Source of the DNA: a virus
Taxonomy: Duplodnaviria; Heunggongvirae; Uroviricota; Caudoviricetes
Length of the DNA stretch: 54,443 bases
IMG/VR virus record: IMGVR_UViG_2579778982_000031
Strand: one strand, 5' to 3'
The notes under the pieces were generated by a model. The model had not been told where the DNA came from. It ran no database searches and saw only the letters and a list, made by a program, of their open reading frames with translations. Positions 1-54,443 of the stretch are shown here, piece by piece. Both the position numbers and the translations under genes were made by a program. Within the stretch, counting starts at the first letter, position 1. Every line of letters begins with the position of its first letter.

Positions 1-198
1 GCAGAAGGAGACAGTCCTTTGCGACAAGTTAACCGCTGGTTCAAAGATCACTACGGAGTGCCCGTCAGAGTCATTCGTTGGGAGCCGGAAACACAACGTG
101 TTATCTACCTCCGCGAAGGCTATGAGCATGAGTGCTTCAGCCCGCTCGAACAGTTTCGTCGTAAATTCAGGGAAATAGAGGTCGGTCATGAGCACTAA
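1..198 (+). CDS. 3' end of an upstream gene, truncated by the window edge
   Basis: Open frame from position 1 to TAA at 196-198; overlaps the ATG of the next gene at 188, suggesting translational coupling. No recognisable motif. Confidence 0.3.
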
Positions 199-1129
199 AT
201 TAACCGGCTATGTATGGGATGGTTGCGCTGCATCAGGCATGAAATTATCCAGCGTGGCAATTATGGCCCGCCTGGCTGATTTCAGTAATGACGAAGGTGT
301 GTGCTGGCCATCAATTGAAACCATTGCCCGCCAGATTGGCGCGGGAATGAGTACCGTCAGAACGGCTATCGCACGGCTGGAAGCAGAAGGCTGGTTAACG
401 CGTAGGGCGCGTCGCCAGGGTAACCGCAATGCGTCGAATGTTTATCAGCTTAACGTTGCGAAGCTTCAGGCAGCGGCATTTTCTCAACTGTCAGATTCTG
501 ACCCGTCAAAATCTGACGCATCAAAATCTGACCCGTCAAAATTTGATGCGTCGAAATCTGGCAAAAAAGCGGGTTTTCACCCGTCAGAATCTGGCGGGGA
601 TCCGTCAGTAAAATCAAAACATGATCCGTCAGATAAAAAACCTTCTCGTCCGGACGCTTCGCAACCGGACACGCAGACGGATGAACAGGATTTTTTAACT
701 CGCCATCCTGATGCGGTTGTATTCAGCCCTAAAAAGCGCCAGTGGGGAACGCAGGATGATTTGACCTGCGCACAGTGGCTCTGGAAAAAAATCATCGCCC
801 TGTACGAGCAAGCCGCCGAATGTGACGGCGAGGTGGTTCGTCCCAAAGAACCGAACTGGACAGCCTGGGCAAACGAAATTCGCCTGATGTGTGTGCAGGA
901 TGGTCGTACTCACAAACAAATCTGCGAGATGTACAGCCGCGTCAGCCGCGATCCGTTCTGGTGCCGTAACGTGCTCAGCCCGTCGAAGTTGCGGGAAAAA
1001 TGGGATGAGCTTTCCCTGCGCTTATCACCGTCCGTTAGCACGTACACCGAAAAACGCGAAGACCCGTACTTCAAATCCAGTTACGACAACGTGGACTACA
1101 GCCAGATCCCGGCAGGATTCAGGGGGTGA
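188..1129 (+). CDS. Phage replication initiation protein (O-like, N-terminal HTH)
   Basis: N-terminal winged-helix/HTH-like segment, central DPSKS-type peptide repeats encoded by DNA iterons, position at the head of an early operon before rusA and Q. Confidence 0.6.
   Translation: MSTKLTGYVWDGCAASGMKLSSVAIMARLADFSNDEGVCWPSIETIARQIGAGMSTVRTAIARLEAEGWLTRRARRQGNRNASNVYQLNVAKLQAAAFSQLSDSDPSKSDASKSDPSKFDASKSGKKAGFHPSESGGDPSVKSKHDPSDKKPSRPDASQPDTQTDEQDFLTRHPDAVVFSPKKRQWGTQDDLTCAQWLWKKIIALYEQAAECDGEVVRPKEPNWTAWANEIRLMCVQDGRTHKQICEMYSRVSRDPFWCRNVLSPSKLREKWDELSLRLSPSVSTYTEKREDPYFKSSYDNVDYSQIPAGFRG
489..640. repeat. Iteron-like 15-bp direct repeats inside the replication gene (candidate ori)
   Basis: Four tandem copies of ~CCGTCAAAATCTGAC at 503, 518, 533 and 548, then degenerate copies near 581, 601 and 625 followed by A-rich sequence; the same layout as ori-lambda inside O. 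Confidence 0.5.
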
Positions 1130-1131
1130 TC

Positions 1132-1620
1132 ATGAGTCTTTTGAATGAAGTTCAGAAATTCATTGAAGCCCATCCGGGATGTACTTCCGGAGACATTGCG
1201 GATGCTTTTGCAGGTTACTCACGGCAGCGCGTTCTGCAGTCAGCAAGCAAGTTACGTCAGAGTGGGCGTGTGGCTCACCGTTGTGAAGGAGATACACGCA
1301 GACATTTCCCGCGCCTGACTGAGAGAGCGCAGGAACCGGAACCACAACCAGTTCGAGAAACCAGACCTGTGCGCAATTTCTATGTCGGCACTAACGATCC
1401 CCAGGTGATTTTGTGCCTGACCCGCCAGGCTGAAGAACTGGAGTCCAGGGGCTTATACCGTCGTGCTGCAACCGTGTGGATGGCGGCATTCCGTGAAAGC
1501 CACTCCCAGCCAGAACGAAACAATTTTCTGGCGCGTCGTGAACGGTGTTTACGGAAAAGCAGTAAGCAGGCTGCATCAGGTGAAGAGTGGTATCTCTCAG
1601 GGAATTACGTGGGGGCTTAA
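1132..1620 (+). CDS. PerC/ANR-family regulator-like protein
   Basis: C-terminal motif AEELESRGLYRRAATVWMAAF typical of the PerC/ANR family; ATG at 1132 preceded by AGGGGG; GTG at 1126 is an alternative start. Confidence 0.55.
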   Translation: MSLLNEVQKFIEAHPGCTSGDIADAFAGYSRQRVLQSASKLRQSGRVAHRCEGDTRRHFPRLTERAQEPEPQPVRETRPVRNFYVGTNDPQVILCLTRQAEELESRGLYRRAATVWMAAFRESHSQPERNNFLARRERCLRKSSKQAASGEEWYLSGNYVGA

Positions 1621-2273
1621 TGAGTAATAAATATTGCCAGGCGCTGGCGGAACTGCGGAACAAACCAGCCCATGAACTGAAGGAAGTGGGCGATCAGTGG
1701 CGCACGCCGGACAACATTTTCTGGGGAATTAACACCCTGTTTGGCCCGTTTGTTCTGGATCTGTTCACTGACGGTGATAACGCCAAATGTGCTGCGTATT
1801 ACACGGCGGAAGACAACGCGCTGGCGCATGACTGGTCAGAACGCCTTGCGGAGCTTAAAGGTGCTGCCTTTGGTAATCCCCCATACAGCCGCGCCAGTCA
1901 GCATGAGGGGCAATACATCACCGGCATGCGTTACATCATGAAGCATGCCAGTGCCATGCGTGATAAAGGCGGGCGCTATGTTTTCCTGATCAAAGCTGCC
2001 ACCAGCGAAGTGTGGTGGCCGGAAGATGCAGATCATATTGCTTTTATTCGCGGGCGTATTGGTTTTGAACTGCCTGCCTGGTTTATCCCGAAGGATGAGA
2101 AGCAGGTGCCGACAGGCGCTTTCTTCGCTGGTGCTATTGCTGTTTTCGACAAGACCTGGAAGGGACCGGCAATCAGCTACATCGGGCGCGATGAACTTGA
2201 GGCATGTGGTGAGGCCTTTCTGGCGCAGGTTCGCCAGCAGGCAGAAAAACTGGTCAGGGAGATGGCGGCATGA
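1620..2273 (+). CDS. Phage N6-adenine DNA methyltransferase (Dam-like)
   Basis: NPPY catalytic motif (FGNPPYS) and WRTPDNIF N-terminal motif; start overlaps the previous stop (TAATG). Confidence 0.65.
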   Translation: MSNKYCQALAELRNKPAHELKEVGDQWRTPDNIFWGINTLFGPFVLDLFTDGDNAKCAAYYTAEDNALAHDWSERLAELKGAAFGNPPYSRASQHEGQYITGMRYIMKHASAMRDKGGRYVFLIKAATSEVWWPEDADHIAFIRGRIGFELPAWFIPKDEKQVPTGAFFAGAIAVFDKTWKGPAISYIGRDELEACGEAFLAQVRQQAEKLVREMAA

Positions 2274-2596
2274 CGACGTTAACTCAATGCCAGCAGCAGG
2301 TGCTGGATATGCTGATTTCTTATCAGAAAGAACGTGGCTTCCCGCCAACCAATCAGGAGGTGGCAACCATGCTGGGATACCGTTCAGTGAATGCAGCGGT
2401 GGAGCATCTTCGCGCACTGGAGAAAAAAGGCGTCATCACGATAAAGCGTGGCGTGGCCCGGGGCATCACGCTTCATACCGCGGTGAAGGACGACGACAGC
2501 GAGGCGGTCGGGATTATCCGCTCACTGCTTGCCGGTGAGGAAAACGCCAGGCTGCGTGCAGCCCACTGGTTACATGAGAGGGGCCTGAAAGTATGA
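2270..2596 (+). CDS. LexA-like DNA-binding domain protein
   Basis: Resembles the LexA N-terminal winged-helix domain (ERGFPPTNQEVA...AAVEHLRALEKKGVI); no peptidase domain; ATGA overlap with the upstream gene. Confidence 0.5.
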   Translation: MTTLTQCQQQVLDMLISYQKERGFPPTNQEVATMLGYRSVNAAVEHLRALEKKGVITIKRGVARGITLHTAVKDDDSEAVGIIRSLLAGEENARLRAAHWLHERGLKV

Positions 2597-2982
2597 AGTT
2601 GATCCTTCCTTTCCCGCCCAGCGTGAACACGTACTGGCGACACCCCAACAAAGGGGCATTTGCTGGTAAGAGCCTGATAAGCGCGGCGGGGCGAAAATTT
2701 CAGAGCGCGGCGTGTGCAGCAATAGTTGAGCAGTTACGTCGTCTGCCAAAACCAACGTCGGCACCTGCTTCAGTGGAGATCGTGTTGTTTCCTCCGGATA
2801 ACCGGATCCGCGATCTGGACAACTATAACAAGGCACTGTTTGACGCCCTGACCCACGCGGGTGTGTGGGAAGACGACAGCCAGGTGAAAAGAATGCTGGT
2901 GGAGTGGGGACCGGTTATCCCGGAAGGGAAGGTCGAGATCACTATCAGTAAGTACGAGAAAACGGCGGGTGCAGCCGCCTGA
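2593..2982 (+). CDS. rusA: Holliday-junction resolvase RusA
   Basis: Classic RusA motifs: PPSVNTYW near the N-terminus and RDLDNYNKALFDAL with the catalytic Asp cluster; ~129 aa. Confidence 0.85.
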   Translation: MKLILPFPPSVNTYWRHPNKGAFAGKSLISAAGRKFQSAACAAIVEQLRRLPKPTSAPASVEIVLFPPDNRIRDLDNYNKALFDALTHAGVWEDDSQVKRMLVEWGPVIPEGKVEITISKYEKTAGAAA

Positions 2983-3001
2983 TCAAGAGGAGAAACGAAG
3001 T

Positions 3002-3799
3002 ATGAATAATCTGATGGTCATTGATGGTATTGAAGTTCGTCGTGATGCTTATGGACGTTACAGCCTGAACGATCTGCACAGGGCTGCCGGTTCTCTGGAT
3101 AAGCATAAGCCTGCATTCTGGCTCCGCAATGAGCAAACTGAACGTTTAATAAGCGAGTTGCAGATTTGCAACTCGGTCAATATAGAGCCAGTTAACGTTA
3201 TTCGTGGCGGAAATAACCAGGGGACGTATGTCTGCAAAGAACTGGTGTATGCCTATGCAATGTGGATCAGCCCGTCATTCCATCTGAAGGTGATCCGTAC
3301 TTTCGACATGGTAACCAGCACACCGGAAAAATTATCCGGACAGGCTGCTGACAAGATGCAGGCTGGTGTGATTCTGCTGGACTTTATGCGCCGGGAATTA
3401 AACCTGTCTAACTCATCAGTGCTTGGTGCCTGTCAGAAACTCCAGGAGGCTGTTGGCTTACCGAATCTGGCACCGCGCTATGCCATTGATGCTCCTGCTG
3501 ACGCGCCTGATGGCTCAAGCCGCCCCACGCTGTCACTGAGTGCACTGCTGAGGCAGTATGGTATCCGCCTGACAGCTAATCAGGCATATCACCAGATGGC
3601 GAAGCTGGGGATCGTTGAACAACGCGAACGATACAGCCGTACCGCGATTAACAACATCAAAAAATTCTGGTCGCTGACGGCGAAAGGCTGCATGTTCGGC
3701 AAGAACATTACCAGTCCTGCAAATCCGCGCGAGACGCAGCCGCATTTCTTCGAATCCCGATTCCCTGAGCTGTTAAAGCTGCTCGATACCGTTCATTGA
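3002..3799 (+). CDS. KilA-N domain protein
   Basis: N-terminal KilA-N-like segment (MVIDGIEVRRDAYGRYSLNDLHRAAG); ATG at 3002 chosen over the upstream in-frame start. Confidence 0.55.
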   Translation: MNNLMVIDGIEVRRDAYGRYSLNDLHRAAGSLDKHKPAFWLRNEQTERLISELQICNSVNIEPVNVIRGGNNQGTYVCKELVYAYAMWISPSFHLKVIRTFDMVTSTPEKLSGQAADKMQAGVILLDFMRRELNLSNSSVLGACQKLQEAVGLPNLAPRYAIDAPADAPDGSSRPTLSLSALLRQYGIRLTANQAYHQMAKLGIVEQRERYSRTAINNIKKFWSLTAKGCMFGKNITSPANPRETQPHFFESRFPELLKLLDTVH

Positions 3800-3800
3800 G

Positions 3801-4796
3801 GTGACCGTGAGAGCACTACTGACCCCTGAAATTGCCCCGCGTATGGGGATCGTATTATTCAGGCCTGGTTCAGAGCTGATGCCCCTGTTTATGCAGGGGC
3901 GTGTCCTGCTGGAGCCTGAGCCGGAACGTTATTCATCTTTTGCCAGTGGTGCCGTTCCGGCGGCATCACAACCACTGGCGGATGATCCTGCCGTTCGGGC
4001 CGTGTTCCGTAATGAGGCAGTGATCCGTCGTGCTGGTGGCGTGGAATGTCTTGAAAGCTGGTTACTTCGTGAAAAAGGCTGTCAGTGGCCTCATTCCGAC
4101 TGGCACAGCGAGAACATGACCACAATGCGACACGCTCCGGGCGCAATCCGTCTGTGCTGGCACTGCGATAACCAGCTGCGCGATCAGTTCACGGAACGGC
4201 TGGAATCAATGGCAACGGATAACTGTGCCCGCTGGGTGTTGTCTGTCGTGCGTCGGGATCTCGGTTTTGATGACAGTCACGTTGTGACAATGCCGGAACT
4301 GTGCTGGTGGCTGGTTCGTAATGACCTGGCGGATGCCTTACCGGAAAGCGCAGCCCGTAAGGCACTGAGATTACCGAAGCCTGTTGTGCCGTCTGTCACC
4401 CGGGAAAGTGACCTTGTGCCTTCGGTTCCTGCCACCAGCATCATCCAGGATAAAGCGAAAAAGGTGCTGGCGCTGAAAGTGGATCCGGAGTCGCCGGAGT
4501 CTTTTATGTTACGTCCCAAACGTCGCCGCTGGGTTAACGAAAAGTACACGCGCTGGGTTAAGACGCAGCCGTGTGCATGTTGTGGAAAGCCTGCAGATGA
4601 TCCCCACCACCTGATAGGCCACGGTCAGGGTGGAATGGGTACAAAAGCGCATGACCTCTTCGTGCTGCCTTTGTGCAGAAAGCATCACGACGAGCTGCAT
4701 GCGGATACCGTGGTATTTGAAGAAAAGTATGGCTCTCAGTTGGAGCTGATATTTCGTTTTATCGATCGTGCGCTGGCAATTGGCGTGCTGGCCTGA
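3801..4796 (+). CDS. DUF968 protein (YdfU-like) with C-terminal Cys/His cluster
   Basis: C-terminal CxCCGKP...HHLIGHG...CRKHHDELH cluster; sits just upstream of Q as ydfU does in Qin-type prophages. GTG start at 3801 is uncertain. Confidence 0.55.
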   Translation: MTVRALLTPEIAPRMGIVLFRPGSELMPLFMQGRVLLEPEPERYSSFASGAVPAASQPLADDPAVRAVFRNEAVIRRAGGVECLESWLLREKGCQWPHSDWHSENMTTMRHAPGAIRLCWHCDNQLRDQFTERLESMATDNCARWVLSVVRRDLGFDDSHVVTMPELCWWLVRNDLADALPESAARKALRLPKPVVPSVTRESDLVPSVPATSIIQDKAKKVLALKVDPESPESFMLRPKRRRWVNEKYTRWVKTQPCACCGKPADDPHHLIGHGQGGMGTKAHDLFVLPLCRKHHDELHADTVVFEEKYGSQLELIFRFIDRALAIGVLA

Positions 4797-4813
4797 TTTT
4801 GTGGAGAAAGTTG

Positions 4814-5191
4814 ATGCGTGATATTCAAATGGTTCTGGATCGTTGGGGAGCATGGGCGGCGAGTGATAGTTCAGGAGTAGACTATTCTCCTATAGCTGCT
4901 GGGTTTAAAGGGCTTCTTCCCTATACAAGCAAAACACGTCAGGCATGTTCAGATAGTGATGCATTAATTATTGAAGGTTGTCTTGCTCGTCTAAGGCAAA
5001 AAAGGCCGGACGAACATTCGCTTCTTGTTGCCCATTACCTATACGGTATCTCTAAAAGAAAGCTCGCCAAGGCTCGTAAAAAGGATGAGAAACTAATACG
5101 CATTGAGATACAGATGGCTGAGGGGTTTATTGATGGCTGCCTATCGATGCTGGAAATTAGTCTAGAGATGGACCCCGAAATTAAAGATTGA
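4814..5191 (+). CDS. Late-gene antiterminator Q
   Basis: N-terminus MRDIQMVLDRWGAWAA typical of Q proteins; last early gene before the lysis region; GGAG RBS before the ATG at 4814. Confidence 0.6.
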   Translation: MRDIQMVLDRWGAWAASDSSGVDYSPIAAGFKGLLPYTSKTRQACSDSDALIIEGCLARLRQKRPDEHSLLVAHYLYGISKRKLAKARKKDEKLIRIEIQMAEGFIDGCLSMLEISLEMDPEIKD

Positions 5192-5197
5192 TTATTG

Positions 5198-5224
5198 AAG
5201 CCCGATTACTCGGGCTTTTGTTCC
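5198..5224 (+). terminator. Rho-independent terminator between convergent genes
   Basis: 7-bp stem AAGCCCG/CGGGCTT with loop ATTACT, followed by TTTGTT; lies between the Q stop and the stop of the reverse-strand gene. Confidence 0.5.
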
Positions 5225-6225
5225 ACATCTCGAACATAGAGAATTACTGCTGACTTAATGTCACCATCGACGTGTTTTGCGTTAATGCTCAAATGTACAG
5301 GCTTTCTTTCCCACTCAGCTCGCTGCAATGCTTCTTTGTTTCCGGATTCATCAAGGAAAACATCCTGAACTACGCAGGTTAGACGTTGGTCGGTATCTAC
5401 GCGTCGGACCTTAACTTTGAAACTCTCTGGGTCAGTATTATTGACTTCTTCAATTCGGTAAATACCATCAATCCTCATTTCTGATGAACGTCTACGAGCA
5501 TTCGTAACCAACTCTTTCGCCATTTCAGAATCAATAGTAACGCCATCAATTTGAGCGTTATCTGAACGCACAAAGGATTTGACCATTTGGGTTTTAGCGT
5601 CATACGACATACGGTCCATGTTATCGAGAAGTGGTTTTTCCGCAATCATTTCTGAAATAACCCGCAGGCGTTTAGTTTCTTGCTCGCTCATGATCTGCAT
5701 AGTCCGGAGATGTTCTTTCTCTCCATCCTTAGCAATTTCTGCAAGGCGAATATCTTTACGGTTGTCCAAGAACCGTTTAAATACTGTTACTCCGCCCCAG
5801 ATGACTGCTGCGCCGAGAACAGTAAACATGATCTCAGTTGCGTTCATTTTACCAACAAGTTCCTGTGTGAGTTTGGTTAAAAAGCCATCAATGTTGATTT
5901 CTACTATTGAAGAACCCTGTTCTACCGTAACTTCTATTTCTAGGGCATCAAGTTCTTCTTTGGTCAGTTTGCGGACGTCAGGGACACCGTACTTGGCAAG
6001 GGCATATGATTTGTTGATTTGAGCTTGCATTTCAACAAATCCCTTCATAACTGAAGGTGTTAGCGATCTGTTGAATTTTTCACCGGTTAATCTGATGGTA
6101 AGGTTTGGCCATCCGTTGAAACTTAAACTGTCAGGTAAACCATAACCATCAAGATAGCTTTCAAGCAAATCGAAGGCTTGCTGCTCAGATTCAATGTCTA
6201 CATGAATCTCATCAAACTTATCCAA
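5206..6225 (-). CDS. Hypothetical single-pass membrane protein (moron)
   Basis: 339-aa ORF opposite to all phage genes; one central hydrophobic helix (IMFTVLGAAVIWGGVTVF); charged coiled-coil-like C-terminal half; no recognisable catalytic motif. Confidence 0.5.
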   Translation of the reverse strand: MDKFDEIHVDIESEQQAFDLLESYLDGYGLPDSLSFNGWPNLTIRLTGEKFNRSLTPSVMKGFVEMQAQINKSYALAKYGVPDVRKLTKEELDALEIEVTVEQGSSIVEINIDGFLTKLTQELVGKMNATEIMFTVLGAAVIWGGVTVFKRFLDNRKDIRLAEIAKDGEKEHLRTMQIMSEQETKRLRVISEMIAEKPLLDNMDRMSYDAKTQMVKSFVRSDNAQIDGVTIDSEMAKELVTNARRRSSEMRIDGIYRIEEVNNTDPESFKVKVRRVDTDQRLTCVVQDVFLDESGNKEALQRAEWERKPVHLSINAKHVDGDIKSAVILYVRDVEQKPE

Positions 6226-6400
6226 AAATATGTCCTCATTCTAAGCCAACTGTCACCGTGAGGTTTGGCAACGCCTGCTTTATTTTTCGTTTTAAGCTGT
6301 GTGGCAAAAAAATAATGGAAAAACAGATAAAAATCACTAACGCGGTCCGCATTTTCTAGATTACTGTGTTAAGAGTGGTTACTTCGCCACACAACTTAAA

Positions 6401-6422
6401 CCCGCCGCTGAGCGGTTTTTTT
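6401..6422 (+). terminator. Putative rho-independent terminator (tR'-like) upstream of the late genes
   Basis: GC stem CCGC-TGA-GCGG followed by T7 (CCCGCCGCTGAGCGGTTTTTTT); sits between Q and the lysis genes where lambdoid phages place tR'. Confidence 0.4.
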
Positions 6423-6520
6423 GTACCTGTAAACTTGGTGCAGCACAGTAAACACGCTGGTGGTCGTGAATACTGACTTTTTATCTTGCTGGCTTTTTAG
6501 ACAAGAGTTATTGGTATGTC

Positions 6521-6748
6521 ATGTTAACCAGAAGGGAAAAAGACATGCTAAAACAGCAAGATATGACAGAAACCGCCGCCGCAGTCCTTCATTTCTTACC
6601 TGCTGACAAGTGGGTAACGCCACGCATGATGACGAGAACTACCGGAGTAAGCGAAGCCCGGTGCCAGTTAATACTGACTCAGTTAGTTCTGGCGGGTCTG
6701 GCGAAGGATAACGGCGGGTACGGGAATAAATTCAGACGCTGCCAGTAA
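6521..6748 (+). CDS. Hypothetical small protein
   Basis: 75-aa ORF between the putative tR' and the methylase; no motif recognised. Confidence 0.35.
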   Translation: MLTRREKDMLKQQDMTETAAAVLHFLPADKWVTPRMMTRTTGVSEARCQLILTQLVLAGLAKDNGGYGNKFRRCQ

Positions 6749-6898
6749 TGGCGGTTTCCTGCTGTGAAAATGGGCGGCTGGTGGGTGTTGGTAGCACCTG
6801 CCAGCCATTCGCTCATGCCTACTGGTCACAAGCGAACCACGGCCCACTGCTTTAGCGCAAAAGCAGAGTGAGCCTACCAGAGTTACGCTTACTGATCC

Positions 6899-7951
6899 AT
6901 GAAAAATACTGTAAAAATAAACAGTGTTGATTTAATCAACGCTGATTGCCTGCATTTTATTCAGTCCCTGCCTGATGATTCCATTGACCTGATTGTTACC
7001 GATCCGCCTTACTTCAAGGTGAAACCCAACGGCTGGGACAATCAGTGGAAAGGGGACGAAGATTACCTTAAGTGGCTGGACCACTGTCTGGCCCAGTTCT
7101 GGCGGGTGTTGAAACCTGCCGGAAGCCTTTACCTGTTCTGTGGGCATCGCCTGGCATCTGATATTGAGATCATGATGCGTGAACGTTTCAACGTGCTTAA
7201 CCATATCATCTGGGCGAAGCCGTCCGGACGTTGGAATGGGTGTAATAAAGAAAGTCTGCGCGCATATTTTCCTGCCACAGAGCGCGTTCTGTTTGCTGAA
7301 CATTACCAGGGGCCATATCGCGGCAAAAGTGACGGCTATGCGGCAAAAGAAAGGGAACTCAAACAGCACATAATGGCACCGCTGATATCGTATTTCAGGG
7401 ATGCTCGTGCCGAACTGGGTATAACGGCAAAACAGATTGCCGAAGCCACTGGTAAGAAAAATATGGTTTCCCACTGGTTTGGTGCCAGTCAGTGGCAGTT
7501 GCCGAATGAGGCTGACTACCGGAAGTTGCAGGCACTGTTTTCCCGTATAGCGGCAGAGAAGTTTCAGGAACAACAACTGGAACAACCACACCACCAGCTG
7601 GTGGCATCTTATGATTCACTGAATCGCAAATATTATGAATTGCTGGATGAGTTTAAAACTCTCCGGCGCTATTTCTCCGTATCAGTTTCCGTGCCTTATA
7701 CCGACGTCTGGACGCATAAACCCGTTCAGTTCTACCCGGGTAAACATCCGTGTGAGAAGCCTGCGGATATGCTCCGGCAAATAATCAGTGCCAGTAGTCG
7801 ACAAGGCGATCTGGTTGCTGATTTCTTTATGGGATCCGGTTCCACAATAAAAGCGGCAATGGCGCTGGGGCGTCGGGCGTTAGGTGTTGAACTTGAGTCA
7901 GAGCGGTTTAATCAGACGGTGAAAGAGGTAAGTGAACTGGTGGGGAAATAA
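6899..7951 (+). CDS. DNA methyltransferase (N4/N6 type)
   Basis: Motif IV DLIVTDPPY near the N-terminus and motif I FFMGSGST near the C-terminus (beta-class order); sits between Q and the lysis genes. Confidence 0.75.
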   Translation: MKNTVKINSVDLINADCLHFIQSLPDDSIDLIVTDPPYFKVKPNGWDNQWKGDEDYLKWLDHCLAQFWRVLKPAGSLYLFCGHRLASDIEIMMRERFNVLNHIIWAKPSGRWNGCNKESLRAYFPATERVLFAEHYQGPYRGKSDGYAAKERELKQHIMAPLISYFRDARAELGITAKQIAEATGKKNMVSHWFGASQWQLPNEADYRKLQALFSRIAAEKFQEQQLEQPHHQLVASYDSLNRKYYELLDEFKTLRRYFSVSVSVPYTDVWTHKPVQFYPGKHPCEKPADMLRQIISASSRQGDLVADFFMGSGSTIKAAMALGRRALGVELESERFNQTVKEVSELVGK

Positions 7952-8027
7952 TTCTGGTGGCCACGTTGCGTGGCCTTTTTATTTCCAACACAGCACCCGC
8001 AAATATCGCGAGGTGAGAGATGACGAA

Positions 8028-8363
8028 ATGCCTCATAACCCAAATACCTGGCCAGACTGGCTGGAGTTGTTTCAGAGCTGGTGGCGTGGAGATACGCCAC
8101 TGGGCGCAGTGATTATGTCGATCGTTATGGCTGGCTTGCGCATTGCCTATTTTGGCAGTGGTGGTGGCTGGAAGCGAAAAACGCTCGAGATCTTGCTCTG
8201 TGGTGCTCTGACGCTGACCTTTGCATCCGCTCTTGAGTATGTCGGATGGCCTAAATCGCTTTCTGTTGCCATTGGTGGCGGCGTTGGGCTGATCGGTGTC
8301 GATGCTATTCGTGGGGCTGCAATGCGAGTAATCGGTAACAAATTTGGTAGTTCTAAGGAGTAA
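8028..8363 (+). CDS. Putative holin (three predicted TM helices)
   Basis: Three hydrophobic segments and a charged C-terminal tail (KFGSSKE); immediately upstream of the endolysin; GAGG RBS before the ATG at 8028. Confidence 0.6.
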   Translation: MPHNPNTWPDWLELFQSWWRGDTPLGAVIMSIVMAGLRIAYFGSGGGWKRKTLEILLCGALTLTFASALEYVGWPKSLSVAIGGGVGLIGVDAIRGAAMRVIGNKFGSSKE

Positions 8364-8366
8364 TTT

Positions 8367-8843
8367 ATGCAGGCACTAAATCCCCAGCGTAAAGCTTTCC
8401 TTGATATGGTGGCATGGTCAGAAGGAACGGATAACGGGCGACAACCGACACGTAACCACGGTTATGATGTTATTGTTGGTGGCGAACTGTTCACTGATTA
8501 CTCCGATCACCCTCGCAAACTTGTCAAGCTAAACTCCAAACTCAAATCAACAGCCGCCGGACGTTACCAGCTTCTTTCCCGTTGGTGGGATGCTTACCGT
8601 AAACAGCTTGGTTTGAAAGACTTCTCCCCCAAAAGCCAGGACGCAGTGGCATTGCAGCAGATTAAAGAGCGTGGCGCTTTACCTATGATTGATAGCGGCG
8701 ATATTCGTCAGGCAATCGACCGTTGCAGCAATATATGGGCTTCATTACCCGGTGCAGGTTACGGTCAGTATGAACATAAAATCGGTGACCTGATTGCCCG
8801 ATTTAAAGAGGCTGGTGGGGTGGTAAATGAAGTTGAGTTATAA
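8367..8843 (+). CDS. R: Endolysin, lambda R-like lytic transglycosylase
   Basis: Near-identical from memory to lambda R over most of its length (NPQRKAFLDMVAWSEGTDNGRQPTRNHGYDVIVGGELFTDYSDHPRK...). Confidence 0.9.
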   Translation: MQALNPQRKAFLDMVAWSEGTDNGRQPTRNHGYDVIVGGELFTDYSDHPRKLVKLNSKLKSTAAGRYQLLSRWWDAYRKQLGLKDFSPKSQDAVALQQIKERGALPMIDSGDIRQAIDRCSNIWASLPGAGYGQYEHKIGDLIARFKEAGGVVNEVEL

Positions 8844-9219
8844 GCTGACTATCTCTGCTTTCTTCTTTAGTGTTATTGGCTCTTTCATCTGGTCAGCGAA
8901 TCACTACTACAGCAAATATCAGCACGAAAAGAAACGTGCTGATGAGGCTGTACAAAATGCCAAATCGGCAACTGCCATTACCAATAACGTCCTGCAATCA
9001 CTGCAAATCGTCAATACAGTACTGGAGGCTAACCAGCATGCAAAACAGCAGATCGCACTGGAGTCACAGAGAACCCAGGAAGATATCAAAATGGCTGTTG
9101 CGGATGATGATTGTGCTTCACGTGCTGTGCCTGCTGCCGCTGCTGACCGGTTGCGGAAGTACGCGGACAGTTTACGTGAGCGTTCCGGTGGCACCACTGC
9201 CACCCAGCCTGACTTCTGA
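8827..9219 (+). CDS. Rz-like i-spanin
   Basis: N-terminal TM anchor (LTISAFFFSVIGSFIWSANHYY) then coiled-coil periplasmic domain; directly after the endolysin. Confidence 0.7.
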   Translation: MKLSYKLTISAFFFSVIGSFIWSANHYYSKYQHEKKRADEAVQNAKSATAITNNVLQSLQIVNTVLEANQHAKQQIALESQRTQEDIKMAVADDDCASRAVPAAAADRLRKYADSLRERSGGTTATQPDF

Positions 9220-9361
9220 TACTCCTGTACCGTTTATACCTAATCCGCTGACGTATGGTGCCAGTCTGGAGCTGAATGTGAGTCTGTTGTCTGCGCTGGC
9301 TAACTGCAATCGGGATAAAGCTGATATTCGTAAAATAGATGCAGAGAGAACTAACCATTAA
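9104..9361 (+). CDS. Rz1-like o-spanin lipoprotein (overlapped frame)
   Basis: Starts inside Rz in another frame; signal peptide with lipobox LLTGC, proline-rich mature part; runs past the Rz stop (overlapped architecture). Confidence 0.7.
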   Translation: MMIVLHVLCLLPLLTGCGSTRTVYVSVPVAPLPPSLTSDTPVPFIPNPLTYGASLELNVSLLSALANCNRDKADIRKIDAERTNH

Positions 9362-9382
9362 GCAATAAAATTGTCAAATTAA

Positions 9383-10009
9383 TCAGTTGTCAAATGAATA
9401 TACGTTAAAGGTATATGTCGACATAATTTCACCAAGTACCTCAATACATACACTTTTTTTATGAAAATTACTGGGAAATGAACTTAGCTCCTCAAGACAT
9501 TGCACATAAGTGCTGATATCACTTGCATCACGTTCAAGGAATTTCACTTGACCAAAAGAAGGAGTTTTAATCTTGGTTCTTTGCTGGAGTATATGGATAA
9601 AGTGTGTAGTTGGTGAAACTATTACTCTTGAAATATCGGAAATGATGTCTTCTTGAACTTGCCGATAAAGTAAATCCTTTGGGTAATGGTGTTTAATCTC
9701 GATGGTTGCAACATTGCCATTATGTTCAGACGTTAATATCGACTGGTTATAAAGTGATATGTCAACAGCGCCGATACCGAGTTTTGGATGCTCACTTAAA
9801 GCAGTTAGTGTGCTGATTTGATTGAGTATAACAACTAACTCATCACGTATTTGTGTTTCATGTTTGCGATTGTAGAAGTAGCCATTCAGTTCATTTAACT
9901 TTTTATGCATCCTATCGTGACTAATTGCTTCGATCAGTAAATCCTGAATCATACTTTTCTCTAGGTAATCCGAACGGTTGTAAGTGACAGTATTGTGCTG
10001 GCATGTCAT
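9383..10009 (-). CDS. Hypothetical protein (moron, gene 2 of a reverse-strand pair)
   Basis: 208-aa ORF in an AT-rich block between Rz1 and the packaging genes; no motif recognised. Confidence 0.45.
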   Translation of the reverse strand: MTCQHNTVTYNRSDYLEKSMIQDLLIEAISHDRMHKKLNELNGYFYNRKHETQIRDELVVILNQISTLTALSEHPKLGIGAVDISLYNQSILTSEHNGNVATIEIKHHYPKDLLYRQVQEDIISDISRVIVSPTTHFIHILQQRTKIKTPSFGQVKFLERDASDISTYVQCLEELSSFPSNFHKKSVCIEVLGEIMSTYTFNVYSFDN

Positions 10010-10052
10010 TAATATGTAAAGGTATTGTGAATGCCAGAAAGATAACGAAGTA

Positions 10053-10406
10053 TCATCGATAGAAAAACTTTACAGCCCACTCGTAAACAGCTTTGTAAAT
10101 CGGTTCATGGTAAATACTATCGATACTATTCAGATGTGCGATCATCGCCTCCACAGTTGTAGTGGTTGTTTCTAATATTTCGATTATTGCAGGGCGGTCA
10201 TCATCTTCATCGAAGTATTCGAACAGCAGTACAGGTTTACCATGCAATTCAGCATCTGAGACTCTAAGGTTACAACTACCGCTCAACTCAAAGTGAATTT
10301 TGTAATTACCTTCTACAGAATGGCCTACGGGGAAAAAGTATAGGGTGTCATCTTTGTTCAAAAGCCATTCCCATTCATAACTATTCATTTGTGAACTCCT
10401 GTTCAT
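10053..10406 (-). CDS. Hypothetical small acidic protein (moron, gene 1 of the pair)
   Basis: 117-aa ORF 43 bp upstream of the 208-aa gene on the same strand; acidic DEDDD patch. Confidence 0.45.
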   Translation of the reverse strand: MNRSSQMNSYEWEWLLNKDDTLYFFPVGHSVEGNYKIHFELSGSCNLRVSDAELHGKPVLLFEYFDEDDDRPAIIEILETTTTTVEAMIAHLNSIDSIYHEPIYKAVYEWAVKFFYR

Positions 10407-10538
10407 TGAGTTTCAACAACTATCAACTACATCCAGCGAAGCATAAAAGATCGTTTATGGCAAAACCGGAATGGAGTGCGATTCGATTCTGAGAAGGGTG
10501 CCACGTATCGTACGCGAACCATCCAAGAGGATTATGCA

Positions 10539-10889
10539 ATGCCCCTACGAACCCCAAAAGCCTGCCGCGTTCGCGGCTGCCGTAATACTACTACAGACCC
10601 GTCAGGCTACTGCGAAAGCCACAAAAACGAAGGCTGGAAACAATACAAGCCGGGGCAATCTCGTCATCAGCGCGGTTATGGTTCGAAGTGGGACAGTATC
10701 CGCGCGCGTGTGCTGAAGCGTGACAAAGGTTTATGTCAATTATGTCTGCATGCTGGTGTGGTGGGTGAGGCGAAAACCGTTGACCACATCATTCCCAAAG
10801 CGCATGGCGGCACCGATGCCGACAGTAACCTGCAGAGTCTGTGCTGGCCGTGTCATAAGGCGAAGACGGCCCGTGAACGGCTGAAGTAA
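10539..10889 (+). CDS. HNH endonuclease (packaging-associated)
   Basis: HNH/zinc-ribbon motifs (CxxC...DHIIPKAHGG...N...CWPCH); directly upstream of terS as in HK97-like cos phages. ATG at 10539 chosen. Confidence 0.75.
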   Translation: MPLRTPKACRVRGCRNTTTDPSGYCESHKNEGWKQYKPGQSRHQRGYGSKWDSIRARVLKRDKGLCQLCLHAGVVGEAKTVDHIIPKAHGGTDADSNLQSLCWPCHKAKTARERLK

Positions 10890-11014
10890 GAACCAGTTCC
10901 CATTGCCAGAGGGGAGGGGCGGGTCAAATCCCTGTGACCTGACGTCTTCCGGACTGCCCGCCCCATCGTTTTTTTATACCCGCGAAAAATGAAATTTAAC
11001 CAGGAGTGCCGCAT

Positions 11015-11509
11015 ATGGCTGGAACGGCGGGGCGTTCCGGGCGTCGCCCCAAGCCAACGGCGCGCAAGGCGCTGGCCGGAAACCCCGGCAAGCGAGCCCT
11101 GAATAAAGATGAACCTGTTTTTACGCCCATCAAAGGTGTTGAGCCACCGGAGTGGTTCGCTGAAGAAGATCTCCCTCTCGCCACGATCATGTGGCAATTG
11201 ACAACTAAAGAACTTTGCGGTCAGGGCCTGCTGTGCGTGACTGACCTCGCGGTGCTTGAGCGGTGGTGTGTGGCCTATGAGTTCTGGCGACGTGCCGTGA
11301 AAAATATTGCCAGACAGGGCAACACCATCACCGGTGCAATGGGCGGTATGGTCAAAAATCCTGAGCTGACCGCCAAAAAAGAACAGGAGTCCGAGATGAG
11401 CAGCACGGGGGCAATGCTCGGACTCGACCCCAGCAGCCGCCAGCGTCTGATTGGCCTGGCGGGGCAGAAGAAAGCTACTAACCCGTTTCTGAAAATCATC
11501 GAATCATGA
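11015..11509 (+). CDS. Terminase small subunit (P27-family-like)
   Basis: Basic N-terminus and position immediately before terL; ATG at 11015 with CAGGAG RBS. Confidence 0.65.
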
Positions 11510-13239
11510 GCCGGAAATCTTACCCCAACGTAAATGCTGCCAATCAGTATGCCCGGGATGTCGTTCGCGGAAAGATTGTGGCCTGCCAGTTTGTGATTCA
11601 GGCCTGCCAGCGCCATCTTGATGACCTGATGGCGGAAAAAAGTAAGTCGTTTCGTTACCGCTTCGACAAGGACCTGGCTGAACGGGCCGCCAAATTTATT
11701 CAGCTGTTGCCGCACACCAAGGGTGAGTGGGCATTCAAGAGGATGCCCATCACGCTGGAGCCGTGGCAGCTATTTGTGGTCTGCTGTGCGTTTGGCTGGG
11801 TCAATAAAGGGTCCCGGCTGCGCCGCTTCCGGGAGGTGTATACCGAAATCCCCCGTAAGAACGGCAAATCGGCAATCTCTGCCGGTGTTGCCCTGTATTG
11901 TTTTGCCTGTGATAACGAGTTTGGCGCGGAAGTGTATTCCGGTGCCACGACAGAGAAACAGGCGTGGGAAGTCTTTCGCCCGGCGCGACTGATGTGTAAA
12001 CGCACGCCCATGCTGACGGAAGCGTTCGGGATTGAGGTTAACGCCTCAAACATGAACCGTCCGGAGGATGGCGCGCGGTTTGAACCGCTGATCGGTAACC
12101 CCGGTGATGGATCATCACCCCACTGTGCGGTGGTGGATGAATATCACGAGCACGCCACCGATGCGCTTTACACCACGATGCTTACCGGGATGGGGGCGCG
12201 ACGTCAGCCACTGATGTGGGCCATTACTACTGCCGGGTACAACATTGAGGGGCCGTGCTACGACAAGCGGCGGGAAGTCATCGAGATGCTCAACGGCTCG
12301 GTGCCCAACGATGAACTGTTCGGGATCATCTATACCGTTGATGAAGGTGACGACTGGACCGACCCGCAGGTGCTGGAAAAAGCCAATCCAAATATTGGCG
12401 TGTCGGTTTATCGCGAATTTTTGTTAAGTCAGCAGCAGCGTGCGAAAAATAACGCCCGTCTGGCAAACGTCTTTAAAACAAAACACCTCAATATCTGGGT
12501 GTCGGCGCGTTCGGCGTATTTCAACCTGGTGAGCTGGCAGAGCTGCGAGGATAAATCACTGACCCTTGAGCAGTTCGAGGGGCAGCCGTGCATTCTGGCC
12601 TTTGACCTGGCGCGTAAGCTGGATATGAACAGCATGGCGCGACTTTATACCCGCGAGATTGACGGTAAAACGCATTACTACAGTGTGGCCCCGCGTTTCT
12701 GGGTACCGTATGACACGGTGTACAGCGTCGAGAAAAATGAAGATCGCCGGACAGCCGAACGCTTTCAGAAATGGGTGGAAATGGGCGTCCTGACCGTTAC
12801 CGATGGTGCAGAGGTGGATTATCGCTACATCCTCGAAGAGGCCAAAGCAGCGAACAAAATCAGCCCGGTCAGCGAGTCACCCATCGACCCCTTCGGGGCG
12901 ACCGGGCTGTCACATGACCTTGCTGATGAAGACCTGAATCCCATCACCATCATTCAGAACTACACCAACATGTCCGACCCGATGAAAGAGCTGGAAGCGG
13001 CAATTGAATCGGGGCGCTTTCATCATGACGGCAATCCCATCATGACCTGGTGTATCGGCAACGTGGTCGGCAAAACCATTCCGGGTAACGATGATGTGGT
13101 GAAGCCCGTCAAAGAGCAGGCGGAAAACAAAATCGATGGTGCAGTTGCGCTGATTATGGCGGTTGGCAGAGCCATGCTGTATGAGAAAGAAGACACGCTG
13201 TCCGACCACATTGAGTCCTACGGGATCCGCTCGCTTTAA
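11506..13239 (+). CDS. Terminase large subunit
   Basis: 577 aa; ATPase Walker-type segment ([11 protein letters not shown]) and C-terminal nuclease-like region; ATGA overlap with terS. Confidence 0.85.
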
Positions 13240-13250
13240 CTGAGGTAATT

Positions 13251-13433
13251 ATGATCATGCTGATTCTCGCGCCTCTGGTGGGCGTGCTGGGGGTGCTTTT
13301 GCTGGCGTATGGTGCCTGGCTGATTTATCCCCCGGCGGGGTTTGTTGTTGCCGGGGCGTTGTGCCTGTTCTGGTCGTGGCTGGTAGCGCGATATCTCGAC
13401 CGTACACAGATGTCTGTTGGTGGAGGTAAATAG
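13251..13433 (+). CDS. Hypothetical small membrane protein
   Basis: 60-aa ORF with two hydrophobic helices between terL and portal. Confidence 0.35.
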
Positions 13434-14674
13434 TGTTCTTTTCGGGATTATTTCAACGAAAAAGTGACGCACCGGTGACCACGCCAGCAGAGCTGGTGGA
13501 TGCTATCGGGCTGTCATACGACACCTATACCGGAAAGCAGATCAGCAGCCAGAGGGCCATGCGACTGACGGCGGTTTTTTCCTGCGTCAGGGTGCTGGCG
13601 GAGTCGGTCGGGATGTTGCCCTGCAACCTGTATCACCTGAACGGCAGCCTGAAGCAGAGAGCCACTGGCGAACGTCTGCATAAGCTGATCTCCACGCATC
13701 CCAATGGCTATATGACGCCGCAGGAGTTCTGGGAGCTGGTGGTCACCTGTCTGTGCCTGCGGGGAAACTTTTACGCCTACAAAGTGAAAGCATTTGGCGA
13801 AGTGGCTGAACTGCTGCCCGTCGATCCCGGCTGTGTGGTACCGAAGCTTAACAGTAGCTGGGAGCCGGTCTATCAGGTCACATTCCCGGATGGCTCCACG
13901 GATGTACTGAGCCAGGAGGATATCTGGCATGTGCGCACGCTGACGCTGGACGGACTGGTGGGGCTGAATCCCATCGCCTATGCCCGCGAGGCAATATCGC
14001 TGGCGGCAGCGACCGAAGAGCACGGGGCCAGACTGTTCAGCAATGGCGCGGTGACGTCGGGTGTGTTGCGTACAGAGCAGACGCTGTCAGATCAGGCTTA
14101 CGAGCGCCTGAAGAAAGATTTTGAGGAGCGTCACACCGGGCTTGGCAATGCTCACCGCCCGATGATCCTTGAGATGGGGCTGGACTGGAAGTCGATGGCG
14201 CTGAACGCCGAGGACAGCCAGTTCCTGGAAACCCGCAAGTTTCAACTTGAAGAAATCTGTCGTCTGTTCCGGGTACCGTTGCACATGGTGCAGAACACCG
14301 ATCGCGCCACCTTCAACAATATCGAAGAACTGGGGCTTGGATTTATCAACTATTCACTGGTGCCGTATCTGACCCGCATCGAACAGCGGATCAACACCGG
14401 ACTGGTACGAAAAAGTAAGCAGGGCGTTTATTACGCCAAATTTAACGCCGGGGCGTTACTGCGCGGGGATATGAAGTCCCGTTTTGAAGCCTACGCCACC
14501 GGGATTAACTGGGGAATTTACTCTCCCAATGACTGCCGCGACCTGGAAGATATGAATCCGCGTCCCGGTGGTGATGTCTATCTCACACCGATGAACATGA
14601 CCACGAAACCCTCCGATGGCAGTAAAGCCGGTAAGCAGAAGGATAACGCCAATGCAGACGAAACAACGTCTTGA
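13433..14674 (+). CDS. Portal protein (HK97 family)
   Basis: ~413 aa, follows terL; GTG start after a GGAGG RBS. Confidence 0.8.
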   Translation: MFFSGLFQRKSDAPVTTPAELVDAIGLSYDTYTGKQISSQRAMRLTAVFSCVRVLAESVGMLPCNLYHLNGSLKQRATGERLHKLISTHPNGYMTPQEFWELVVTCLCLRGNFYAYKVKAFGEVAELLPVDPGCVVPKLNSSWEPVYQVTFPDGSTDVLSQEDIWHVRTLTLDGLVGLNPIAYAREAISLAAATEEHGARLFSNGAVTSGVLRTEQTLSDQAYERLKKDFEERHTGLGNAHRPMILEMGLDWKSMALNAEDSQFLETRKFQLEEICRLFRVPLHMVQNTDRATFNNIEELGLGFINYSLVPYLTRIEQRINTGLVRKSKQGVYYAKFNAGALLRGDMKSRFEAYATGINWGIYSPNDCRDLEDMNPRPGGDVYLTPMNMTTKPSDGSKAGKQKDNANADETTS

Positions 14675-15302
14675 TGTACCGCTGAGTCTGAAATCTGTCA
14701 GTGACTCCGGTGAGTTTGAAGGGTATGGCTCCGTCTTTGGTGTAAAGGACAGCCACGATGATGTGGTGATGTCCGGGGCATTTGCTGCTTCCCTGCGGGC
14801 GTGGAGTGACAGAAAAGCGTTACCTGCGCTGCTCTGGCAGCACCGCATGGATGAACCCATCGGTGTTTACACCGAAATGAAGGAAGACGATGTCGGGCTT
14901 TACGTCAGGGGACGGTTGCTTATTGATGATGATCCCCTCGCAAAACGCGCACATGCACACATGAAGGCCGGTTCGTTAACCGGCCTTTCTATTGGGTACG
15001 TCCTGAAAGACTGGGAATACGACCGGAGCAAAGAAGCCTTTCTGCTGAAAGAAATCGACCTCTGGGAAGTCAGCCTGGTGACGTTCCCGTCTAACGACGA
15101 GGCGCGGATCAGCGACGTCAAGAACGCACTGGCCCGCGGGGAAATCCCCGAACAGAAAAAAATCGAAAGAGTCCTGCGTGATGTCGGACTCTCCCGTACC
15201 CAGGCCAAAGCATTCATGGCCGGGGGCTATGGCGCACTGTCCCTGCGCGACGCTGAGGATGTGGGCTCTGCACTGAATGCACTGAAAAATCTGAACTTCT
15301 AA
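14652..15302 (+). CDS. Prohead protease (HK97 family)
   Basis: Follows portal and precedes capsid; N-terminus resembles HK97-type prohead proteases; ATG at 14652 overlaps the portal end. Confidence 0.75.
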   Translation: MQTKQRLDVPLSLKSVSDSGEFEGYGSVFGVKDSHDDVVMSGAFAASLRAWSDRKALPALLWQHRMDEPIGVYTEMKEDDVGLYVRGRLLIDDDPLAKRAHAHMKAGSLTGLSIGYVLKDWEYDRSKEAFLLKEIDLWEVSLVTFPSNDEARISDVKNALARGEIPEQKKIERVLRDVGLSRTQAKAFMAGGYGALSLRDAEDVGSALNALKNLNF

Positions 15303-15316
15303 TCAGGAGAAATACG

Positions 15317-16522
15317 ATGGCGGTTGATATTAAAGATGTCGAACAGGTCGCGCAGGAGCTGCAGCAGAAGTTTGACGACTTCAAAGCAAAGAACGACAAG
15401 CGCGTGGATGCGATTGAGCAGGAAAAAGGCAAGCTTGCCGGGCAGGTGGAAACCCTGAACGGGAAACTCAGCGAGCTGGAAAACCTCAAAAGCGATCTTG
15501 AAAAAGAGCTGCTTGAGCTGAAACGTCCGGCAGGTGGTGCGCAAAATAAACTGGCCACCGAGCATAAAGAAGCGTTTGTGGGCTTCCTGCGTAAAGGCCG
15601 TGAAGATGGTCTGCGCGATCTGGAGCGCAAGGCATTACAGGTGGGCACCGATGAAGACGGCGGCTATGCCGTGCCGGAAGCACTGGATCGCAACATTCTC
15701 ACCCTGCTGAAAGATGAAGTGGTGATGCGCCAGGAAGCCACGGTGATCACCGTTGGTGGTTCCGACTACAAAAAACTGGTGAATCTGGGCGGCACGGCTT
15801 CCGGATGGGTTGGCGAGACTGACGCGCGCTCCCAGACTGCCACCTCAAAACTGGGCCTGATTGAACCTTTCATGGGGGAAATCTACGGTAACCCGCAGGC
15901 CACCCAGAAAATGCTGGATGATGCCTTTTTCAACGTGGAAGCATGGATCAACAGCGAGCTGGCAACCGAATTTGCCGAACAGGAAGAAATTGCCTTTACC
16001 ACCGGCGATGGTACCAAGAAGCCGAAAGGGTTCCTGGCGTATGAATCCACGGATGAAACCGATAAGGTCCGGGCGTTCGGCAAACTTCAGCATATTGTAT
16101 CCGGCGACGCGACGGCGGTGACCGCAGACGCCATTATCAAACTGATTTACACGCTGCGTAAGGCACACCGCACCGGCGCGAAGTTCATGATGAACAACAA
16201 TAGCCTGTTTGCCATCCGTCTGCTGAAAGACAGCGAGGGTAACTATCTGTGGCGTCCGGGGCTGGAGCTGGGGCAGCCGTCCTCTCTGGCGGGTTACGGT
16301 ATCGCTGAAAACGAACAGATGCCGGATATCGCCGCTGATGCGAAAGCCATTGCATTTGGTAACTTCAAACGGGGTTACACCATCGTTGACCGTATCGGCA
16401 CCCGCATTCTGCGTGACCCGTACACCAATAAACCGTTTGTCGGTTTTTATACCACCAAGCGCACCGGCGGGATGCTGGTCGATTCGCAGGCCATCAAACT
16501 GCTGAAGATTGCAGCGGCGTAA
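15317..16522 (+). CDS. Major capsid protein (HK97 fold, with N-terminal delta/scaffold-like domain)
   Basis: 401 aa; coiled-coil N-terminal ~100 aa then capsid-like body; canonical position after the protease. Confidence 0.85.
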   Translation: MAVDIKDVEQVAQELQQKFDDFKAKNDKRVDAIEQEKGKLAGQVETLNGKLSELENLKSDLEKELLELKRPAGGAQNKLATEHKEAFVGFLRKGREDGLRDLERKALQVGTDEDGGYAVPEALDRNILTLLKDEVVMRQEATVITVGGSDYKKLVNLGGTASGWVGETDARSQTATSKLGLIEPFMGEIYGNPQATQKMLDDAFFNVEAWINSELATEFAEQEEIAFTTGDGTKKPKGFLAYESTDETDKVRAFGKLQHIVSGDATAVTADAIIKLIYTLRKAHRTGAKFMMNNNSLFAIRLLKDSEGNYLWRPGLELGQPSSLAGYGIAENEQMPDIAADAKAIAFGNFKRGYTIVDRIGTRILRDPYTNKPFVGFYTTKRTGGMLVDSQAIKLLKIAAA

Positions 16523-16571
16523 TCACTCAGGGGCGCGGAACCGCGCCCCCTGTTCTGACGGGTGAAGAATC

Positions 16572-16772
16572 ATGATCCTGAAACAAGATCTGAAATGGTC
16601 ACCGGACGGTATGCGTGTTGAGGTCATTCGGGCCGGTGAGTATGACGACGGGGCGCTTCCTGCCCGGGTGCAGGAGATTGCACTTCAGGCCGGGTTAGCA
16701 GAGCGCGGAATCAGTGCAAAAAGCAGTAAAGCGGCAAAAGAGAAAAAAGCCACGACCAGTAAAGAGGGCTGA
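16572..16772 (+). CDS. Hypothetical head-associated small protein
   Basis: 66-aa ORF between capsid and connector genes; Ala/Lys-rich C-terminus. Confidence 0.4.
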   Translation: MILKQDLKWSPDGMRVEVIRAGEYDDGALPARVQEIALQAGLAERGISAKSSKAAKEKKATTSKEG

Positions 16773-16774
16773 GT

Positions 16775-17098
16775 ATGCTTCTGACAATGGAAGAGATTAA
16801 AGCCCAACTCCGGCTGGATGAGGATTTCGATGCTGATGACCGCCATCTGCAACTGCTGGCCTGTGCGGCGCAAAAGCGGACGGAAACGTATCTGAACCGG
16901 AAGCTCTATGCACCGGATGAAACCATTCCGGACAGCGATCCAGACGGGCTGCACCTGCCGGATGATATTCGCCTGGGGATGCTGATGCTTATCAGCCATT
17001 TTTACGAAAACCGCTCGTCGGTTACGGAAGTGGAGAAACTCGACATGCCGCAGAGTTTTGGCTGGCTTGTCGGCCCGTACAGGTACTTTCCGCAATGA
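16775..17098 (+). CDS. Head-tail connector (gp6-like)
   Basis: N-terminus MEEIKAQLRLDEDFDADD typical of gp6-family connector proteins; position after capsid. Confidence 0.7.
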   Translation: MLLTMEEIKAQLRLDEDFDADDRHLQLLACAAQKRTETYLNRKLYAPDETIPDSDPDGLHLPDDIRLGMLMLISHFYENRSSVTEVEKLDMPQSFGWLVGPYRYFPQ

Positions 17099-17505
17099 AA
17101 ATTCGTCAGGCGCAGACCAGCGCAACCTACATTCTGCCGGACCCCGGTGAACTGAATAAACGCGTCCTGATCCGCCAGCGGGTGGATATGCCCGCGGATA
17201 ACTTTGGTGTGGAGTCTCAATACCCGGTTACGTTCCGGACATGGGCGAAGGTTATCCAGACCAGTGCCACCACCTGGCAGGAAACCGCGCAGACCGGGGA
17301 CGCCATCACCCATTACATCACCATTCGCTACCGCCGGGGGATCACTGCTGATTATGAGGTGGTCTGTGATGACAGTGTGTACCGGGTGAAACGTCAGCGC
17401 GATCTGAACGGGGCGCGGCGCTTTCTGCTGCTGGAGTGTACGGAGCTGGGCGAATATAGGCAGAGTCATGGAGGCAACAATGACGACTTCCTTTTTGCAC
17501 GTTGA
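17095..17505 (+). CDS. Head closure / head-tail adaptor protein
   Basis: 136 aa, ATGA-coupled to the connector gene; size and position fit. Confidence 0.55.
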   Translation: MKIRQAQTSATYILPDPGELNKRVLIRQRVDMPADNFGVESQYPVTFRTWAKVIQTSATTWQETAQTGDAITHYITIRYRRGITADYEVVCDDSVYRVKRQRDLNGARRFLLLECTELGEYRQSHGGNNDDFLFAR

Positions 17506-17986
17506 TTTTCAGCAGCCCGCGGAGATGCGCTTTAACCGCGCCCGTGTCCGGCGGGCGTTTGTCACGATTGGTCAGCGTCATATGCGTGATGCCCGTCGGC
17601 TGGTGATGCGCCGTGCGCGGTCGGCACCGGGTGAAAACCCCGGTTATCAGACCGGACGCCTGGCACGTTCGATTGGGTATATGGTACCCAGAGCCAGTAA
17701 ACATCGCCCTGGTTTTATGGCACGTATAGCCCCTAACCAGCGTAATGGAGAGGGAAACCGCCGTATCACCGGTGATTTTTATCCGGCTTTTTTGTTCTAT
17801 GGCGTGAGGCGAGGGGCAAAGCGTCGTCGCAGCCATCATCGTGGTGCATCCGGTGGCAGCGGCTGGCGACTGGCTCCACGTAATAACTTCATGGTGGAAA
17901 CGCTTGAAAAGAACCGCAGCTGGACACGCTATTTTCTGGCGCGGGAATTGCGTAAATCACTGAAGCCGGAGCGACGACACAGATGA
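17468..17986 (+). CDS. HK97 gp10-like neck/tail protein
   Basis: Position and basic composition only. Confidence 0.45.
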   Translation: MEATMTTSFLHVDFQQPAEMRFNRARVRRAFVTIGQRHMRDARRLVMRRARSAPGENPGYQTGRLARSIGYMVPRASKHRPGFMARIAPNQRNGEGNRRITGDFYPAFLFYGVRRGAKRRRSHHRGASGGSGWRLAPRNNFMVETLEKNRSWTRYFLARELRKSLKPERRHR

Positions 17987-18543
17987 AACTGACGCCTGTT
18001 ATTGCTGCACTGCGTGCCCGTTGTCCGTATTTTGAAAACCGGGTTGCAGGCGCGGCCCAGTTCAAAAATCTGCCGGAGGTCGGAAAGCTGAAACTCCCGG
18101 CGGCATATGTTGTACCGGGTGATGATTCTCCGGGAGAAAACAAAAGCCAGACCGACTACTGGCAGGAGCTGAAAGAGGGCTTCTCCGTGGTTGTCATACT
18201 GAGTAACGGGCGTGATGAGCGCGGTCAGTTTGCCTCGTATGATGTGGTGGACGATGTCCGGCAGATGCTCTTTAAGGCCATGCTGGGCTGGAACCCGGAA
18301 GCGTGCGGTAACCCGATTACTTATGACGGCGGCACGCTGCTGGATCTGAATCGTCATGAGCTGATTTATCAGTTCGATTTTTCGGTCATCAGCGAGCTGA
18401 CCGAAGACGATACCCGCCAGCAGGATGACCTGAACAGTCTGGATGAACTGCGAACGCTGGCGATTGATGTTGATTATCTCGATCCCGGTAACGGGCCTGA
18501 CGGCGATATCGAACATCACACCGAAATAACCCTTCCTTCCTGA
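17983..18543 (+). CDS. Tail completion / tail terminator-like protein
   Basis: 186 aa immediately before the sheath cluster; call from position only. Confidence 0.45.
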   Translation: MKLTPVIAALRARCPYFENRVAGAAQFKNLPEVGKLKLPAAYVVPGDDSPGENKSQTDYWQELKEGFSVVVILSNGRDERGQFASYDVVDDVRQMLFKAMLGWNPEACGNPITYDGGTLLDLNRHELIYQFDFSVISELTEDDTRQQDDLNSLDELRTLAIDVDYLDPGNGPDGDIEHHTEITLPS

Positions 18544-18550
18544 GAATCTT

Positions 18551-18706
18551 CATGTTTGTGAAACCTGTTAAAGGGCGGTCAGTTCCTGACCCTGCCCGCG
18601 GCGACCTTTTGCCCGCCGAGGGGCGAAATGTTGATGAGAACAACTACTGGCTGCGCCGTGAAGCAGCGGGTGATATCCGGCGCGTGAATAAAAAGGTGAA
18701 TACCGA
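18551..18706 (+). CDS. Small conserved tail-module protein (DUF2635-like)
   Basis: 51-aa ORF absent from the supplied track (below its length cut-off); MFVKPVKGRSVPDPARGDLLPAEGRNV...YWLRR pattern recalled from Mu-like tail modules; ends at the sheath start. Confidence 0.4.
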
Positions 18707-20202
18707 TGACGATAAGCTTTAACACCATTCCGTCGAATACGCTGGTTCCGATTTTTTATGCGGAAATGGATAACTCGGCGGCGAATACTGCACAGGACAG
18801 CGGAGCATCGCTGCTGATTGGTCATGCCAATAACGGTGCAGAGATTGTTGCCAACAGTCTGGTGCTGATGCCATCGGCAGACTATGCACGCCAGATTTGT
18901 GGTGCGGGAAGTCAGCTGGCGCGTATGGTCGAGGCTTATCGCCAGACCGACCCGTTTGGTGAACTGTATGTAATTGCCGTTCCTGAATCCACGGGCGCGG
19001 CGGCAACGGTTACGCTGACGGTGACCGGGGCGGCAACCGAAACCGGCACGGTGAATGTTTATGTGGGACGTACCCGCGTGCAGGCACCGGTGACCAACGG
19101 CGATAACGTCACGACGATTGCCAGCAGTATCAAAGATGCCATTAATGCCGTTCCGGCCCTGCCGTTTACGGCCTCATCTTCGGCAGGCGTGGTCACGCTG
19201 ACCGCGCGTCATAAGGGGCTTTGCGGGAATGAAATTCCTGTCAGCCTCAATTACTACGGCTTTGGTGGGGGCGAAGTGCTGCCAGCGGGCGTACAGATTG
19301 CTGTGGCGACGGGGAGCGCCGGAACGGGCGCTCCGGTTCTCACCGGCGCGGTGGCTGCAATGGCGGATGAGCCGTTTGATTATATTGGCCTGCCGTTCAA
19401 CGACACGGCCTCCGTTAACACGCTGGTGACAGAGATGAACGATACCAGCGGTCGCTGGAGCTATGCGCGTCAGCTGTATGGTCATGTGTATACGGCAAAG
19501 ATCGGCACGCTGTCAGAACTGGTGAACGCAGGTGACCAGTTTAACCAGCAGCACATTACCCTGGCGGGATACGAAAAAGAGACCCAGACGCCTGCCGACG
19601 AGCTGGCGGCAAGCCGTACCGCCCGCGCAGCGGTGTTTATTCGCAACGATCCGGCACGTCCCACGCAGACCGGTGAGCTGGTGGGTATGCTGCCTGCGCC
19701 GAAGGGGAAACGGTTCACGATGACCGAACAACAGACCCTGCTGTCTCATGGCGTGGCAACGGCGTATGTCGAAAGCGGGGTGCTGCGCATTCAGCGTGAT
19801 GTCACCACGTACAGGAAAAACGCTTACGGTGTTGCGGATAACAGCTACCTCGACAGCGAGACGCTGCATACCAGCGCGTATGTGCTGCGCAAACTGAAAT
19901 CCGTCATTACCAGTAAGTACGGGCGTCACAAGCTTGCCAGCGACGGTACCCGCTTTGGTCCCGGTCAGGCGATTGTCACACCGGCGGTGATCAAAGGGGA
20001 ACTGCTGGCAACCTACCGTCAGCTTGAGCGTGCGGGGATCGTGGAAAACTACGAACTGTTTAAGCAGTACCTGGTTGTGGAGCGTGATGCCAGCGATCCG
20101 AACCGCCTGAACACGCTGTTCCCGCCTGACTATGTTAACCAGTTGCGTGTCTTTGCCGTGGTTAACCAGTTCCGTCTTCAGTATTCAGAGGAGTCTGCAT
20201 AA
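18706..20202 (+). CDS. Contractile tail sheath protein (Mu L-like)
   Basis: 498 aa at the head of the tail module, followed by a tube-sized gene. Confidence 0.8.
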   Translation: MTISFNTIPSNTLVPIFYAEMDNSAANTAQDSGASLLIGHANNGAEIVANSLVLMPSADYARQICGAGSQLARMVEAYRQTDPFGELYVIAVPESTGAAATVTLTVTGAATETGTVNVYVGRTRVQAPVTNGDNVTTIASSIKDAINAVPALPFTASSSAGVVTLTARHKGLCGNEIPVSLNYYGFGGGEVLPAGVQIAVATGSAGTGAPVLTGAVAAMADEPFDYIGLPFNDTASVNTLVTEMNDTSGRWSYARQLYGHVYTAKIGTLSELVNAGDQFNQQHITLAGYEKETQTPADELAASRTARAAVFIRNDPARPTQTGELVGMLPAPKGKRFTMTEQQTLLSHGVATAYVESGVLRIQRDVTTYRKNAYGVADNSYLDSETLHTSAYVLRKLKSVITSKYGRHKLASDGTRFGPGQAIVTPAVIKGELLATYRQLERAGIVENYELFKQYLVVERDASDPNRLNTLFPPDYVNQLRVFAVVNQFRLQYSEESA

Positions 20203-20558
20203 TGGCCCGTATCGGGGGAACCTGTTATTTCAAAATTGACGGTCAGCAGCTATCGCTGACCGGCGGCATTGAGGTGCCCATGAACAGGACGGTCAATGAT
20301 GACATCATCGGCCTGGACGGTTCAGTGGACCGCAAGGAAACTCACCGTGCGCCTTATGTCAAAGGGACCTTCAAGGTGCCGAAGAATTTTCCGGTGAGCA
20401 AAATCACCTCGTCTGATGAGATGACCATCACTGCCGAGCTGGCAAACGGTCAGGTCTATGTACTGTCGTCTGCCTGGCTGCACGGCGAAGCGAACCATAA
20501 TGCCGAAGAAGGCACGGTCGATCTTGAGTTCCACGGTGAAGAAGGGGATTACCAGTAA
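20202..20558 (+). CDS. Tail tube protein (Mu M-like)
   Basis: 118 aa directly after the sheath with ATGA-type coupling. Confidence 0.7.
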   Translation: MARIGGTCYFKIDGQQLSLTGGIEVPMNRTVNDDIIGLDGSVDRKETHRAPYVKGTFKVPKNFPVSKITSSDEMTITAELANGQVYVLSSAWLHGEANHNAEEGTVDLEFHGEEGDYQ

Positions 20559-20827
20559 TGAAAGAGCTTGAGTTAAAGAAACCGATTACCGCTCATGGCG
20601 AGACACTCTCCGTACTGGAGTTTGATGAGCCCACCGGGAAAGATGTCCGCGAGCTGGGATATCCCTACCAGATGAATCAGGATGAGTCCGTCAGACTTCT
20701 GGCGCATGTGGTATCGAAATACATCGTGCGGCTGGCGAAAGTGCCGCAAAGCTCTGTCGACCAGATGTCTCCGGCAGACCTGAATGCAGCGGCGTGGCTT
20801 GTGGCCGGTTTTTTCCTCCAGGCCTGA
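20558..20827 (+). CDS. Tail assembly chaperone (0-frame product)
   Basis: 89-aa ORF between tube and tape measure; ends just after a T TTT TTC slippery heptamer. Confidence 0.6.
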   Translation: MKELELKKPITAHGETLSVLEFDEPTGKDVRELGYPYQMNQDESVRLLAHVVSKYIVRLAKVPQSSVDQMSPADLNAAAWLVAGFFLQA

Positions 20828-20976
20828 CGGCTGAATACCTCACTGATCGCTTCTTTGACTGCGCCAGTTACTGGCGCATTAATCCCTTCGAATTGCTGAA
20901 TATGCCGATCAGTGAAATTCCCTTGCTGGTCAGTCAGGCAAACAGGATAGAGCAGGAGAAACGCACACATGGCTGA
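20794..20976 (+). CDS. Tail assembly chaperone, -1 frameshift extension
   Basis: ORF in the -1 frame overlapping the chaperone 3' end and reaching the tape-measure start; slippery site at 20809-20815. Confidence 0.45.
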   Translation: MACGRFFPPGLTAEYLTDRFFDCASYWRINPFELLNMPISEIPLLVSQANRIEQEKRTHG

Positions 20977-22804
20977 ATTTGAGCTTAAGGCGTTGATCAC
21001 CGGTGTCGACAGGCTTTCTCCCGCGCTGTCGAAAATGCAAAAGAAAATCCGGGGATTTAAACGCCAGGCGGAAGAAGCGTCACAGGGTGGGCTGGCGCTT
21101 GGTGGCGGACTGGCAGCGGGTCTGACGCTTTCCCTGAAATCTTATGCCGATCAGGAAAACGCCGCCACCGGGCTGAAAGTCGCCATGATGGATGCGAACG
21201 GCGAGGTTGGAAAGAGCTTTCAGGACATCAATAAACTGGCTATTGGCCTGGGTAACCAGCTACCCGGTACAACGGCTGATTTCCAGAACATGATGCAGAT
21301 GCTGGTGCGTCAGGGGATCCCGGCAGAAAACATTCTTGGTGGTGTGGGTAAAGCGACAGCTTATCTTGCGGTACAACTGAAAAAAACACCGGAAGCGGCT
21401 GCTGAGTTTGCTGCAAAGATGCAGGATGCTACCGGAACGGCGTCAGAAGACATGATGGGGCTGTTCGACACTATCCAGAAGGCGTTTTATCTGGGCGTTG
21501 ATGATACCAACATGTTGTCCTTCTTCACTAAAACCAGTTCTGTTCTGAAAATGGTGAATAAGGACGGTCTTCAGGCTGCACAGAGTCTTGCCCCCATCAG
21601 TGTCATGATGGATCAGATGGGGATGAACGGGGAGTCGGCAGGTAATGCCCTGCGAAAAGTTATCCAGTCCGGATTAAGCGTTAAGAAAATCAGGGACGTC
21701 AATAAAATCATGGCCCGCCAGAAACTCGGGGTACAGCTCGATTTTACTGATGGCAAAGGGAGTTTTGGCGGTCTTGATAACATGTTCAGGCAACTGGCAA
21801 AGCTGCGAAAACTGACCGACGTTAAGCGAACCGGTGTACTTAAGGCAATATTTGGTGATGATGCCGAAACCCTTCAGGTGGTCAATGCGCTGATCGATAA
21901 AGGAAAGGATGGCTACGATCAGATCCAGCAGAAGATGAATAAACAGGCCAGCCTGAATAAACGTGTTCAGGCTCAGCTTGGTACGCTGTCCAACCTGTGG
22001 GAGGCAATGACGGGGACCGCAACTAACGGCCTTGCGGCTATTGGCGGCGCATTTTCTGGTGACGCTAAAAATATCACGCAATGGCTGGGGGAGTTAGGGG
22101 AAAAATTCACGAAGTTTGCGGATGAAAATCCCCGGGTTATTCGCGGCGTCGTCGGGCTTGCTGCCGGTCTTGCGATTCTGAAACTGGGATTGATGGGCGT
22201 TGGCGGTGCCATCAGTATTGTCAGCAGGATCATGTCGATGACGCCGATTGGCATGATTGCGACGGCGATAGCCCTCGCTGCGGGATTAATTATCACTAAC
22301 TGGGATGTTGTCGGACCTTATTTTAAGAAACTCTGGGAAACCATTGGTCCTTATTTTGAGACTGGCTGGGAACTTCTTAAGAAGGTTTTTGCCTGGTCGC
22401 CGCTGGGGATGGTGATCAATAACTGGGGACCGGTTGTTAAGTGGTTTCAGGATATGTGGGACAAGCTGAAGCCAATTATTGAGTGGTTTACCGACAGTTC
22501 CGGTGACACGGTCGATGCCATTAACTCTGCGCAGTGGGGCGCGGGTGCTTATGATGCTTATGGGACGGGAATACCGGCGCGGGGATACACACCTTATCCG
22601 GCGGTAGATCCGGCTCAGTCAAACAACGCCTCCGGTGCCACAGGCCTGAATCCCTTCATGATTAACAAAGCTTCTGCGCCAAAAGTTGATGGTGAGATCA
22701 AGGTCTCTTTTGTGAATTCGCCTCCGGGTATGCGGGTTATGGAAACGCGATCCAGCGGTTTTGATGTCAGCCATGATGTTGGCTATACGCGCTTTGGCAG
22801 GTAA
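20969..22804 (+). CDS. Tail tape measure protein
   Basis: 611 aa, alpha-helical and Ala/Gly-rich with a hydrophobic central segment; canonical position. Confidence 0.8.
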   Translation: MAEFELKALITGVDRLSPALSKMQKKIRGFKRQAEEASQGGLALGGGLAAGLTLSLKSYADQENAATGLKVAMMDANGEVGKSFQDINKLAIGLGNQLPGTTADFQNMMQMLVRQGIPAENILGGVGKATAYLAVQLKKTPEAAAEFAAKMQDATGTASEDMMGLFDTIQKAFYLGVDDTNMLSFFTKTSSVLKMVNKDGLQAAQSLAPISVMMDQMGMNGESAGNALRKVIQSGLSVKKIRDVNKIMARQKLGVQLDFTDGKGSFGGLDNMFRQLAKLRKLTDVKRTGVLKAIFGDDAETLQVVNALIDKGKDGYDQIQQKMNKQASLNKRVQAQLGTLSNLWEAMTGTATNGLAAIGGAFSGDAKNITQWLGELGEKFTKFADENPRVIRGVVGLAAGLAILKLGLMGVGGAISIVSRIMSMTPIGMIATAIALAAGLIITNWDVVGPYFKKLWETIGPYFETGWELLKKVFAWSPLGMVINNWGPVVKWFQDMWDKLKPIIEWFTDSSGDTVDAINSAQWGAGAYDAYGTGIPARGYTPYPAVDPAQSNNASGATGLNPFMINKASAPKVDGEIKVSFVNSPPGMRVMETRSSGFDVSHDVGYTRFGR

Positions 22805-22864
22805 TGAAAAATTAATCTGTTAATGAGTCCCACTCCGGTGGGATTTTTTATGTACGGAGTTTAT

Positions 22865-24193
22865 ATGACGTGGAAAGACAGACTTCAGGACGCGTCATTT
22901 CGCGGTGTGCCGTTTAAGGTTGAAGAAGAAAGTGCGGGAACCGGTCGTCGTGTGGAAACGCACGAATACCCGAACCGCGACAAACCCTATACCGAAGACC
23001 TGGGGAAAATCACTTTCCGCCCGTCCATCACGGCTTATGTGGTGGGAGATGACTGCTTTGACCAGCGCGATCGCCTGATTGACGCGCTGAATAAACCCGG
23101 TCCCGGCACGCTTGTCCATCCGACTTACGGTGAGCTGAAAGTCTGTGTTGACGGAGAGGTTCGGGTCAGCACATCGAAGAGTGAAGGGCGTATTGTCCGC
23201 TTTGACCTGAAGTTTGTCGAAGCGGGAGAACTCTCTTACCCCACATCAGGTGCGGCGACGGCGCAGACGCTGATGTCATCCTGTTCTGCACTGGATGACT
23301 GCATCAGTGACAGTTTCAGTAGTTTCAGTATCGATGGCGTGGCAGATTTTGTGCAGAACGACGTCGTCGGTAATGCCAGCACAATGCTTGGGTATGTTTC
23401 TGATGCGATGAAAGTGGTGGATTCTGCCGTATCGGATGCCGCCAGGCTGTTGCAGGGGGATATCTCGGTACTTCTGCCGCCGCCATCGTCAGGCAAAAAT
23501 TTCGTTGAGCAGGTGCAGAAAATGTGGCGTACCGGGAAACGCCTTTATGGTAACGCCAGCGACCTGGTCACCATGATCAAAACGCTTTCCGGTGTCAGCC
23601 TCGGCAGCGATCTGCAACCGCGCGGCGTCTGGAAAACGGACAGTAAAACCACCGCCACGGCTACGCAGCAGCGTAACGTGGTTGCCAGCACCCTTCGTAC
23701 GACCGCAATCAGCGAAGCGGCGTATGCCGTCACCCGATTGCCTACGCCAACAACTTCCGCGGTGATGCAGAATGCCGCAGTGGGGCAGGCAACAACACCT
23801 GCGCAGAGCACTGGCTGGCCTTCCGTCACGCATCCGGCACTGAACAATGCACCGGCGGTGAAAAACACAGTTGACCTGCCGACGTGGGAAGAACTGACTG
23901 ACATTCGCGACACACTGAATACGGCAATTGATAAGGAGTTGTCCCGTACAACCAGTGATGCGCTGTTTCTGGCGCTGCGCCGGGTGAAAGCAGATCTGAA
24001 TGCGGATATCAACACGCGCCTTGAACAGTCTGCACGGATCATTCAGCGCACGCCGGATGAGGTTTTACCCGCGCTGGTGCTGGCGGCGACCTGGTTTGAT
24101 AACGCGGCGCGTGACGCGGACATTATCCGGCGTAATGCCATTACGCATCCCGGCTTTGTGCCGGTGATCCCTCTGAAGGTGCCAGTGCAATGA
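22865..24193 (+). CDS. DNA circularisation protein (Mu N-like)
   Basis: N-terminal WKDRLQDASFRGVPF...HEYPNRDKPYTEDLG pattern of Mu gpN-family proteins; ATG at 22865 chosen. Confidence 0.7.
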   Translation: MTWKDRLQDASFRGVPFKVEEESAGTGRRVETHEYPNRDKPYTEDLGKITFRPSITAYVVGDDCFDQRDRLIDALNKPGPGTLVHPTYGELKVCVDGEVRVSTSKSEGRIVRFDLKFVEAGELSYPTSGAATAQTLMSSCSALDDCISDSFSSFSIDGVADFVQNDVVGNASTMLGYVSDAMKVVDSAVSDAARLLQGDISVLLPPPSSGKNFVEQVQKMWRTGKRLYGNASDLVTMIKTLSGVSLGSDLQPRGVWKTDSKTTATATQQRNVVASTLRTTAISEAAYAVTRLPTPTTSAVMQNAAVGQATTPAQSTGWPSVTHPALNNAPAVKNTVDLPTWEELTDIRDTLNTAIDKELSRTTSDALFLALRRVKADLNADINTRLEQSARIIQRTPDEVLPALVLAATWFDNAARDADIIRRNAITHPGFVPVIPLKVPVQ

Positions 24194-25269
24194 ACGATAA
24201 CGTCACGCTACGGGTAAATGGCCGGGAGTGGAATGGCTGGACATCGGTGCGCATCGGTGCCGGTATTGAACGGCTGGCGCGGGATTTCAGTGTGGAGATC
24301 ACCCGCCAGTGGCCGGGAGATGAGGGTATCACCACGCTTCAGCCGCGCATTAAAAACGGTTCAAAAGTGGAAGTGCTGATTGGTGATGAGCTGGTGATCA
24401 CCGGCTGGGTGGAGGCGACGCCCGTTCGGTACGATGCCCGTTCGGTCAGCACCGGTATTGCCGGACGTAGTCTGACGGCTGACCTGATTGACTGTGCAGC
24501 CGAACCGACACAGTTTAACGGACGCTCGCTGGTGCAGATTGCGCAGGCGCTTGCTGCGCCTTTCGGTATTGAGGTGGTGAACAGCGGTGCGCCGTCGGGT
24601 GTTATTCCTGATGTTCAGCCTGATCACGGTGAAACGGTGATTGAGGTAATCAACAAAATACTCGGTCAGCAGCAGGCGCTGGCTTACGACGACCCGCACG
24701 GCAGGCTGGTGATTGGCGGTATTGGCTCAACGCGGGCACATACCGCGCTGGTACTTGGGGAAAACATCCTTTCCTGTGATACGGAGAAGAGTATCCGGGA
24801 GCGGTTTTCTGTTTACCAGGTGGCGGGGCAGCGTGCCGGAAACGACGATGATTTCGGTGAGGCCACCACCACCGCGCTGCGGGCCCGCACAGAGGACGCA
24901 TTTATTGCCCGTTACCGTCCGATGTATATCAGGCAGACAGGGCAGGCTACGGGGGCAGGCTGTATTGCGCGTGCTGACTTTGAAGCCCGGCAACGGGCGG
25001 CGCGGACGGATGAAACCACCTATGTGGTGCAGGGCTGGCGACAGGGTAACGGTACGCTGTGGCAACCCAACCAGCGGGTGATTGTCTTTGATCCGGTCTG
25101 TGGTTTTGACAATACCGAACTGCTTGTTTCGGAAGTCACGTTTACTCAGGACCAGAACGGCACCCTGACGGAAATCCGTGTCGGCCCGCCTGATGCTTAT
25201 CTGCCTGAACCTGAAGCCCCCGGCGCGCGGAAAAAGAAAAAAGCCAGAGTACAGGAGGACCCGTTCTGA
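24190..25269 (+). CDS. Baseplate hub / tail protein (Mu P-like)
   Basis: 359 aa, position after the N-like gene, ATGA overlap. Confidence 0.65.
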   Translation: MNDNVTLRVNGREWNGWTSVRIGAGIERLARDFSVEITRQWPGDEGITTLQPRIKNGSKVEVLIGDELVITGWVEATPVRYDARSVSTGIAGRSLTADLIDCAAEPTQFNGRSLVQIAQALAAPFGIEVVNSGAPSGVIPDVQPDHGETVIEVINKILGQQQALAYDDPHGRLVIGGIGSTRAHTALVLGENILSCDTEKSIRERFSVYQVAGQRAGNDDDFGEATTTALRARTEDAFIARYRPMYIRQTGQATGAGCIARADFEARQRAARTDETTYVVQGWRQGNGTLWQPNQRVIVFDPVCGFDNTELLVSEVTFTQDQNGTLTEIRVGPPDAYLPEPEAPGARKKKKARVQEDPF

Positions 25270-25817
25270 TGAGGACGATTGAAGCCATGCAGCGACAACT
25301 TCTCGGCCTGATTGGGCGGGCAGTGGTGAAAAGCATCAGTGCCGCCACGAAATGTCAGACCGTGGATGTGTCCCTGATTGCCGGTGAACCCAAAGCCGGG
25401 GTTGAACATCTTGAACCCTACGGTTTTACCGCAAGGGCAAACAGCGGTGCGGAAGCGGTGGTGTTGTTTCCGGATGGCGACCGTTCTCATGCGGTGGTTG
25501 TTACGGTGTCGGACCGGCGCTACCGCCTGAAAGGGCTGCAGACGGGTGAGGTGGCTGTCTATGACGATCAGGGGCAGTCTGTGACGCTGACCCGGGAGGG
25601 GATCGTGGTGGACGGTGCAGGTAAAACGATCACGTTTCGCAATGCGCCCAGAGCACGTTTTGAAATGGACCTGGAAGTGACCGGACAGGTGAAAGACCTG
25701 TGCGACTCCGGCGGCACCACCATGTCAGCGATGCGGCTTGCCTATAACGGCCATTGTCACAGAGAGAACGGTCAGGGCAGTAACACCGACAAACCGGATA
25801 AAGCGATGGAGGCATGA
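25269..25817 (+). CDS. Baseplate assembly protein V-like (spike)
   Basis: 182 aa with an OB-fold-like N-terminal region; position. Confidence 0.65.
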   Translation: MRTIEAMQRQLLGLIGRAVVKSISAATKCQTVDVSLIAGEPKAGVEHLEPYGFTARANSGAEAVVLFPDGDRSHAVVVTVSDRRYRLKGLQTGEVAVYDDQGQSVTLTREGIVVDGAGKTITFRNAPRARFEMDLEVTGQVKDLCDSGGTTMSAMRLAYNGHCHRENGQGSNTDKPDKAMEA

Positions 25818-26242
25818 TGGAACTGTGGCTGACGGTGAACGGTAAACGCACCTGCGCCAGCGCACCGCTGGATCCGCTGACCCGCGCCGTGGTGATTTCC
25901 CTGTTTACCTGGCGGCGGGCGGAGCCTGATGACAATGCCGACGTCCCGATGGGATGGTGGGGGGATACCTGGCCTGCGGTACAGAATGACCGTTACGGCT
26001 CCCGGCTGTGGCTGCTTCAGCGCGGCAAACTGACCAATCAGCTGGTGCAGACGGTAAGGGGGTATATCCGCGAATGCCTGCAATGGATGATTGATGACGG
26101 TGTGGTGTCCCGTATTGATCTGGATATCCGCCGCACCGGGATTAATGAACTGGGTAACAGTATCACTCTCTGGCGTCGTGACGGACCGGTAATGATTTCT
26201 TTTGATGATCTGTGGAGTGCGATAACGCATGGCGGACAGTGA
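25814..26242 (+). CDS. Baseplate protein (Mu gp46 / gp25-W-like)
   Basis: 142 aa between the V-like and J-like genes. Confidence 0.6.
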   Translation: MMELWLTVNGKRTCASAPLDPLTRAVVISLFTWRRAEPDDNADVPMGWWGDTWPAVQNDRYGSRLWLLQRGKLTNQLVQTVRGYIRECLQWMIDDGVVSRIDLDIRRTGINELGNSITLWRRDGPVMISFDDLWSAITHGGQ

Positions 26243-27287
26243 ATTTCAGCGCCCGACGCTGGCAGAAAATATCAGTATGCTCCGTAACGATTTATTCGCC
26301 AGGCTGGACGTCAGCGACACGCTCCGGCGCATGGATGAAGACGTGCGGGCAAAGGTGTATGCGGCGGCGCTGCATACGGTTTACGGTTACATCGATTATC
26401 TGGCAATGAACATGCTGCCTGACCTGTGCGATGAGTCCTGGCTGGCGCGACATGCTGCGATGAAACGGTGTCCGCGCAAGGGGGCCACGTCTGCCAGCGG
26501 GTATATGCGCTGGGAAGGTGTCAGCGATGGCCTGAAGGTGACCGCCGGGAGTGTTATTCAGCGCGATGACCTGGTTCAGTACACGGCAACTTCTGATGCA
26601 ACCAGCTCAGGTGGAGTCCTGCGCGTGCCGATCGCCTGCTCAACTGCAGGCGCGGTCGGTAACGCTGACGACGGTACGGCATTAATCCTGGTCACGCCGG
26701 TGAATGGTCTGCCGTCTTCCGGTGTGGCAGATACCCTGACTGGCGGATTCGATACTGAAGATCTGGAAACGTGGCGCGCCCGCGTCATTGAGCGGTATTA
26801 CTGGACGCCGCAGGGCGGGGCTGACGGGGACTATGTCGTCTGGGCTAAAGAAGTGCCCGGCATTACCCGCGCATGGACATACCGTCACTGGATGGGAACG
26901 GGGACTGTCGGTGTGATGATTGCCGGCAGTGACCTGATTAATCCCATTCCGGAAGAATCAACGGAAACGGCGGCAAGACAACATATCGGGCCACTGGCCC
27001 CGGTGGCAGGCTCTGATTTGTATGTGTTCAGGCCGGCGGCGCATACGGTGGATTTTCATATCCGCGTGACGCCGGACACACCAGAAATACGGGCTGCCAT
27101 TACCGCGGAGTTGCGTTCGTTCCTGCTGCGTGATGGTTATCCGCAGGGAGAACTGAAGGTATCGCGTATCAGTGAGGCGATTTCCGGTGCGAACGGGGAA
27201 TACAGCCATCAATTGCTTGCACCGGCGGACAATATCTCCATTGCAAAAAATGAACTGGCGGTTCTGGGGACGATTTCATGGACGTGA
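26229..27287 (+). CDS. Baseplate J-like protein
   Basis: 352 aa; canonical baseplate wedge position and size. Confidence 0.75.
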
Positions 27288-27862
27288 CAAACGATGATTA
27301 CATCCGTCTGTTGTCGGCACTGCTGCCGCCCGGTCCGGCGTGGTCAGCCAGCGATCCGGCGATTGCCGGTACGGCACCGTCATTAACCCGTGTTCATCAG
27401 CGTGCGGATGCCCTGATGCGGGAGCTGGATCCGCGCACCACCACCGAACTGATAAACCGCTGGGAGCGTCTGTGCGGCCTGCCGGATGAATGTATTCCTA
27501 CAGGGACACAGACCCTTCGCCAGCGCCAGCAACGGCTGGATGCGAAGGTTAACCTGTCGGGTGGCATCAACGAGGATTTTTATCTTGCACAGCTTGCTGC
27601 CCTGGGCAGACCAGATGCTACCATCACGCGATACGACAAAAGCACGTTCACCTGCTCATCGGCCTGTACTGACGCGGTGAATGCGCCGGAATGGCGGTAT
27701 TACTGGCAGATCAACATGCCAGCCGCCACCAACACCACCTGGATGACATGTGGCGATCCCTGTGATTCCGCACTGCGTATCTGGGGCGACACCGTTGTCG
27801 AATGTGTGCTTAACAAACTCTGCCCGTCGCATACCTACGTAATTTTTAAATATCCGGAGTAA
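27278..27862 (+). CDS. Tail protein, YmfQ-like (Mu gp48 family)
   Basis: 194 aa directly upstream of the tail fibre gene, as ymfQ is in e14. Confidence 0.65.
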
Positions 27863-27865
27863 TCC

Positions 27866-28504
27866 ATGCATCGTATAGACACGAAAACCGCGCAGAAGGA
27901 TAAGTTCGGCGCGGGTAAGAACGGTTTTACCCGTGGTAACCCCCAGACTGGCACGCCTGCCACCGATCTGGATGATGACTACTTTGATATGTTGCAGGAA
28001 GAACTCTGCAGCGTGGTGGAGGCATCCGGTGCCAGCCTGGAGAAGGCGCGGCACGACCAGTTGCTTACCGCGCTTCGTGCGCTGCTGTTAAGCCGCAAGA
28101 ATCCGTTTGGCGATATCAAATCGGATGGCACGGTGAAAACGGCTCTCGAAAACCTTGGTTTGGGAGAAGCGGCAAAACGGAATGTGGGAACAGGGGAAAA
28201 TCAGATACCAGATATGTCTGCATTTCCATCTGGCAAAAACTGGTTTCAGTTACCAAGTGGTCATATTGTCCAAATGTTTTCGATGAATGTTTATGGGGCG
28301 GACACTAACGGAACTACAGGTAATTTCCCTATTGCATTTCCTTCAGGCGCACTGGCTGTTAGTGCCTTATGGTCAGATGGCACATTAACGGCTGCTCCGA
28401 CCTTTAAACTTATGGGGTACACGACAACAAGGACATCAGTAACCTTAAAAGTATCAGCCGGAAATGGTTTGTATGGAACTATGATTATCGCAATAGGAAG
28501 ATAA
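27866..28504 (+). CDS. Tail fibre protein (constant N-terminus plus variable C-terminus in current orientation)
   Basis: Spans the left crossover repeat at ~28150; the part upstream of the repeat is shared with the alternative C-terminus encoded on the opposite strand. Confidence 0.7.
28150..28168. repeat. Left crossover site of the invertible tail-fibre segment (hix/gix-like)
   Basis: TTGGTTTGGGAGAAG with an AAAACC-TTGGTTT palindromic core inside the fibre gene; inverted copy at 30046-30064. Confidence 0.6.
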
Positions 28505-28505
28505 T

Positions 28506-28949
28506 ATGAATCAATATATTTATTCCCCTTCGGAAAATGCTTTTTATGCTGTTAATTTAAAAAACACTTATGAAGTAAATGGAACATGGCCTGCTGATGC
28601 ATTAGATATTCCTGATGACATTTCTGTAAAATATATGGCGGAACCGCCACAAGGGAAAATCCGAGTTGCAGGGGAAAATGGTTTTCCCACATGGGCTGAA
28701 ATACCTCCACCATCACATGAGGAACTTATTGAACAGGCCGAATCAGAGAGGCAATTATTGATTAACCAGGCCAACGAATACATGAACAGTAAACAATGGC
28801 CCGGTAAAGCCGCTATTGGTCGTCTGAAAGGCGAGGAACTGGCACAATATAATTCGTGGCTGGATTATCTGGACGCACTGGAACTGGTCGATACTTCCGG
28901 GGCGCCAGATATTGAATGGCCTACGCCTCCGGCAGTTCAGGCCAGATGA
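28506..28949 (+). CDS. Tail fibre assembly protein (Tfa)
   Basis: 147 aa after the fibre gene; conserved C-terminal PDIEWPTPP motif. Confidence 0.7.
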   Translation: MNQYIYSPSENAFYAVNLKNTYEVNGTWPADALDIPDDISVKYMAEPPQGKIRVAGENGFPTWAEIPPPSHEELIEQAESERQLLINQANEYMNSKQWPGKAAIGRLKGEELAQYNSWLDYLDALELVDTSGAPDIEWPTPPAVQAR

Positions 28950-29526
28950 CATCCGGCGCGGTGCTGGTATCTGTTGCCGTCACCGCGTCAATGTAATCCA
29001 GCACAGCGTTAAGGCGGGTTGTTTCTGCCTGCGTCAGTTTACGTCCGGCCTGTAATTTCAGCTGAATCAGACTGATGGAGGCCATTGCAGTATCAATCAG
29101 TGACTGGCGCTGTGCTTCTGCCGTGTCTACTGCGACGCTATGCTGTGCCTCAGTATCGGTCACCCATTTCTCACCATCCCATTTATCGTATGGTGTTAAC
29201 GGGGCGATAGTTGTGGTATTTTCAGGGTAATCACCCGGAGCTGTGATTTCTTTTGACTCTCCCGTTTTGGTGCTATAGACGATTTCACCGCGATGGTCTG
29301 GCACATATTCCCATGAGTTAAAATTTGCAGAACGACAGATAGCATAACCCACCTTATATGTGCCAGGAGCATCTAAACAGGAATATGCGGGGATACCGAC
29401 ACCCACAGCAAGATATTCAATTGATGCAGAAATATACTCCCGTGTCTCACTGTCATAGTTATAAACGGTAATCTCTCCTGCCTTTGTGGCAATAAATTTA
29501 TTATTTAAGATGGCGTTATACATCAT
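28921..29526 (-). CDS. Alternative tail fibre assembly protein (inverted copy)
   Basis: 201 aa on the opposite strand inside the invertible segment; ends with the Tfa-type motif PDVIWPELPEA. Confidence 0.7.
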   Translation of the reverse strand: MMYNAILNNKFIATKAGEITVYNYDSETREYISASIEYLAVGVGIPAYSCLDAPGTYKVGYAICRSANFNSWEYVPDHRGEIVYSTKTGESKEITAPGDYPENTTTIAPLTPYDKWDGEKWVTDTEAQHSVAVDTAEAQRQSLIDTAMASISLIQLKLQAGRKLTQAETTRLNAVLDYIDAVTATDTSTAPDVIWPELPEA

Positions 29527-30101
29527 GCAGCCCTCACAATGTAATTAAATGAAATATTACGTGGGCGTGTCTCTGCTGCACCGACAATACTGGTGCTCAA
29601 CCCCGTTGCCGTTCGTTTGTTATTTTTATTTCCTTCAATCAGACAGTTGTAATCATCATTACCAATTAACGAATTGGTGGCATCAATACTGTCCGGGGAC
29701 AAGGCATTAGTAGTGGAACTTAAAGTCAGCATCTCGTCTGAACTTGGAAGATTTTTTAATGGTGTTTCATTGCGTGAAATACCCGCGTAAAAAAAGGACT
29801 CATGCCTGTGAGCTTCAAAAGAGTCATCCTGAAGACTTAGCAAGGCTCGCCCCGCATCCACTCCACGTCCATCATCCCAGCCACGAATAAATTCACCGCG
29901 TAAATCAGGCAATTTATTGGTCGGGTAAGCCTTTGCCAGTTCCGGGTATTCTTCAGCAGAAAAAGCCGCACCATTGCATTTCAGCCAGCCTGTTGGCGGA
30001 GTGGCTGAAGGCCACGGAACAGGCACCCCAACCGGTAATGCAGAGCCTTCTCCCAAACCAACGTTTATGAAAATGCAGAAATAACGAGCAAATGGCATCA
30101 T
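29523..30101 (-). CDS. Alternative tail fibre C-terminal segment (silent in this orientation)
   Basis: Contains GWLKCNGAAFSAEEYPELAKAY...LPDLRGEFIRGWDDGRG, typical of Mu S/P2 H-type receptor-binding C-termini; 5' end crosses the right crossover repeat. Confidence 0.65.
   Translation of the reverse strand: MMPFARYFCIFINVGLGEGSALPVGVPVPWPSATPPTGWLKCNGAAFSAEEYPELAKAYPTNKLPDLRGEFIRGWDDGRGVDAGRALLSLQDDSFEAHRHESFFYAGISRNETPLKNLPSSDEMLTLSSTTNALSPDSIDATNSLIGNDDYNCLIEGNKNNKRTATGLSTSIVGAAETRPRNISFNYIVRAA
30046..30064. repeat. Right crossover site of the invertible tail-fibre segment
   Basis: Reverse complement of the 28150-28168 repeat (≥15 bp identical), just upstream of the invertase gene. Confidence 0.6.
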
Positions 30102-30127
30102 TCCTGCTTTTGTCAGGGAGATCTACC

Positions 30128-30682
30128 ATGCTTATTGGCTATGTACGTGTGTCAACAAATGACCAGAACACAGATCTACAACGTAATGCGCTGAACTGTG
30201 CAGGATGCGAGCTGATTTTTGAAGACAAGGTAAGCGGTACAAAGTCCGAAAGGCCGGGACTGAAAAAACTGCTCAGGACATTATCGGCAGGTGACACTCT
30301 GGTTGTCTGGAAGCTGGATCGGCTGGGACGTAGTATGCGGCATCTGGTCATTCTGGTTGAGGAGTTGCGCGAACGTGGCGTTAATTTTCGCAGCCTGACG
30401 GATGCTATTGATACCAGCACACCGATGGGGCGTTTTTTCTTTCATGTGATGGGTGCCCTGGCTGAAATGGAACGAGAACTGATTGTTGAACGAACAAAAG
30501 CTGGACTGGAAGCTGCTCGCGCACAGGGACGAATTGGTGGACGTCGTCCCAAACTTACACCAGAACAATGGGCGCAGGCCGGGCGATTAATTGCATCAGG
30601 CGTTCCTCGCCAGAAGGTGGCTATTATCTATGATGTTGGTGTGTCAACTTTGTATAAGAGGTTTCCAGCCAGGGTTATATAA
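30128..30682 (+). CDS. pin: Serine DNA invertase (Pin/Gin/Hin family)
   Basis: MLIGYVRVSTNDQNTDLQRNAL...VVWKLDRLGRSM...; catalytic Ser in the VRVST motif and C-terminal HTH; close from memory to e14 Pin. Confidence 0.9.
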   Translation: MLIGYVRVSTNDQNTDLQRNALNCAGCELIFEDKVSGTKSERPGLKKLLRTLSAGDTLVVWKLDRLGRSMRHLVILVEELRERGVNFRSLTDAIDTSTPMGRFFFHVMGALAEMERELIVERTKAGLEAARAQGRIGGRRPKLTPEQWAQAGRLIASGVPRQKVAIIYDVGVSTLYKRFPARVI

Positions 30683-31024
30683 AACCGCAGACATGTCGTA
30701 TGCAGGAGGTGTCGCGGTTGGCTGGTGAACTTTTGATAGTGCGAGTATTGAATGATTTCCAGCCGTTACTGATTTTACGCATTTTTGTATGAGAGGGTTT
30801 GCACCTCCTTCCACCGATTCTCCATGACTTTACGCCACTGTCTCTAGAACTGCTATGTGCCAACAGCAGACATTCATAGCACACAGTTTTGTTAACAACT
30901 AGAAATAAGTTTAGGAATAGTCGCGATATATCTATTAAAGATACAATCATTCAAATAAATGAGACATTTTCGGCATGCTGGGAAAAGTAATTAAAAATGG
31001 TGAAAGCCAATTATTTTTTATTAA

Positions 31025-31531
31025 TCAACTTTTAAACCATAAGTCATCTCGATAGAGTAGACTAATTTTCGTTGCATCTTTTGATGCTAGAGTCGTACAC
31101 TCTCCTTTATCAAACTCATCTAGACTCACAAATGTAAATTCGTCACCATTTTTTTCTTTCGGAAACACCATAAAGACTACTTCGAAAGTACAATCACTAT
31201 ACACATTTTTTAAGAATTGCTGAAGTGCTCTATACTTTCCTATTTCACAATCAGTAAGTGTAAAGGAGGTACACCCATCTGTTGAGTGATACTTCGCATC
31301 TAAAAGAATATAAGAGGATTCGTCAGCGTCAATAATGAAATCGGGGCGTTTCCCCCCATATGATTTCAAGTTTGCAGATAAAGTATTTATTCCTTGCTCA
31401 ACATGTTCAAATTTCCACTTGGATTTTTCCAGCCATCTACTAGCATATTTCTCACCATCTTGACCAGCCGTTATAGAGTATTGTTTTCTTAATGCGCTGC
31501 ACATTTCGTCTAAATTTAACATAAATTCCAT
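31025..31531 (-). CDS. Hypothetical protein with PD-(D/E)xK nuclease-like motif
   Basis: AT-rich ORF; putative motif ...E...RPDFIIDADESSYILLDAKY (PD...D-A-K spacing). ATG chosen at MEFML. Motif assignment is by eye only. Confidence 0.4.
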   Translation of the reverse strand: MEFMLNLDEMCSALRKQYSITAGQDGEKYASRWLEKSKWKFEHVEQGINTLSANLKSYGGKRPDFIIDADESSYILLDAKYHSTDGCTSFTLTDCEIGKYRALQQFLKNVYSDCTFEVVFMVFPKEKNGDEFTFVSLDEFDKGECTTLASKDATKISLLYRDDLWFKS

Positions 31532-31799
31532 GTTCCTTTTTTTTAGTATAATTATTAACATCGGCAGTATTTAATAATTCTTTAAAAATAAATTTTCAGG
31601 CTCATACCAATTATATCTTCAAGCATTATTATCAAGCATATTCGAGACCTCTGCAATTCGCTCACAGCGGATCTCGCCTAGCGAGCAGGTCTGCTCAGTG
31701 CCATAATTAGTCTCATCAGCAGACTATAGTTGTGCTCAATCGGAGACATGTGGCAAACATGAGGAACATTATGTCCGTCAAAGAGTTTTCGTAGCTTAG

Positions 31800-32015
31800 G
31801 CATTTCGATGCTGGCAACGGGTCAGTGTAACGCTTACTATATCGGTCCACTTTAGTCTTAAGGGTTCAATATGGCGTTGCACCTATTGTCCGCTGACCAA
31901 GAATCTTCGGGTGATTCAACTTCTGTTGGGTCATAAGAAACTGGAAAGCACATTCCGTTATCTGGGCATTGAAGTCGATGATGCGTTAGAGATCTCTGAA
32001 TCGATTGAAGTCTAA
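31800..32015 (+). pseudogene. Tyrosine-recombinase (lambda Int-like) C-terminal remnant
   Basis: Frame ending at TAA 32013-32015 encodes ...VIQLLLGHKKLESTFRYLGIEVDD..., matching the LLGHK-x6-RY catalytic-Tyr box of lambda-type integrases; in-frame stop at 31797 and no N-terminal domain. Confidence 0.35.
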
Positions 32016-32121
32016 GGTTGTCAGGGCTGCAACAGCAGCCCTGTGCCAGGAGCAGACGTTAACGACCAAGCATTGGCGGCAATTGAGCTCAGCGCAATTG
32101 CCGTTCAAGTGCAACTCCGTT

Positions 32122-34875
32122 CTATTTGATTGCTGCATTGATTCGTTTATATCTTTGGGTAAAGGCCTCTTTGCCACCTTCCATCACTCGGCATATCTCA
32201 TCGCGTATGGAAGGTTCTTGAAGACCCCCTTGCGCCACAATTCTGGTTTGACCAGACCGAATATCAAGGGCAATGACGTTTTCCGCGTCACCATTCACGA
32301 CGATGTTAGCGTTGTGCGTGACTACTAAAACCTGCCGTTTTTGTTTGATCTCACGCAATTGCGTCACGATAAGATCATAGATTAAGTGGTTATCAAGATC
32401 ATCCTCAGGCTGATCAAGTATAAGAGGCTCATTGCCATATGAAAGGATAAATGCAAGGAGAGCCGCCGTTTTTTGCCCCGGAGATCCTTGCTCTACGGGT
32501 TTGAAACTCTCGCCGTTCTTGAGGCTATATCTGATATCCAGAGAATCGCCTGGAAACCAGCACTGAATTCGATCTATCTGTTCCGGAGTTAGCCCCTGAA
32601 TGAGGGATACAAAACGTCGATCTTTGCAGGATTCCACCGCCATAGTATCGTTTTCATGGATTGCAAGTAGCGATGATTTTATTTTCTCAATTTTATCATC
32701 CATAGTATTGGATTGGTCTTGCGTTAAATAAGCCAGCAAGCCCTCATCCCCGTCAACAACTCCAATGTCGCGGTCAAATCCGCCACCACTGCGGCCGATC
32801 AGGTTACGGAATTCTTCCTCAACCGTAATCTTGTTTCCAAACGGAATGACATTGATCTGTACATATGAATTGCCGACGAGAGTATCCTTGAGAAAGTCCT
32901 CACGAAGTTTGGTTATCAATGCTCGATGCTCATGGAGTTTGACCAAGTATTCTTCCGCGCTCTTCTGATGCTGCGCAAGAGTTTCTCTCTTTTTGTCGAA
33001 TCCCTTGAGCTTATCTTCGAAATCTTGTCGCTGCTTAACCAGAACACCATATGCAGATGGATCACCTGCGTCTGCTGCGCTGAGTTGACCGAGGAGGGCG
33101 TTGTATTCATGGCTCGCCGCTGTAATTCTTTTCGATATTCCCAAGTCTGATCGAGTTTGATTCCATGAGTTCTTCACATCATCAATCCGCTGCGCGATCG
33201 AGTTCATCTCTGTCTGAAGCTTCTCAAACGTCGCACGGATGTCCTTGATGGTATCGAAGAGTTCTTTGTCATCCGCATTCCCAATGTCGAAATATTGTAA
33301 ATCCAATTCTGCTGGCAGTAGGCTTCCAGAAATATCTCGGACCTGTTCGGCGGAATCCTCCCAAGTCGTTACCCAGGAGTCCATAGCCTTACTCTGGTTC
33401 TGTCTGAGTTGGTAAGCCTTAAGGACATCCGCGTGGCCCGCCTTTTCAAAAACATCGAGTTTGCGTTTGACGTCTTCAAGCTGACCTTTGGTTACCGATT
33501 CTTCCTGAAGCCCAGCCTGAACTTCACGCTCTTGGGCGCGAAGCGAGAGATATTTGGAAACCAGTTCATCCCACTTAAGCTGCCAATCACGATGATTGAC
33601 CTCCGGGGCATCATCGACAACCTGCAAGAGTGCTTGGGGATGCTTTGCCAATTCGAATATCTGTTTCTGGCTGTAAATCCTGACAGGAAATCGTTGTGCT
33701 ATGTCTCCCTCGGAATCACACCAGACTCCGGGAGCGGTCTCTTCCTCGATGCTGTATATGTCGTCGGTATTAGACCAGGTGATTCGGAAACGGCCACCGT
33801 CTTTTCGAAAGCCTACAGTTATTTTCGTGGAATCTTTTAACAGCCCTTCATCTTGGCGGTCTTTCGAAGTTTGACTGTATTTGGTAAATTCCTTTTCAAG
33901 GCTCTTGGGGATTTCTCCCTTTCGTTTAAGAGCAATCCGCAGGAATTCCAACGAAGTCGATTTCCCAGTGCCTCGTCCACCAATGATAGTGTTGAGCCAG
34001 GGGTTCAGTTGACAAGTTAAAGATTGCCCTCGTCCTAAGTACTTCGCATCATCAACCACGATACTTTCGATGGCAAGTTGTCCATGGATATTTGGGTCAC
34101 CAGTGAAGTTGTCCGACCGCTTCAGTGAAAGAGCCCCATCAACGAGCGCCAGCCGTAATCCGTCATAAGATGGCTCCGACATTTTTACCCAAGTGAAATG
34201 GCTACCCGGGTAGCGTTGATTTCCGGTACCGGACGGATGATGGGAATCGGTTCCAAGAATCTCTGCCCAATTCAAATTCTTGCCAATATAGAGCTGCGGT
34301 TTTGCTTTAGCAAGGTCCGTTACCTCCATAGCAAAAACACATTTGTTGTCAAGCACCTGCTCTAGTGTGTTGCCCGTACAGACCGTAAAAAGTCCGCTAG
34401 CCTGATCTACATGAGCAGGTATTGCAAGTCCTCCTGACCTAGCAATTTCGTCGATCACCTCAACTGCTGAGCATTCAGAGCAGCCGTCGCTCTTTCCTTT
34501 GGTGCCGCGATACCTGACCGCACCAAGCAGTGAGTCGATATCAGAGGTTGTCTTGTCTTCGCCGAAAATGGCCAGAATATGGATATTCCCCTGAACAGTA
34601 AGCTCAACACCTGGGAATAAGTAGAGTGGTCGATAATCTTCATGACTCTCAGATGCCAGTTCCTTGAGTGCCTGCTTGAGCGGATCAATCCAAGCGCCTG
34701 AATTATGGTCCGTGACAGCGACACAATCGATGCCTTGTCGCATGTAGTTGAGCAGCCAATCTTTATGAGTGATCTGCATATACTGGGCCTGATTAGGGCC
34801 TTTTCCATAATCGTCCGATGCCGGAGTGTGATTATGGAAGTCGAATTTCCACCACCGAGAACCAATCCAGTTCAT
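32122..34875 (-). CDS. PHP-domain phosphoesterase fused to SMC/ABC-like ATPase (Ppl-like candidate anti-phage protein)
   Basis: N-terminal PHP motifs (FDFHNHTPASDDYG, AVTDHNS, IPAHVD); Walker A GGRGTGKSTSLEFL; long coiled-coil region; Walker B/D-loop LILDQPEDDLD and H-loop VVTHNANIV. 917 aa. Confidence 0.6.
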   Translation of the reverse strand: MNWIGSRWWKFDFHNHTPASDDYGKGPNQAQYMQITHKDWLLNYMRQGIDCVAVTDHNSGAWIDPLKQALKELASESHEDYRPLYLFPGVELTVQGNIHILAIFGEDKTTSDIDSLLGAVRYRGTKGKSDGCSECSAVEVIDEIARSGGLAIPAHVDQASGLFTVCTGNTLEQVLDNKCVFAMEVTDLAKAKPQLYIGKNLNWAEILGTDSHHPSGTGNQRYPGSHFTWVKMSEPSYDGLRLALVDGALSLKRSDNFTGDPNIHGQLAIESIVVDDAKYLGRGQSLTCQLNPWLNTIIGGRGTGKSTSLEFLRIALKRKGEIPKSLEKEFTKYSQTSKDRQDEGLLKDSTKITVGFRKDGGRFRITWSNTDDIYSIEEETAPGVWCDSEGDIAQRFPVRIYSQKQIFELAKHPQALLQVVDDAPEVNHRDWQLKWDELVSKYLSLRAQEREVQAGLQEESVTKGQLEDVKRKLDVFEKAGHADVLKAYQLRQNQSKAMDSWVTTWEDSAEQVRDISGSLLPAELDLQYFDIGNADDKELFDTIKDIRATFEKLQTEMNSIAQRIDDVKNSWNQTRSDLGISKRITAASHEYNALLGQLSAADAGDPSAYGVLVKQRQDFEDKLKGFDKKRETLAQHQKSAEEYLVKLHEHRALITKLREDFLKDTLVGNSYVQINVIPFGNKITVEEEFRNLIGRSGGGFDRDIGVVDGDEGLLAYLTQDQSNTMDDKIEKIKSSLLAIHENDTMAVESCKDRRFVSLIQGLTPEQIDRIQCWFPGDSLDIRYSLKNGESFKPVEQGSPGQKTAALLAFILSYGNEPLILDQPEDDLDNHLIYDLIVTQLREIKQKRQVLVVTHNANIVVNGDAENVIALDIRSGQTRIVAQGGLQEPSIRDEICRVMEGGKEAFTQRYKRINAAIK

Positions 34876-35237
34876 TTGTACCGTTCCTATTCTTTTTATT
34901 AGTGCGTCTGCGCGAGGTCGCTAACTTTGCAAACTAGATTACCTTGTAAGGTTGGAAAGTCCAACGTCCGCTGTTCGTCATAGCAGACATTCACTACAGT
35001 TATGGCAGAAAGGTATGCATGTTGAGGTGGGAAAGTCGTGAAAGAAAAGAAAACTGCTGCGCTGTTTGTCGTCACGTTTATCTTCATTGGCTATGCAAGT
35101 CATAATACAAGGTGGGACAAAACTGAGACACATAAGGCCTCACAATGGCTTGCAAGGCTTTACATGTTTTGATGTGGTGGGACGTGTGAGCGCAGTGTTG
35201 ATGGGGTAATGCTTTGAATTAGAAGCGGATTCTTATA

Positions 35238-35283
35238 ATTCGTAATGCGAAGGTCGTAGGTTCGACTCCTATTATCGGCACCA
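35238..35283 (+). tRNA. 3' fragment of tRNA-Thr(CGU) (thrW-like), candidate att site; not an intact tRNA
   Basis: ATTCGTAATGCGAAGGTCGTAGGTTCGACTCCTATTATCGGCACCA matches the anticodon-loop-to-CCA half of enterobacterial tRNA-Thr(CGU) as recalled; the 5' half is absent upstream. Confidence 0.6.
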
Positions 35284-35300
35284 TTCAAACATCTCCCCAA

Positions 35301-35385
35301 GTCTACTAAAGTCTTTCAAAACCCCTTATAATCCGCGTATTAAAGCCCCGTTCGTCTTTTGACGTCTACTAAAGTCCCTCAAAAT
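35301..35385. repeat. Two ~22-bp direct repeats between the att fragment and the integrase gene
   Basis: GTCTACTAAAGTCTTTCAAAAC (35301-35322) and GTCTACTAAAGTCCCTCAAAAT (35364-35385), 20 of 22 identical; candidate integrase arm-type sites or operator repeats. Confidence 0.4.
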
Positions 35386-35448
35386 CTACGGTCAGATGGG
35401 GGTACTTATGGGGGTATTTGCTGTTCGGTTTAGTGGAGGTACCCCCAA

Positions 35449-36663
35449 GTGAAACTCAATGCCCGTCAAATAGACACAGCCAAGCCAAAAGAGAAGGCTT
35501 ACAAGCTGACCGATGGTGGCGGTTTGTATCTCTTGGTAAAACCTAATGGAGGTAAATACTGGCGACTTAAATATCGTGTAGCTGGTAAAGAGAAGCTATT
35601 GGCACTAGGTGTGTATCCTGAGGTTACTCTAGCCGATGCTCGGGCAAAACGTGAAGATGCGAAAAGAGGTATCGCTGGTGGTATCGATCCGATGGAAGCG
35701 AAACGAGAGGAAAAGATTGCCCGGGAAACGCAGTTAAACAACACCTTCAAAGATATTGCCCTTGAGTGGCACAGCAGCAAATTAAAAAAATGGTCTGATG
35801 GTTATGCTTCAGACATCCTCGAAGCCTTCAACAAAGATGTGTTCCCTTACATTGGCAAAAAACCCATCGCCGAAATCAAACCACTTGAACTTCTGAATGT
35901 GCTGCGTCGCATCGAGGGGCGCGGTGCTACAGAAAAAGCCAAAAAAGTGAGGCAACGGTGCGGGGAAGTTTTCCGCTATGCAATAGTCACTGGTCGCGCA
36001 GAGTATAACCCTGCACCAGACCTTACTAGCGCGATGCAAGGCCATGAATCTAATCATTACCCTTTCCTTACAGCCAAAGAATTACCTGATTTTTTCAAGG
36101 CATTGTCCAGTTACTCAGGAAGCGCATTGGTTGTTATGGCGGCTCGTCTACTGATTATCACCGGCTTGCGGACTGGCGAACTACGTGGCGCATTATGGGA
36201 TGAAATTGATTTCAACAAGGCTATCTGGGAGATACCCGCTTCACGTATGAAAATGCGGCGGCCTCATATTGTGCCATTGTCTGAGCAGGCTCTTTCGCTT
36301 ATTGGGAAGATTAGAGAAATAACAGGCAATTACCCTCTTATGTTTCCCGGGCGCAATGATCCAAGGAAAACAATGAGCGAGGCCAGCATAAACCAAGTGT
36401 TTAAGCGCATTGGCTACGCTGGACGTGTAACTGGTCATGGGTTCCGGCACACTATGAGTACGATTTTGCATGAGCAGGGCTATAACACCGCGTGGATAGA
36501 AACGCAGCTCGCTCACGTTGATAAGAACTCAATTCGTGGCACATACAACCATGCGCAATATCTGGATGGAAGGCGGGAGATGCTTCAATGGTATGCCGAC
36601 TATATGGATTCTCTCGAGCATGGCGGAAATGTGGTGCATATGGTGTTTGAAAAACACGCATGA
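35449..36663 (+). CDS. int: Tyrosine integrase, P4-like
   Basis: N-terminal DUF4102-type arm-binding region (LTDGGGLYLLVKPNGGKYWRLKYR); catalytic box GHGFRHT...; next to a tRNA 3' fragment; GTG start after GGAGGT. Confidence 0.85.
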   Translation: MKLNARQIDTAKPKEKAYKLTDGGGLYLLVKPNGGKYWRLKYRVAGKEKLLALGVYPEVTLADARAKREDAKRGIAGGIDPMEAKREEKIARETQLNNTFKDIALEWHSSKLKKWSDGYASDILEAFNKDVFPYIGKKPIAEIKPLELLNVLRRIEGRGATEKAKKVRQRCGEVFRYAIVTGRAEYNPAPDLTSAMQGHESNHYPFLTAKELPDFFKALSSYSGSALVVMAARLLIITGLRTGELRGALWDEIDFNKAIWEIPASRMKMRRPHIVPLSEQALSLIGKIREITGNYPLMFPGRNDPRKTMSEASINQVFKRIGYAGRVTGHGFRHTMSTILHEQGYNTAWIETQLAHVDKNSIRGTYNHAQYLDGRREMLQWYADYMDSLEHGGNVVHMVFEKHA

Positions 36664-37054
36664 AACAACTGGACAAGTATACAGAGGTTTACTAAAGTAT
36701 AGGGGAGTAGATTGATAAAAACTCACAGAGGATTGCTATTTAACAGTTAGCCCTGGAGAAGGGCAATCGCTCTTTTATAAACGAAGGTGTATTGAGCCTT
36801 CTACGTCGCTGACAAAGCGGAATGTTCTTTAAAACTACTGGATGTCACGCCTAATAGCGTGATCCTGCCGAAATGCAGGGTAGCTCTACCCTTGTGGAGC
36901 AAACAAACCAAAACAATCTGACTATCTTTTATAAAAGACCGCAATATGTTTTTCATATTGTGGTCTTTGGCGTATTCGACATTTGACGCAAATAAAACTC
37001 TCGCCATTCGTTGCAGGAGGGGGTTATTGCGTCATTAGTACAGGATATTAATAA

Positions 37055-37258
37055 ATGGCTAATTACAATTCATTAATTCGTCTCTCTGAAGTTCAAAGGC
37101 GAACTGGTTATAGCAAAGCATGGATTTATCGTCTTATTAGTCAGGGGAGGTTCCCTAAACAGGTAAAAATTGGAAGTCGGGCAATTGCTTTTGTTGAGTC
37201 TGAAATAGATGAATGGATTGAGAAGTGTATATTAGAATCTAGAGACGAGGTGGCCTGA
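37055..37258 (+). CDS. alpA: AlpA-family transcriptional regulator / excisionase-like
   Basis: 67 aa; LSEVQRRTGYSKAWIYRLISQGRFPKQVKIGSRAIAFVESEIDEWI is a typical AlpA/Vis HTH. Confidence 0.75.
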   Translation: MANYNSLIRLSEVQRRTGYSKAWIYRLISQGRFPKQVKIGSRAIAFVESEIDEWIEKCILESRDEVA

Positions 37259-37689
37259 TGGAAAAGAAAAACCGCCCATTACAGGCGGCTAATTCAGATA
37301 TTCGTGTATCTGATGTTACGCCCCTTACAAAATCCCTTCAAGCACCAAAGCGTACACCGAAAAAGCATCGTGCCAGAGTCTATATGCTGCGTACTGGTAT
37401 AGAGGGATGGACAGAAAATGACATTCTTCGCTACTGCCGTCTGTCTTCTGGTCGTAACTATGCAACAGAGTTAGAACGCCAGCTTGGAATCACTCTGGAG
37501 CGTATCGACGAAAAGAATCCTGATGGTATCGGAACACACCTTCGCTACCGTTTCTCCTGCCGTGGTGATGTTCTGAAAGTGATCACTCATATTAACCATC
37601 TTGCGAACATAAATGATCACAACGGACTTTCTCAGCAGGAAATTGCCGACATTCTGAAACTCTACCCGGACGCGTTTAACGCCGCCTAA
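37258..37689 (+). CDS. Hypothetical protein
   Basis: 143-aa ORF, ATGA-coupled to alpA. Confidence 0.4.
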   Translation: MEKKNRPLQAANSDIRVSDVTPLTKSLQAPKRTPKKHRARVYMLRTGIEGWTENDILRYCRLSSGRNYATELERQLGITLERIDEKNPDGIGTHLRYRFSCRGDVLKVITHINHLANINDHNGLSQQEIADILKLYPDAFNAA

Positions 37690-37701
37690 CGGAGACTGAA
37701 A

Positions 37702-38535
37702 ATGAACATCGAAAAAAGCAGATTAATTTCTGAGGCTGCCCCTCATCTGAACGCCTCTCTGGGCACAATTAACGGTAATGAATTTGCCGCAATTGTCCCG
37801 GTTATTCCTGGTCATATCGGTGGGCGTGAAACCAATATTGTTAGCGCAAAAGCGTTACACAAAGCGTTGGGCGTGGGAAAAGACTTCTCTACATGGATCA
37901 CTGATCGCATCTCTGAATATGACTTCACCATTGGGCACGATTACTCAGTCCATAAAACAATTTCCCCAAATTTGGGGAAAAGCCCGAATGGCGCGGCTTA
38001 CAGCAAGATTAAGCAGTCTGGCAGACCCGGCAAAGACTATCTGTTAAGTGTCGGAATGGCGAAAGAACTGGCAATGATCGAACGCAATGATCAGGGTCGC
38101 GCTATCCGTCGTTATTTCATCCAGTGCGAGGAAGAATTACAGCGTAGCGTGCCTGAAATCGCCGCCCGCTATCGTCGCCAGCTAAAAGCCCGTATTAGTG
38201 CCGCAAACAACTTTAAGCCAATGTGCGATGCGCTGAATATGGCCCGTGCCGAGCAGGGGAAAACGACGCAGCAACACCACTACACAAACGAGAGCAATAT
38301 GATTTCTCGTATCGTTCTTGGTGGGCTAACTGCTAAGCAGTGGGCGCGGATAAATGGCTATTCTGGCGAACCTCGCGACCATATGAACGCAGAACAGCTT
38401 GAGCACCTCTCATATCTCGAAAGCACCAATATCACGTTAATTGATATGGGCATGGAATATGAGCAGCGCAAAGGAGAACTCACCCGCCTGTCGCAACGCT
38501 GGCTCGCCAAGCGTCTGGAGGCGGTCCATGTTTAA
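37702..38535 (+). CDS. Phage antirepressor-like protein (AntA/KilAC-like)
   Basis: N-terminal region resembles AntA-type antirepressor domains (NGNEFAAIVPVIPGHIGG...VSAKALHKALGV); assignment tentative. Confidence 0.45.
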   Translation: MNIEKSRLISEAAPHLNASLGTINGNEFAAIVPVIPGHIGGRETNIVSAKALHKALGVGKDFSTWITDRISEYDFTIGHDYSVHKTISPNLGKSPNGAAYSKIKQSGRPGKDYLLSVGMAKELAMIERNDQGRAIRRYFIQCEEELQRSVPEIAARYRRQLKARISAANNFKPMCDALNMARAEQGKTTQQHHYTNESNMISRIVLGGLTAKQWARINGYSGEPRDHMNAEQLEHLSYLESTNITLIDMGMEYEQRKGELTRLSQRWLAKRLEAVHV

Positions 38536-38703
38536 GCCGACAGGAACACCACAACCCCAAAAACGCTACAAAGATGCCCACGGAGCACTCGTTACTGTCG
38601 AAAGCGTGTCTCACAACCGAGTGACGTTTTATCGCGACGGGTATCAATCGCCATGCGTACAACTGCTGGCGCGCTTCATGAAGGAGTTCGCGGAGGTTAA
38701 CAA

Positions 38704-39771
38704 ATGCTAACCGTCCAGAAGAAGATATTTTCACTGGCTGGTATGTCGCCAAAATCCAGCAATATGACAGCAAAGTCTGGCATTAATACAGCATATACAA
38801 GCAAAGTTTATCATTTTCTGGTGGTAGGAGCGGATGCCTTAACTATGTCAGAAATTACGGTCGATGGTGTTAGCGTTGAGAAGGTCGGCGGCTGCGCCAG
38901 AGAATTTCTGGTCGTAGATGGCTTTCTCTGCTCGCGTAGTGACTCCACAAAAACCTTCGTCCACACGCGCGACGTTAACGAAATGAGCGCGATGTATTGT
39001 GCATCTGGTGCTTCCAATAGTGAGTTTTCGGAGTCCATAAAAAAGAGCTTGCCGTTATGCGGCAACACGGTTTATGGTTATAAGGCACCTCATAAAACGG
39101 GTGCCGGGATTGGCGTCCTGAAAATTCTGAAGGCGACATATGACGCGCCGAGCGTCTTTTTTTATGTCGTAGGTCTGACTCACCCATTTTTTGGGCGTTG
39201 GTGTATAATCCAGCGCCTTTGTCAATCAATGGTGGCTCAGGCGGGGGCTTCTTCGGAAGCGCCGGTATCCTTCAGAGCCGGTTACGCCAACCCTGTCTGG
39301 GCTACCACCAGCGAAATTGGCGTTTCCGGTGGTAGCGTAACCTGCTATCTGAAGGAGGCTGCCACATGCTGGCTACTACCCCTACCCAAAAACCGCAATT
39401 TATCTGGATTATCGCCGCAGTTCGCCGCGATTGCCCGACAATTACCGCCAAAATTCATCATATTGCTGCCGAGTCTGAACGCGATGCTCGCCGTTCTCTG
39501 GTGCGCGATCACGTCTGCTTTTTTGCTGGTCGTATCCGCATGGAGGTGGCACATGATTAAAACCTACGATGTGCATATGGATCCCCTCGAACGCACAAGC
39601 CAGATCATCACACTGACAGAAGTGATTAACGACATTCTGGTGAGCAACTCTCCCTCACGAGACGAAAGACTGAAGGCGTTACTCGCGATATTGGATCTCG
39701 CCGTTCGTGACGTTCATTTCCTGCTGGAAGGTGGCGAAATGCCAGGAAAAACGGGGGCAACCAATGAATAA
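38704..39771 (+). CDS. Hypothetical protein; gene structure ambiguous
   Basis: 355-aa ORF whose middle looks non-protein-like; a 64-aa ORF (39366-39560, RBS AGGAGG) in another frame and a 72-aa in-frame C-terminal ORF from 39553 (RBS GGAGGT) may be the real genes. Confidence 0.3.
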
Positions 39772-39958
39772 CTCAATTAATGCCCCTCGACTTACGTCCG
39801 CACTTCAATTAATCGAGCAAGCAGCGGCTGTCCTGGTTGCTGTCAGTCTTTCGGCTGAAGAAATGGACGCTGCTGATGTCGTGGATGCGATTAAAGCGTG
39901 CTCATCTTTGGTTAACGATGCCCGTGCAGAGCTGGTAATTCTTGGGGGTGAAAAATGA
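39764..39958 (+). CDS. Hypothetical small protein
   Basis: 64-aa ORF from an internal ATG; part of a run of coupled small genes. Confidence 0.35.
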   Translation: MNNSINAPRLTSALQLIEQAAAVLVAVSLSAEEMDAADVVDAIKACSSLVNDARAELVILGGEK

Positions 39959-40218
39959 ATATCAACTTAATTTATCGTCATCCGTGTGAGCTGGAAATTG
40001 AATCATTGCTGGGGCGTGAAGAGCCATATCCAGACACATTCACTCCCGCAGATTGCGCGACTGAACGGCTTACCAGAGCGCGCACAGGTCTGGTTCATGT
40101 GATGAATGAGATTATTCCCTCGGTGGGAGGGGAACAGGCGACAGTAATCAATAGCTGGCTACAAAAAGTTACCTCCCTGATAGATATCAGTTTAATCGAT
40201 GTGGAGAGTGCGAAATGA
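39955..40218 (+). CDS. Hypothetical small protein
   Basis: 87-aa ORF, ATGA-coupled. Confidence 0.4.
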   Translation: MNINLIYRHPCELEIESLLGREEPYPDTFTPADCATERLTRARTGLVHVMNEIIPSVGGEQATVINSWLQKVTSLIDISLIDVESAK

Positions 40219-40436
40219 CCAACATCCAGCTCATTGAAGCGCAATGTCGCATCGAACAGGTTCAGACTGTTTTAGGGTTCTGGCTTGAAGGGGCCAGCCC
40301 CAGCAACAGAGACAAGTTAATGATTGGCGCGGTTATGTCACTGCTCAATGGCGTACCAGAAGCTATTCAGGAAGCAGACGAATTGTTGGGCAAATATGAG
40401 TTACAGAATCATTCAGGCGAGGCGAAACATGAATAA
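40215..40436 (+). CDS. Hypothetical small protein
   Basis: 73-aa ORF, ATGA-coupled. Confidence 0.4.
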   Translation: MTNIQLIEAQCRIEQVQTVLGFWLEGASPSNRDKLMIGAVMSLLNGVPEAIQEADELLGKYELQNHSGEAKHE

Positions 40437-41031
40437 TTTCTTAACCTTCCATGCAGAAGCAACGCCTGACGGCGTAAACATCATGTACCGCAGCAACGAT
40501 GGCATGACAGAACGCGTTGAGGCCGTTTCATATATTGATGCCGTAAATCGTCTGGATGCCGGGGATTATGACGATAAACCAGATGAAGGTATGTCAATAC
40601 ATCTTGCTATTGCCGATGGCGGCAACCAGGGATATTTCGATTACACATCACAGCATAACGTCATTATGTGGAGATGGCTGATCGCAACAGTATTCATGCT
40701 GGAAATGAGAGAGGAAAACGGCACTGTCAGCATCATTGATGATACTGGCAATCCTTCCGAAGTGGCTGTTTATTCCAACGGCATCGTCGCCATGCCGCTG
40801 TATCCAGTAGCAGAGCGCCTCGCTATGGCAAACAACATTGAGGGCGCGATGATAGAACGTTTTGGCATCGAGTCTGGCACAGAACGCGCCATCATTTTCT
40901 ACAGAGCCATGATGGATGTGGAACAAGGAGCACTGACTCCATTTGGTCGTGAAACGCTTGCTGAACTTCACAACAGCTTTATAGCTGAACTGAATGAAAA
41001 CGGCATGCCAGCGGAACCAGTGACGCACTGA
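40429..41031 (+). CDS. Hypothetical protein
   Basis: 200 aa from the ATG at 40429, overlapping the previous stop. Confidence 0.45.
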   Translation: MNNFLTFHAEATPDGVNIMYRSNDGMTERVEAVSYIDAVNRLDAGDYDDKPDEGMSIHLAIADGGNQGYFDYTSQHNVIMWRWLIATVFMLEMREENGTVSIIDDTGNPSEVAVYSNGIVAMPLYPVAERLAMANNIEGAMIERFGIESGTERAIIFYRAMMDVEQGALTPFGRETLAELHNSFIAELNENGMPAEPVTH

Positions 41032-41041
41032 GGATGGAGCC

Positions 41042-41383
41042 ATGATTACTAAAAATTTCCGACTGAATGCGCTGGCAAATAAGTATGCGTCGGCACTGTA
41101 TAACCACATTACCTCCACCAGCGGCGGGGACTATTTCATGGTTCATGCGGACGACAAGGCCGTACGTGTGGAAATCGTCAATGGAGTAAAAGGCGTTCGC
41201 AGCCTGATCGATAGCTACACACTGGCTGCCATGAAAGTGTTCTACCCGCAGTGGGAAACCGTGGGGATCGAGCTTCTTGATCGTTGCGTCACTAAGGACG
41301 GATTGACTGACGTCGGGCGTGAGATATGGCAAAGCATGGTTAATGACATGGGCGCAACTGTAGCGGGAGGTTCTCATGCGTGA
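41042..41383 (+). CDS. Hypothetical protein
   Basis: 113-aa ORF in the small-gene operon before the primase. Confidence 0.45.
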   Translation: MITKNFRLNALANKYASALYNHITSTSGGDYFMVHADDKAVRVEIVNGVKGVRSLIDSYTLAAMKVFYPQWETVGIELLDRCVTKDGLTDVGREIWQSMVNDMGATVAGGSHA

Positions 41384-41747
41384 AAATGCAGAAATGGCGC
41401 TTAGCTCCGCAATCGGAGAGCAGGTGGCAAAGATTGCTGGTGCTGTGTGGATTCATAACCTTCATTCTACTGGTGAAGAGAAAATGGCAATTCAGACGCC
41501 AGAGGGACGCACCATTACTACATCTCTGAAGCCGTCAGATGTTTGTGATCTGATTTGCGCATTCATGTACCCAGCAATGAGGACTGTCCACGGCGATAAG
41601 TGGAAACTTGCGACAACCGCTGAATTTGATATGTGGCTAAACAATGATGGCATGCTGACTGATTACGGAATAACCAAGTGGCAGATGCTGGTTAGCCATA
41701 TCGCAAACGCTATAGACCACGTGGGGTACGGTGATGCGAAACATTGA
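41376..41747 (+). CDS. Hypothetical protein
   Basis: 123-aa ORF overlapping the primase start. Confidence 0.45.
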   Translation: MRENAEMALSSAIGEQVAKIAGAVWIHNLHSTGEEKMAIQTPEGRTITTSLKPSDVCDLICAFMYPAMRTVHGDKWKLATTAEFDMWLNNDGMLTDYGITKWQMLVSHIANAIDHVGYGDAKH

Positions 41748-44490
41748 TCTTATCCGTCAGGTTATCAGTGCGTCTGAAAACAACTGGCCTCATGTGCTGG
41801 GCTGCCTGAACATAAATGTCCCTGACTCTCCGCGCCGTCATGCTCCCTGCCCTGCATGTGGGGGCAAAGATCGATTCCGGTTCGATGACAACGGGCGCGG
41901 TAGCTTCATCTGTAATCAGTGCGGCGCTGGTGATGGGCTGGATTTAATTAAACGCGTAAATAACTGCGACACAACAGAGGCGGCGCTTCTTGCCGCTGAT
42001 GTTCTGGGTATTGATTACCGGACAACGGAAACACCAGAAGCCACCAGCCAGAAACGGGAACAACTGGAAACCGAGCGCCAGCGACGCGAACAGGAGCGCC
42101 TGAAAAGGGCAGAGAAGGACGAACAACAAAGACGGGATACGTTTTCCCGTCAGTTTGATGACATGCGCAGAAAGGCTGTAAACGGCAAATCTGATTATCT
42201 GGTTGCGAAAGGGGTAGGTGATTTTACATTCCCCGTGTTGCCCGATGGATCTCTGTTGCTGGCGCTGGTGGATAAATCCGGCGCAGTCACAGCAGCACAG
42301 ACTATTACCTCACATGGTGAAAAAAGACTCCTGACAGGTTCAGCAAAGCGGGGGGCATATCACGCCATAAACGCACCAGAAACAACACAGAGCATCTTAA
42401 TCGCAGAAGGGCTGGCAACGGCATTATCTGCCCATTTAATTCGTCCAGAGGCGCTGACAGTGGCGGCGATTGATGCCGGGAACCTGTTATATGTCGCCCA
42501 GGTACTGCGGGATAAATATCCATCAGCACAAATCATCATTGCTGCGGATAACGACCACAGCGAAGGAAGACAAAACACGGGGAGAATAGCAGCAGAAAAA
42601 GCAGCTTTATCTGTTTCTGGATGGGTGGCATTACCCCCGACAGATCACAAAGCAGACTGGAATGATTACCACCAAAAACACGGCATTAAATGCGCCACAG
42701 AAGCGTTCAATAAGTCAATGTACCAACCACAGGGTAATGGCGTGAAACAGGAGCCACAGACCATTGAGGGAAGCGATTTTAAGGTTATGGATACCGACCC
42801 ACTGAAACCAAGAATAGAAAGCCGCGAGGATGGTATTTATTGGGTATCTCCGAGAGCTGACAGCCAGAGTGGAGAAATCATCAATAACGAAAGCTGGTTA
42901 TGTTCTCCGTTAAGCGTTATCGGTACTGGCAGAGACGATAAAGACCAGTATCTCATTCTTCGCTGGCTGTCGTTTGGTTCTGAAACGCCGACAACCGCTG
43001 CCATTCCACTGGCTGATATTGGTGAACGTGAAGGATGGCGCACACTTAAAGCTGGTGGGGTAAATGTCACGACCAAAAGCAGCCTCAGAGCAATACTGGC
43101 AGACTGGCTACAACGCAGTGGCTCTCGTGAATTGTGGCGTGTTGCTCATGCCACTGGCTGGCAATGCGGAGCGTACATCATGCCTGATGGGGAAATCATC
43201 GGAACACCTGAAAATCCTGTGCTGTTCAGCGGGAGAAGCTCAGCCGCAGCCGGATATACCGTCTCAGGGAGCGCGAAAAGCTGGCGTGATAACGTGGCGC
43301 GTCTGGCCTTTGGTAACTATTCAATGATGACCGGGATCGGCGCAGCACTGGCAGCGCCATTGATTGGGCTGGTGGGCGCTGACGGGTTCGGCATTCATTT
43401 CTATGAGCAGTCGAGCGCAGGTAAGACCACCACGGCAAACGTGGCGAGCAGCTTATACGGCAACCCTGATTTACTGCGGCTGACGTGGTACGGAACCGCG
43501 CTGGGGCTGGCAAATGAAGCCGCCGCCCACAATGACGGACTAATGCCGCTTGATGAAGTTGGTCAGGGCGCTGATCCTGTCAGTGTTTCACAGTCTGCCT
43601 ATGCGTTATTTAACGGTGTAGGGAAACTGCAAGGCGCTAAAGATGGTGGAAACCGGGATCTAAAACGCTGGCGTACAGTGGCAATCAGCACTGGAGAAAT
43701 GGATTTAGAAACATTTATCGCTACTTCCGGGCGAAAAACCAAAGCCGGGCAACTGGTGCGACTGCTGAATATTCCGTTGAGTAAAGCAGTACGCTTTCAC
43801 GATTACCAGAACGGAAAACAGCACGCAGACGCACTGAAAGACGCTTACCAGCATCACCACGGCGCAGCCGGGCGTGAGTGGATTAAATGGCTGGCAGACC
43901 ACCAGCAACAGGCAATTAAAACTGTTCGTGACTGCGAAAGCAGATGGAGAAGTCTGATCCCATCCGATTATGGTGAGCAGGTTCACCGTGTAGCCGCGCG
44001 ATTTGCCATTCTGGAGGCCGCATTGCTGTTAGGCGAGGTTGTAACAGGCTGGGATGCTCAGACATGCCGTGATGCGATACAGCACAGCTATAACGCATGG
44101 TTGCGCGAGTTCGGCACAGGTAACAAAGAACATCAGCAGATTATTGAACAAACGGAGGCATTTCTTAATGCCTATGGGCTTAGCCGTTTTGCACCATTTC
44201 CATACAGCCCGGCAGATTTGCCCATCAAAGATTTGGCCGGATACCGTCAGCGTGGAGAACATGACGAAAGCCCAATGATTTTCTACACATTCCCGGCCAC
44301 ATTTGAAAAGGAGATCGCATGTGGTTTCAACGCAAAACAGTTTGCTGAAGTGTTGAAAAAAGCCGGGATGCTAACCCCACCAAACAGCGGTCGTGGATAC
44401 CAAAGAAAATCACCACGTATTCAGGGACGACAAATAAACGTTTATGTACTCAATTACCAGCCAGGAGATTATAACTCATCTGAAGAATGA
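41734..44490 (+). CDS. Primase-helicase (P4 alpha-like; zinc ribbon + TOPRIM + P-loop NTPase)
   Basis: Zinc ribbon CPACGG...CNQCG; TOPRIM-like ILIAEGLATA and AADNDH; Walker A GIHFYEQSSAGKTTTAN; followed directly by an iteron array. Confidence 0.8.
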   Translation: MRNIDLIRQVISASENNWPHVLGCLNINVPDSPRRHAPCPACGGKDRFRFDDNGRGSFICNQCGAGDGLDLIKRVNNCDTTEAALLAADVLGIDYRTTETPEATSQKREQLETERQRREQERLKRAEKDEQQRRDTFSRQFDDMRRKAVNGKSDYLVAKGVGDFTFPVLPDGSLLLALVDKSGAVTAAQTITSHGEKRLLTGSAKRGAYHAINAPETTQSILIAEGLATALSAHLIRPEALTVAAIDAGNLLYVAQVLRDKYPSAQIIIAADNDHSEGRQNTGRIAAEKAALSVSGWVALPPTDHKADWNDYHQKHGIKCATEAFNKSMYQPQGNGVKQEPQTIEGSDFKVMDTDPLKPRIESREDGIYWVSPRADSQSGEIINNESWLCSPLSVIGTGRDDKDQYLILRWLSFGSETPTTAAIPLADIGEREGWRTLKAGGVNVTTKSSLRAILADWLQRSGSRELWRVAHATGWQCGAYIMPDGEIIGTPENPVLFSGRSSAAAGYTVSGSAKSWRDNVARLAFGNYSMMTGIGAALAAPLIGLVGADGFGIHFYEQSSAGKTTTANVASSLYGNPDLLRLTWYGTALGLANEAAAHNDGLMPLDEVGQGADPVSVSQSAYALFNGVGKLQGAKDGGNRDLKRWRTVAISTGEMDLETFIATSGRKTKAGQLVRLLNIPLSKAVRFHDYQNGKQHADALKDAYQHHHGAAGREWIKWLADHQQQAIKTVRDCESRWRSLIPSDYGEQVHRVAARFAILEAALLLGEVVTGWDAQTCRDAIQHSYNAWLREFGTGNKEHQQIIEQTEAFLNAYGLSRFAPFPYSPADLPIKDLAGYRQRGEHDESPMIFYTFPATFEKEIACGFNAKQFAEVLKKAGMLTPPNSGRGYQRKSPRIQGRQINVYVLNYQPGDYNSSEE

Positions 44491-44513
44491 GCTTCTTCAT
44501 GTGCGTAGAAAAG

Positions 44514-44640
44514 GTGTTGGTTCAGTTGGTTCAGTTGGTTCAGTTGGTTCAATTTGTAAAGAGTATTGTTTTATAAGGATTTTATTCTTTTTATTGAACC
44601 AACACTGAACCAACAACACGGTATTTTGAACCAACACAAT
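44514..44640. repeat. Iteron array, candidate replication origin of the satellite-like element
   Basis: Four tandem GTTGGTTCA, an AT-rich spacer, then three inverted TGAACCAAC copies; immediately downstream of the primase-helicase. Confidence 0.6.
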
Positions 44641-44955
44641 GTGACTGAATTGATGCGCACAACACCTGGCTGGCATCAGAGAGTGTTTTACGAGACTTTC
44701 GTAAAATCCTGTGTACAAGGGCGTGACGTTTTTGAAAGTGAGCACTACGAAATTTTCGTAGTTCAAAAAACAGCCTCTGAGAAGTTGTTATGCCTGTTCA
44801 GCAAACCATCCGCATAGCTGATCGCGAATCAAATTACCAATGGAGCCAGAAGCAAGGGCAGAACTGAAAAGTGCCTGCCGTGAAGAGTAATGCGACACCA
44901 TAAATATAGTTTTTAGAGTCCATAAAAAACCAGTCAAAACCTGACACACAGAACG

Positions 44956-44988
44956 ATGCCACCAGCTACTGAGCGGTGGCATTTTTTT
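44956..44988 (+). terminator. Rho-independent terminator
   Basis: 8-bp stem ATGCCACC/GGTGGCAT with ~10-nt loop followed by TTTTTTT. Confidence 0.5.
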
Positions 44989-45083
44989 GTGCTATTTGTT
45001 TCATATTTTGCAATTACGATGATGAATATTGCGATTTATGAAACTATAATAACTGTTGTTTTATACAGTTCTAAGGGGGCGTT

Positions 45084-45245
45084 ATGGCTATTTCAGTAAA
45101 GCCGGTATTGATAAGTGAGAAGCAAATGGAAGCGATAAAGAAAATTCAGGAAGAGCAGCGTAAAAAATCAGGAATTGGAGTAGCGCCAACTCTGCATGAA
45201 ATTGCTCGAGGGTTAATAGATAAGGCGCTGGCAGGCTGTATGTGA
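45084..45245 (+). CDS. Small putative DNA-binding protein
   Basis: 53-aa ORF not in the supplied track; AAGGGGG RBS 5 nt before the ATG; lysine-rich helical composition. Speculative. Confidence 0.3.
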   Translation: MAISVKPVLISEKQMEAIKKIQEEQRKKSGIGVAPTLHEIARGLIDKALAGCM

Positions 45246-45261
45246 AAATGGATGGCATCGC

Positions 45262-45723
45262 ATGGAACTAAAATTTATTGATAACCCTGTGCGATTACAG
45301 GCCTTTCTTAACGATCCTGGCAATACCGAAAATATTGTTGAGCCGGGGCACACGTACTACATCAAGCCTGATGCGGTATATCTCGGCATCTACGAAGGAT
45401 TGGTGCTGGCTGGCGTTCATGAAGTGCGTAACTTCTGGCATAGCGTTGTTGAATGCCATGCGGTGTATGACCCCGGATTCCGTGGTGAATATGCACTGCA
45501 AGGGCATCGACTATTCTGCAAATGGCTTCTCGAAAACTCACCATTCCTTAACAGCATCACTATGGTTCCTGACACCACGAAATACGGACGGGCAATTATC
45601 CGTTTGCTTGGCGCTACCCGTGTTGGTCACCTTGATGATGCTTATATCAGATGTGGTAAACCCGTCGGCGTAACGCTTTATCAGTTAACTCGGCAACAAT
45701 ATAAGGAATTCAGCGAATGTTAA
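45262..45723 (+). CDS. Hypothetical protein (first gene of cargo cassette)
   Basis: 153 aa, start overlapped by the next gene; no motif recognised. Confidence 0.45.
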   Translation: MELKFIDNPVRLQAFLNDPGNTENIVEPGHTYYIKPDAVYLGIYEGLVLAGVHEVRNFWHSVVECHAVYDPGFRGEYALQGHRLFCKWLLENSPFLNSITMVPDTTKYGRAIIRLLGATRVGHLDDAYIRCGKPVGVTLYQLTRQQYKEFSEC

Positions 45724-46394
45724 TTACCCATATAGCTCATAAACATCTCAATCGTGCCGTATACGAAAAAGGCGGTGATGGTGGTGCCTCTAAAGCTCAG
45801 GCGAAGGCCCAGCAGCAGGCAATTGATTTGCAGCGCGAGCAGTGGAATACGGTGATGAATAATCTCAAGCCGTATGCAGAAGTCGGATTGCCTGCTTTAC
45901 AACAACTACAAGGACTGATGACTCTGGAAGGGCAGAATAAAGCCGCGAATGATTTCTTTGGTTCTGGTTTATATAAAACACAGGCAGATCAGGCCCGTTA
46001 TCAGAACCTTGTCTCAGCAGAAGCTACCGGGGGGCTTGGCTCAACAGCTACCAGTAACCAGTTATCTTCCATTGCGCCCATGCTTTATAACAATTGGCTT
46101 AGTGGGCAAATGCAAAATTATGGAAACCTGCTAAATGTCGGGATGAATGCGGCATCAGGGCAGGCAACGGCAGGGCAAAACTACGCCAATAATACCGGAC
46201 AACTCTTGCAGGGGCTTGGCGCTATTCGTGCAGGTCAGGCGCAGCAGCCATCCAGTCTTGCGCGTGGTATTGGTGGGGCAGCATCAGGCGCTTTAGCGGG
46301 TGCGCAACTTGGTTCCGTTGTTCCTGGAATAGGTACTGCGGCAGGCGCTATTGGTGGTGGGCTTATTGGTCTTGTTGGGGGGCTTGGATTCTAA
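45717..46394 (+). CDS. Hypothetical Gly/Ala/Gln-rich protein with hydrophobic glycine-zipper C-terminus
   Basis: 225 aa; C-terminal GIGTAAGAIGGGLIGLVGGLGF; coupled to flanking genes. Confidence 0.45.
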   Translation: MLITHIAHKHLNRAVYEKGGDGGASKAQAKAQQQAIDLQREQWNTVMNNLKPYAEVGLPALQQLQGLMTLEGQNKAANDFFGSGLYKTQADQARYQNLVSAEATGGLGSTATSNQLSSIAPMLYNNWLSGQMQNYGNLLNVGMNAASGQATAGQNYANNTGQLLQGLGAIRAGQAQQPSSLARGIGGAASGALAGAQLGSVVPGIGTAAGAIGGGLIGLVGGLGF

Positions 46395-47713
46395 TGGCGA
46401 CATGGCAACTTGGCGGGCTGCCTAGCATGGCACCGCAAAATGATAATGCTCCTCGTTCTTCCGTTCCTCAGCCTGTGCAGTATCAGCAGCAGCCAAACGT
46501 AGGTTTAATGGCGCTACAGGGGCTAAGAGGCGTTGCTGAGATTAATCAGCAGGCGCAAATTTCCCAGCAGCTAAAAGAATATCAGGCACAGTTGGGTAGT
46601 GCGGTAGCTAATAATGATCGTGTTGGCGTGCAGAAGTTAATGGCCCAGTATCCCCAGTTTATGGCTGATTCTCAAAAACAGATGGGATTCATTGATGCTG
46701 AGCAAAATCGGCAGACCGCTGACGCTGCCATGAATCTGCGTCTTGCGTCACAAACTGGAGATCCACTGACCATGCAGAAGGCCATTCAGCAGGCAAATCC
46801 AGTATTACAGCGATTTGGTCTTCCTGCTGAAGAGGTTTATCAGTCTTGGCAGAATGACCCACAGGAATTCAACAGAATCACTGACCTCATCCACCTCCAT
46901 GCTGATCCAAATAGTTACTTTAGTGTTCAAGAGAAGCAGCAAGGGCAGAGTATTGCACAGCAGAACGCAGATACATCTGCATATAATGCTCAGGTTAATG
47001 CGGAACAGGGTAATCGGCGTCTCGATATGGAGCAGTTCAAAGTCCTATCCGATAACCAGCTACGCACGAGAGAAATGGTTCTGAAAGCACGACTTGGACG
47101 TGCTCAAAATGACATCGAGAGAGACAAGCTCAATGCTGAACTGAGCAAGGTACAGCAGGCGAAAGTGGAGAAGATGAACGATAAAATTAATACTGTTGCA
47201 GGTAACATCGACTCCTTGAACTCTGCGCTTGAAGTGGGTCATGAACTGGCGGGAATTGTAGGGAAACATCCTTCGGCCGTTACCCGTTCGCAGAACTATA
47301 ACCCCCTGACGCTGGGGTTTGGATTCCTTCCTGATGTAGCAGAAGACACACGAAGCCTACGCGCCAAAGCTGATGAATACAACCTAAAGGTTATTCTGCC
47401 TAGCCTCAAAGGGACTTTTGGCTCTAACCCAACCGAAGGGGAAAGGGCTGCCCTTATGCAATCTCAAAATGGCATTAAGTCAGCAACCAGCAATGAGGCA
47501 TTTTTGCGAGAGTTGAATAAAGCGCAGGACGTAATTATTCGAATGCAGAAACGACAGATTGCCGGGCTCGGTATTCCTGTAACCAAATCTAAGGACGAAG
47601 AAACTGATACTAAAATGCTGTTGCAGGATCCTTCTCTGGTTAAGGATTATGTGACCGCACATGGCTATCTGCCGGAAAGTTACTATCAGGCAAAACTTAA
47701 GGGATGGCAATGA
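46394..47713 (+). CDS. Hypothetical Gln-rich coiled-coil protein
   Basis: 439 aa, strongly helical and Gln/Ala-rich; ATG overlaps the previous stop. Confidence 0.45.
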   Translation: MATWQLGGLPSMAPQNDNAPRSSVPQPVQYQQQPNVGLMALQGLRGVAEINQQAQISQQLKEYQAQLGSAVANNDRVGVQKLMAQYPQFMADSQKQMGFIDAEQNRQTADAAMNLRLASQTGDPLTMQKAIQQANPVLQRFGLPAEEVYQSWQNDPQEFNRITDLIHLHADPNSYFSVQEKQQGQSIAQQNADTSAYNAQVNAEQGNRRLDMEQFKVLSDNQLRTREMVLKARLGRAQNDIERDKLNAELSKVQQAKVEKMNDKINTVAGNIDSLNSALEVGHELAGIVGKHPSAVTRSQNYNPLTLGFGFLPDVAEDTRSLRAKADEYNLKVILPSLKGTFGSNPTEGERAALMQSQNGIKSATSNEAFLRELNKAQDVIIRMQKRQIAGLGIPVTKSKDEETDTKMLLQDPSLVKDYVTAHGYLPESYYQAKLKGWQ

Positions 47714-50430
47714 TGGCACAACTGACAGAAAAACAGAAAGCCTATTCCCGTCATCTCGATGAAAAATATGGTTTCCCATCAGGGACGATGGAAACATTAG
47801 TTGGCAATGAATCTAGTGGTAACGGAAGTGCCGAGTCACCGAAAGGAGCTAGAGGATTTGCTCAACTGATGCCCTCAGTAATGAGTGATGCTGGTTATCG
47901 TGGAACAGATCCGCGCTCACTGCCATTTGAAAAGCAAATGGATATCGCAGCAAACCATCTCAATAAAGGAATGAAGCGATTTGGTGATATAGGTATGGCA
48001 TTGGCTGGGTATAATTCTGGCTATGCTCGTATTAATGCCGTAAGAAACGGTAAATCTACACTGCCAGATGAAACGGCTAATTACGTAAGTAAATTTGCAG
48101 ATGCCGGAATAATCCCTGATGACAGTGAAATCTTGCAGTTTGCACAAACCAGTCAACATCGCAATCTTCAGCAGCCTGACTACTCAGAGCTTGATAAAGA
48201 AATCTCTCAGGTGGGAGATATTTCTGCATGGGAAGCAAAACGTCAGCAATTTAAGAACATAGAAGCAGGACTACCAACAGCCAGTTCATGGGAGCAGAAA
48301 AGAGCTCATTTTCTCGCCGATGAAAATGCCGGGGAACCGCAGCAGCAAGTAGCCAAGTCTAACCTTAATCCTGAGATGGAATATCTTTCGCCAGGACTGA
48401 AAGCTGCGCCAGAGCAGATGGCCAGAGGGATTGCTAATATACCGTTTGATGTAATGGACGCAGGCGTGGGGGTAGTCAATGCGGCGCAATCAGCCGGAGC
48501 ATGGGCAGCTCAGAAGCTTGGTGTGGGTGATGGTACATACACGCCCATATCACCTGTCTTTCGCCCAGTAGACCAACCTACAGATCCATACGCGCAGGCT
48601 GGTGAGCAGCTAGCACCTTACCTTATTACAGGATTAGGTGCAGGAAAGGCAGCTACCGCAGCTTCTTCAGTTGCCAACGCTCCACGTGCTGAACGTGCGG
48701 CCACAAAGGTGGCTAGTATGTTGGCAGAAAACCTGCCAGGTACATTGGTGAACGCCCAAAAGAACGGGCAGATCAGCCCAGAAGACCTAGCAAAAGAGAC
48801 AGGTATTGGCCTAGCAGGATCGCTAGGAGCACGCGCTTTAATAAAGAGCGGACAGACAGCCAGTGACGTAATGCGAGATGTATTGCGGAGTAATACAAAT
48901 CAATCAAGCTATGTGTTAGGGGCAGCAAATACTCTGGAAACCGCCAATGATGTATCGAAAGCAGCGCGTTCTGCCGTAGGCCGAGAGCATATCGCATCGC
49001 AGGCATCAAACGTCAGAGATGATGTCGCTAAGGCGGCGAAAATCACTGGTATTAATATCAACACCCTGACGCCTGGAATGCGCTCAGGTAGTCGTGGAAT
49101 TGCCCAAGCAGAAGGTGTTCTGGCATCAACTCCTGGGAATGTTCAGGATGCTCACCTTACGGCCTTCAATGAAATATCCTCAAAGTTGAATAAGCAGTTG
49201 TCTGATTTCGGTGCTGAGTCTGGAAGCGCATCAGAAAAAAGCGCAGCAATTAAAGAGCGCATTATCGCGAGCCTCAGTGATATGAAAACAGCAGAGAATA
49301 TGGCATGGGCAGAACTGCGAAGCACGATGCCACGCGAAAGGATGAAAATGAGTAATGGGATGGCTGTCGTCCAAGCAGAAAAAGCAGCCAATGTTCCACT
49401 CAGCCCGGAGATGAAACAGTTTCAGGCTGCCAATAACCAAGGTGGCGGCATAACCTTCGACGGGATGAAGGCATGGCGTGCTAAGTTTGCTGATGCTGAA
49501 CAAGCAAACACCCGGGCAGGTAAGGCCAATGCCGCCCGGGTTGCCGGAGAAATGCGCAGAGCTATCACTGATGACATGCGCATCATGGCTGAAAAAGGAA
49601 ACTTCCTCACAGAATGGCAGAAAGCTAACGATCTCTCTAAAAGTTACATTATCGCCAAACAAAATGCCGAATCTGTTTTTGGTCGAGATCTCGCATCAGA
49701 CGCTATGGTAAGAAAAGGTGCCGATACGCTTAAGGCATCCGCAAACACTGGAACGGGAGCTTTTCACCGTCTTATCTCCGCGCTGCCGGAAGCAGAACGC
49801 CAACCAGCAATAGCATCTATTCTTCAGCATGCTGTGGCGCAGGGAGAGAAGGGAGGAATCGGTGAAGAGTCTGGTATCCAGTATTTTGCCAAGCTCATGA
49901 CCCAGCAGAATGTAAACGCCATCAGTCGTCATGCGCCAGATCTCGGTAGAATGATGAAAGAGTTCGGTGTACTCGCTAAAGCCAGCACCAGACCGCAGCG
50001 ATACGTAGAGCGCACGGGAAGAACAACTGAGGCTCTCAAAACGCTCGATTCAGGCCTTCCAAAGATCGTCGGCGTGATTATGAACGGAGTTCAACAGTCA
50101 GGTGCGATCGCTGGAGGCTTTGGCGGTGGTGTAATTGGTTCGATTAGTGGTTTGGTTGCTGGTGGCGCGCTGAGAAATACTGTGGCTAAGATTGGGGCGA
50201 CAAGAAGTGGTCGATATGCGATAGAGAAAGCCGTTCAGGAAGCTACAAAAGCAGTGCGCGCAGGGGCATCACCAGCAGCGATCGCCGCAGCAGAGAAACG
50301 ATTTTCGGCCAATAAAATTGCCATGAAAGCAATTCGTGATGCCGTTGGGGCTGAAGAATTCGTGAAACTGACAAGGGCCGGGATTGTAGCTACCCTCAGT
50401 GGCATGAAAGATGTTAGCGAATGGGAATAG
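47704..50430 (+). CDS. Large protein with N-terminal soluble lytic transglycosylase (SLT) domain
   Basis: SLT motifs ESSGNGSAESPKGARGFAQLMP and AGYNSGYARIN in the first ~130 aa; the remaining ~780 aa are Ala-rich helical with a Gly-rich hydrophobic patch near the C-terminus. Confidence 0.6.
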   Translation: MAMMAQLTEKQKAYSRHLDEKYGFPSGTMETLVGNESSGNGSAESPKGARGFAQLMPSVMSDAGYRGTDPRSLPFEKQMDIAANHLNKGMKRFGDIGMALAGYNSGYARINAVRNGKSTLPDETANYVSKFADAGIIPDDSEILQFAQTSQHRNLQQPDYSELDKEISQVGDISAWEAKRQQFKNIEAGLPTASSWEQKRAHFLADENAGEPQQQVAKSNLNPEMEYLSPGLKAAPEQMARGIANIPFDVMDAGVGVVNAAQSAGAWAAQKLGVGDGTYTPISPVFRPVDQPTDPYAQAGEQLAPYLITGLGAGKAATAASSVANAPRAERAATKVASMLAENLPGTLVNAQKNGQISPEDLAKETGIGLAGSLGARALIKSGQTASDVMRDVLRSNTNQSSYVLGAANTLETANDVSKAARSAVGREHIASQASNVRDDVAKAAKITGININTLTPGMRSGSRGIAQAEGVLASTPGNVQDAHLTAFNEISSKLNKQLSDFGAESGSASEKSAAIKERIIASLSDMKTAENMAWAELRSTMPRERMKMSNGMAVVQAEKAANVPLSPEMKQFQAANNQGGGITFDGMKAWRAKFADAEQANTRAGKANAARVAGEMRRAITDDMRIMAEKGNFLTEWQKANDLSKSYIIAKQNAESVFGRDLASDAMVRKGADTLKASANTGTGAFHRLISALPEAERQPAIASILQHAVAQGEKGGIGEESGIQYFAKLMTQQNVNAISRHAPDLGRMMKEFGVLAKASTRPQRYVERTGRTTEALKTLDSGLPKIVGVIMNGVQQSGAIAGGFGGGVIGSISGLVAGGALRNTVAKIGATRSGRYAIEKAVQEATKAVRAGASPAAIAAAEKRFSANKIAMKAIRDAVGAEEFVKLTRAGIVATLSGMKDVSEWE

Positions 50431-50580
50431 ACGCTCTAACTAACAAAACCATAATAGCCAAGGACGGCATACTGATATTGAGCCAACTATCAAAATTCCA
50501 TATCACATTACGAGCCTGTGGCTTACATTCGCTTACAGTGATGATAATTTATAACCACGCAATTCTTAGGTGAGATTATC

Positions 50581-51279
50581 ATGATTAAAAATCTTCTTTT
50601 AATATTATCCCTGTCATTATTGGCTGGATGCGTACAAAAACCGTTAGTAACGGTCAATGCTTTATCTTCCGGGCAATCTGTCGGTAAGAAGTTCTTGATC
50701 ATCCCCGCAAGCCAAGAACTTTGGAACACCAAACAGATTGAATACACTCAAATAGCTACGGTAGTAGCCGCCAGTTTATCAAGCCAAGGATATACACAAG
50801 TTAAAGATGAAAAATTGGCTGACCAGGTAATTCTCTTGAACTTTTTGAGAAGCGGGGCCATTTCAAATACTCGTAATGTAACCATCCCAATATACGGGCA
50901 AACTGGTGTGAGCTCAGCAACAACGTACGGAAACTCGAACACCACGTTCAATAGTTATGGTGGTGGCTACGGTACAGCTAATACCACTGGAACGGCAACA
51001 ACAGTTTATACGCCTACTTATGGAATTACTGGCGCGTATAACACAACTGTGACGGACACGTTCTACGGCGCAGGGGTGATACTCCAGTCGTTTGATGCCA
51101 AGGCCTATCTCAATAATAGGCAGATTAATATGTTATGGAAAGTTGGTAGCTCAGTCGTCTCGCAACAGTCTGATGGAATTGCTGATTACAAGGGGTTGGC
51201 GAGAATAGCCGCTAGCTATGCCGGGAAAAATACAGAAGGTGATATAACTTTTAATGTTGACCCTAAAGCACCAAATTAA
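50581..51279 (+). CDS. Lipoprotein, Thr/Gly/Tyr-rich
   Basis: Signal peptide with lipobox LLAGC; low GC; central Thr/Gly/Tyr-rich repeats. Confidence 0.6.
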   Translation: MIKNLLLILSLSLLAGCVQKPLVTVNALSSGQSVGKKFLIIPASQELWNTKQIEYTQIATVVAASLSSQGYTQVKDEKLADQVILLNFLRSGAISNTRNVTIPIYGQTGVSSATTYGNSNTTFNSYGGGYGTANTTGTATTVYTPTYGITGAYNTTVTDTFYGAGVILQSFDAKAYLNNRQINMLWKVGSSVVSQQSDGIADYKGLARIAASYAGKNTEGDITFNVDPKAPN

Positions 51280-52138
51280 CTAATAAGCCCGGTACGCCGG
51301 GCATTTTGCCCCCTATTATTCATGAATCGCTTTTTCTAGAAGGTATGCGACAAACGTTAAGTGACATTGCCTACACATTCGGGGCGGGATTTCAAATCCG
51401 CTCCCAGTTGATGGGGCCGTTACAGTACGCGCATATCCGCTTTATGTGAAACAGGAAGATTTTTCTGATATCACTGCCACAGCAAAACACCAATTTCGAG
51501 ACAAGTACGCGCGCGAGGGGTATCAGTTGCAAAAAATTTTGCAACTACGTCCGACCAATACACACACGATGGCGGGGGATACCATAAAACTGTTCTCTAC
51601 ATGAGACAGAGTGGTGGTGATGTGTTGATTATCGGCCTATATGCGCACAGGACGCGCTATGACAATGTTTTATGCGGGTACACCAATCACATGTATCTGG
51701 TGTGATAAATCGCGTTACATGACCTCTCATGTTGTGCTGGTGGTTATCACGACGTTCTGAATCTGGCTTTTGTCTGATATTTTGCGACAAGTACGCGCGC
51801 GTAACATCGAAATTATCGGATGGCGTATGTTGCTGGCAAGATAAAGTCGGCGTAATACAAAGGCGTTACTTGATAGCAGCAAGATTACAACAATGGTTGT
51901 TGAATTTGAGCGATGTAAGGAATTGATTTAGGGAGGCGCTGATGGCTAAAAAGTTCCACTACCAGCGGATGAATGCGCCAGCGATGGCCGTTTGGTAGTA
52001 AAAGAGGAGCCATTCCTCAATCAGTTGAATACATTATGCCAACTAAATGGGTGGGGGCACTGTGTGGGTATTCAGCGGTGACGGTATTTTTTAAGCCAAG
52101 GACTATCCGTAGCAGGGGGACTCATTTTGAAATATTTA

Positions 52139-52576
52139 TCATATGTAACTTATTATTTTAGATAAAGATTTCCAGTTAAAGAAAAAAGTTATCATTGATA
52201 TAATCAAATATGCCCCTGCGAGTAGCAGGGCATAATAATCCAGAGGCAGATTGCTGACAACAGGGGCAAACATCGAGATCATTGCTAATAGGCAGGCTGT
52301 GATCAGCGTAGTTCCTGTATCAAAAAGCCCCTCAATAATGCCTTTTAGTACTCCGTTACTTTTTAGAGCGCCTACAATTCCCTTTGAACTATCAAAGCTA
52401 CTTAGCATGGTGACTGATGCCAAAACAAAACCAAAGAGAACTCCAGAAATAGTTGAAAGAGCACCAGCAGCCGAAATGACAGCATTGTGATCTAGGTCGT
52501 GTAAAAAATGGGCACCAGCAATAGCCATAGCTAGAGCAAACAATGACTTGGCAGCAAACAATTTCCGAGAACTCAT
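52139..52576 (-). CDS. Small four-TM membrane protein (RexB-like architecture)
   Basis: 145 aa with four hydrophobic helices; 12 bp downstream of the 361-aa gene on the same strand. Confidence 0.5.
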   Translation of the reverse strand: MSSRKLFAAKSLFALAMAIAGAHFLHDLDHNAVISAAGALSTISGVLFGFVLASVTMLSSFDSSKGIVGALKSNGVLKGIIEGLFDTGTTLITACLLAMISMFAPVVSNLPLDYYALLLAGAYLIISMITFFFNWKSLSKIISYI

Positions 52577-52588
52577 AATGTATTCCTG

Positions 52589-53674
52589 TTACGTTTGACT
52601 AACCAAATAGTACTGGGTTAGATACCTAAGGTTGTCATTCTTTGCTTGTAGCATAGCATTTTTAACGTCAGTATCGGTCGGGTACCCATCTGCTTGGATA
52701 GGCACCATCTTCTTTACCGTAAGAACTTCGTCTACAAGACTTTTCTTCTTTTTATCGCCCTGAGCAACAACATTTGCTTTCTCAAAAGTTAAACGACCAT
52801 CACCACCAGGGAACTTTTCTAGCATCTCCTTAAGGCTTTTTTTAACGTCATCCTCAAGCCATCCCTTTGCTTTTCTTTTTAATGGAGCATGTCCGCGTAA
52901 CGAAATAGTCAGGTGGCTTGAACTGGTGCCTCTGATCATCTCAATCATCTGATTCGCGAACATTCCATCGAGTTGATACTGTGCGGCATTGAAGTTTCTT
53001 GGGATGGCCACAGAAATCTCGCAGCTTCTTAGATTGGATCCAGTTTCGAGTAGTTCTTTGATGCTTTCTTCTTTCCAAATGGCTTCAAAAGAAACAGGGA
53101 CTCCGCGATCACTGGAGTTGAAAAGAAGGAAGGCTAAGTCACTATGGCGTGGACCTAAATGATTTAAAGACAATACTAGAATGTCTGTCTGAGGATAATA
53201 AATAAAGTATGTACGTTCTGAAAGAGTCTTTGCCCCGGCTAGAGGGATTTTCTCTTCCACCCACTCTTTATCTGTAATATATGCCAGTGTTGCGCTTTTT
53301 CTTCTTCGAGACATGAATCCGAAGTAGGAGCCATCCTCGGGTGAGATGTCTAGAAAATGAATTTTAAGTTCTCTTTCACCAAAGTCTGCATAGTGGGTCA
53401 TCTTGAAGTCTTTAGAACACCGATCATAGAGATTTTTAAAGGCCTCTGCGGTTAACCCCTTGTTACTAGTGCGAATATTCTCAGAGCTTGTGTAAAAGCC
53501 CACCCTTACAGATTTCAAACTTTGATCTTTTGGTGCCACAGTCATTTGAGCTCCATTGTACTCTGCGATAGTTTTTGCACACCTTGAAATCAAAATCTCC
53601 ATGTCAGTCACGAGAAAATAACTATGGATGAAACCCATCAAAGGCATTGAATACAGGTGGCTTTTGAGAATCAT
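52589..53674 (-). CDS. Hypothetical cytoplasmic protein (RexA-like position)
   Basis: 361 aa, AT-rich codon usage, no TM segment, no motif recognised; first gene of a two-gene reverse-strand operon. Confidence 0.5.
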   Translation of the reverse strand: MILKSHLYSMPLMGFIHSYFLVTDMEILISRCAKTIAEYNGAQMTVAPKDQSLKSVRVGFYTSSENIRTSNKGLTAEAFKNLYDRCSKDFKMTHYADFGERELKIHFLDISPEDGSYFGFMSRRRKSATLAYITDKEWVEEKIPLAGAKTLSERTYFIYYPQTDILVLSLNHLGPRHSDLAFLLFNSSDRGVPVSFEAIWKEESIKELLETGSNLRSCEISVAIPRNFNAAQYQLDGMFANQMIEMIRGTSSSHLTISLRGHAPLKRKAKGWLEDDVKKSLKEMLEKFPGGDGRLTFEKANVVAQGDKKKKSLVDEVLTVKKMVPIQADGYPTDTDVKNAMLQAKNDNLRYLTQYYLVSQT

Positions 53675-54019
53675 CCTAACCTGGTGACGGTGGTTCGCAT
53701 ATCCTGATGGATGATCAGTGATTAATCAATGCGCCAAGCAGATGTGTCTATGTGTTTGTTAATCATTGCATGACAGTAGATCGACATGGGAGATCACGTT
53801 ATATAGTTGAATTGTTAGGATATCCATGCACCGATCAACTGACTAGGCTGATGTGCTTTTTAGCAGGTGCCATATAGTAGTTAGGCGGTTCTGTGAAATG
53901 ATTACTGTTCCAGCATAACTGCGGCATAAAGCGGTGCTATATAAGCTATTTGCTGGCGGATTTAGTCTTCACCGTTCATATATGTAGTGACTATTTGACA
54001 GAGTGTTAGTTCACGGACA

Positions 54020-54130
54020 CTTTTTGTTGGTTCAAAATGAGTTGATGTTGGTTCAATATTTTAGAAAAAACACAATAAAAACAACGCTCTTTACAAATTG
54101 AACCAACTGAACCAACTGAACCAACACCTT
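54020..54130. repeat. Inverted second copy of the iteron/ori module
   Basis: Reverse complement of the 44514-44640 module with one fewer repeat per arm; shared flanks GCAAAAAGGTGTTGG and CAATTTGTAAAGAG. Confidence 0.55.
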
Positions 54131-54161
54131 TTTGCTTATCTATATAATCTGAGAGGCAGAA

Positions 54162-54443
54162 ATGATAAGGGACAGGAAAGCTGAAGAGCTGGAGTCAAAA
54201 GGGCTATACCGGAGAGCTGCCGCACGATGGATGGAAGTCATGCTGTTATGCAGCGAGGACGATGATCGGGAATGGATAAAGCGCCGCCGTGAAACGTGTC
54301 TGGAGAACGTGAAGCGCCCGCCCGTGAAGGTTGAGGAATTTGGCGACCTGCATAAAGCTGTTACCGAAACGCAACACCGCATGGGGATAGCGCAACCGAA
54401 CGGTAACGCCTTCCGGTTAAATGGCGGCAAGAGGCAAAGGTAG
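54162..54443 (+). CDS. PerC/ANR-family regulator-like protein
   Basis: AEELESKGLYRRAAARWMEVM motif, paralogous to the gene at 1132-1620; ends in TAG at the window edge. Confidence 0.55.
   Translation: MIRDRKAEELESKGLYRRAAARWMEVMLLCSEDDDREWIKRRRETCLENVKRPPVKVEEFGDLHKAVTETQHRMGIAQPNGNAFRLNGGKRQR

What the first reader, a model, noticed from the sequence alone, without database searches (positions are those of the whole stretch)
489..640. Origin-like iterons embedded in the replication gene, mirrored as a peptide repeat
The 15-bp tandem DNA repeats encode the DPSKS/DASKS peptide repeats of the O-like protein, as ori-lambda does inside O. This supports the call as the replication initiator and origin. 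No P/DnaC-like loader gene follows; a PerC-like regulator does.
Basis: seen in the sequence. Interest (0 to 1): 0.45.

Follow-up and report, generated by a model that had tools for sequence, protein, structure and literature searches.

The report
Prophage replication origin inside initiator gene
A run of short palindromic DNA repeats inside this prophage's replication-initiator gene is very probably the phage's replication origin, built like the classic lambda origin; the unusual point is that the phage has no helicase-loader gene and its initiator ends in a copy of the tail of the host restart protein DnaT.

Summary
Tandem Repeats Finder calls a 15-bp array at 497-560, the best-scoring tandem repeat in the 54-kb window. 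The unit is a 13-bp palindrome, GTCARAWTCTGAC, with six sites in 490-595 and only two elsewhere. Two GATCCGTCAG boxes follow at 599 and 623.

The origin reading is supported by comparison, not by experiment.
- The gene (188-1129) encodes an HTH_36 winged-helix domain, a disordered linker (aa 102-160, which is the repeats) and a lambda-O-like C-terminal domain.
- Across 57-65 related genes, codon choice in the repeats and the block after them is almost fixed, against a mean top-codon share of 0.54 in the N-domain. This points to selection on the DNA.
- Relatives with other N-domains carry other repeats at the same place. Some lie in three reading frames or in both orientations, so they are DNA sites and not peptide repeats.
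- The least stable 30-40 bp of the gene (607-646) lies just after the array, as in lambda.

No helicase loader is encoded anywhere in the prophage. The last nine residues match the end of host DnaT (8/9). Across 79 loci, P follows only lambda-like tails.

This is a new member of a known kind. The DnaT-like tail is the more novel lead.

The parts
188..1129 (+). Replication initiator gene, 313 aa. Layout: winged-helix N-domain, disordered linker, lambda-O-like C-domain, DnaT-like tail.
   Evidence: PHROG 391 'replication initiation O-like', E 2e-135. Pfam HTH_36, E 4e-11. BLASTP against lambda O, E 6e-26. AlphaFold2 domain layout. PGAP names it only 'helix-turn-helix domain-containing protein'.
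188..490 (+). N-terminal winged-helix domain (aa 1-101), the presumed iteron-binding module.
488..597 (.). Iteron array: six 13-bp palindromes GTCARAWTCTGAC at 490-502, 505-517, 520-532, 535-547, 550-562 (15-bp phasing) and 583-595.
   Evidence: Logo from 410 units in 65 related genes: CTGAC-nCn-TCARAA-TCTGAc. Codon bias in the array: Ser TCA+TCT 83% against 37% elsewhere, Lys AAA 98% against 67%.
575..640 (.). Conserved cis-element block. It overlaps iteron 6 and holds two 24-bp repeats that each start with GATCCGTCAG (599-608, 623-632), so each carries a Dam site.
   Evidence: Top-codon share is 0.82-1.0 at the conserved codons of the block, for example TTT 54/54, GAA 49/49, GAT 57/57, TCA 54/54, GTA 56/56, with CCG 46/56 the lowest. 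The mean is 0.54 for 56 conserved N-domain residues. GATCCGTCAGTA is identical in 51 of 65 genes. Repeat pair D3.
607..646 (.). Least stable (most AT-rich) 30-40 bp of the gene, a candidate DNA-unwinding element.
   Evidence: Nearest-neighbour dG/bp is -1.17 to -1.21, against a window mean of -1.42. This is in the top 2-3% of all windows in the 54 kb. Lambda's AT-rich region scores -1.05 to -1.11 by the same measure.
647..670 (.). 10-bp palindrome CGTCCGGACG (647-656) and the CAACCGGAC repeat. They encode the conserved junction S(R/C)PxASQPD where N- and C-modules are exchanged.
   Evidence: Read directly from the sequence. Repeat D4. The junction is conserved in chimeric relatives L017, L069 and L078.
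671..1027 (+). C-terminal helical domain (aa 162-280), homologous to the lambda O C-terminal domain.
1100..1126 (+). C-terminal tail SQIPAGFRG, 8/9 identical to the extreme C-terminus of E. coli DnaT (SQIPPGFRG).
   Evidence: The DnaT tail RD.N..S.PD..IP.GFRG is invariant in 13 enterobacterial DnaT orthologues. Relatives carry longer matches, for example L037 RERDINAISRPDTTIPPGFRG.
1132..1620 (+). YfdN / PerC-like gene in the position where lambda has P.
   Evidence: Pfam PerC, E 4e-9. PGAP names it 'yfdN, PerC family transcriptional regulator'.
1620..2273 (+). Phage Dam (N6-adenine) methyltransferase, possibly linked to the two conserved GATC sites in the origin.
   Evidence: Pfam Dam, E 1e-45. 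A Dam-like ORF is among the first three downstream ORFs in 59 of 79 related loci.

Best explanation
Positions 488-656 are most likely the replication origin of this SfII/SfIV-like prophage, lying inside the gene of its own initiator.

Proposed mechanism (all steps inferred):
1. Dimers of the N-terminal winged-helix domain bind the six palindromic 13-mers at 490-595.
2. The resulting nucleoprotein complex destabilises the adjoining low-stability block at 599-646. That block carries two conserved GATCCGTCAG boxes, each with a Dam site.
3. The lambda-O-like C-terminal domain and its tail bring in the host helicase.

Because the DNA sites fall in the part of the gene that encodes a disordered linker, they show up as an SD(P/A)SK peptide repeat. 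The peptide repeat is a by-product of the DNA sites, not the selected feature.

The phage has no P, DnaC or DnaB gene. I infer that helicase recruitment runs through host factors, plausibly through the C-terminal tail that copies the conserved end of host DnaT.

What is shown: the repeats, the domain architecture, the homology to lambda O, the DNA-level constraint, the co-inheritance of N-domain and repeats, and the absence of a loader. What is inferred: binding, unwinding, helicase recruitment and any role of methylation.
For: - The repeats are real and unique in the window.
- Architecture: HTH_36 winged-helix domain aa 1-101, disordered linker aa 102-160 (pLDDT below 50) that coincides with the repeats, and a confident C-domain aa 162-280.
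- The C-domain is homologous to lambda O. Lambda's annotated iterons lie at O codons 117-145, between its N-domain (PF04492, aa 22-115) and C-domain. Ours lie at codons 101-137.
- DNA-level selection in 57-65 genes from many enterobacterial genera. In the array, Ser is TCA or TCT in 83% of cases against 37% elsewhere, and Lys is AAA in 98% against 67%.
- In the distal block codons are nearly fixed, with a top-codon share of 0.82-1.0, for example GAT 57/57, TCA 54/54, GTA 56/56. The mean is 0.54 for 56 conserved N-domain residues.
- At one position the amino acid varies (S, P or A) while the third base A is kept in 57 of 57 genes.
- No conserved overlapping ORF explains this.
- Relatives with other N-domains carry other repeats at the same place. 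GGTCAAAATG occurs four times in three reading frames (L069). GGGGTYAAY occurs eleven times in both orientations (L014). In both loci every match lies in the linker.
- Within the family, half-site variants follow N-domain subgroups: TCTGAC, TCTGTY and TCTGAA.
- The N-domain plus repeats (aa 1 to about 165) is inherited as a unit joined to at least two different C-domains. The C-domain also occurs behind other N-domains.
- The least stable 30-40 bp of the ORF lies immediately after the array, as in lambda.
- Plaque-forming relatives SfII and SfIV carry this same module, also with no loader gene in SfII's annotation.
Against: - There is no experimental mapping of an origin for this family in the papers I could search.
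- All sites in this particular family are in frame and the array changes copy number. Some homologues keep only one or two full sites (P0016, P0034, P0068). Recent slippage therefore contributes to the array, and a long array may not be essential.
- The AT-rich element is modest: about 69% AT by my own base count of 606-640, and dG/bp -1.17 to -1.21 against -1.05 to -1.11 for lambda.
- A 15-bp spacing would put neighbouring dimers on opposite faces of the helix (my inference from the spacing), which is unusual for iterons.
- Synonymous constraint shows a cis-acting nucleic-acid element. It does not by itself show that the element is an origin.
Confidence: 0.75

Rival explanations
1. The repeat is only a low-complexity, slippage-prone linker. 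The SDxSK peptide is tolerated or selected as a flexible spacer, and the origin lies elsewhere in the phage.
For: - The region is predicted to be disordered.
- All units in this family are in frame (402 of 410).
- Copy number ranges from about 1 to 10 among close relatives, which is typical of slippage.
Against: - The peptide is poorly conserved: S varies to F, C, Y or P, and K to N or E. The DNA stays within one substitution of the consensus.
- Codon choice is nearly fixed across genera whose N-domain synonymous sites are randomised.
- The unit is a palindrome, which a peptide repeat does not require.
- Sister families have the motif in three reading frames or in both orientations, giving unrelated peptides.
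- There is no other repeat cluster of comparable score in the window.
Confidence: 0.08
2. The conserved DNA is a cis-element with another role. Candidates are an autoregulatory operator for the initiator, a Dam-regulated control site for downstream genes (yfdN, dam), or an mRNA structure, rather than the site where replication starts.
For: - Synonymous constraint alone does not identify the function.
- Two invariant GATC sites lie close to a Dam gene that is nearly always nearby.
- A terminator-like hairpin lies on the minus strand at 570-583.
Against: - There is no promoter-like site in 300-1300.
- No Rfam family reaches its threshold. The only hit is a spurious microRNA model at 31 bits against a gathering score of 97.
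- The sequence is conserved rather than showing compensatory changes.
- The positional match to ori-lambda in a protein homologous to O, and the co-inheritance of the repeats with the DNA-binding domain, are what an origin predicts. In lambda, O binding at ori also sits inside the O gene, so autoregulation and origin function would not exclude each other.
Confidence: 0.12
3. The module is a decayed remnant. The prophage has lost its loader gene and no longer replicates on its own, so the repeats are a fossil origin.
For: - No loader is present in the prophage.
- Truncated copies of the gene exist in E. coli (L004, L005).
- From memory, not checked here: K-12 yfdO is such a remnant.
Against: - The same gene order without a loader occurs in the isolated phages SfII and SfIV and in several recently isolated Escherichia phages at 97-99% identity.
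- 69 of 79 related loci across genera lack a loader.
- The gene in the window is intact, and the constraint on the DNA is still in force.
Confidence: 0.05

Closest known systems
ori-lambda inside gene O of phage lambda (and the O genes of other lambdoid and Stx phages)
   Same: - Iterons with dyad symmetry lie inside the initiator gene, in the segment between the DNA-binding N-domain and the C-domain.
- A less stable, A/T-rich stretch follows on the C-terminal side.
- The iterons leave a weak peptide repeat in the protein.
- The C-terminal domains are homologous, about 31-39% identical.
   Different: - The N-domain is HTH_36, not Phage_rep_O (PF04492).
- There are six 13-bp sites at 15-bp phasing, against lambda's four annotated iterons of about 18 bp.
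- The AT-rich element is weaker.
- No P gene follows.
- The C-terminal tail is DnaT-like, not the lambda NTDWIYGVDL tail.
P22 gene 18 and phage L gene 18 origins
   Same: The origin is deduced from distinct short repeats inside the initiator gene, with different repeats for different initiator specificities (bioRxiv 10.1101/2020.10.05.325894).
   Different: Those phages encode their own DnaB-type helicase (gp12), and the repeat sequences differ.
Initiator-only ('initiator-solo') phage replication modules, as I recall them from Weigel and Seitz, FEMS Microbiol Rev 2006. This is from memory; the paper could not be opened.
   Same: An O-type initiator gene with internal repeats and no helicase or loader gene.
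   Different: I could not check whether SfV, SfII or this family were listed there, or whether its origin was predicted.
E. coli DnaT (primosomal protein I)
   Same: - The extreme C-terminus ...SQIP(P/A)GFRG is shared.
- Relatives share up to about 20 residues of the tail.
- In sister proteins with a Phg_2220_C domain, the match extends into the DnaT C-terminal domain (E 6e-8).
   Different: - The protein in the window has no DnaT domain (PF17948).
- It is a sequence-specific origin binder, not a restart factor.
- The partner of the DnaT tail is not stated in the papers I read.
Iteron-type plasmid origins with winged-helix Rep proteins, and P1 oriR with its GATC-bearing repeats (general knowledge, not tested here)
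   Same: A winged-helix initiator, repeated binding sites beside an unwinding region, and Dam sites in or near that region.
   Different: Here the origin is inside the initiator's coding sequence. There are no DnaA boxes nearby.

Membership tests
Lambda-type origin embedded in the initiator gene | A cluster of repeated binding sites inside the initiator ORF, between the N- and C-domain coding segments | tested here: met
   Sites at 490-595 correspond to codons 101-137. The N-domain ends near aa 101 and the C-domain starts near aa 162. Lambda's iterons lie at O codons 117-145.
Lambda-type origin embedded in the initiator gene | Repeats have internal dyad symmetry | tested here: met
   GTCAGATTCTGAC at 490-502 is a perfect palindrome around its central base. 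The others have 1-2 mismatches.
Lambda-type origin embedded in the initiator gene | An A/T-rich unwinding element adjacent to the iterons | tested here: inconclusive
   607-646 is the least stable stretch of the ORF and in the top 2-3% of the window. It is clearly weaker than lambda's.
Lambda-type origin embedded in the initiator gene | Selection acts on the DNA sequence, not only on the protein | tested here: met
   Codon fixation. Motifs in several frames and orientations in sister families. No conserved overlapping ORF.
Lambda-type origin embedded in the initiator gene | The initiator binds the repeats, and replication starts there | not testable with these tools
   Only indirect support: co-inheritance and covariation of N-domain and repeat.
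Lambda O protein family | N-terminal Phage_rep_O domain (PF04492) | tested here: not met
   The query hits HTH_36 and not PF04492. Lambda O hits PF04492 at E 6e-36.
Lambda O protein family | C-terminal domain homologous to the lambda O C-domain | tested here: met
   BLASTP E 6e-26. tblastn 39% identity over aa 166-277.
Lambda O/P replication module | A P-type helicase loader is encoded next to the initiator | tested here: not met
   The next genes are PerC-like and Dam. No loader is annotated in the whole prophage or in SfII. P (PF06992) follows only the 8 relatives with a lambda-like tail.
PHROG 391 / HTH_36 'O-like' phage initiators | Full-length profile match | tested here: met
   phrog_391, E 2e-135, aa 1-313 against profile positions 1-298 of 298.
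DnaT (primosomal protein I) | DnaT DNA-binding domain (PF17948) | tested here: not met
   No Pfam hit for aa 160-313 even at E up to 10. DnaT itself scores E 4e-21.
DnaT (primosomal protein I) | Conserved C-terminal tail ...IP.GFRG at the very end of the protein | tested here: met
   8 of 9 residues identical, at the terminus in both proteins. The tail is invariant in DnaT orthologues.

The most novel reading that the evidence does not exclude
In these loader-less phage replication modules, the initiator's last roughly 10-20 residues mimic the conserved C-terminal tail of host DnaT (RD.N..S.PD..IP.GFRG). This tail would stand in for lambda P. It would tie a sequence-specific origin complex to whatever the DnaT tail contacts in the host restart primosome or the DnaB-DnaC complex, so the phage would take over the replication-restart route for initiation.

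On this reading the tail is a swappable adaptor. Lambda-like W-rich tails go with a P gene. DnaT-like tails go with none, and they occur on two unrelated C-domain types.
Probability: 0.35. Interest if true: 0.65.

Novelty: new member of a known kind. Interest (0 to 1): 0.4.

Why it matters
For annotation, this pins down the probable origin and the initiator of a very common group of enterobacterial prophages: SfII, SfIV and SfV-like phages and E. coli prophages with yfdN/yfdO-type genes. RefSeq currently labels the gene only as a 'helix-turn-helix domain-containing protein'.

It also gives clear natural examples that such repeats are DNA sites and not peptide repeats. In sister families the same motif occurs in three reading frames or on both strands.

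The wider interest is in how a lambda-O-like initiator works without P. The DnaT-like tail, and its strict either/or relation with a P gene, give a concrete and testable idea. They also offer a possible handle on the still unknown way in which DnaT passes on to DnaB-DnaC.

Tried and rejected
- **Rfam scan of 1-3000.** The only hit is a microRNA model far below its threshold, caused by the palindromic repeats. Rejected.
- **Promoter scan of 300-1300.** No promoter-like site. A minus-strand terminator-like hairpin at 570-583 was noted and not pursued.
- **DnaA boxes.** None near the region.
- **Overlapping gene as the cause of synonymous constraint.** Four of the five alternative frames are closed in all 65 genes, and the fifth is open in only 32. 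Rejected.
- **PDB sequence search.** Only weak MarR-type hits to the winged-helix domain.
- **Pfam on the C-terminal half at E up to 10.** No family.
- **Literature.** I found no mapped or predicted origin for SfII, SfIV or yfdO-type modules, and no mention of the PPGFRG tail.
- **Weigel and Seitz 2006.** The review could not be opened.
- **Recent DnaT structure papers.** The parts I searched and read do not say what the last roughly 20 residues of DnaT bind.

Full report
**1. What is in the sequence**

The region lies in ORF 188-1129 (+ strand, 313 aa). Tandem Repeats Finder reports one array at 497-560. It has a 15-bp period, 4.3 copies and 81% matches, and can also be read as a 30-bp period with 88% matches. 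Over the whole 54,443-bp window this is the top-scoring tandem repeat.

The repeat finder places six in-register copies across 476-598. It also finds a pair of 15-mers at 599 and 623, GATCCGTCAGTAAAA and GATCCGTCAGATAAA.

The repeat unit is itself a palindrome, GTCARAWTCTGAC. With up to 2 mismatches it occurs at 490-502, 505-517, 520-532, 535-547, 550-562 and 583-595, and only twice in the remaining 54 kb. None of 100 dinucleotide-preserving shuffles reaches the observed count.

In frame, the units read SDPSK, SDASK, SDPSK and FDASK. The clean tandem array is 497-560, and the more degenerate copies run on to about 640.

**2. The gene and its context**

The window is an SfII/SfIV-like prophage. 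Positions 1-2300 are 97-99% identical to Shigella phages SfII and SfIV and to several recently isolated Escherichia phages.

The gene order in SfII is cI, cro, cII-like, DUF4222, this gene, a PerC-like gene, dam, a LexA-DNA-binding-domain gene, rusA, a KilA-N gene, a DUF968 gene and Q. The window has the same order as far as I traced it.

An E. coli chromosome that is 100% identical over window 20000-34000 shows the whole prophage, from the integrase to the tail fibres. It has no helicase or helicase-loader gene. The full SfII annotation has none either. PGAP calls the gene only 'helix-turn-helix domain-containing protein'.

The protein matches PHROG 391, 'replication initiation O-like', over its full length (E 2e-135). 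Pfam finds an HTH_36 winged helix at aa 23-70.

AlphaFold2 gives three parts:
- a winged-helix N-domain, aa 1-101;
- a segment with pLDDT below 50 at aa 102-160, which is exactly the repeat-encoded part;
- a confident helical C-domain, aa 162-280, followed by a low-confidence tail.

The C-domain is homologous to the C-terminal domain of lambda O. BLASTP gives E 6e-26 and tblastn gives 39% identity over aa 166-277. The N-domain is not the lambda O N-domain: lambda O hits PF04492 and this protein does not.

In lambda's own record the four annotated iterons lie at 39034-39118, which is O codons 117-145, between the N- and C-domains. Here the sites lie at codons 101-137, so the positional match is close.

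**3. Is the constraint on the DNA or on the peptide?**

A scan of one genome per species returned 80 related loci. Sixty-five of them have this N-domain type. They come from Escherichia, Shigella, Citrobacter, Enterobacter, Kosakonia, Kluyvera, Pantoea, Yersinia, Rahnella, Providencia, Proteus and other genera.

Inside the array, codon choice is strongly skewed compared with the rest of the same genes:
- Ser is TCA in 44% and TCT in 39% of cases, against 26% and 11% elsewhere.
- Lys is AAA in 98%, against 67% elsewhere.

The pooled unit logo is CTGAC-nCn-TCARAA-TCTGAc. Genes carry 4-10 units, most often 6.

The peptide is not well kept. S changes to F, C, Y or P, and K changes to N or E. Each of these is a single-base change that leaves most of the DNA motif intact.

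In the block just after the array, codons are almost fixed across genera. Examples are TTT 54/54, GAA 49/49, TCT 53/55, GAT 57/57, CCG 53/57, TCA 54/54, GTA 56/56, TCA 51/51, GAT 50/50, CCA 51/55 and TCA 45/45. At one position the amino acid varies (S, P or A) while the third base A is kept in 57 of 57 genes.

For comparison, 56 conserved residues of the N-domain have a mean top-codon share of 0.54 in the same genes. No alternative reading frame is consistently open across this region. This is strong evidence for a cis-acting DNA element covering about 488-640.

**4. Relatives with other DNA-binding domains**

The same lambda-O-like C-domain occurs behind unrelated N-domains, and each has its own repeat in the linker.
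- L069, L076 and L081 carry GGTCAAAATG three or four times, in three different reading frames. All four matches in the 6-kb L069 locus lie in the linker.
- The sister HTH_36 family (L009-L014, L071) carries GGGGTYAAY up to eleven times in both orientations within about 170 bp. It is read as VDP in one orientation and as EGS or EGL in the other. All eleven matches in the L014 locus lie in the linker.
- L020 carries the perfect 14-bp palindrome TCTGAACGTTCAGA, L070 carries TCACCAGGKGGT four times, and L058 carries GASGGCTCAC.

These cannot be peptide repeats. They are DNA sites.

Within the family of the window, half-site variants follow N-domain subgroups. TCTGAC goes with the common STVRTAI helix. 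TCTGTY goes with the Providencia and Proteus subgroup. TCTGAA goes with L020.

The N-domain plus repeats (aa 1 to about 165) is also found joined to a different C-domain, Phg_2220_C. The joint lies at a conserved S(C/R)PxASQPD segment, encoded at 644-670 around the 10-bp palindrome CGTCCGGACG. Lambdoid phages are known for this kind of modular pattern, in which the DNA-binding domain and its iterons move together (summarised in the phage L paper).

**5. The unwinding element**

A nearest-neighbour stability scan puts the least stable 30-40 bp of the ORF at 607-646, directly after the array. Its dG/bp is -1.17 to -1.21, against a window mean of -1.42, which places it in the top 2-3% of all positions. 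Lambda's AT-rich region scores -1.05 to -1.11 by the same measure and lies in the corresponding place.

The element is therefore in the right position but is modest. It overlaps the two conserved GATCCGTCAG boxes.

**6. Alternatives examined**

I found no Rfam family, no promoter-like site and no DnaA box. A terminator-like hairpin on the minus strand at 570-583 is unexplained.

Copy number varies among close relatives, and a few homologues keep only one or two full sites. Slippage therefore shapes the array, and a long array may not be essential.

No paper I could search maps or predicts this origin.

**7. The missing loader**

It led to the most interesting side result.

The last nine residues, SQIPAGFRG, match the extreme C-terminus of E. 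coli DnaT, [9 protein letters not shown], at 8 of 9 positions. Relatives have longer matches:
- L069 ends VNHISEPDTEIPPGFRG and L037 ends RERDINAISRPDTTIPPGFRG. DnaT ends [20 protein letters not shown].
- For L037, whose C-domain is Phg_2220_C, BLASTP against DnaT gives E 6e-8 and extends into the DnaT C-terminal domain.

In DnaT orthologues from 13 enterobacterial taxa, the tail RD.N..S.PD..IP.GFRG is invariant.

Across 79 loci the tail type and the presence of a loader gene sort as follows.

| Tail type | Loci | Gene among the first three downstream ORFs |
|---|---|---|
| Lambda-like, W-rich (HWNSPEAWENTL, TDWIDG...) | 8 | Pfam-confirmed P gene in all 8 |
| DnaT-like (...GFR...) | 51 | No loader in 50, a DnaC-like gene in 1 |
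| WxxIW type | 19 | No loader in any |
| Other | 1 | A DnaC-like gene |

P follows no locus without a lambda-like tail (0 of 71; Fisher p = 4e-11, not corrected for relatedness). The DnaT-like tail occurs on both C-domain types.

I infer that the tail is an adaptor for helicase recruitment and that the DnaT-like version uses a host partner. The parts of the DnaT papers I searched and read do not say what the tail binds. The string PPGFRG does not occur in the searchable literature.

**8. Verdict**

The repeats are real. They are best explained as the iterons of a lambda-style origin embedded in the initiator gene, with the peptide repeat as a by-product. I put this at about 0.75, because the functional steps are inferred and not shown.

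The principle is textbook for lambdoid phages, and several phage records already call the gene 'replication protein O'. This is therefore a new, well-supported member of a known kind and not a new kind.

Three details go beyond the known picture and are testable: the loader-less arrangement, the DnaT-like tail and the pair of invariant Dam sites.

Noticed in passing
window 1100-1126 (also L037, L069, L070 and many other loci): The initiator ends in SQIPAGFRG, 8/9 identical to the extreme C-terminus of host DnaT. Relatives share up to about 20 tail residues with DnaT. The tail is invariant among DnaT orthologues from 13 enterobacterial taxa.
   Followed up: partly
loci L003-L082, the 3' end of the initiator gene and the next three ORFs: Tail type predicts the loader. 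Lambda-like W-rich tails are always followed by a P gene (8/8). Of 51 loci with DnaT-like tails, 50 have no loader and 1 has a DnaC-like gene. A third tail type (WxxIW, 19 loci) also has no loader.
   Followed up: partly
window 599-602 and 623-626, with the dam gene at 1620-2273: Two GATC sites inside the conserved GATCCGTCAG boxes are kept in 57/57 and 50/50 related genes by exclusive use of GAT for Asp. A Dam-like methyltransferase is among the first three downstream ORFs in 59 of 79 loci. This hints that methylation controls the origin.
   Followed up: partly
window 570-583, minus strand: A terminator-like hairpin, CGGGTGAAAACCCG followed by CTTTTTTGCC, reads on the antisense strand between iterons 5 and 6. 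The codons GGT TTT SAC CCG that form it are nearly fixed in relatives.
   Followed up: no
window 644-670: The conserved junction S(R/C)PxASQPD is encoded around the perfect 10-bp palindrome CGTCCGGACG (647-656) and the repeat CAACCGGAC. It marks the point where N-domain-plus-iteron modules and C-domains are exchanged among relatives.
   Followed up: partly
window 1054-2300: Stx2c-converting phages and several Escherichia phages share only 1054-2300 at about 98% identity. That span is the last 25 codons of the initiator (its tail) plus yfdN and dam. A second recombination joint therefore lies just before the tail.
   Followed up: no
window 44516-44551, 44595-44615 and 54099-54125: A perfect 9-bp tandem repeat, GTTGGTTCA, occurs four times. 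Its reverse complement, TGAACCAAC, occurs about three times some 9.5 kb away, in the chromosomal part of the window. The first lies near the start of ecpD according to the coordinates.
   Followed up: no
public records NC_021857.1 (SfII) and PP925833.1: The Dam methyltransferase gene (Pfam Dam, E 1e-45 for the copy in the window) is labelled 'phosphoadenosine phosphosulfate reductase' in these records. The initiator is variously labelled 'primosomal protein', 'replication protein O' or just 'helix-turn-helix protein'.
   Followed up: no

Follow-up and report, generated by a model that had tools for sequence, protein, structure and literature searches.

Several described systems bear on the gene reported here. 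RexB of phage lambda is a four-helix membrane protein. Lactococcal AbiP, P22 SieA and HK97 gp15 are single abortive-infection or exclusion proteins, borne by prophages or plasmids and anchored in the membrane; AbiP joins its anchor to a nucleic-acid-binding domain, and the anchors of all three proteins are either N-terminal or multi-pass. Lambda also produces the paQ antisense RNA, which damps late-gene activation. BstA is a single abortive-infection protein of ~300 aa that is widespread in Gram-negative prophages and typically encoded downstream of the repressor, and in BTP1 bstA shares the repressor promoter and has documented expression in the lysogen (PMC8585504). In addition, the phi80 gene taiEcA is a reverse-oriented defence gene that lies near Q-controlled genes and is expressed in the lysogen (PMC11364771).

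Our window, the whole stretch of 54,443 nucleotides that was analysed, comes from a Caudoviricetes virus (IMG/VR record IMGVR_UViG_2579778982_000031) and carries a gene on the reverse strand between the antiterminator gene Q and the leader of the late operon. We refer to it as the cargo gene. The features of the region are as follows.

4799–5191, plus strand: antiterminator Q gene of the Q21 superfamily, convergent with the cargo gene (PF06530, E = 2.1e-52; RefSeq 'antiterminator Q family protein').
~5197–5218, plus strand: GC-rich hairpin overlapping the cargo stop codon (RNA fold −14.7 kcal/mol, z = −4.1).
5206–6225, minus strand: cargo gene of the PHROG 6191 family, WP_000357056.1 (open reading frame, full-length profile match and RefSeq).
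5227–5484, minus strand: predicted C-terminal OB-fold domain, residues 248–333 (AlphaFold model).
5779–5832, minus strand: hydrophobic helix, residues 132–149 (Kyte-Doolittle 1.2–2.3; predicted helix 129–144 with pLDDT ~90).
5845–6204, minus strand: N-terminal alpha/beta domain, residues 8–127, the most conserved part (motif LTGEKF..SLTPSVMKGF.E.Q, GSS).
6233–6237, minus strand (reads 6237–6233): ribosome-binding site GAGGA, 7 nt 5′ of the cargo TTG.
6279–6307, minus strand: best candidate sigma-70 promoter of the cargo gene, TTGCCA-17-AATAAA, marginal (PWM scan).
6335–6400, plus strand: Q-linked conserved block, the presumed pR′/Q-binding/pause region, with the palindrome GCGGTCCGC (6342–6350) and TGTTAAGAGTGGTTACTTCGCCAC (sequence comparison).
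6402–6423, plus strand: tR′-like intrinsic terminator before the late genes, with a short GC stem and T7 (terminator scan).
6521–7951, plus strand: a 75-aa ORF (phrog_331) and a DNA methyltransferase gene, which come first after the terminator and precede the holin (ORF, Pfam, PHROG and RefSeq).

The first-pass annotation had placed a reverse-strand gene of 339 aa between Q and the late-operon leader, and this was confirmed at 5206–6225, with the same coordinates in RefSeq, where the identical gene of E. coli PCN061 (WP_000357056.1) is labelled 'hypothetical protein'. The open reading frame starts with TTG and ends with a stop codon at 5206–5208. A full-length match to PHROG 6191 (E = 1.6e-152, residues 3–337 against positions 2–337 of the 338-position profile), homologues down to 26% identity and a TTG start that is kept in the Enterobacter, Entomohabitans and Serratia copies together identify it as a real coding gene. 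TTG and GTG starts are unusually frequent in the family, being used by about half of the sampled members (loci L003, L008, L014, L017, L028, L030, L032, L035 and L036), and TTG is conserved in the Enterobacterales copies of the Q slot; this usage is consistent with selection that keeps expression low. The region upstream of the gene is AT-rich, stands back-to-back with the presumed pR′ and is partly conserved across genera. PWM and consensus promoter scans of this sequence found no convincing promoter belonging to the cargo gene, the best candidate (PWM 9.43) ranking only near the 95th percentile when compared with the top scores of random 240-nt windows from the analysed sequence, and an Rfam scan gave only a sub-threshold STnc130 match.

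Q normally stands directly before the late promoter and terminator in lambdoid phages, as the earlier annotation had assumed, and in SfV and phi80 these elements indeed lie within ~100 nt of it. In the curated phi80 annotation pR′ starts 43 nt after Q with no cargo between them, a layout that agrees with the Q cassette (Q, pR′, pause element, terminator, late genes) described in bioRxiv 10.1101/651190. In SfV the terminator lies ~100 nt past Q, and this slot also holds no cargo. The elements of the canonical Q cassette all seem to be present in the window (Q, the Q-linked conserved block and the terminator), but they do not follow Q directly: the Q stop codon lies at 5189–5191, the block starts at ~6335 and the tR′-like terminator, previously located at ~6400, was found at 6402–6423, a site whose homologue carries a terminator in the SfV annotation. 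The distance from Q to its presumed target, ~40–100 nt in phi80 and SfV, is ~1.15 kb in the window (5192–6335) and includes the 1,020-nt reverse-strand gene. The cargo gene is convergent with Q, as had been proposed, and the two stop codons are 14 nt apart. The Q protein itself is distantly related to the structurally solved Q21 (phmmer against 6p18 and 6jnx, E = 7e-4).

Comparison with related phages indicates what this space can hold. In cdtI, Q is 95% identical, the ~65-nt block before the terminator is the same as in the window and the shared sequence runs from ~6335 (…CGCGGTCCGCA…TGTTAAGAGTGGTTACTTCGCCACACAACTTAAACCCGCC…) through the terminator, while the slot contains two different reverse-strand genes, encoding a 147-aa protein and a 313-aa DUF6731 protein (orf53 and orf54; L001 2001–3389). 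In PhiR40_1, Q is related, the block is present in its proximal part and the slot contains a third reverse-strand cargo of 148 aa (L025 1765–2211); none of the cdtI and PhiR40_1 slot cargoes had a PADLOC match. Ayreon and SfV have a backbone in common with the window (DUF968 gene, 75-aa ORF, methylase and holin), but they encode a different Q of 250 aa and diverge from the window up to the terminator itself. Because related phages have either nothing or other reverse-strand genes at this position, the space between Q and the block is a cargo hotspot in SfV/cdtI-like prophages.

The cargo gene itself occurs in 87 of 5,426 complete E. coli genomes (1.6%) and on more than 1,000 Enterobacteriaceae contigs, and 913 E. 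coli records match parts of a 1,301-nt query made up of the gene and both flanks. The order Q, cargo, pR′ was also found in Enterobacter, Entomohabitans, Rahnella and Serratia, at 73–86% protein identity. Since the arrangement is conserved in five genera, it reads as an old module and not as a recent insertion. The first-pass annotation had called the gene an inserted moron, and what stands of this is the extra gene in a variable slot, as seen against cdtI, PhiR40_1, SfV and phi80, whereas the implied recent insertion does not. As is typical of morons, the gene is present in some phages and absent from close relatives at the same site. A base composition distinct from the neighbours, another mark of morons, is not seen here: the GC content of the cargo gene (0.40–0.44) equals that of Q and the pR′ region (0.39–0.45), and the early genes (0.53–0.57) exceed the entire Q module in GC. 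As a separate observation, two more reverse-strand ORFs lie directly after the lysis genes (9383–10009, minus strand, 208 aa; 10053–10406, minus strand, 117 aa). Neither had a Pfam or PADLOC match, the same position in the 98%-similar PCN061 prophage holds iss/bor, and it is a second cargo slot of the window prophage.

The Q-linked block at 6335–6400 is the presumed pR′/Q-loading region, a role suggested by its co-variation with the type of Q: it is common to cdtI, partly shared by PhiR40_1, which has the same Q type, conserved in Enterobacter, Rahnella and Serratia, and absent from Ayreon, which has another Q type. Consensus and PWM scans for the −35 and −10 elements of pR′ were weak and fixed no elements. 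TAGATT was considered as a candidate −10 and rejected, as it is not conserved in other genera. The palindrome GCGGTCCGC (6342–6350), which lies inside TAACGCGGTCCGCA, is near-invariant in five of the six aligned Q-slot loci from five genera and also occurs in cdtI; Serratia has a variant form. This palindrome could belong to the Q-binding or promoter region, or could fold, on the minus strand, into a weak hairpin with a U-rich run after it. Downstream of the terminator, the 75-aa ORF at 6521–6748 gives weak winged-helix-like matches and 6899–7951 encodes an orphan N6/N4 DNA methyltransferase. Both precede the holin and are presumably under Q control.

The AlphaFold model of the cargo protein, built from a 41-sequence alignment, has a pLDDT of 83 and a pTM of 0.74. 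It comprises the N-terminal alpha/beta domain, for which a structure search returned no match, a helical region (129–218), a beta-hairpin (223–232), and a C-terminal domain modelled as a five-stranded barrel whose third and fourth strands are separated by a helix, as in an OB fold. Residues G48, T56, Q67, G104, S105 and Y256 are invariant. The predicted OB fold is more variable than the N-terminal domain, which suggests a conserved effector to which a variable module for binding or sensing is attached. Residues 132–149 are the sole hydrophobic segment. Its uncharged run is 18 residues long in this protein and only 15 in one third of family members, and the Hessa insertion sum is ~0 to +3 kcal/mol for this protein and 0 to +6 across the family. 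The flanking charges weakly favour a cytoplasmic C-side and so disagree with the N-in orientation that would be expected for a protein lacking a signal peptide; the cargo protein has neither a signal peptide nor a lipobox. The earlier description of a single-TM protein is borne out in that there is one hydrophobic stretch, but the short uncharged run (15–18 residues) and weak Hessa sums make the transmembrane call marginal, so that a single-TM membrane protein is possible and not established. The segment might anchor the protein in the membrane, or it might be a helix buried in the core. The N-terminal domain modelled alone has lower confidence than in the full model, and this, together with the high pTM, hints at a compact protein with the helix possibly buried rather than at two domains separated by a membrane.

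Database searches place the cargo protein in what is, by its sequence relatives, a large unannotated single-gene prophage family. Among 1.84 billion cluster representatives there are 952 relatives at E ≤ 0.001 (clusters at 50% identity), 195 of them at E ≤ 1e-30, and nearly all are 320–350 aa long (~335) and align end to end. A profile search of 5.8 billion proteins returned 133 relatives, which carry only 'hypothetical protein' labels, no Pfam domain and no fusion, and a genome scan with a single peptide pattern gave only 12 loci. Hosts include Enterobacterales, Pseudomonas, Acinetobacter, Moraxella, Halomonas/Vreelandella, Methylobacter, Burkholderiales and Treponema, with Klebsiella and Salmonella prophages also represented. 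The family thus ranges over environmental and host-associated bacteria from Proteobacteria to Spirochaetes, and this broad distribution speaks against a virulence role tied to particular hosts. For the cargo protein, no model of Pfam, NCBIfam or PADLOC scored above threshold, no PADLOC-DB 2.0 family reached E ≤ 1 for it or E ≤ 0.01 for two distant relatives, and a profile search of PDB sequences gave chance-level matches only. Homology to a structural or lysis function, which the first-pass annotation had said would refute its reading, was not found in these searches, the only match being PHROG 6191, of unknown function. We regard as noise a Pfam match to FNIII-A_GpJ, which reached 18.6 bits (E = 0.002) where the cut-off is 27, and which overlaps with the OB fold. 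In the literature, no paper mentions the protein under its RefSeq accession, and the papers on E. coli phage phi458, which encodes a relative as Orf11, do not discuss it.

The genomic contexts of the relatives give the strongest evidence on function. In about half of roughly two dozen sampled contexts, the family gene immediately follows the prophage repressor and is co-directional with it, at a distance of 26–150 nt; gaps as short as 26–43 nt suggest co-transcription with the repressor. This arrangement was found in Salmonella P0052 (on 345 contigs), in Morganella, in two Pseudomonas and two Treponema loci, in phi458, whose Orf11 follows the annotated CI on the same strand, in phage Mcat17 of Moraxella, with an upstream gene confirmed to encode an S24 peptidase, and in Bermanella, where the repressor is a probable one. 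The gene in Acinetobacter and on a metagenome contig stands one or two genes downstream of the repressor within the same strand block. The intervening genes there encode an HSDR_N-domain protein and/or a conserved ORF of ~100–115 aa (L013 4308–7023; L045 1941–4466; L022 3550–5029), which are possible partner genes in some lineages. Elsewhere, P. aeruginosa copies lie between tail genes I and J, co-directional with the tail genes, a Vreelandella copy lies between Mu-like morphogenesis genes, another copy is beside the integrase at a prophage end and a further one is in a toxin-antitoxin island. One P. aeruginosa locus also has, between K and I, a gene for superinfection immunity (Imm_superinfect) together with an Arc/antirepressor block (L007 4565–5152), and this tail region is likewise a cargo hotspot. 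Given that the same single gene occupies several classical cargo slots of unrelated prophages, it behaves, in its genomic placement, as an accessory gene whose dominant slot typically holds exclusion genes.

Our analysis points to a lysogen-expressed anti-phage protein of a new family, acting in superinfection exclusion or abortive infection, as the most likely role, with about an even chance that this is correct. The first-pass annotation had noted that reverse-orientation morons are usually expressed from the prophage and often mediate exclusion or abortive infection; for this gene such a reading is reasonable, and the places in which its homologues lie strengthen it. The gene would be a prophage accessory gene, or moron, in the hotspot between Q and the promoter that Q acts on. 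From its orientation and from the relatives behind repressors we infer expression in the lysogen: the gene is oriented away from the lytic operons, early and late alike, and it would therefore be transcribed independently, including in the lysogen, from the AT-rich region back-to-back with pR′. The conserved N-terminal domain would act on a conserved cellular or nucleic-acid target, the central hydrophobic helix would attach the protein to the inner membrane or insert into it, either constitutively or on a trigger, and the variable C-terminal OB fold would bind phage nucleic acid or protein. Against the anti-phage reading, the protein has no similarity to any known defence family, as judged by PADLOC and by hhalign against RexA, RexB and TaiEcA, and the orientation of the P. 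aeruginosa copies along the tail genes would also allow late lytic expression. The lack of a convincing promoter in the scans, the marginal hydrophobic helix with its unfavourable flanking charges and the high pTM count against the proposed model as well.

An unlikely alternative role is that of a lysogenic-conversion factor with a host benefit other than defence, such as envelope modification, stress tolerance or serum resistance, comparable to bor/iss and lom. Reverse-strand morons of lambdoid late regions do include bor/iss, the closely related PCN061 prophage has iss after its lysis genes, a possible membrane helix would suit such a protein and the AB5-B and CusF types of OB fold act as binders in the periplasm or after secretion. 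However, the protein has no signal peptide or lipobox, the family is also found in marine, soil and spirochaete prophages and so is not tied to animal hosts, and its dominant slot, the one after the repressor, is where exclusion genes typically lie.

The 3′ end of the cargo gene bears on a further alternative, in which the gene regulates the phage's own cycle. The first-pass annotation had Q and the cargo gene sharing a terminator hairpin. A hairpin at ~5197–5218 does hold the cargo stop codon, but a U-tract (UUUUGUU) follows it on the plus strand only, which is Q's strand; on the minus strand the hairpin is followed by CAAUAAUC. Because the U-tract is confined to the plus strand, the hairpin is probably the terminator of the Q/early transcript and is no clear bidirectional terminator; the terminator scan listed it on neither strand. 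With a 3′ hairpin lacking a U-tract on its own strand (5186–5230, minus), the cargo transcript may run antisense into Q (4799–5191), resembling paQ control in lambda. The regulatory alternative holds either that the protein modulates induction or the maintenance of lysogeny, or that a transcript antisense to Q damps late-gene activation. It draws on the linkage of the gene to the repressor in many relatives and to Q in five genera, on the CAAUAAUC sequence in place of U residues after the minus-strand hairpin, and on the position of the cargo upstream region back-to-back with the presumed pR′. We consider it improbable, since the same protein is found in at least four unrelated genomic positions, which would not be expected of a module-specific regulator, closely related phages lack the gene, and an antisense effect needs no conserved protein of 339 aa.

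Least probable is a structural, assembly or replication-related function in the lytic cycle, for which one could cite the P. aeruginosa copies on the same strand between tail genes I and J, the Vreelandella copy among Mu-like morphogenesis genes, the sub-threshold FNIII-A match to tail protein J and the DNA binding of OB folds of the SSB, PriB and RecO type, but which is at odds with a gene that runs opposite to every flanking lytic gene in the window and in four other genera, sits in the immunity region in most relatives, is missing from related phages and has a relative in only 3 of 50,697 phage genome records, and with a J-domain match that falls below threshold and overlaps the OB fold.

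Returning to the anti-phage reading, it is conceivable, although somewhat short of an even chance, that the cargo protein is the founding example of a new, widespread family of single-protein anti-phage systems, comprising ~950 clusters at 50% identity from Proteobacteria to Spirochaetes, listed in no defence catalogue and preferring the rex slot. Its architecture would then be undescribed, combining an unmatched N-terminal fold, a sensor of the OB-fold type and a hydrophobic helix that activation might drive into the membrane. Should the family prove anti-phage, a common single-gene system has been missed by current defence finders; if the phenotype is negative, what remains is a hypothetical prophage gene of the ordinary sort. 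In addition, Q and pR′ bracket a new cargo site, with at least three alternative reverse-strand cargoes. The family is new and its kind is known, namely prophage cargo in a hotspot.

The described systems that the cargo gene most resembles share its setting rather than its sequence. The rexAB slot of lambda, downstream of the repressor and on the same strand, is the slot of many relatives of the cargo gene, and the likeness to RexA/RexB would extend to lysogenic expression and an anti-phage role, both presumed here, and to a possible logic of sensor plus membrane element. However, Rex, an abortive-infection exclusion system of the cI operon, consists of two proteins encoded after cI, whereas the cargo is a single protein encoded after Q in the window, the four helices of RexB compare with one marginal hydrophobic helix, and hhalign of the cargo family against RexA and against RexB gave a probability of 0.1% each. 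BstA and the cargo family, likened by description, are both single proteins of Gram-negative prophages in the slot after the repressor. Pfam did not detect KilA-N in the cargo protein, although the same search found it in a neighbouring gene (2969–3799); this carries little weight, since the BstA domain had initially been found by HHpred alone. TaiEcA shares the reverse orientation among rightward, Q-dependent genes of a lambdoid prophage, but it is a protein of 204 aa encoded inside the late operon after the lysis genes, whereas the cargo gene lies upstream of pR′ and outside the late operon, and hhalign against TaiEcA (phi80 orf63) gave a probability of 0.2%. PADLOC and Pfam gave no homology between the cargo protein and AbiP, SieA or gp15. 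Given the negative hhalign comparisons with RexA, RexB and TaiEcA and the lack of KilA-N and PADLOC matches, the cargo protein appears to stand outside the RexAB, BstA and TaiEcA families, and it may work like them.

What the first reader, a model, noticed from the sequence alone, without database searches (positions are those of the whole stretch)
9383..10406. Two-gene AT-rich moron in the bor-equivalent locus between Rz1 and the packaging genes
Two reverse-strand genes (117 aa acidic, then 208 aa) with their own upstream region sit where lambda carries bor, antisense to the late operon. Their composition is markedly AT-rich compared with the flanking phage genes. A small acidic protein ahead of a larger one is a common toxin-immunity or defence-pair layout; neither has a motif I recognise.
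Basis: inference. Interest (0 to 1): 0.65.

Follow-up and report, generated by a model that had tools for sequence, protein, structure and literature searches.

The report
Two independent prophage morons; one nuclease
Two small AT-rich accessory genes sit backwards between the lysis and DNA-packaging genes of an E. coli prophage; they are separately mobile add-ons, not a matched toxin-antidote pair, and the larger is an uncharacterised enzyme with the fold and catalytic motif of restriction endonucleases.

Summary
Two reverse-strand genes lie between Rz1 and the HNH/terminase genes of an E. coli prophage. Their GC is 35-39%, against 48-58% in the flanks. The true starts are further in: 189 aa (9383-9952) and 111 aa (10053-10388).

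The "pair" reading does not hold. Across 109 related loci the two genes occur together only in one near-identical E. coli cassette (at least 94% identity). Every diverged homologue of either gene (about 30 loci for the large, 17 for the small) sits alone, in the same slot next to the packaging genes. The slot itself is polymorphic: empty, or holding other cargo.

The 111-aa acidic protein remains unassigned.

The most likely role is a prophage-expressed accessory gene, probably anti-phage for the nuclease. That role is inferred, not shown. The finding is an ordinary kind of locus carrying one mildly interesting new nuclease family.

The parts
9383..9952 (-). 189-aa predicted PD-(D/E)xK (restriction-endonuclease-fold) nuclease; a single-gene moron (WP_000613842.1, phrog_12494)
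10053..10388 (-). 111-aa acidic protein of unknown fold (WP_001089763.1, phrog_14397); an independent single-gene moron
9953..10052 (-). 100-bp spacer between the two genes, with the only promoter-like site of the region (TTTACA-17-CACAAT, 10020..9992)
   Evidence: weak: 9 of 12 matches, and fewer sites than in shuffles. Homology with L038/L039, which lack the small gene, runs through this spacer and stops at 10078. The spacer therefore travels with the large gene.
10389..10538 (-). 150-bp region between the small gene and the HNH start codon
   Evidence: No consensus promoter was found here.
10457..10492 (+). Remnant of the 5' end of a Terminase_2-type small terminase gene (ATGGCAAAACCGGAATGG..., reading MAKPEWSAIRF*): a footprint of the phage from which the small-gene module came
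   Evidence: The intact terS of L011 starts MAKPDWG. The same terS start lies head-to-head with the small-only and large-only homologues (alignments A4 and A5). Window sequence.
9339..10538 (.). Variable cargo region of the lysis-packaging hotspot
   Evidence: Homology to prophages with an empty slot or other cargo stops at 9321-9338 and resumes at 10538/10539. In L110 Rz1 and HNH are 26 bp apart.

Best explanation
The locus is the variable accessory-gene slot between the lysis cassette and the packaging genes of a temperate E. coli phage with an HK97-type head, a contractile tail and an HNH plus P27-type terminase. Two unrelated single-gene morons have been stacked in it by recombination. The 189-aa gene encodes a small, stand-alone, metal-dependent nuclease of the PD-(D/E)xK (restriction-endonuclease) fold, with catalytic residues E32, D64, E85 and K87. 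It belongs to a previously undescribed family. It has no dedicated methyltransferase and no obligatory partner. Most likely it is expressed from the prophage and cuts incoming foreign (phage) nucleic acid, which benefits the lysogen. It is probably switched off in late lytic growth, because the late transcript runs antisense through it. The 111-aa acidic protein is a separate cargo gene of unknown activity that normally sits alone, head-to-head with the small terminase gene. Shown: gene reality, foreign composition, slot polymorphism, independence of the two genes, and nuclease fold plus conserved motif. Inferred: nuclease activity, expression in lysogens, the defence role, and antisense silencing.
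Confidence: 0.5

Rival explanations
1. A functional two-gene system in E. coli: the nuclease is a toxin or effector, and the acidic 111-aa protein is its inhibitor, antitoxin or sensor.
Against: No diverged homologue of either gene has the other within 3-8 kb. The nuclease exists without any upstream partner in Yersinia, Citrobacter and others. L038/L039 keep the nuclease at 96% identity without the small gene. The genes are separated by 100 bp and a recombination breakpoint. The E. coli linkage is explained by one recent cassette (all copies at least 94% identical).
Confidence: 0.12
2. The 189-aa protein is a genuine type II restriction endonuclease. Its protection comes from a methyltransferase elsewhere: the prophage N6/N4 methyltransferase at 6899..7951, or the host Dam or Dcm.
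For: The best structural matches are type II enzymes of similar size. An N6_N4_Mtase gene lies 1.4 kb away. An 81%-identical methyltransferase is also near the Citrobacter homologue, and a D12 methyltransferase is near the Yersinia one. The close family is confined to Enterobacterales.
Against: That methyltransferase is within 3 kb in only some loci carrying the same cassette. 27 of 28 other loci have no DPPY-type methyltransferase ORF. Five Enterobacter contexts have none within 8 kb, and distant relatives have none nearby. 5mC methyltransferases and distant genes were not excluded.
Confidence: 0.1
3. The large gene is a free-standing homing-type endonuclease, or another purely selfish element, that spreads into the terS-proximal site during mixed infections.
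For: It is sporadic, AT-rich and always at the same site next to the packaging genes, in phages with unrelated lysis and head modules. Fragments of the terS 5' end travel with the modules.
Against: The flanks differ (HNH, ParB/Mom, Terminase_2), so one cleavage target is unlikely. The gene is antisense to the late operon, so it should be poorly expressed during lytic co-infection. The unrelated small gene and many other cargos use the same slot, which ordinary mosaic recombination explains.
Confidence: 0.08
4. The genes serve the phage's own lytic cycle, for example host DNA degradation, recombination or a packaging accessory role.
For: The location is next to the packaging genes, and nucleases are common in phage replication and packaging.
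Against: The slot is empty in otherwise similar prophages. The gene is present in only about 1.4% of complete E. coli genomes. It has no homologue in 50,697 isolated phage records. Its orientation is opposite to the late operon.
Confidence: 0.07

Closest known systems
Type II restriction endonucleases of the PD-(D/E)xK fold (R.SwaI 5tgq, BglI 1dmu, EcoRV 1eo3)
   Different: Only 14-15% identity and no sequence-level match to any solved structure. No consistently linked methyltransferase. K30 and the near-invariant N28 and R36 on helix 1 (FYNRKHETQIRD) are features of this family.
Lambda bor and other morons in the lysis-packaging junction of lambdoid phages
   Same: Same position after Rz/Rz1 and same orientation against the late operon (established knowledge for bor). 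Presence/absence polymorphism and foreign composition.
   Different: No similarity to Bor. Neither protein has a signal peptide or lipobox (read directly from the sequences), and there is no Pfam match. Here two morons are stacked.
[quoted passage not shown]
   Same: Same kind of locus and the same 'moron' logic. Not detected by PADLOC, as the authors report for Tai before its discovery.
   Different: No homologue of either protein in the phage collection. Tai blocks tail assembly, whereas the protein here has a nuclease fold. Whether phi80 is in that collection was not verified.
Stand-alone PD-(D/E)xK defence effectors such as CBASS NucC or the Lamassu Cap4-type nuclease LmuA
   Different: Those effectors need a signal-generating or SMC partner, and no such partner is conserved here. 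There are no PADLOC hits.

Membership tests
PD-(D/E)xK nuclease superfamily (restriction-endonuclease-like fold) | alpha-beta-beta-beta-alpha-beta core fold | tested here: met
PD-(D/E)xK nuclease superfamily (restriction-endonuclease-like fold) | Conserved acidic/lysine catalytic motif: D at strand 2, (D/E)xK on strand 3, often E on helix 1 | tested here: met
   E32, D64, E85 and K87 (plus K30) are invariant in 48 relatives of 17-59% identity. Their positions fit the secondary structure.
PD-(D/E)xK nuclease superfamily (restriction-endonuclease-like fold) | Significant match to a curated sequence family of the superfamily | tested here: inconclusive
   The window protein has no Pfam or NCBIfam hit. 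Two of 48 relatives hit PDDEXK_4 (best E 1.2e-3) and one hits HSDR_N (1.4e-4).
PD-(D/E)xK nuclease superfamily (restriction-endonuclease-like fold) | Divalent-metal-dependent phosphodiester cleavage | not testable with these tools
   Needs a biochemical assay.
Type II restriction-modification system | Cognate methyltransferase co-inherited with the endonuclease | tested here: not met
   The N6_N4 methyltransferase at 6899..7951 is near only a subset of cassette loci. 27 of 28 other loci have no DPPY-type methyltransferase within 3 kb. Enterobacter loci have none within 8 kb, and distant relatives have none nearby.
Toxin-antitoxin / toxin-immunity gene pair | The two genes co-occur across diverged homologues | tested here: not met
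   Together only at 94% identity or more; all diverged homologues of each are solitary.
Toxin-antitoxin / toxin-immunity gene pair | Tight operon (overlap or short gap) inherited as one unit | tested here: not met
   There is a 100-bp gap. A recombination breakpoint at 10078 separates the modules in L038/L039.
Toxin-antitoxin / toxin-immunity gene pair | Toxicity of one product neutralised by the other | not testable with these tools
   Needs expression assays.
Known anti-phage defence systems (PADLOC-DB v2.0.0) | Profile match to a component of a listed system | tested here: not met
   No family at E of 1 or less for either protein. As a positive control in the same window, Ppl matched at 2.3e-157.
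Moron (accessory gene inserted between genes that are adjacent in related phages) | Presence/absence polymorphism between conserved neighbours | tested here: met
   The slot is empty in L110, with 26 bp between Rz1 and HNH. Alternative cargos are in L111, L112 and L038.
Moron (accessory gene inserted between genes that are adjacent in related phages) | Nucleotide composition different from the surrounding phage genes | tested here: met
   GC 0.35-0.39 against 0.48-0.58; lowest 0.8% of windows.
Moron (accessory gene inserted between genes that are adjacent in related phages) | Own promoter and terminator, with expression from the prophage | tested here: inconclusive
   One weak promoter-like site before the large gene, none before the small gene, and no terminator-like site. 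No expression data.
Lambda Bor lipoprotein family | Signal peptide with lipobox, and Bor sequence family | tested here: not met
   No Pfam match. The N-termini MIQDLLIEAISHD and MNSYEWEWLLNKDD have no hydrophobic signal or lipobox cysteine.

The most novel reading that the evidence does not exclude
The 189-aa family is a new class of single-protein, methyltransferase-less immune nuclease carried by temperate phages. It would tell self from non-self without a dedicated modification gene, for example by relying on a host-wide mark such as Dam methylation in Enterobacterales, by recognising modified or injecting phage DNA, or by being active only when the late antisense transcript is absent. In this reading the 111-aa acidic protein is a second, independent new anti-phage or anti-defence factor. 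The lysis-packaging junction of lambdoid prophages would then be a rich, barely mined defence hotspot.
Probability: 0.2. Interest if true: 0.6.

Novelty: new member of a known kind. Interest (0 to 1): 0.35.

Why it matters
Prophage morons are a main route by which E. coli gains immunity and fitness genes. If the 189-aa protein is an active defence nuclease, it adds a compact (570 bp) restriction-like enzyme with no methyltransferase. That raises a clear self/non-self question and could have tool value. The analysis also shows that the slot between lysis and packaging genes works as an exchange point. In it, unrelated single-gene cargos, including known defence genes such as Lamassu LmuA, replace each other and leave footprints such as the terS fragment. 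The practical lesson is that two adjacent small genes on one strand should not be read as a toxin-antitoxin pair without checking co-occurrence.

Tried and rejected
1. Direct family assignment. Pfam, NCBIfam and PADLOC gave nothing for either protein, and PHROGs gave only 'unknown function' families.
2. Sequence searches against solved structures, with single-family and superfamily profiles. Nothing below E 0.09.
3. Foldseek of the large model against viral predicted structures. No hit at E of 0.001 or less. The afdb50 library was unavailable.
5. Homologues in isolated phages, by megablast and tblastn. None for either gene.
6. Search of species-representative genomes. A3 was too divergent for pattern design, and A1 found only two loci.
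7. A conserved 'promoter-like' element, TCCGGTTTTGCCAT(GTATAAT), upstream of both gene families looked at first like a shared moron promoter. It turned out to be the start codon and ribosome-binding site of the divergent small terminase gene.
8. Restriction-modification pairing with the nearby methyltransferase. Rejected on co-occurrence.
9. Literature. No paper or DefensePredictor supplement mentions the two RefSeq accessions or the PHROG ids.
10. Promoter and terminator scan. Not informative.

Full report
**What is in the sequence**

The window is an E. coli prophage, 99.9% identical over the region to strain T16R and others. RefSeq annotation of that copy shows the order Q antiterminator, a reverse-strand hypothetical gene, a DNA methyltransferase, holin, endolysin, Rz (DUF2570) and Rz1 (LysC). 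Two reverse-strand hypothetical genes follow, then an HNH endonuclease, a P27-family small terminase, the large terminase, portal, HK97-type head genes and contractile-tail genes.

Their true starts are further in. PHROG profiles align from M20 and M7. RefSeq annotates 189 and 111 aa. All homologues start at those methionines, and an AGGAG precedes the 111-aa start. The genes are therefore 9383..9952 and 10053..10388 on the minus strand, 100 bp apart.

Their GC is 0.354 and 0.393, against 0.48-0.58 for every neighbouring phage gene. Only one other part of the 54-kb window is as AT-rich. Both genes are under purifying selection (dN/dS 0.16-0.26).

**The slot is a cargo hotspot**

Rz/Rz1 or HNH sequences like those flanking the slot are found in 1,864 of 5,426 complete E. 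coli genomes. Only 75 of them carry this cargo. The large gene is in 80 genomes, the small gene in 79, and both are in 73-75.

- In strain FDAARGOS_1373 the slot is empty: Rz1 and HNH are 26 bp apart.
- Other strains carry a 169-aa hypothetical gene or a GrlR-like gene there, on the other strand.
- Homology to these genomes stops at 9321-9338 and resumes at 10538/10539. The variable region is therefore about 9339..10538.

This fits the classical definition of a moron, and the position and orientation of lambda bor (established knowledge).

**The two genes are not a co-evolved pair**

I collected 109 loci from genomes, metagenomes and IMG/VR and searched each for both proteins.

- The two occur together only in the near-identical E. 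coli cassette (at least 94% identity).
- All diverged homologues of the large gene (50-70% identity, about 30 loci; Yersinia, Citrobacter, Enterobacter, Klebsiella and others) lack the small gene within 3-8 kb.
- All diverged homologues of the small gene (58-74% identity, 17 loci) lack the large gene.

The large gene stands alone in Yersinia. In Enterobacter it follows an unrelated 75-aa gene. In L016, L055 and L116 it abuts the terS start directly. The small gene stands alone in seven contexts and in Serratia. Once it is followed by a retropepsin-like gene instead.

Modular exchange is also visible within the same E. coli prophage backbone. L038 and L039 keep the large gene (96% identity), but a 151-aa membrane-type gene on the opposite strand replaces the small gene. 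Homology ends at 10078, at the 3' end of the small gene. L069-71 keep the small gene, while the large gene is truncated to 38 codons by a rearrangement.

A footprint remains in the window. Positions 10457..10492 read ATGGCAAAACCGGAATGG... (MAKPEWSAIRF*). This is the 5' end of a Terminase_2-type small terminase gene, which starts MAKPDWG in L011. In the solitary loci, both gene families lie head-to-head with exactly that terS start. So the two genes are alternative occupants of one slot that became stacked here. I first took the conserved upstream motif for a shared promoter; it is the terS start and ribosome-binding site.

**What the large protein is**

No curated family matches it. A profile search of 1.84 billion representative proteins found only 61 relatives, nearly all stand-alone proteins of about 185-230 aa. 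In an alignment of 48 of them (17-59% identity to the window protein), K30, E32, D64, E85 and K87 are invariant. N28, R36, E54, P56 and D93 are nearly so.

The AlphaFold model is confident (pLDDT 86.9, pTM 0.87). It has the order helix 29-46, strands 50-53, 65-68 and 80-89, helix 97-108, strand 117-127. This places E32 on the first helix, D64 at the start of the second strand and E85-x-K87 on the third strand, which is the canonical PD-(D/E)xK arrangement.

**No methyltransferase partner**

An N6/N4 methyltransferase lies at 6899..7951. It accompanies only some copies of the cassette. 27 of 28 other loci have no DPPY-type methyltransferase ORF within 3 kb. Five Enterobacter contexts have none within 8 kb. 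Three contexts of distant relatives have none either. A classical restriction-modification system is therefore unlikely.

**What the small protein is**

**Likely function**

The evidence for an anti-phage role is circumstantial.

- The slot is a recognised place for prophage immunity genes: Tai lies 'upstream of the packaging module' (PMC11364771).
- A Lamassu LmuA gene sits beside a 50%-identical homologue of the large gene.
- The same prophage carries a Ppl defence gene elsewhere.
- Both genes are antisense to the late operon, the usual arrangement for genes expressed in lysogeny.

No promoter or terminator could be established, and there are no expression data. I commit to 'prophage-expressed nuclease acting on incoming nucleic acid' at roughly 0.45 on its own, given the nuclease fold. 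The composite statement carries 0.5. The rivals are a functional pair, a restriction enzyme using a remote or host methyltransferase, a homing-type selfish endonuclease, and a lytic-cycle function. Each has specific evidence against it, as listed.

**Comparison with what is known, and novelty**

The locus type (moron or defence hotspot) and the enzyme superfamily are well known. New here are:

- a small uncharacterised PD-(D/E)xK family with a distinctive FYNRKHETQIRD helix;
- the evidence that the apparent two-gene operon is two stacked single-gene morons;
- the terS footprint.

Neither RefSeq accession appears in the searchable literature or in the DefensePredictor supplements.

**Verdict**

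This is a real feature of an ordinary kind, with moderate-to-low interest (0.35). It is worth a simple cloning and phage-challenge test of the 189-aa gene.

Noticed in passing
window 32122..34875 (-): A 917-aa protein with an N-terminal PHP-like motif and an AAA/SMC-type ATPase matches the PADLOC 'Ppl' defence model at E 2.3e-157. It is a known defence system, carried just beyond the tail-fibre/invertase end of the prophage.
   Followed up: partly
window 31025..31561 (-), within the AT-rich island at about 30600..31900: The only other region of the window as AT-rich as the finding (GC about 0.36). It holds a 178-aa ORF with a PD...DAK-like motif (RPDFIID...LLDAKYH), next to the Ppl gene. It has no Pfam or PADLOC match and may be another small nuclease.
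   Followed up: partly
window 30092..30682 (+): A 196-aa serine DNA invertase (Pin/Gin-like by its sequence) follows the tail-fibre genes, suggesting a switchable tail-fibre segment.
   Followed up: no
window 5206..6225 (-): A third antisense, AT-rich (GC 0.39-0.41) gene of 339 aa lies directly after the Q antiterminator gene. It has no Pfam or PADLOC family and is probably another moron.
   Followed up: partly
window 6899..7951 (+): A 350-aa N6/N4 DNA methyltransferase (PF01555, E 8.5e-42) lies between Q and the holin. It is present near only some copies of the cassette. An 81%-identical copy is near the Citrobacter homologue of the large gene (L016).
   Followed up: partly
window 10457..10492 (+): A 36-nt remnant of a Terminase_2-type terS 5' end (MAKPEWSAIRF*) lies in a phage that uses an HNH plus P27-type terminase. 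It is a recombination scar showing where the small-gene module came from.
   Followed up: yes
L061 1501..2610 (-): A Lamassu LmuA (Cap4-type nuclease, PADLOC E 3.9e-148) lies immediately beside a 50%-identical homologue of the 189-aa gene, in the same lysis-proximal slot. No LmuB-sized ORF was seen in the 1.5 kb beyond it.
   Followed up: no
L013 5518..5982 (+): In one metagenomic prophage the small-gene homologue is followed on the same strand by a 154-aa retropepsin-like aspartyl protease gene (PF13650, E 8e-6) instead of the nuclease.
   Followed up: no
L117 795..1487 (+): A distant relative of the 189-aa protein (P0057) is followed directly by a 230-aa PDDEXK_4 protein on a short metagenomic contig. 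This may be a tandem pair of related nucleases.
   Followed up: no

Follow-up and report, generated by a model that had tools for sequence, protein, structure and literature searches.

The region at positions 27866-30682 of the 54,443-nt stretch of DNA that was analyzed (the window) is, with a probability of roughly 0.9, a functional e14-type Pin/pix site-specific inversion switch in a complete SfV/SfII-like prophage. The switch is real and appears to be active. As an orthologue of the e14 P-inversion system, which was described in 1985, the locus is an ordinary and known module. It features two matched crossover sites, two fibre tips that are each in frame with the constant part of the fibre gene when they face it, and an intact invertase, and both orientations occur in nature. 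The module forms the right end of an SfV/SfII-like myovirus prophage of ~40.8 kb that is integrated at thrW in E. coli S163-2. Its genes for integrase, repressor, lysis, head, tail, and baseplate are annotated without defects and the att repeats are present, so that the prophage is apparently complete. The baseplate genes upstream of the module are homologues of Mu gp47/gp48.

Crossover sites and fibre tips

The invertible segment is bounded by two crossover sites of 26 bp, pixL at 28143-28168 and pixR at 30048-30073. Comparison with the published pixL and pixR sequences (Table 3, PMC3241671) determined that each site matches its counterpart at 26 of 26 positions, and the core of both is the same as in e14 of E. 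coli K-12. On the minus strand pixL reads TTCTCCCAAACC AA GGTTTTCGAGAG, with the central dinucleotide at 28155-28156, and pixR reads TTCTCCCAAACC AA CGTTTATGAAAA, with the central dinucleotide at 30060-30061. The two sites are inverted, and both feature a central AA when they are read in one sense. [quoted passage not shown] A repeat finder located the inverted arms at 28150-28169 and 30047-30066 (20 nt, 95% complementary), and TTGGTTTGGGAGAAG at 28155-28169 has its reverse complement at 30047-30061. A previous sequence-only reading had placed the arms at 28150-28168 and 30046-30064; the position of the first arm holds, and the second was off by 1-2 nt.

The 19-nt core TTCTCCCAAACCAASGTTT is present in exactly two copies in the 54-kb window, which are inverted relative to each other, and this number does not change when up to three mismatches are allowed. 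Two copies compare with a chance expectation of 0.03, and 0 of 100 shuffles gave two matches. With two pix-type sites in the window, a Min-like multi-site shufflon is ruled out, and two states only are possible. A looser search with the dix consensus added a single match, at 36773, which is at chance level. Other inverted repeats were rejected as candidate sites. Repeat I1 (28039/30029, 80%) overlaps GGAGAAGG of the pix core and is weak elsewhere, I7 (28213/30067) is without a counterpart among known sites, and I8 (28859-28876 / 28985-29002) is the LDYLDA/LDYIDA motif of the chaperones on opposite strands and not a recombination site.

Sc, the constant part at the 5' end of the tail-fibre gene (27866-28156, plus strand, ~96 codons), lies outside the invertible segment and joins whichever tip faces it. 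At present this tip is Sv (28157-28504, plus strand), which features a gp53-like C-terminal domain (Pfam PF21882, Gp53-like_C, 1.9e-08), and the Sc-Sv fusion at 27866-28504 on the plus strand encodes a fibre of 212 aa. Residues 1-101 of the fibre are ~98% identical to K-12 StfP, and the Sv tip is diverged from the StfP tip. The sequence of the 212-aa gp53-like fibre gave no match when it was searched against the PDB. Sv is followed by its TfaP-like tail-fibre assembly chaperone (28506-28949, plus strand, 147 aa; Pfam Caudo_TAP, 2.7e-33), which is now co-oriented with the fibre gene and is 52% identical to K-12 TfaP in its C-terminal half.

The alternative tip, Sv' (29523-30059, minus strand, 178 codons), is of the collar-domain type (Pfam Collar, 1.6e-15), and among PDB structures its collar region matches those of T4 gp12/gp37 and of a short tail fibre. 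The TfaE-like assembly chaperone for Sv' (28921-29526, minus strand, 200-201 aa; Pfam Caudo_TAP, 9.2e-32) is 90% identical to K-12 TfaE and is in the silent orientation now. The 3' ends of the two chaperone genes overlap by 29 nt. Sv' is currently unjoined to Sc, and both Sv' and its chaperone are intact ORFs. The ORFs and the Pfam domains agree with the earlier proposal that alternative fibre C-termini and their chaperones lie on opposite strands between the repeats. An in-silico flip of 28155-30061 brings Sc in frame with Sv' and gives a collar-domain fibre of 275 aa, compared with 212 aa in the present orientation. The two fibres have residues 1-101 in common and a Caudo_TAP chaperone follows each tip; as had been supposed, the flip swaps the fibre tip, and it also exchanges the adjacent chaperone.

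The Pin invertase and the role of inversion

The pin gene (30128-30682, plus strand) encodes a serine DNA invertase of the Din family (184 aa) with the Pfam domains Resolvase (5.9e-52) and HTH_7 (1.5e-13). The protein is 96% identical to K-12 PinE, 81% to Cin, and 77% to Gin, and R7, S9, D64, R65, and R68 are invariant in all of them. The Gin structures 3uj3 and 4m6f match Pin at 1e-94. PADLOC and NCBIfam searches with Pin and the fibres gave generic recombinase models and no specific family. A 196-aa ORF that begins at 30092 is a mechanical extension; pin itself starts with the ATG at 30128, in agreement with RefSeq and K-12. The invertase that the sequence-only reading expected downstream of the repeats is intact, with its catalytic residues kept; that reading had named reads in a single orientation, together with a disrupted invertase or mismatched crossover repeats, as evidence against a switch, and neither of these two defects was found. 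A putative anti-phage gene at 32122-34875, which encodes a Ppl-like ATPase, lies next to pin on its downstream side.

A putative Fis-dependent recombinational enhancer is located at 30146-30217 on the plus strand, within the 5' end of pin (pin nt 19-90). This sequence aligns without gaps to the annotated enhancer of P1 cin and differs from K-12 pinE at 2 nt, which suggests that it acts as an enhancer and that inversion depends on Fis.

Unless otherwise shown, the steps of the mechanism are taken from established knowledge of the Hin/Gin/Cin/Pin family. Pin dimers would bind the two 26-bp pix sites, and Fis, bound to the putative enhancer within pin, would join them in an invertasome. Pin would then cleave both sites at the central AA/TT, turn one half by 180 degrees, and religate the ends, which would flip 28155-30061 (1.9 kb). 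The late tail operon is expected to read through the 96 codons of Sc into the facing tip, giving the gp53-like tip and the TfaP-like chaperone in the present orientation and the collar-domain tip and the TfaE-like chaperone in the opposite one. Since the tip depends on the orientation, a lysogen population would release two kinds of virions that differ in their receptor-binding tips. The two tips are from different domain families (Gp53-like_C vs. Collar/T4 gp12-like), and so they likely use different receptors. If the switch works like its analogues Mu G and P1 C, the inversion would change the host range of the phage.

Pin is also adjoined by a short leader with ATG ATG (MMPFARYFCIFINV) at 30074-30101 on the minus strand, which is present in the ORF list and in the RefSeq CDS and lies outside the segment. 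The leader supplies the ORF start (30101/30098, minus strand) to the pin-proximal tip in either orientation and is homologous to the start of K-12 stfE (MMPFARYFCIFINV vs. MPFACYFFI in K-12). RefSeq annotates the silent tip from this leader as a 191-aa 'phage tail protein', which represents the half of a split gene that is silent, and not an independent gene.

The leader permits a second reading, that the lysogen and not the phage is the main beneficiary of inversion, and this is unlikely. The pin-proximal start joined to the other tip would form a counterpart of StfE2 that masks outer-membrane receptors against other phages. A receptor-masking chimera of this kind was reported for K-12 e14 and phage T2 (Kirigo et al. 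2025, PMC12529663), and both the conserved leader start and the Ppl-like gene next to pin are in line with such a role. However, the gp53-like tip, which would be part of the chimera, differs strongly from K-12 StfP, and the classical phage-side role is open to a prophage that is complete. The leader ORF also features no good ribosome-binding site, as AGGA abuts the ATG, and no promoter was found for it in a promoter/terminator scan of 27700-31100, in which the counts equaled chance (6 vs. 5.5; 5 vs. 3.4) and are uninformative on a promoter for pin or for the silent tip. A benefit to the lysogen is compatible with the host-range role and does not exclude it. A flip in the lysogen would also put the gp53-like tip behind the leader at 30074-30101; it is conceivable, although improbable, that an StfE2-like adsorption blocker results and that together with the Ppl-like ATPase it makes up a recombinase-switched defence module, of the kind claimed for K-12 e14 in 2025.

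Both orientations in nature

The two states of the Pin/pix switch were compared in finished assemblies only. In strain TUM9754 the same site is occupied by the same prophage in the flipped state, exactly as predicted in silico. The flanks are the same, Sc is identical up to the crossover, and Pin, both chaperones, and the baseplate proteins have the same protein accessions. The flipped segment is 99.6% identical, its junctions are exactly at the predicted sites, and the annotation includes an intact fibre protein of 275 aa. The sister isolates MEI1-1023 and MEI2B-1023, which have chromosomes of identical length, are distinguished only by the orientation of the homologous segment. The flip is precise, with its breakpoints within the 26-bp sites, and the segment is 100% identical inside. 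A census of 5426 complete E. coli genomes revealed the junction that places Sv' next to pin in 914 genomes and the fusion of Sc to Sv' in 562.

PinE of K-12 was found experimentally to invert the e14 P segment (PMC12529663, PMC4272514). Pin paralogues such as PinQ can flip pix sites in trans, and therefore the differences in orientation between strains are no proof that the Pin of this prophage did the flipping. We infer that it, and not a paralogue, is the catalyst.

The flipped prophage of TUM9754 makes it very unlikely that the locus is a frozen relic, in which the architecture is kept, inversion has ceased, and the 212-aa gp53-like fibre is the sole product. The S163-2 assembly and the 99.9% identical FORC_081 do feature a single orientation, which is what a relic would give, but the sites match functional pixL and pixR in full, the enhancer sequence is conserved, Pin is intact and 96% identical to the active PinE, and the silent tip and its chaperone are still intact ORFs. 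Assembly errors or RecA-dependent recombination between short repeats are the least credible source of the strain differences: inverted repeats can mislead assemblers and finished assemblies alone were compared, but the perfect repeat of ~15-20 nt is too short for efficient homologous recombination or assembly collapse, the breakpoints of two independent strain pairs map precisely to the 26-bp pix sites, each junction is found in hundreds of genomes, and PCR and qPCR confirmed inversion of the e14 segment in K-12 (PMC12529663, PMC4272514).

Relation to known inversion systems

The Pin/pix switch of this prophage has the same gene order as e14 of K-12, ymfQ-stfP-tfaP-tfaE-stfE-pinE, and RefSeq uses the names ymfQ and pinE here. 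The sequence-only reading had missed this identity with the e14 system. In addition to the pix sites (26/26), Pin (96%), and TfaE (90%), the two systems share the same 29-nt tail-to-tail overlap of the chaperone genes, and they are essentially identical in the constant part of the fibre and in residues 1-65 of the collar tip. In contrast, the TfaP-like chaperone has diverged in its N-terminal half, and both tips have diverged in their distal receptor-binding parts. The segment is ~1.9 kb here and 1.8 kb in e14, and the gene downstream of pin encodes the Ppl-like ATPase here, whereas it is mcrA in e14. The cryptic e14 element is a 15-kb remnant at icd, whereas the prophage described here is a complete 40.8-kb element at thrW that has full sets of genes for the head, the tail, and lysis.

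The Mu G/Gin and P1 C/Cin systems share with this switch a plan in which the constant N-terminus of the fibre is outside the segment and two opposed C-termini with their cognate chaperones are inside. As in the prophage, the invertase gene is located just outside the segment, and its 5' end contains an enhancer, the counterpart of which in the prophage is putative. The fibres are 212 and 275 aa here, compared with 504 aa for Mu S (1515-nt CDS), and the segment is 1.9 kb, compared with ~3 kb for Mu G and 4.2 kb for P1 C. The central dinucleotide here is AA, which cix and hix also have, whereas gix has GA. The tips show no sequence relationship to Mu S/S', and the long inverted repeats of the P1 kind, which are roughly 0.6 kb, are absent here.

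Min of p15B belongs to the same Din family and also rearranges tail-fibre C-termini, and the mix half-site TTCCCCCAAACC AA CGTTT closely resembles pixR. However, Min features six crossover sites and many segments, as opposed to two sites in the window. Hin/hix of Salmonella resembles the switch in its small serine invertase and in the architecture of its 26-bp sites, and its invertase gene contains a Fis enhancer, as pin putatively does. Hin flips a promoter and so controls flagellin expression, whereas the flip here swaps the 3' coding ends of a gene for a phage structural protein.

The importance of the locus beyond its annotation is small. The module is a clean example of the switch in an apparently complete prophage, whereas e14 of K-12 is a remnant, and the complete prophage would be a better system than e14 for asking if Pin inversion alters the host range of SfV/e14-like phages. 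It could also show whether the defence role claimed for the inversion extends to other tip alleles.

Crossover sites and genes of the module

A repeat finder returned an inverted pair of 20 nt at 28150-28169 and 30047-30066 (95% complementary), and the 19-nt core TTCTCCCAAACCAASGTTT, for which 0.03 matches are expected by chance in the window, is present in exactly two copies, inverted, when up to 3 mismatches are permitted across the whole window. These two results place the inverted repeats within 1–2 nt of the positions given by the sequence-only reading. The left crossover site, pixL, spans 26 bp and reads TTCTCCCAAACC AA GGTTTTCGAGAG on the minus strand (28168-28143), and the 26-bp right site, pixR (30048-30073), features TTCTCCCAAACC AA CGTTTATGAAAA in the same sense as the pixL reading. 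Both are exactly the e14 pixL and pixR sequences that Table 3 of PMC3241671 gives beside hix, gix, cix, mix, and bix, and the cores are identical to those of the K-12 e14 locus. The inner half-sites match perfectly when one is inverted, and the outer half-sites are unequal, as they are in e14. An 18-nt inverted repeat at 28859-28876 and 28985-29002 (83%) was ruled out as a recombination site; it represents the conserved LDYLDA/LDYIDA motif, which the two chaperone genes encode on opposite strands.

The ORF list and a Pfam search identify five ORFs within 27866-30682. On the plus strand, the fibre gene (27866-28504, 212 aa), whose C-terminus is Pfam Gp53-like_C, is followed by a Caudo_TAP chaperone gene (28506-28949, 147 aa). 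The minus strand features a second Caudo_TAP chaperone gene (28921-29526, 200–201 aa) and a fibre C-terminus with a phage tail Collar domain (29523-30059), whose ORF reaches an ATG at 30101. The plus-strand pin gene (30128-30682) encodes a 184-aa serine recombinase with Resolvase and HTH_7 domains. The proposed arrangement of alternative fibre C-termini and chaperones on opposite strands, with the serine invertase downstream, is thus confirmed. In RefSeq the silent collar tip is entered as a separate 191-aa 'phage tail protein' (29523-30098, minus strand), with a start codon in the 54-nt spacer that precedes pin, beyond the edge of the invertible segment; this ORF consists of a 14-codon leader and the 3' half of a split gene, detached from the rest. 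The convergent chaperone genes overlap tail to tail by 29 nt (28921-28949), DNA that codes for both C-termini (…PTPPAVQAR* and …WPELPEA*), and K-12 e14 features the identical overlap (12518-12546 of its locus, L002).

Outcome of inversion and orientations in other genomes

In-silico reverse complementation of 28155-30061 joins fibre residues 1-101 in frame to the collar-type tip. The resulting fibre is 275 aa with the TfaE-like chaperone directly after it, while the gp53-like tip and its own chaperone point away, and the ORFs are complete in both states. E. coli TUM9754 matches 100% of this inverted query at 99.6% identity in a single piece, and both junctions match the prediction exactly. The prophage and its chromosomal site are those of E. 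coli S163-2, as are the flanks (Ppl-like gene, LysR fragment, paoD) and the accessions of the Pin, YmfQ, baseplate, and both chaperone proteins. The silent gp53-like tip of TUM9754 (8580-8720 of its locus, L003; window 28300-28440) has several small indels and is 'partial' in RefSeq, reflecting either decay of an unexpressed copy or homopolymer sequencing errors.

A homologous module is present in the soil isolates MEI1-1023 and MEI2B-1023, whose chromosomes are of equal length, pointing one way in the first and the other way in the second; after reverse complementation the segment shows 100% identity, which breaks off precisely within the 26-bp sites. Probing 5426 complete E. coli genomes with 200-nt junction probes located the collar tip beside pin in 914 and joined to the constant fibre part in 562, a fused (inverted) state of ~38%. 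Kirigo et al. (PMC12529663) gave a comparable 33%, and PCR on K-12 cultures has confirmed that the two states coexist (PMC4272514); the present figure agrees with both.

The invertase and its prophage

Pin is 96% identical to K-12 PinE, 81% to P1 Cin, and 77% to Mu Gin, with R7, S9, D64, R65, and R68 invariant, and it matches Gin crystal structures at 1e-94. The Cin enhancer is annotated in the P1 record as nt 19-90 of cin; 30146-30217 of pin aligns with this stretch gap-free, has two differences from K-12 pinE, and is probably a working enhancer. By the standard Din-family mechanism, established for Hin and Gin (PMC3798978), two Pin dimers would occupy the pix sites with Fis on the enhancer, and cleavage at the central dinucleotide would be followed by subunit rotation and religation; sequence identity with an experimentally active system suggests that Pin acts likewise. 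The sites, ORFs, invertase, and flipped TUM9754 copy bear out an intact Pin-type tail-fibre switch, and its interpretation as a switch is supported by crossover sites that are the published pixL/pixR and by both orientations in genomes.

The gene order and sites are the same in K-12 e14, where the constant fibre part and the proximal 65 collar-tip residues are nearly identical and TfaE is 90% identical to its counterpart. Each tip diverges in its distal part, and the TfaP-like chaperone does so in its N-terminal half. GC content drops from ~0.57 to ~0.46 at the module start (about 28000-28216). Nucleotide homology ends at 28169-28216, within 1–50 nt of pixL, for SfII/SfI/SfV and vB_EcoM-689R6 and at 30066, at pixR, for phage SKA5, so the pix sites coincide with phage mosaic joints, which is consistent with tip exchange by recombination between phages. 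In APEC O78 (NC_020163.1, 1001114-1005118), the annotation of a related module lists two tail proteins along with three chaperone genes, a hint that this form is more elaborate and may contain more than two cassettes.

The window matches the chromosome of E. coli S163-2 (NZ_CP058709.1) at 100% identity. RefSeq annotation places the module in a continuous late operon of holin, endolysin, Rz/Rz1, HNH, terminase, portal, protease, and capsid, then connectors, sheath, tube, and tape measure, and finally a Mu-type baseplate (gp44-48 homologues, the last being ymfQ), the fibre module, and pinE. The stretch upstream of the window contains the Q antiterminator, genes for replication, YmfK and YmfT as a repressor pair, and, beside proA, an integrase that abuts tRNA-Thr; the window begins within ymfL, leaving the early-left arm and int outside. 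An attR at 35238-35285, ~4.6 kb right of pin, is a 48-nt direct repeat of the tRNA-Thr (thrW) 3' half, and together with the integrase position it therefore delimits a prophage of ~40.8 kb. The structural region is 96–97.6% identical to Shigella phages SfII, SfI, SfIV, and SfV and two E. coli myoviruses, and the element is apparently a complete SfV-like prophage with an e14-type fibre module. On the right flank (28211-34434 of the S163-2 locus, L001; window ~35410-41630), RefSeq marks a LysR-family gene as truncated, paoA as interrupted by an internal stop, and yagU as frameshifted; this flank lacks the CP4-6 region that normally follows thrW in K-12.

A possible adsorption block and the role of the switch

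Kirigo et al. (2025; PMC12529663) claimed that e14 inversion, mainly PinQ-driven, yields a chimeric StfE2 that blocks T2 adsorption; its reading frame opens where the stfE ORF does, immediately beyond pixR. A similar adsorption-blocking chimera from the present module, which would be compatible with a host-range role, is unlikely: a leader homologous to the stfE start is conserved (MMPFARYFCIFINV, 30101-30060, minus strand) and a Ppl-like anti-phage ATPase gene adjoins pin, but the chimera-forming tip is diverged from K-12 StfP and a promoter scan gave nothing above chance. Two minus-strand cargo genes lie between pin and attR. The 178-aa product of 31025-31561 has no family match; that of 32122-34875 is a 917-aa PHP and AAA ATPase that matches the anti-phage protein Ppl in PADLOC (2e-157) and the TrlF family in NCBIfam (651 bits) and scores under the Ppl equivalog cut-off. 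The slot downstream of pin holds mcrA in K-12 e14 and an HNH endonuclease and AAA ATPase in the MEI strains, and looks like a defence-gene hotspot.

The feature is the Pin/pix system of tail-fibre inversion, which was already known; its tips here are variants, and the prophage that carries it is intact. The two tip families are unrelated, one being Gp53-like_C and the other a Collar domain resembling T4 gp12/gp37; from this and the analogy with Mu G and P1 C, inversion would be expected to change receptor specificity.

Follow-up and report, generated by a model that had tools for sequence, protein, structure and literature searches.

The name ppl was reportedly given by Gao et al. 2020. The mechanism of E. 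coli Ppl has recently been characterized and is covered by a review, the protein being an anti-phage, NTP-inhibited 3'-5' ssDNA exonuclease (PMC12904381), and a phage counter-defence gene against ppl has been described (PMC11482910); Rousset et al. 2022 makes no mention of Ppl. TrlF is encoded in the Photorhabdus Temperature Restricting Locus (TRL), a polA-linked trlR-trlF-trlG operon that includes a RecG-like helicase and causes temperature-dependent growth arrest, and for which no TrlF phenotype was found (PMC7554251). SbcCD/Mre11-Rad50 also couples a nuclease to an ABC ATPase, with a long antiparallel coiled coil inserted between the two ATPase lobes. Among smaller nucleases, the archaeal Hjc resolvases and the McrC/RmuC domains have a minimal alpha-beta-beta-beta-alpha-beta core with an E...D...(D/E)xK active site. 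Variable anti-phage cargo at a fixed prophage place between conserved phage flanks is known from the e14 mcrA locus and from P2/P4 hotspots (PMC9122126). Here we describe a locus in a stretch of 54,443 nucleotides (the window) that, in our judgement, is probably best explained as part of an e14-like prophage at thrW which carries an independent Ppl/TrlF defence gene and an autonomous PD-(D/E)xK nuclease cassette.

Two cargo slots at the end of a thrW prophage

The region makes up the end at which an e14-like E. coli prophage, integrated at thrW, carries its cargo, with two variable slots between pin and the att repeat (Table 1). Homology of the window to e14, at 91.8% identity, stops at the pin stop codon (30682/30683); mcrA lies directly 3' of pinE in e14, and the placement of the two genes at the mcrA position in a preliminary description of this DNA is exact. 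The att repeat matches nucleotides 31-76 of K-12 thrW at 46/46 positions (blastn), ARAGORN finds no whole tRNA, and matches of the att-proximal flank to 12 other genomes stop at 35289-35293. Integration at icd was ruled out, since an exact copy of the 3' end of thrW at the right end places the prophage at thrW.

Three anchors bound the slots, namely the pin-proximal flank, a 165-bp segment with a recombinase remnant, and the att-proximal flank. Slot 1 is filled by the cassette of the 165-aa nuclease gene and slot 2 by the gene of the 917-aa Ppl/TrlF protein. The same three anchors flank a 208-aa gene and a DUF4365 gene in strain GF3-3, and in PK8276 the hotspot has a type IV restriction enzyme and retron Ec67 as its cargo. 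The resemblance to the e14 mcrA locus and the P2/P4 hotspots lies in variable cargo within conserved flanks; the locus differs from them in its cargo (a Ppl/TrlF homologue and a small nuclease), in the splitting of two slots by a recombinase remnant and in the use of thrW rather than icd. We conclude that the site is a typical prophage defence hotspot, with one member of a known family and one candidate that deserves a test.

Both open reading frames lie where they had been placed by the preliminary description. Its reference to low-GC genes applies clearly only to the small gene, because GC content is 35.7% in this gene versus 47.5% in the large gene and 50% in the window. Scans for promoter-like sites upstream of either gene and for terminators gave only background levels, and no Rfam family matched within positions 30000-37500.

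Table 1. Features of the cargo region, by position in the window
Feature	Position	Strand	Details
pin (pinE-type serine invertase)	30128..30682	+	RefSeq pinE annotation in identical loci
Anchor A, conserved, downstream of pin	30683..30871		90% identity to strain GF3-3, which has different cargo
Self-contained ~0.8-kb cassette (slot 1)	30866..31671		Gene and ~150 bp on each side
PD-(D/E)xK nuclease gene (slot 1)	31025..31522	-	165 aa; longest ORF, 178 aa, reaches 31561
Anchor B, conserved, includes recombinase remnant	31896-32060		165 bp
Tyrosine recombinase remnant	31896..32015	+	Last 39 codons and stop; tblastn 38/39 identical to aa 162-200; 91-97% nucleotide identity in 774 E. coli genomes
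Ppl/TrlF-family gene, intact (slot 2)	32122..34875	-	917 aa; PHP nuclease fused to SMC/ABC-type ATPase
ATPase C-lobe, aa ~770-912	32140..32568	-	Signature SPGQK, Walker B LILDQPEDD, H-loop THN
Helical coiled-coil insert, aa 428-665	32881..33594	-	~240 residues; AF2 helices, pLDDT about 85-90
ATPase N-lobe, aa ~285-410	33646..34023	-	Walker A GGRGTGKST, Q-loop Q403; Pfam AAA_23, AAA_15
PHP phosphoesterase domain, aa ~5-260	34096..34863	-	Ligands HxH, DH, E, H, H, DxH
Anchor C, conserved, up to prophage/att junction	34963..35289		92.7% identity to GF3-3
att repeat, prophage right end	35238..35283	+	Exact copy of the 3' 46 nt of thrW (tRNA-Thr)

A divergent Ppl/TrlF-family protein

The large protein is matched over its full length by the PADLOC Ppl profile PDLC02208 (E 2.3e-157, 523.7 bits; residues 4-912 to profile positions 3-892 of 894). 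With the NCBIfam models, it scores 651.4 bits (E 4e-195) against TrlF NF045780, above the family cutoff of 350, and 631.3 bits against the Ppl equivalog NF042955, below the cutoff of 1000. It aligns colinearly over 99% of its length, at ~30% identity, with a protein annotated by PGAP as 'anti-phage protein Ppl', all catalytic motifs being invariant in this alignment, and a 100% identical RefSeq protein, 'TrlF family AAA-like ATPase', is found on 310 contigs. A phmmer search of PDB sequences returned only an ABC-F match, which was not useful. On these profile and alignment matches, the protein belongs intact and at full length to the Ppl/TrlF family and is a new addition to an already known family. 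The earlier naming of the family as Ppl is, on the same matches, valid in the broad PADLOC sense, while NCBIfam assigns TrlF. Common to this protein and Ppl are the length class, the single-gene organization, all catalytic residues, a location on mobile elements next to other defence genes, and the order of an N-terminal PHP domain, a Walker A lobe, a coiled coil and a lobe with signature, Walker B and H-loop; what sets them apart is the low identity and the equivalog score.

The PHP domain that had been proposed is matched by the NCBIfam models for CehA/McbA PHP-type metallohydrolase (2.2e-12, residues 7-250) and RNase RNM (7e-4), and nine metal ligands (H14, H16, D56, H57, E91, H99, H155, D210 and H212) are invariant. 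The family profile matches PDB 9etk, a PHP phosphoesterase (E 0.0026), and PGAP has named a frameshifted N-terminal piece in strain UPEC_U013 'PHP domain-containing protein'. Because Pfam PF02811 (PHP) gives no match to the protein at E<=1, the PHP assignment draws on NCBIfam, conserved motifs and the PDB profile match. The ATPase motifs listed in the preliminary description are present, with GRGTGKST at residues 300-307, LILDQPEDDLD at 818-828 and VVTHNANIV at 851-859. Invariant residues comprise G299-T307 and Q403 in the N-lobe and S798, G800, Q801, D821, E824, D825 and H854 in the C-lobe, the latter lobe having a significant match to Pfam AAA_21 (29.9 bits, cutoff 27).

Predicted helices bear out the long coiled coil, which has PHROG SbcC-like and Pfam SMC_N matches; as the homologue alignment contains no invariant Cys in this stretch, the coiled coil has no zinc hook. 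A described likeness to SbcCD/Mre11-Rad50 survives only as an analogy, with weak profile and fold matches to SbcC, SMC and Rad50 behind it. The protein has a PHP domain instead of the calcineurin-like Mre11/SbcD nuclease, fuses both activities in one chain and, unlike SbcCD/Mre11-Rad50, has a short (~240 aa) coiled coil without CxxC. Foldseek matches of the full-length AF2 model to JetC, MukB, SMC and Rad50 provide weak support only; TM scores are <0.25 for JetC, MukB and Rad50, and the model, built from a 34-sequence alignment, is of low confidence (pLDDT 64.5, pTM 0.42).

Homologues that are 83-98% identical occur beside a plasmid type II R-M system, within a type I R-M operon, within a BREX operon and, in Proteus, where an icd prophage ends. 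The family stands alone in all five contexts examined, with different neighbours each time, in keeping with the single-gene organization first suggested. In this protein, an N-terminal PHP metal-dependent nuclease is fused to a Rad50/SMC-like ABC ATPase with lobes parted by the coiled coil, and homology to E. coli Ppl makes a nucleotide-gated DNA exonuclease its most likely activity. Binding of NTP may hold the nuclease off, a phage-induced fall in nucleotides combined with free 3'-OH DNA ends may turn it on, and the activated nuclease would then degrade phage DNA. Application of this mechanism to the present clade is an extrapolation because of the ~30% identity and the score below the Ppl equivalog cutoff.

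The NCBIfam assignment to TrlF instead of Ppl, the growth arrest caused by the TRL operon and a domain logic parallel to that of SbcCD/Mre11-Rad50 would all fit a function outside defence, either stress- or temperature-triggered growth arrest or SbcCD-like repair. The TRL phenotype was, however, mapped to TrlG and not to TrlF (PMC7554251), and no open reading frame for a trlR regulator or a trlG RecG-like helicase flanks positions 32122-34875, the gene lying in a prophage cargo slot rather than in a polA-linked operon. We consider such a function improbable, as close homologues lie at prophage ends or are built into R-M and BREX operons, the gene is rare and horizontally mobile (about 17/5426 E. 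coli genomes; 82% nucleotide identity across phyla), and Ppl relatives are anti-phage by experiment (PMC12904381, PMC11482910).

A small PD-(D/E)xK nuclease in a mobile cassette

The neighbouring protein had been described as 178 aa long with a PD...DAK-type motif. The motif holds (RPDF...LLDAKY), and the length is revised to 165 aa with Met14 of the longer frame as the likely start, as in homologues and RefSeq. Structure prediction (pLDDT 89) recovers the PD-(D/E)xK core fold that had been suspected, with catalytic residues on helix 1 (H29-46), strand 2 (E75-78) and strand 3 (E83-92); across 34 sequences (36-87% identity), E37, D74, D88 and K90 do not vary. RmuC profiles match 17 of these 34 family members weakly and McrC profiles match six (6/34). 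The family corresponds to phrog_28481, no PADLOC v2 family matches the protein at E<=1 (0 families), phmmer finds no match among PDB sequences, and larger proteins with this domain have no informative fusion partners.

The protein shares its minimal core with Hjc and McrC/RmuC domains and a 'PDx13-LDAKY' motif with McrC. It differs from them in identity (9-13%), in matching no family profile at threshold, and in adding C-terminal beta-strands and conserved GGKRPD and FPKE motifs; unlike McrC, it is without a McrB-like partner. These features suggest an Mg-dependent PD-(D/E)xK endonuclease whose core resembles that of Hjc and whose 'PD...DAKY' active site resembles that of McrC/RmuC.

The cassette is common to Rahnella and Citrobacter prophages (blastn 80-81% identity over 784-786 bp), with homology ending at the cassette ends (~790 bp), and this single-gene unit brings its own upstream region. 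Other members of the family occur in an icd prophage beside PDC-M01/PtuA-like genes, in the P2-like S/V gap, at the P2 ogr end, in a V. cholerae integron and immediately after Shedu. The protein most likely works on its own, as a nuclease directed against phage DNA that is invading or replicating. We tentatively propose that this Hjc/McrC-like family may be a new minimal single-gene anti-phage family, whose 0.8-kb cassette roams prophage slots, integrons and defence islands and which could discriminate phage DNA by structure or modification and with no partner; no mechanism of self/non-self discrimination is evident for the lone nuclease.

The nearest structural relatives are Holliday-junction resolvases, a relationship at the level of fold only, and umuD/umuC-like genes lie <=2 kb away in 3/10 contexts, a finding equally compatible with a repair role. 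Both observations would suit a prophage structure-specific nuclease, a Holliday-junction or fork resolvase, that serves recombination, repair or phage DNA maturation and not defence. This role appears unlikely given the low identity to resolvases, the lack of Hjc, RusA or RecU profile matches to the protein or its family, and an active-site motif like those of McrC, RmuC and restriction enzymes. The gene is, moreover, low in GC, sits in cargo slots rather than in replication or recombination modules, moves with its cassette among unrelated prophages and an integron, and is patchily distributed, with matches in 16/5426 complete E. coli genomes, in none of 50,697 phage records and, in a set of 1.84 billion proteins, in 240 cluster representatives.

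Independence of the two genes and implications

An integrase remnant had been noted between the two genes, and it proves to be the end of a 200-aa site-specific integrase/tyrosine recombinase; the window's own P4-type integrase gave no match and was rejected as its source. The two genes are on the same strand and adjacent in 13 E. coli genomes, as might be expected of a single two-component system with, for example, an ATPase sensor and a nuclease effector. Such a system is extremely improbable: the 600-bp gap holds the remnant, which lies on the opposite strand and splits the two slots, every other context examined has one gene without the other, and the 13 co-occurrences represent one near-identical inherited islet (98.6-100% identity). 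The two genes are unrelated, independent modules, as the slots vary independently and each gene is found elsewhere without the other, an outcome that agrees with the separate acquisition envisaged earlier. Both modules probably arrived by homologous recombination across the anchors.

This site cleanly illustrates a prophage hotspot with two slots, in which conservation of the anchors would explain cargo swapping. The large protein is already named in RefSeq and Ppl/TrlF is a known anti-phage family; our analysis does not overturn current thinking and adds a case of prophage-borne defence that is useful but was to be expected. The small gene encodes an uncharacterized nuclease that offers a plausible, cheap and well-defined candidate for a new single-gene defence by nuclease. 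Finally, the large gene would extend the recently characterized Ppl mechanism to a divergent clade, which shows about 82% nucleotide identity across phyla as it spreads and is repeatedly embedded in R-M and BREX operons. The gene bears on whether nucleotide-gated defence by PHP exonucleases holds for all of the TrlF family.

Architecture of the cargo site

The best explanation for the islet is a two-slot prophage defence hotspot. Homology of the prophage to e14 runs from jayE/ymfQ through pin and stops at the pin stop codon; the mcrA gene of e14 lies 107 bp beyond, so the islet sits, as the preliminary description had proposed, in the mcrA position. Both minus-strand ORFs described there, of 917 and 178 aa, are present. 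Strain GF3-3 has this prophage at an identical chromosomal position. Three anchor stretches are common to it and the window, and its two slots are occupied instead by a hypothetical gene of 208 aa and a DUF4365 gene. In strain PK8276 the tail-fibre/pin module is followed by a type IV restriction enzyme and retron Ec67. The integrase remnant noticed between the two genes proved to be the last 39 codons of a 200-aa tyrosine recombinase (38/39 identical). Other prophages (L003 and L026) hold intact copies of this FimB/E-sized recombinase, surrounded by variable hypothetical genes and DUF4145 genes, and the enzyme may once have driven cargo exchange at the hotspot.

The att repeat at the right end of the prophage is an exact copy of the 3' 46 nt of thrW (tRNA-Thr), which places the prophage at thrW rather than icd; ARAGORN found no whole tRNA in the window. 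In K-12, thrW is the site of CP4-6. Directly adjoining the repeat is another thrW-type element, whose integrase is P4-like. Besides this P4-type integrase it carries an AlpA-like gene, AntA, Ash and a Toprim/DUF927 primase, followed by ejection proteins like gp7, gp20 and gp16 of P22, and is an odd satellite-plus-podovirus mosaic. Just upstream of its integrase gene are two copies of a 21-nt direct repeat, 90% identical and 63 nt apart, which may be integrase arm-binding sites.

Features of the islet, its surroundings and the comparison loci (window coordinates unless a locus is named)
Feature	Position	Strand	Remark
Anchors common to window and GF3-3	30047-30871, 31896-32060, 34963-35289		bound the slots
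End of e14 homology	30682/30683		pin stop codon
DNA homology with Rahnella and Citrobacter	30866-31671		~790 bp
Small gene, longest ORF	31025-31561	-	178 aa
Small gene, corrected start	31025-31522	-	165 aa
Recombinase remnant	31896-32015	+	between the two genes
Hairpin	32022-32043		CAGGGCTGC-AACA-GCAGCCCTG
Homology to plasmid-borne copy of large gene	32042-34991		begins within hairpin
Large gene	32122-34875	-	917 aa
att repeat	35238-35283		prophage right end
Direct repeats	35301-35321, 35364-35384		GTCTACTAAAGTC..TCAAAA
Second integrated element	35449-50430		after att repeat
PHP metal ligands, 917-aa protein	H14, H16, D56, H57, E91, H99, H155, D210, H212		invariant, three-way alignment
Walker A, 917-aa protein	G299 to T307		invariant, three-way alignment
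Q-loop, 917-aa protein	Q403		invariant, three-way alignment
ABC signature, 917-aa protein	S798, G800, Q801		invariant, three-way alignment
Walker B, 917-aa protein	D821, E824, D825		invariant, three-way alignment
H-loop, 917-aa protein	H854		invariant, three-way alignment
Intact 200-aa recombinase	L003:6518-7120, L026:2018-2620		other prophages
Frameshifted large gene	L002:7423-10176		UPEC_U013
Type I R-M operon enclosing large-gene homologue	L018:4496-9971		Dethiosulfovibrio
BREX operon stretch with large-gene homologue	L019:3173-8763		Sphaerochaeta
Segments compared with 32122-34875	L018:6001-8772, L019:6001-8763, L021:6001-8754		Dethiosulfovibrio, Sphaerochaeta, Proteus
Shedu SduA, 248-aa gene and nuclease run	L029:3398-5821	one strand	metagenomic mobilisable element

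The 917-aa protein in the Ppl/TrlF family

The slot 2 gene encodes a further member of the known Ppl/TrlF family. Its match to the PADLOC Ppl model spans the full length (E 2.3e-157), and it scores 651 bits against the NCBIfam model 'TrlF family AAA-like ATPase', above the cutoff of 350, and 631 bits against the 'anti-phage protein Ppl' equivalog, below the cutoff of 1000. In tblastn searches of plasmids, PGAP-annotated ppl genes aligned with 99% of the protein at ~30% identity, and another TrlF clade was 38% identical. Alignment of the protein with one relative of each kind was colinear, and the catalytic residues were invariant. All the motifs quoted in the preliminary description were found, namely GRGTGKST, LILDQPEDDLD and VVTHNANIV in this protein and RPDF...LLDAKY in the small one.

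Its proposed profile check came out in part: Pfam AAA_21 exceeded the gathering score, which supports the ATPase, but the Pfam PHP model did not match. The PHP assignment follows from the NCBIfam PHP-type metallohydrolase (2.2e-12) and RNase RNM (7e-4) models, a profile match to a solved PHP phosphoesterase structure with every motif aligned (E 0.0026), the invariant ligands and the PGAP label 'PHP domain-containing protein' on a frameshifted N-terminal fragment from strain UPEC_U013. Despite a poor full-length AF2 model (pLDDT 64.5), long helices of ~240 residues were predicted confidently at 428-665; as these hold no conserved cysteine, they indicate a coiled coil without a zinc hook. Weak Foldseek matches of the model to JetC, MukB, SMC and Rad50 are simply consistent with a coiled coil. 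The domain identity of the protein is demonstrated here.

According to a 2026 review (PMC12904381), the single-gene Ppl system of E. coli is a 3'-5' exonuclease acting on ssDNA. In that account, NTPs occupying both the PHP and the NTPase domain inhibit it, and it becomes active when phage depletes the nucleotides and phage homing endonucleases supply 3'-OH ends; a phage counter-defence protein against ppl is on record (PMC11482910). By analogy with this 30%-identical relative, the 917-aa protein is probably a PHP exonuclease that is gated by nucleotides and coupled to an SMC-like ATPase. TrlF takes its name from the Photorhabdus Temperature Restricting Locus, where a small regulator and a RecG-like helicase flank trlF, to which no phenotype was mapped (PMC7554251); both partners are absent from the window.

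An identical protein is already in RefSeq, on 310 contigs. The gene is rare among complete E. coli genomes, with the whole islet in 13 of 5426 and the large gene alone in a few more. One of the 13, UPEC_U013, has a frameshift that splits the gene, leaving an ATPase ORF of 712 aa and a PHP fragment of 202 aa, which indicates decay in that lineage. Homologues 83-98% identical stand alone in defence-rich settings: on a Klebsiella-type plasmid, adjoining a type II R-M system; between hsdM and hsdS with 4-nt stop/start overlaps (Dethiosulfovibrio); immediately 3' of pglX (Sphaerochaeta); and at one end of a lambdoid prophage integrated at icd (Proteus). The embedding in R-M and BREX operons resembles that of PrrC in EcoprrI and hints at a guard or backup relation with the surrounding system.

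Across E. coli, Dethiosulfovibrio (Synergistota), Sphaerochaeta and Proteus the gene retains ~82% nucleotide identity over 2.7 kb, with a GC content of 43-49% against flanks ranging from 35% to 57%. This pattern points to recent, wide inter-phylum transfer. In the interval from the recombinase remnant to the 3' end of the large gene there is a GC-rich hairpin with a perfect stem of 9 bp; lacking a T-run, it departs from the intrinsic-terminator consensus.

The small nuclease and its settings

The gene in slot 1 is independent and encodes a small PD-(D/E)xK nuclease of family phrog_28481, identified as a nuclease here by its fold and catalytic residues. The 178-aa ORF was read correctly, but RefSeq and the homologues start at Met14. 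The low GC content ascribed to both genes clearly holds for this one alone (35.7%), the large gene having 47.5% and the window 50%. Among 5426 complete E. coli genomes, 16 carry the small gene, and 50,697 phage records gave no match to it.

Homologues occupy cargo positions: in an e14-type prophage, where the gene lies between integrase and icd with a PtuA-like/PDC-M01 pair as neighbour; in the S/V gap of a Rahnella P2-like prophage; at an Enterobacter P2-like prophage end, adjoining ogr; at a Citrobacter prophage end; in the Vibrio cholerae chromosomal integron; and immediately 3' of a Shedu gene in a mobilisable element. In a metagenomic mobilisable element (L029), Shedu SduA, an unannotated 248-aa gene and a 168-aa homologue follow one another on one strand with gaps of -4 and 8 nt and may form an operon. 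The DNA that the window has in common with Rahnella and Citrobacter spans only ~790 bp, and the gene therefore moves as a one-gene cassette that brings its flanks along. These locations suggest a role in defence, to which service in recombination or repair is a serious rival. Separately, umuD/umuC-like pairs (Peptidase_S24 and IMS) lie ~0.5-2 kb from the nuclease gene in 3 of 10 contexts (L014, L028 and L030), which could mean a common cargo location or a connection with the processing of DNA damage.

Because each gene was found without the other everywhere else examined, the two do not form one system. The preliminary interpretation was sound in all essentials, with corrections to GC content and the small-protein start. 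To phage-defence specialists the locus is of an ordinary, largely already-annotated kind; what is added is a small-nuclease candidate open to test and a clean description of a hotspot.
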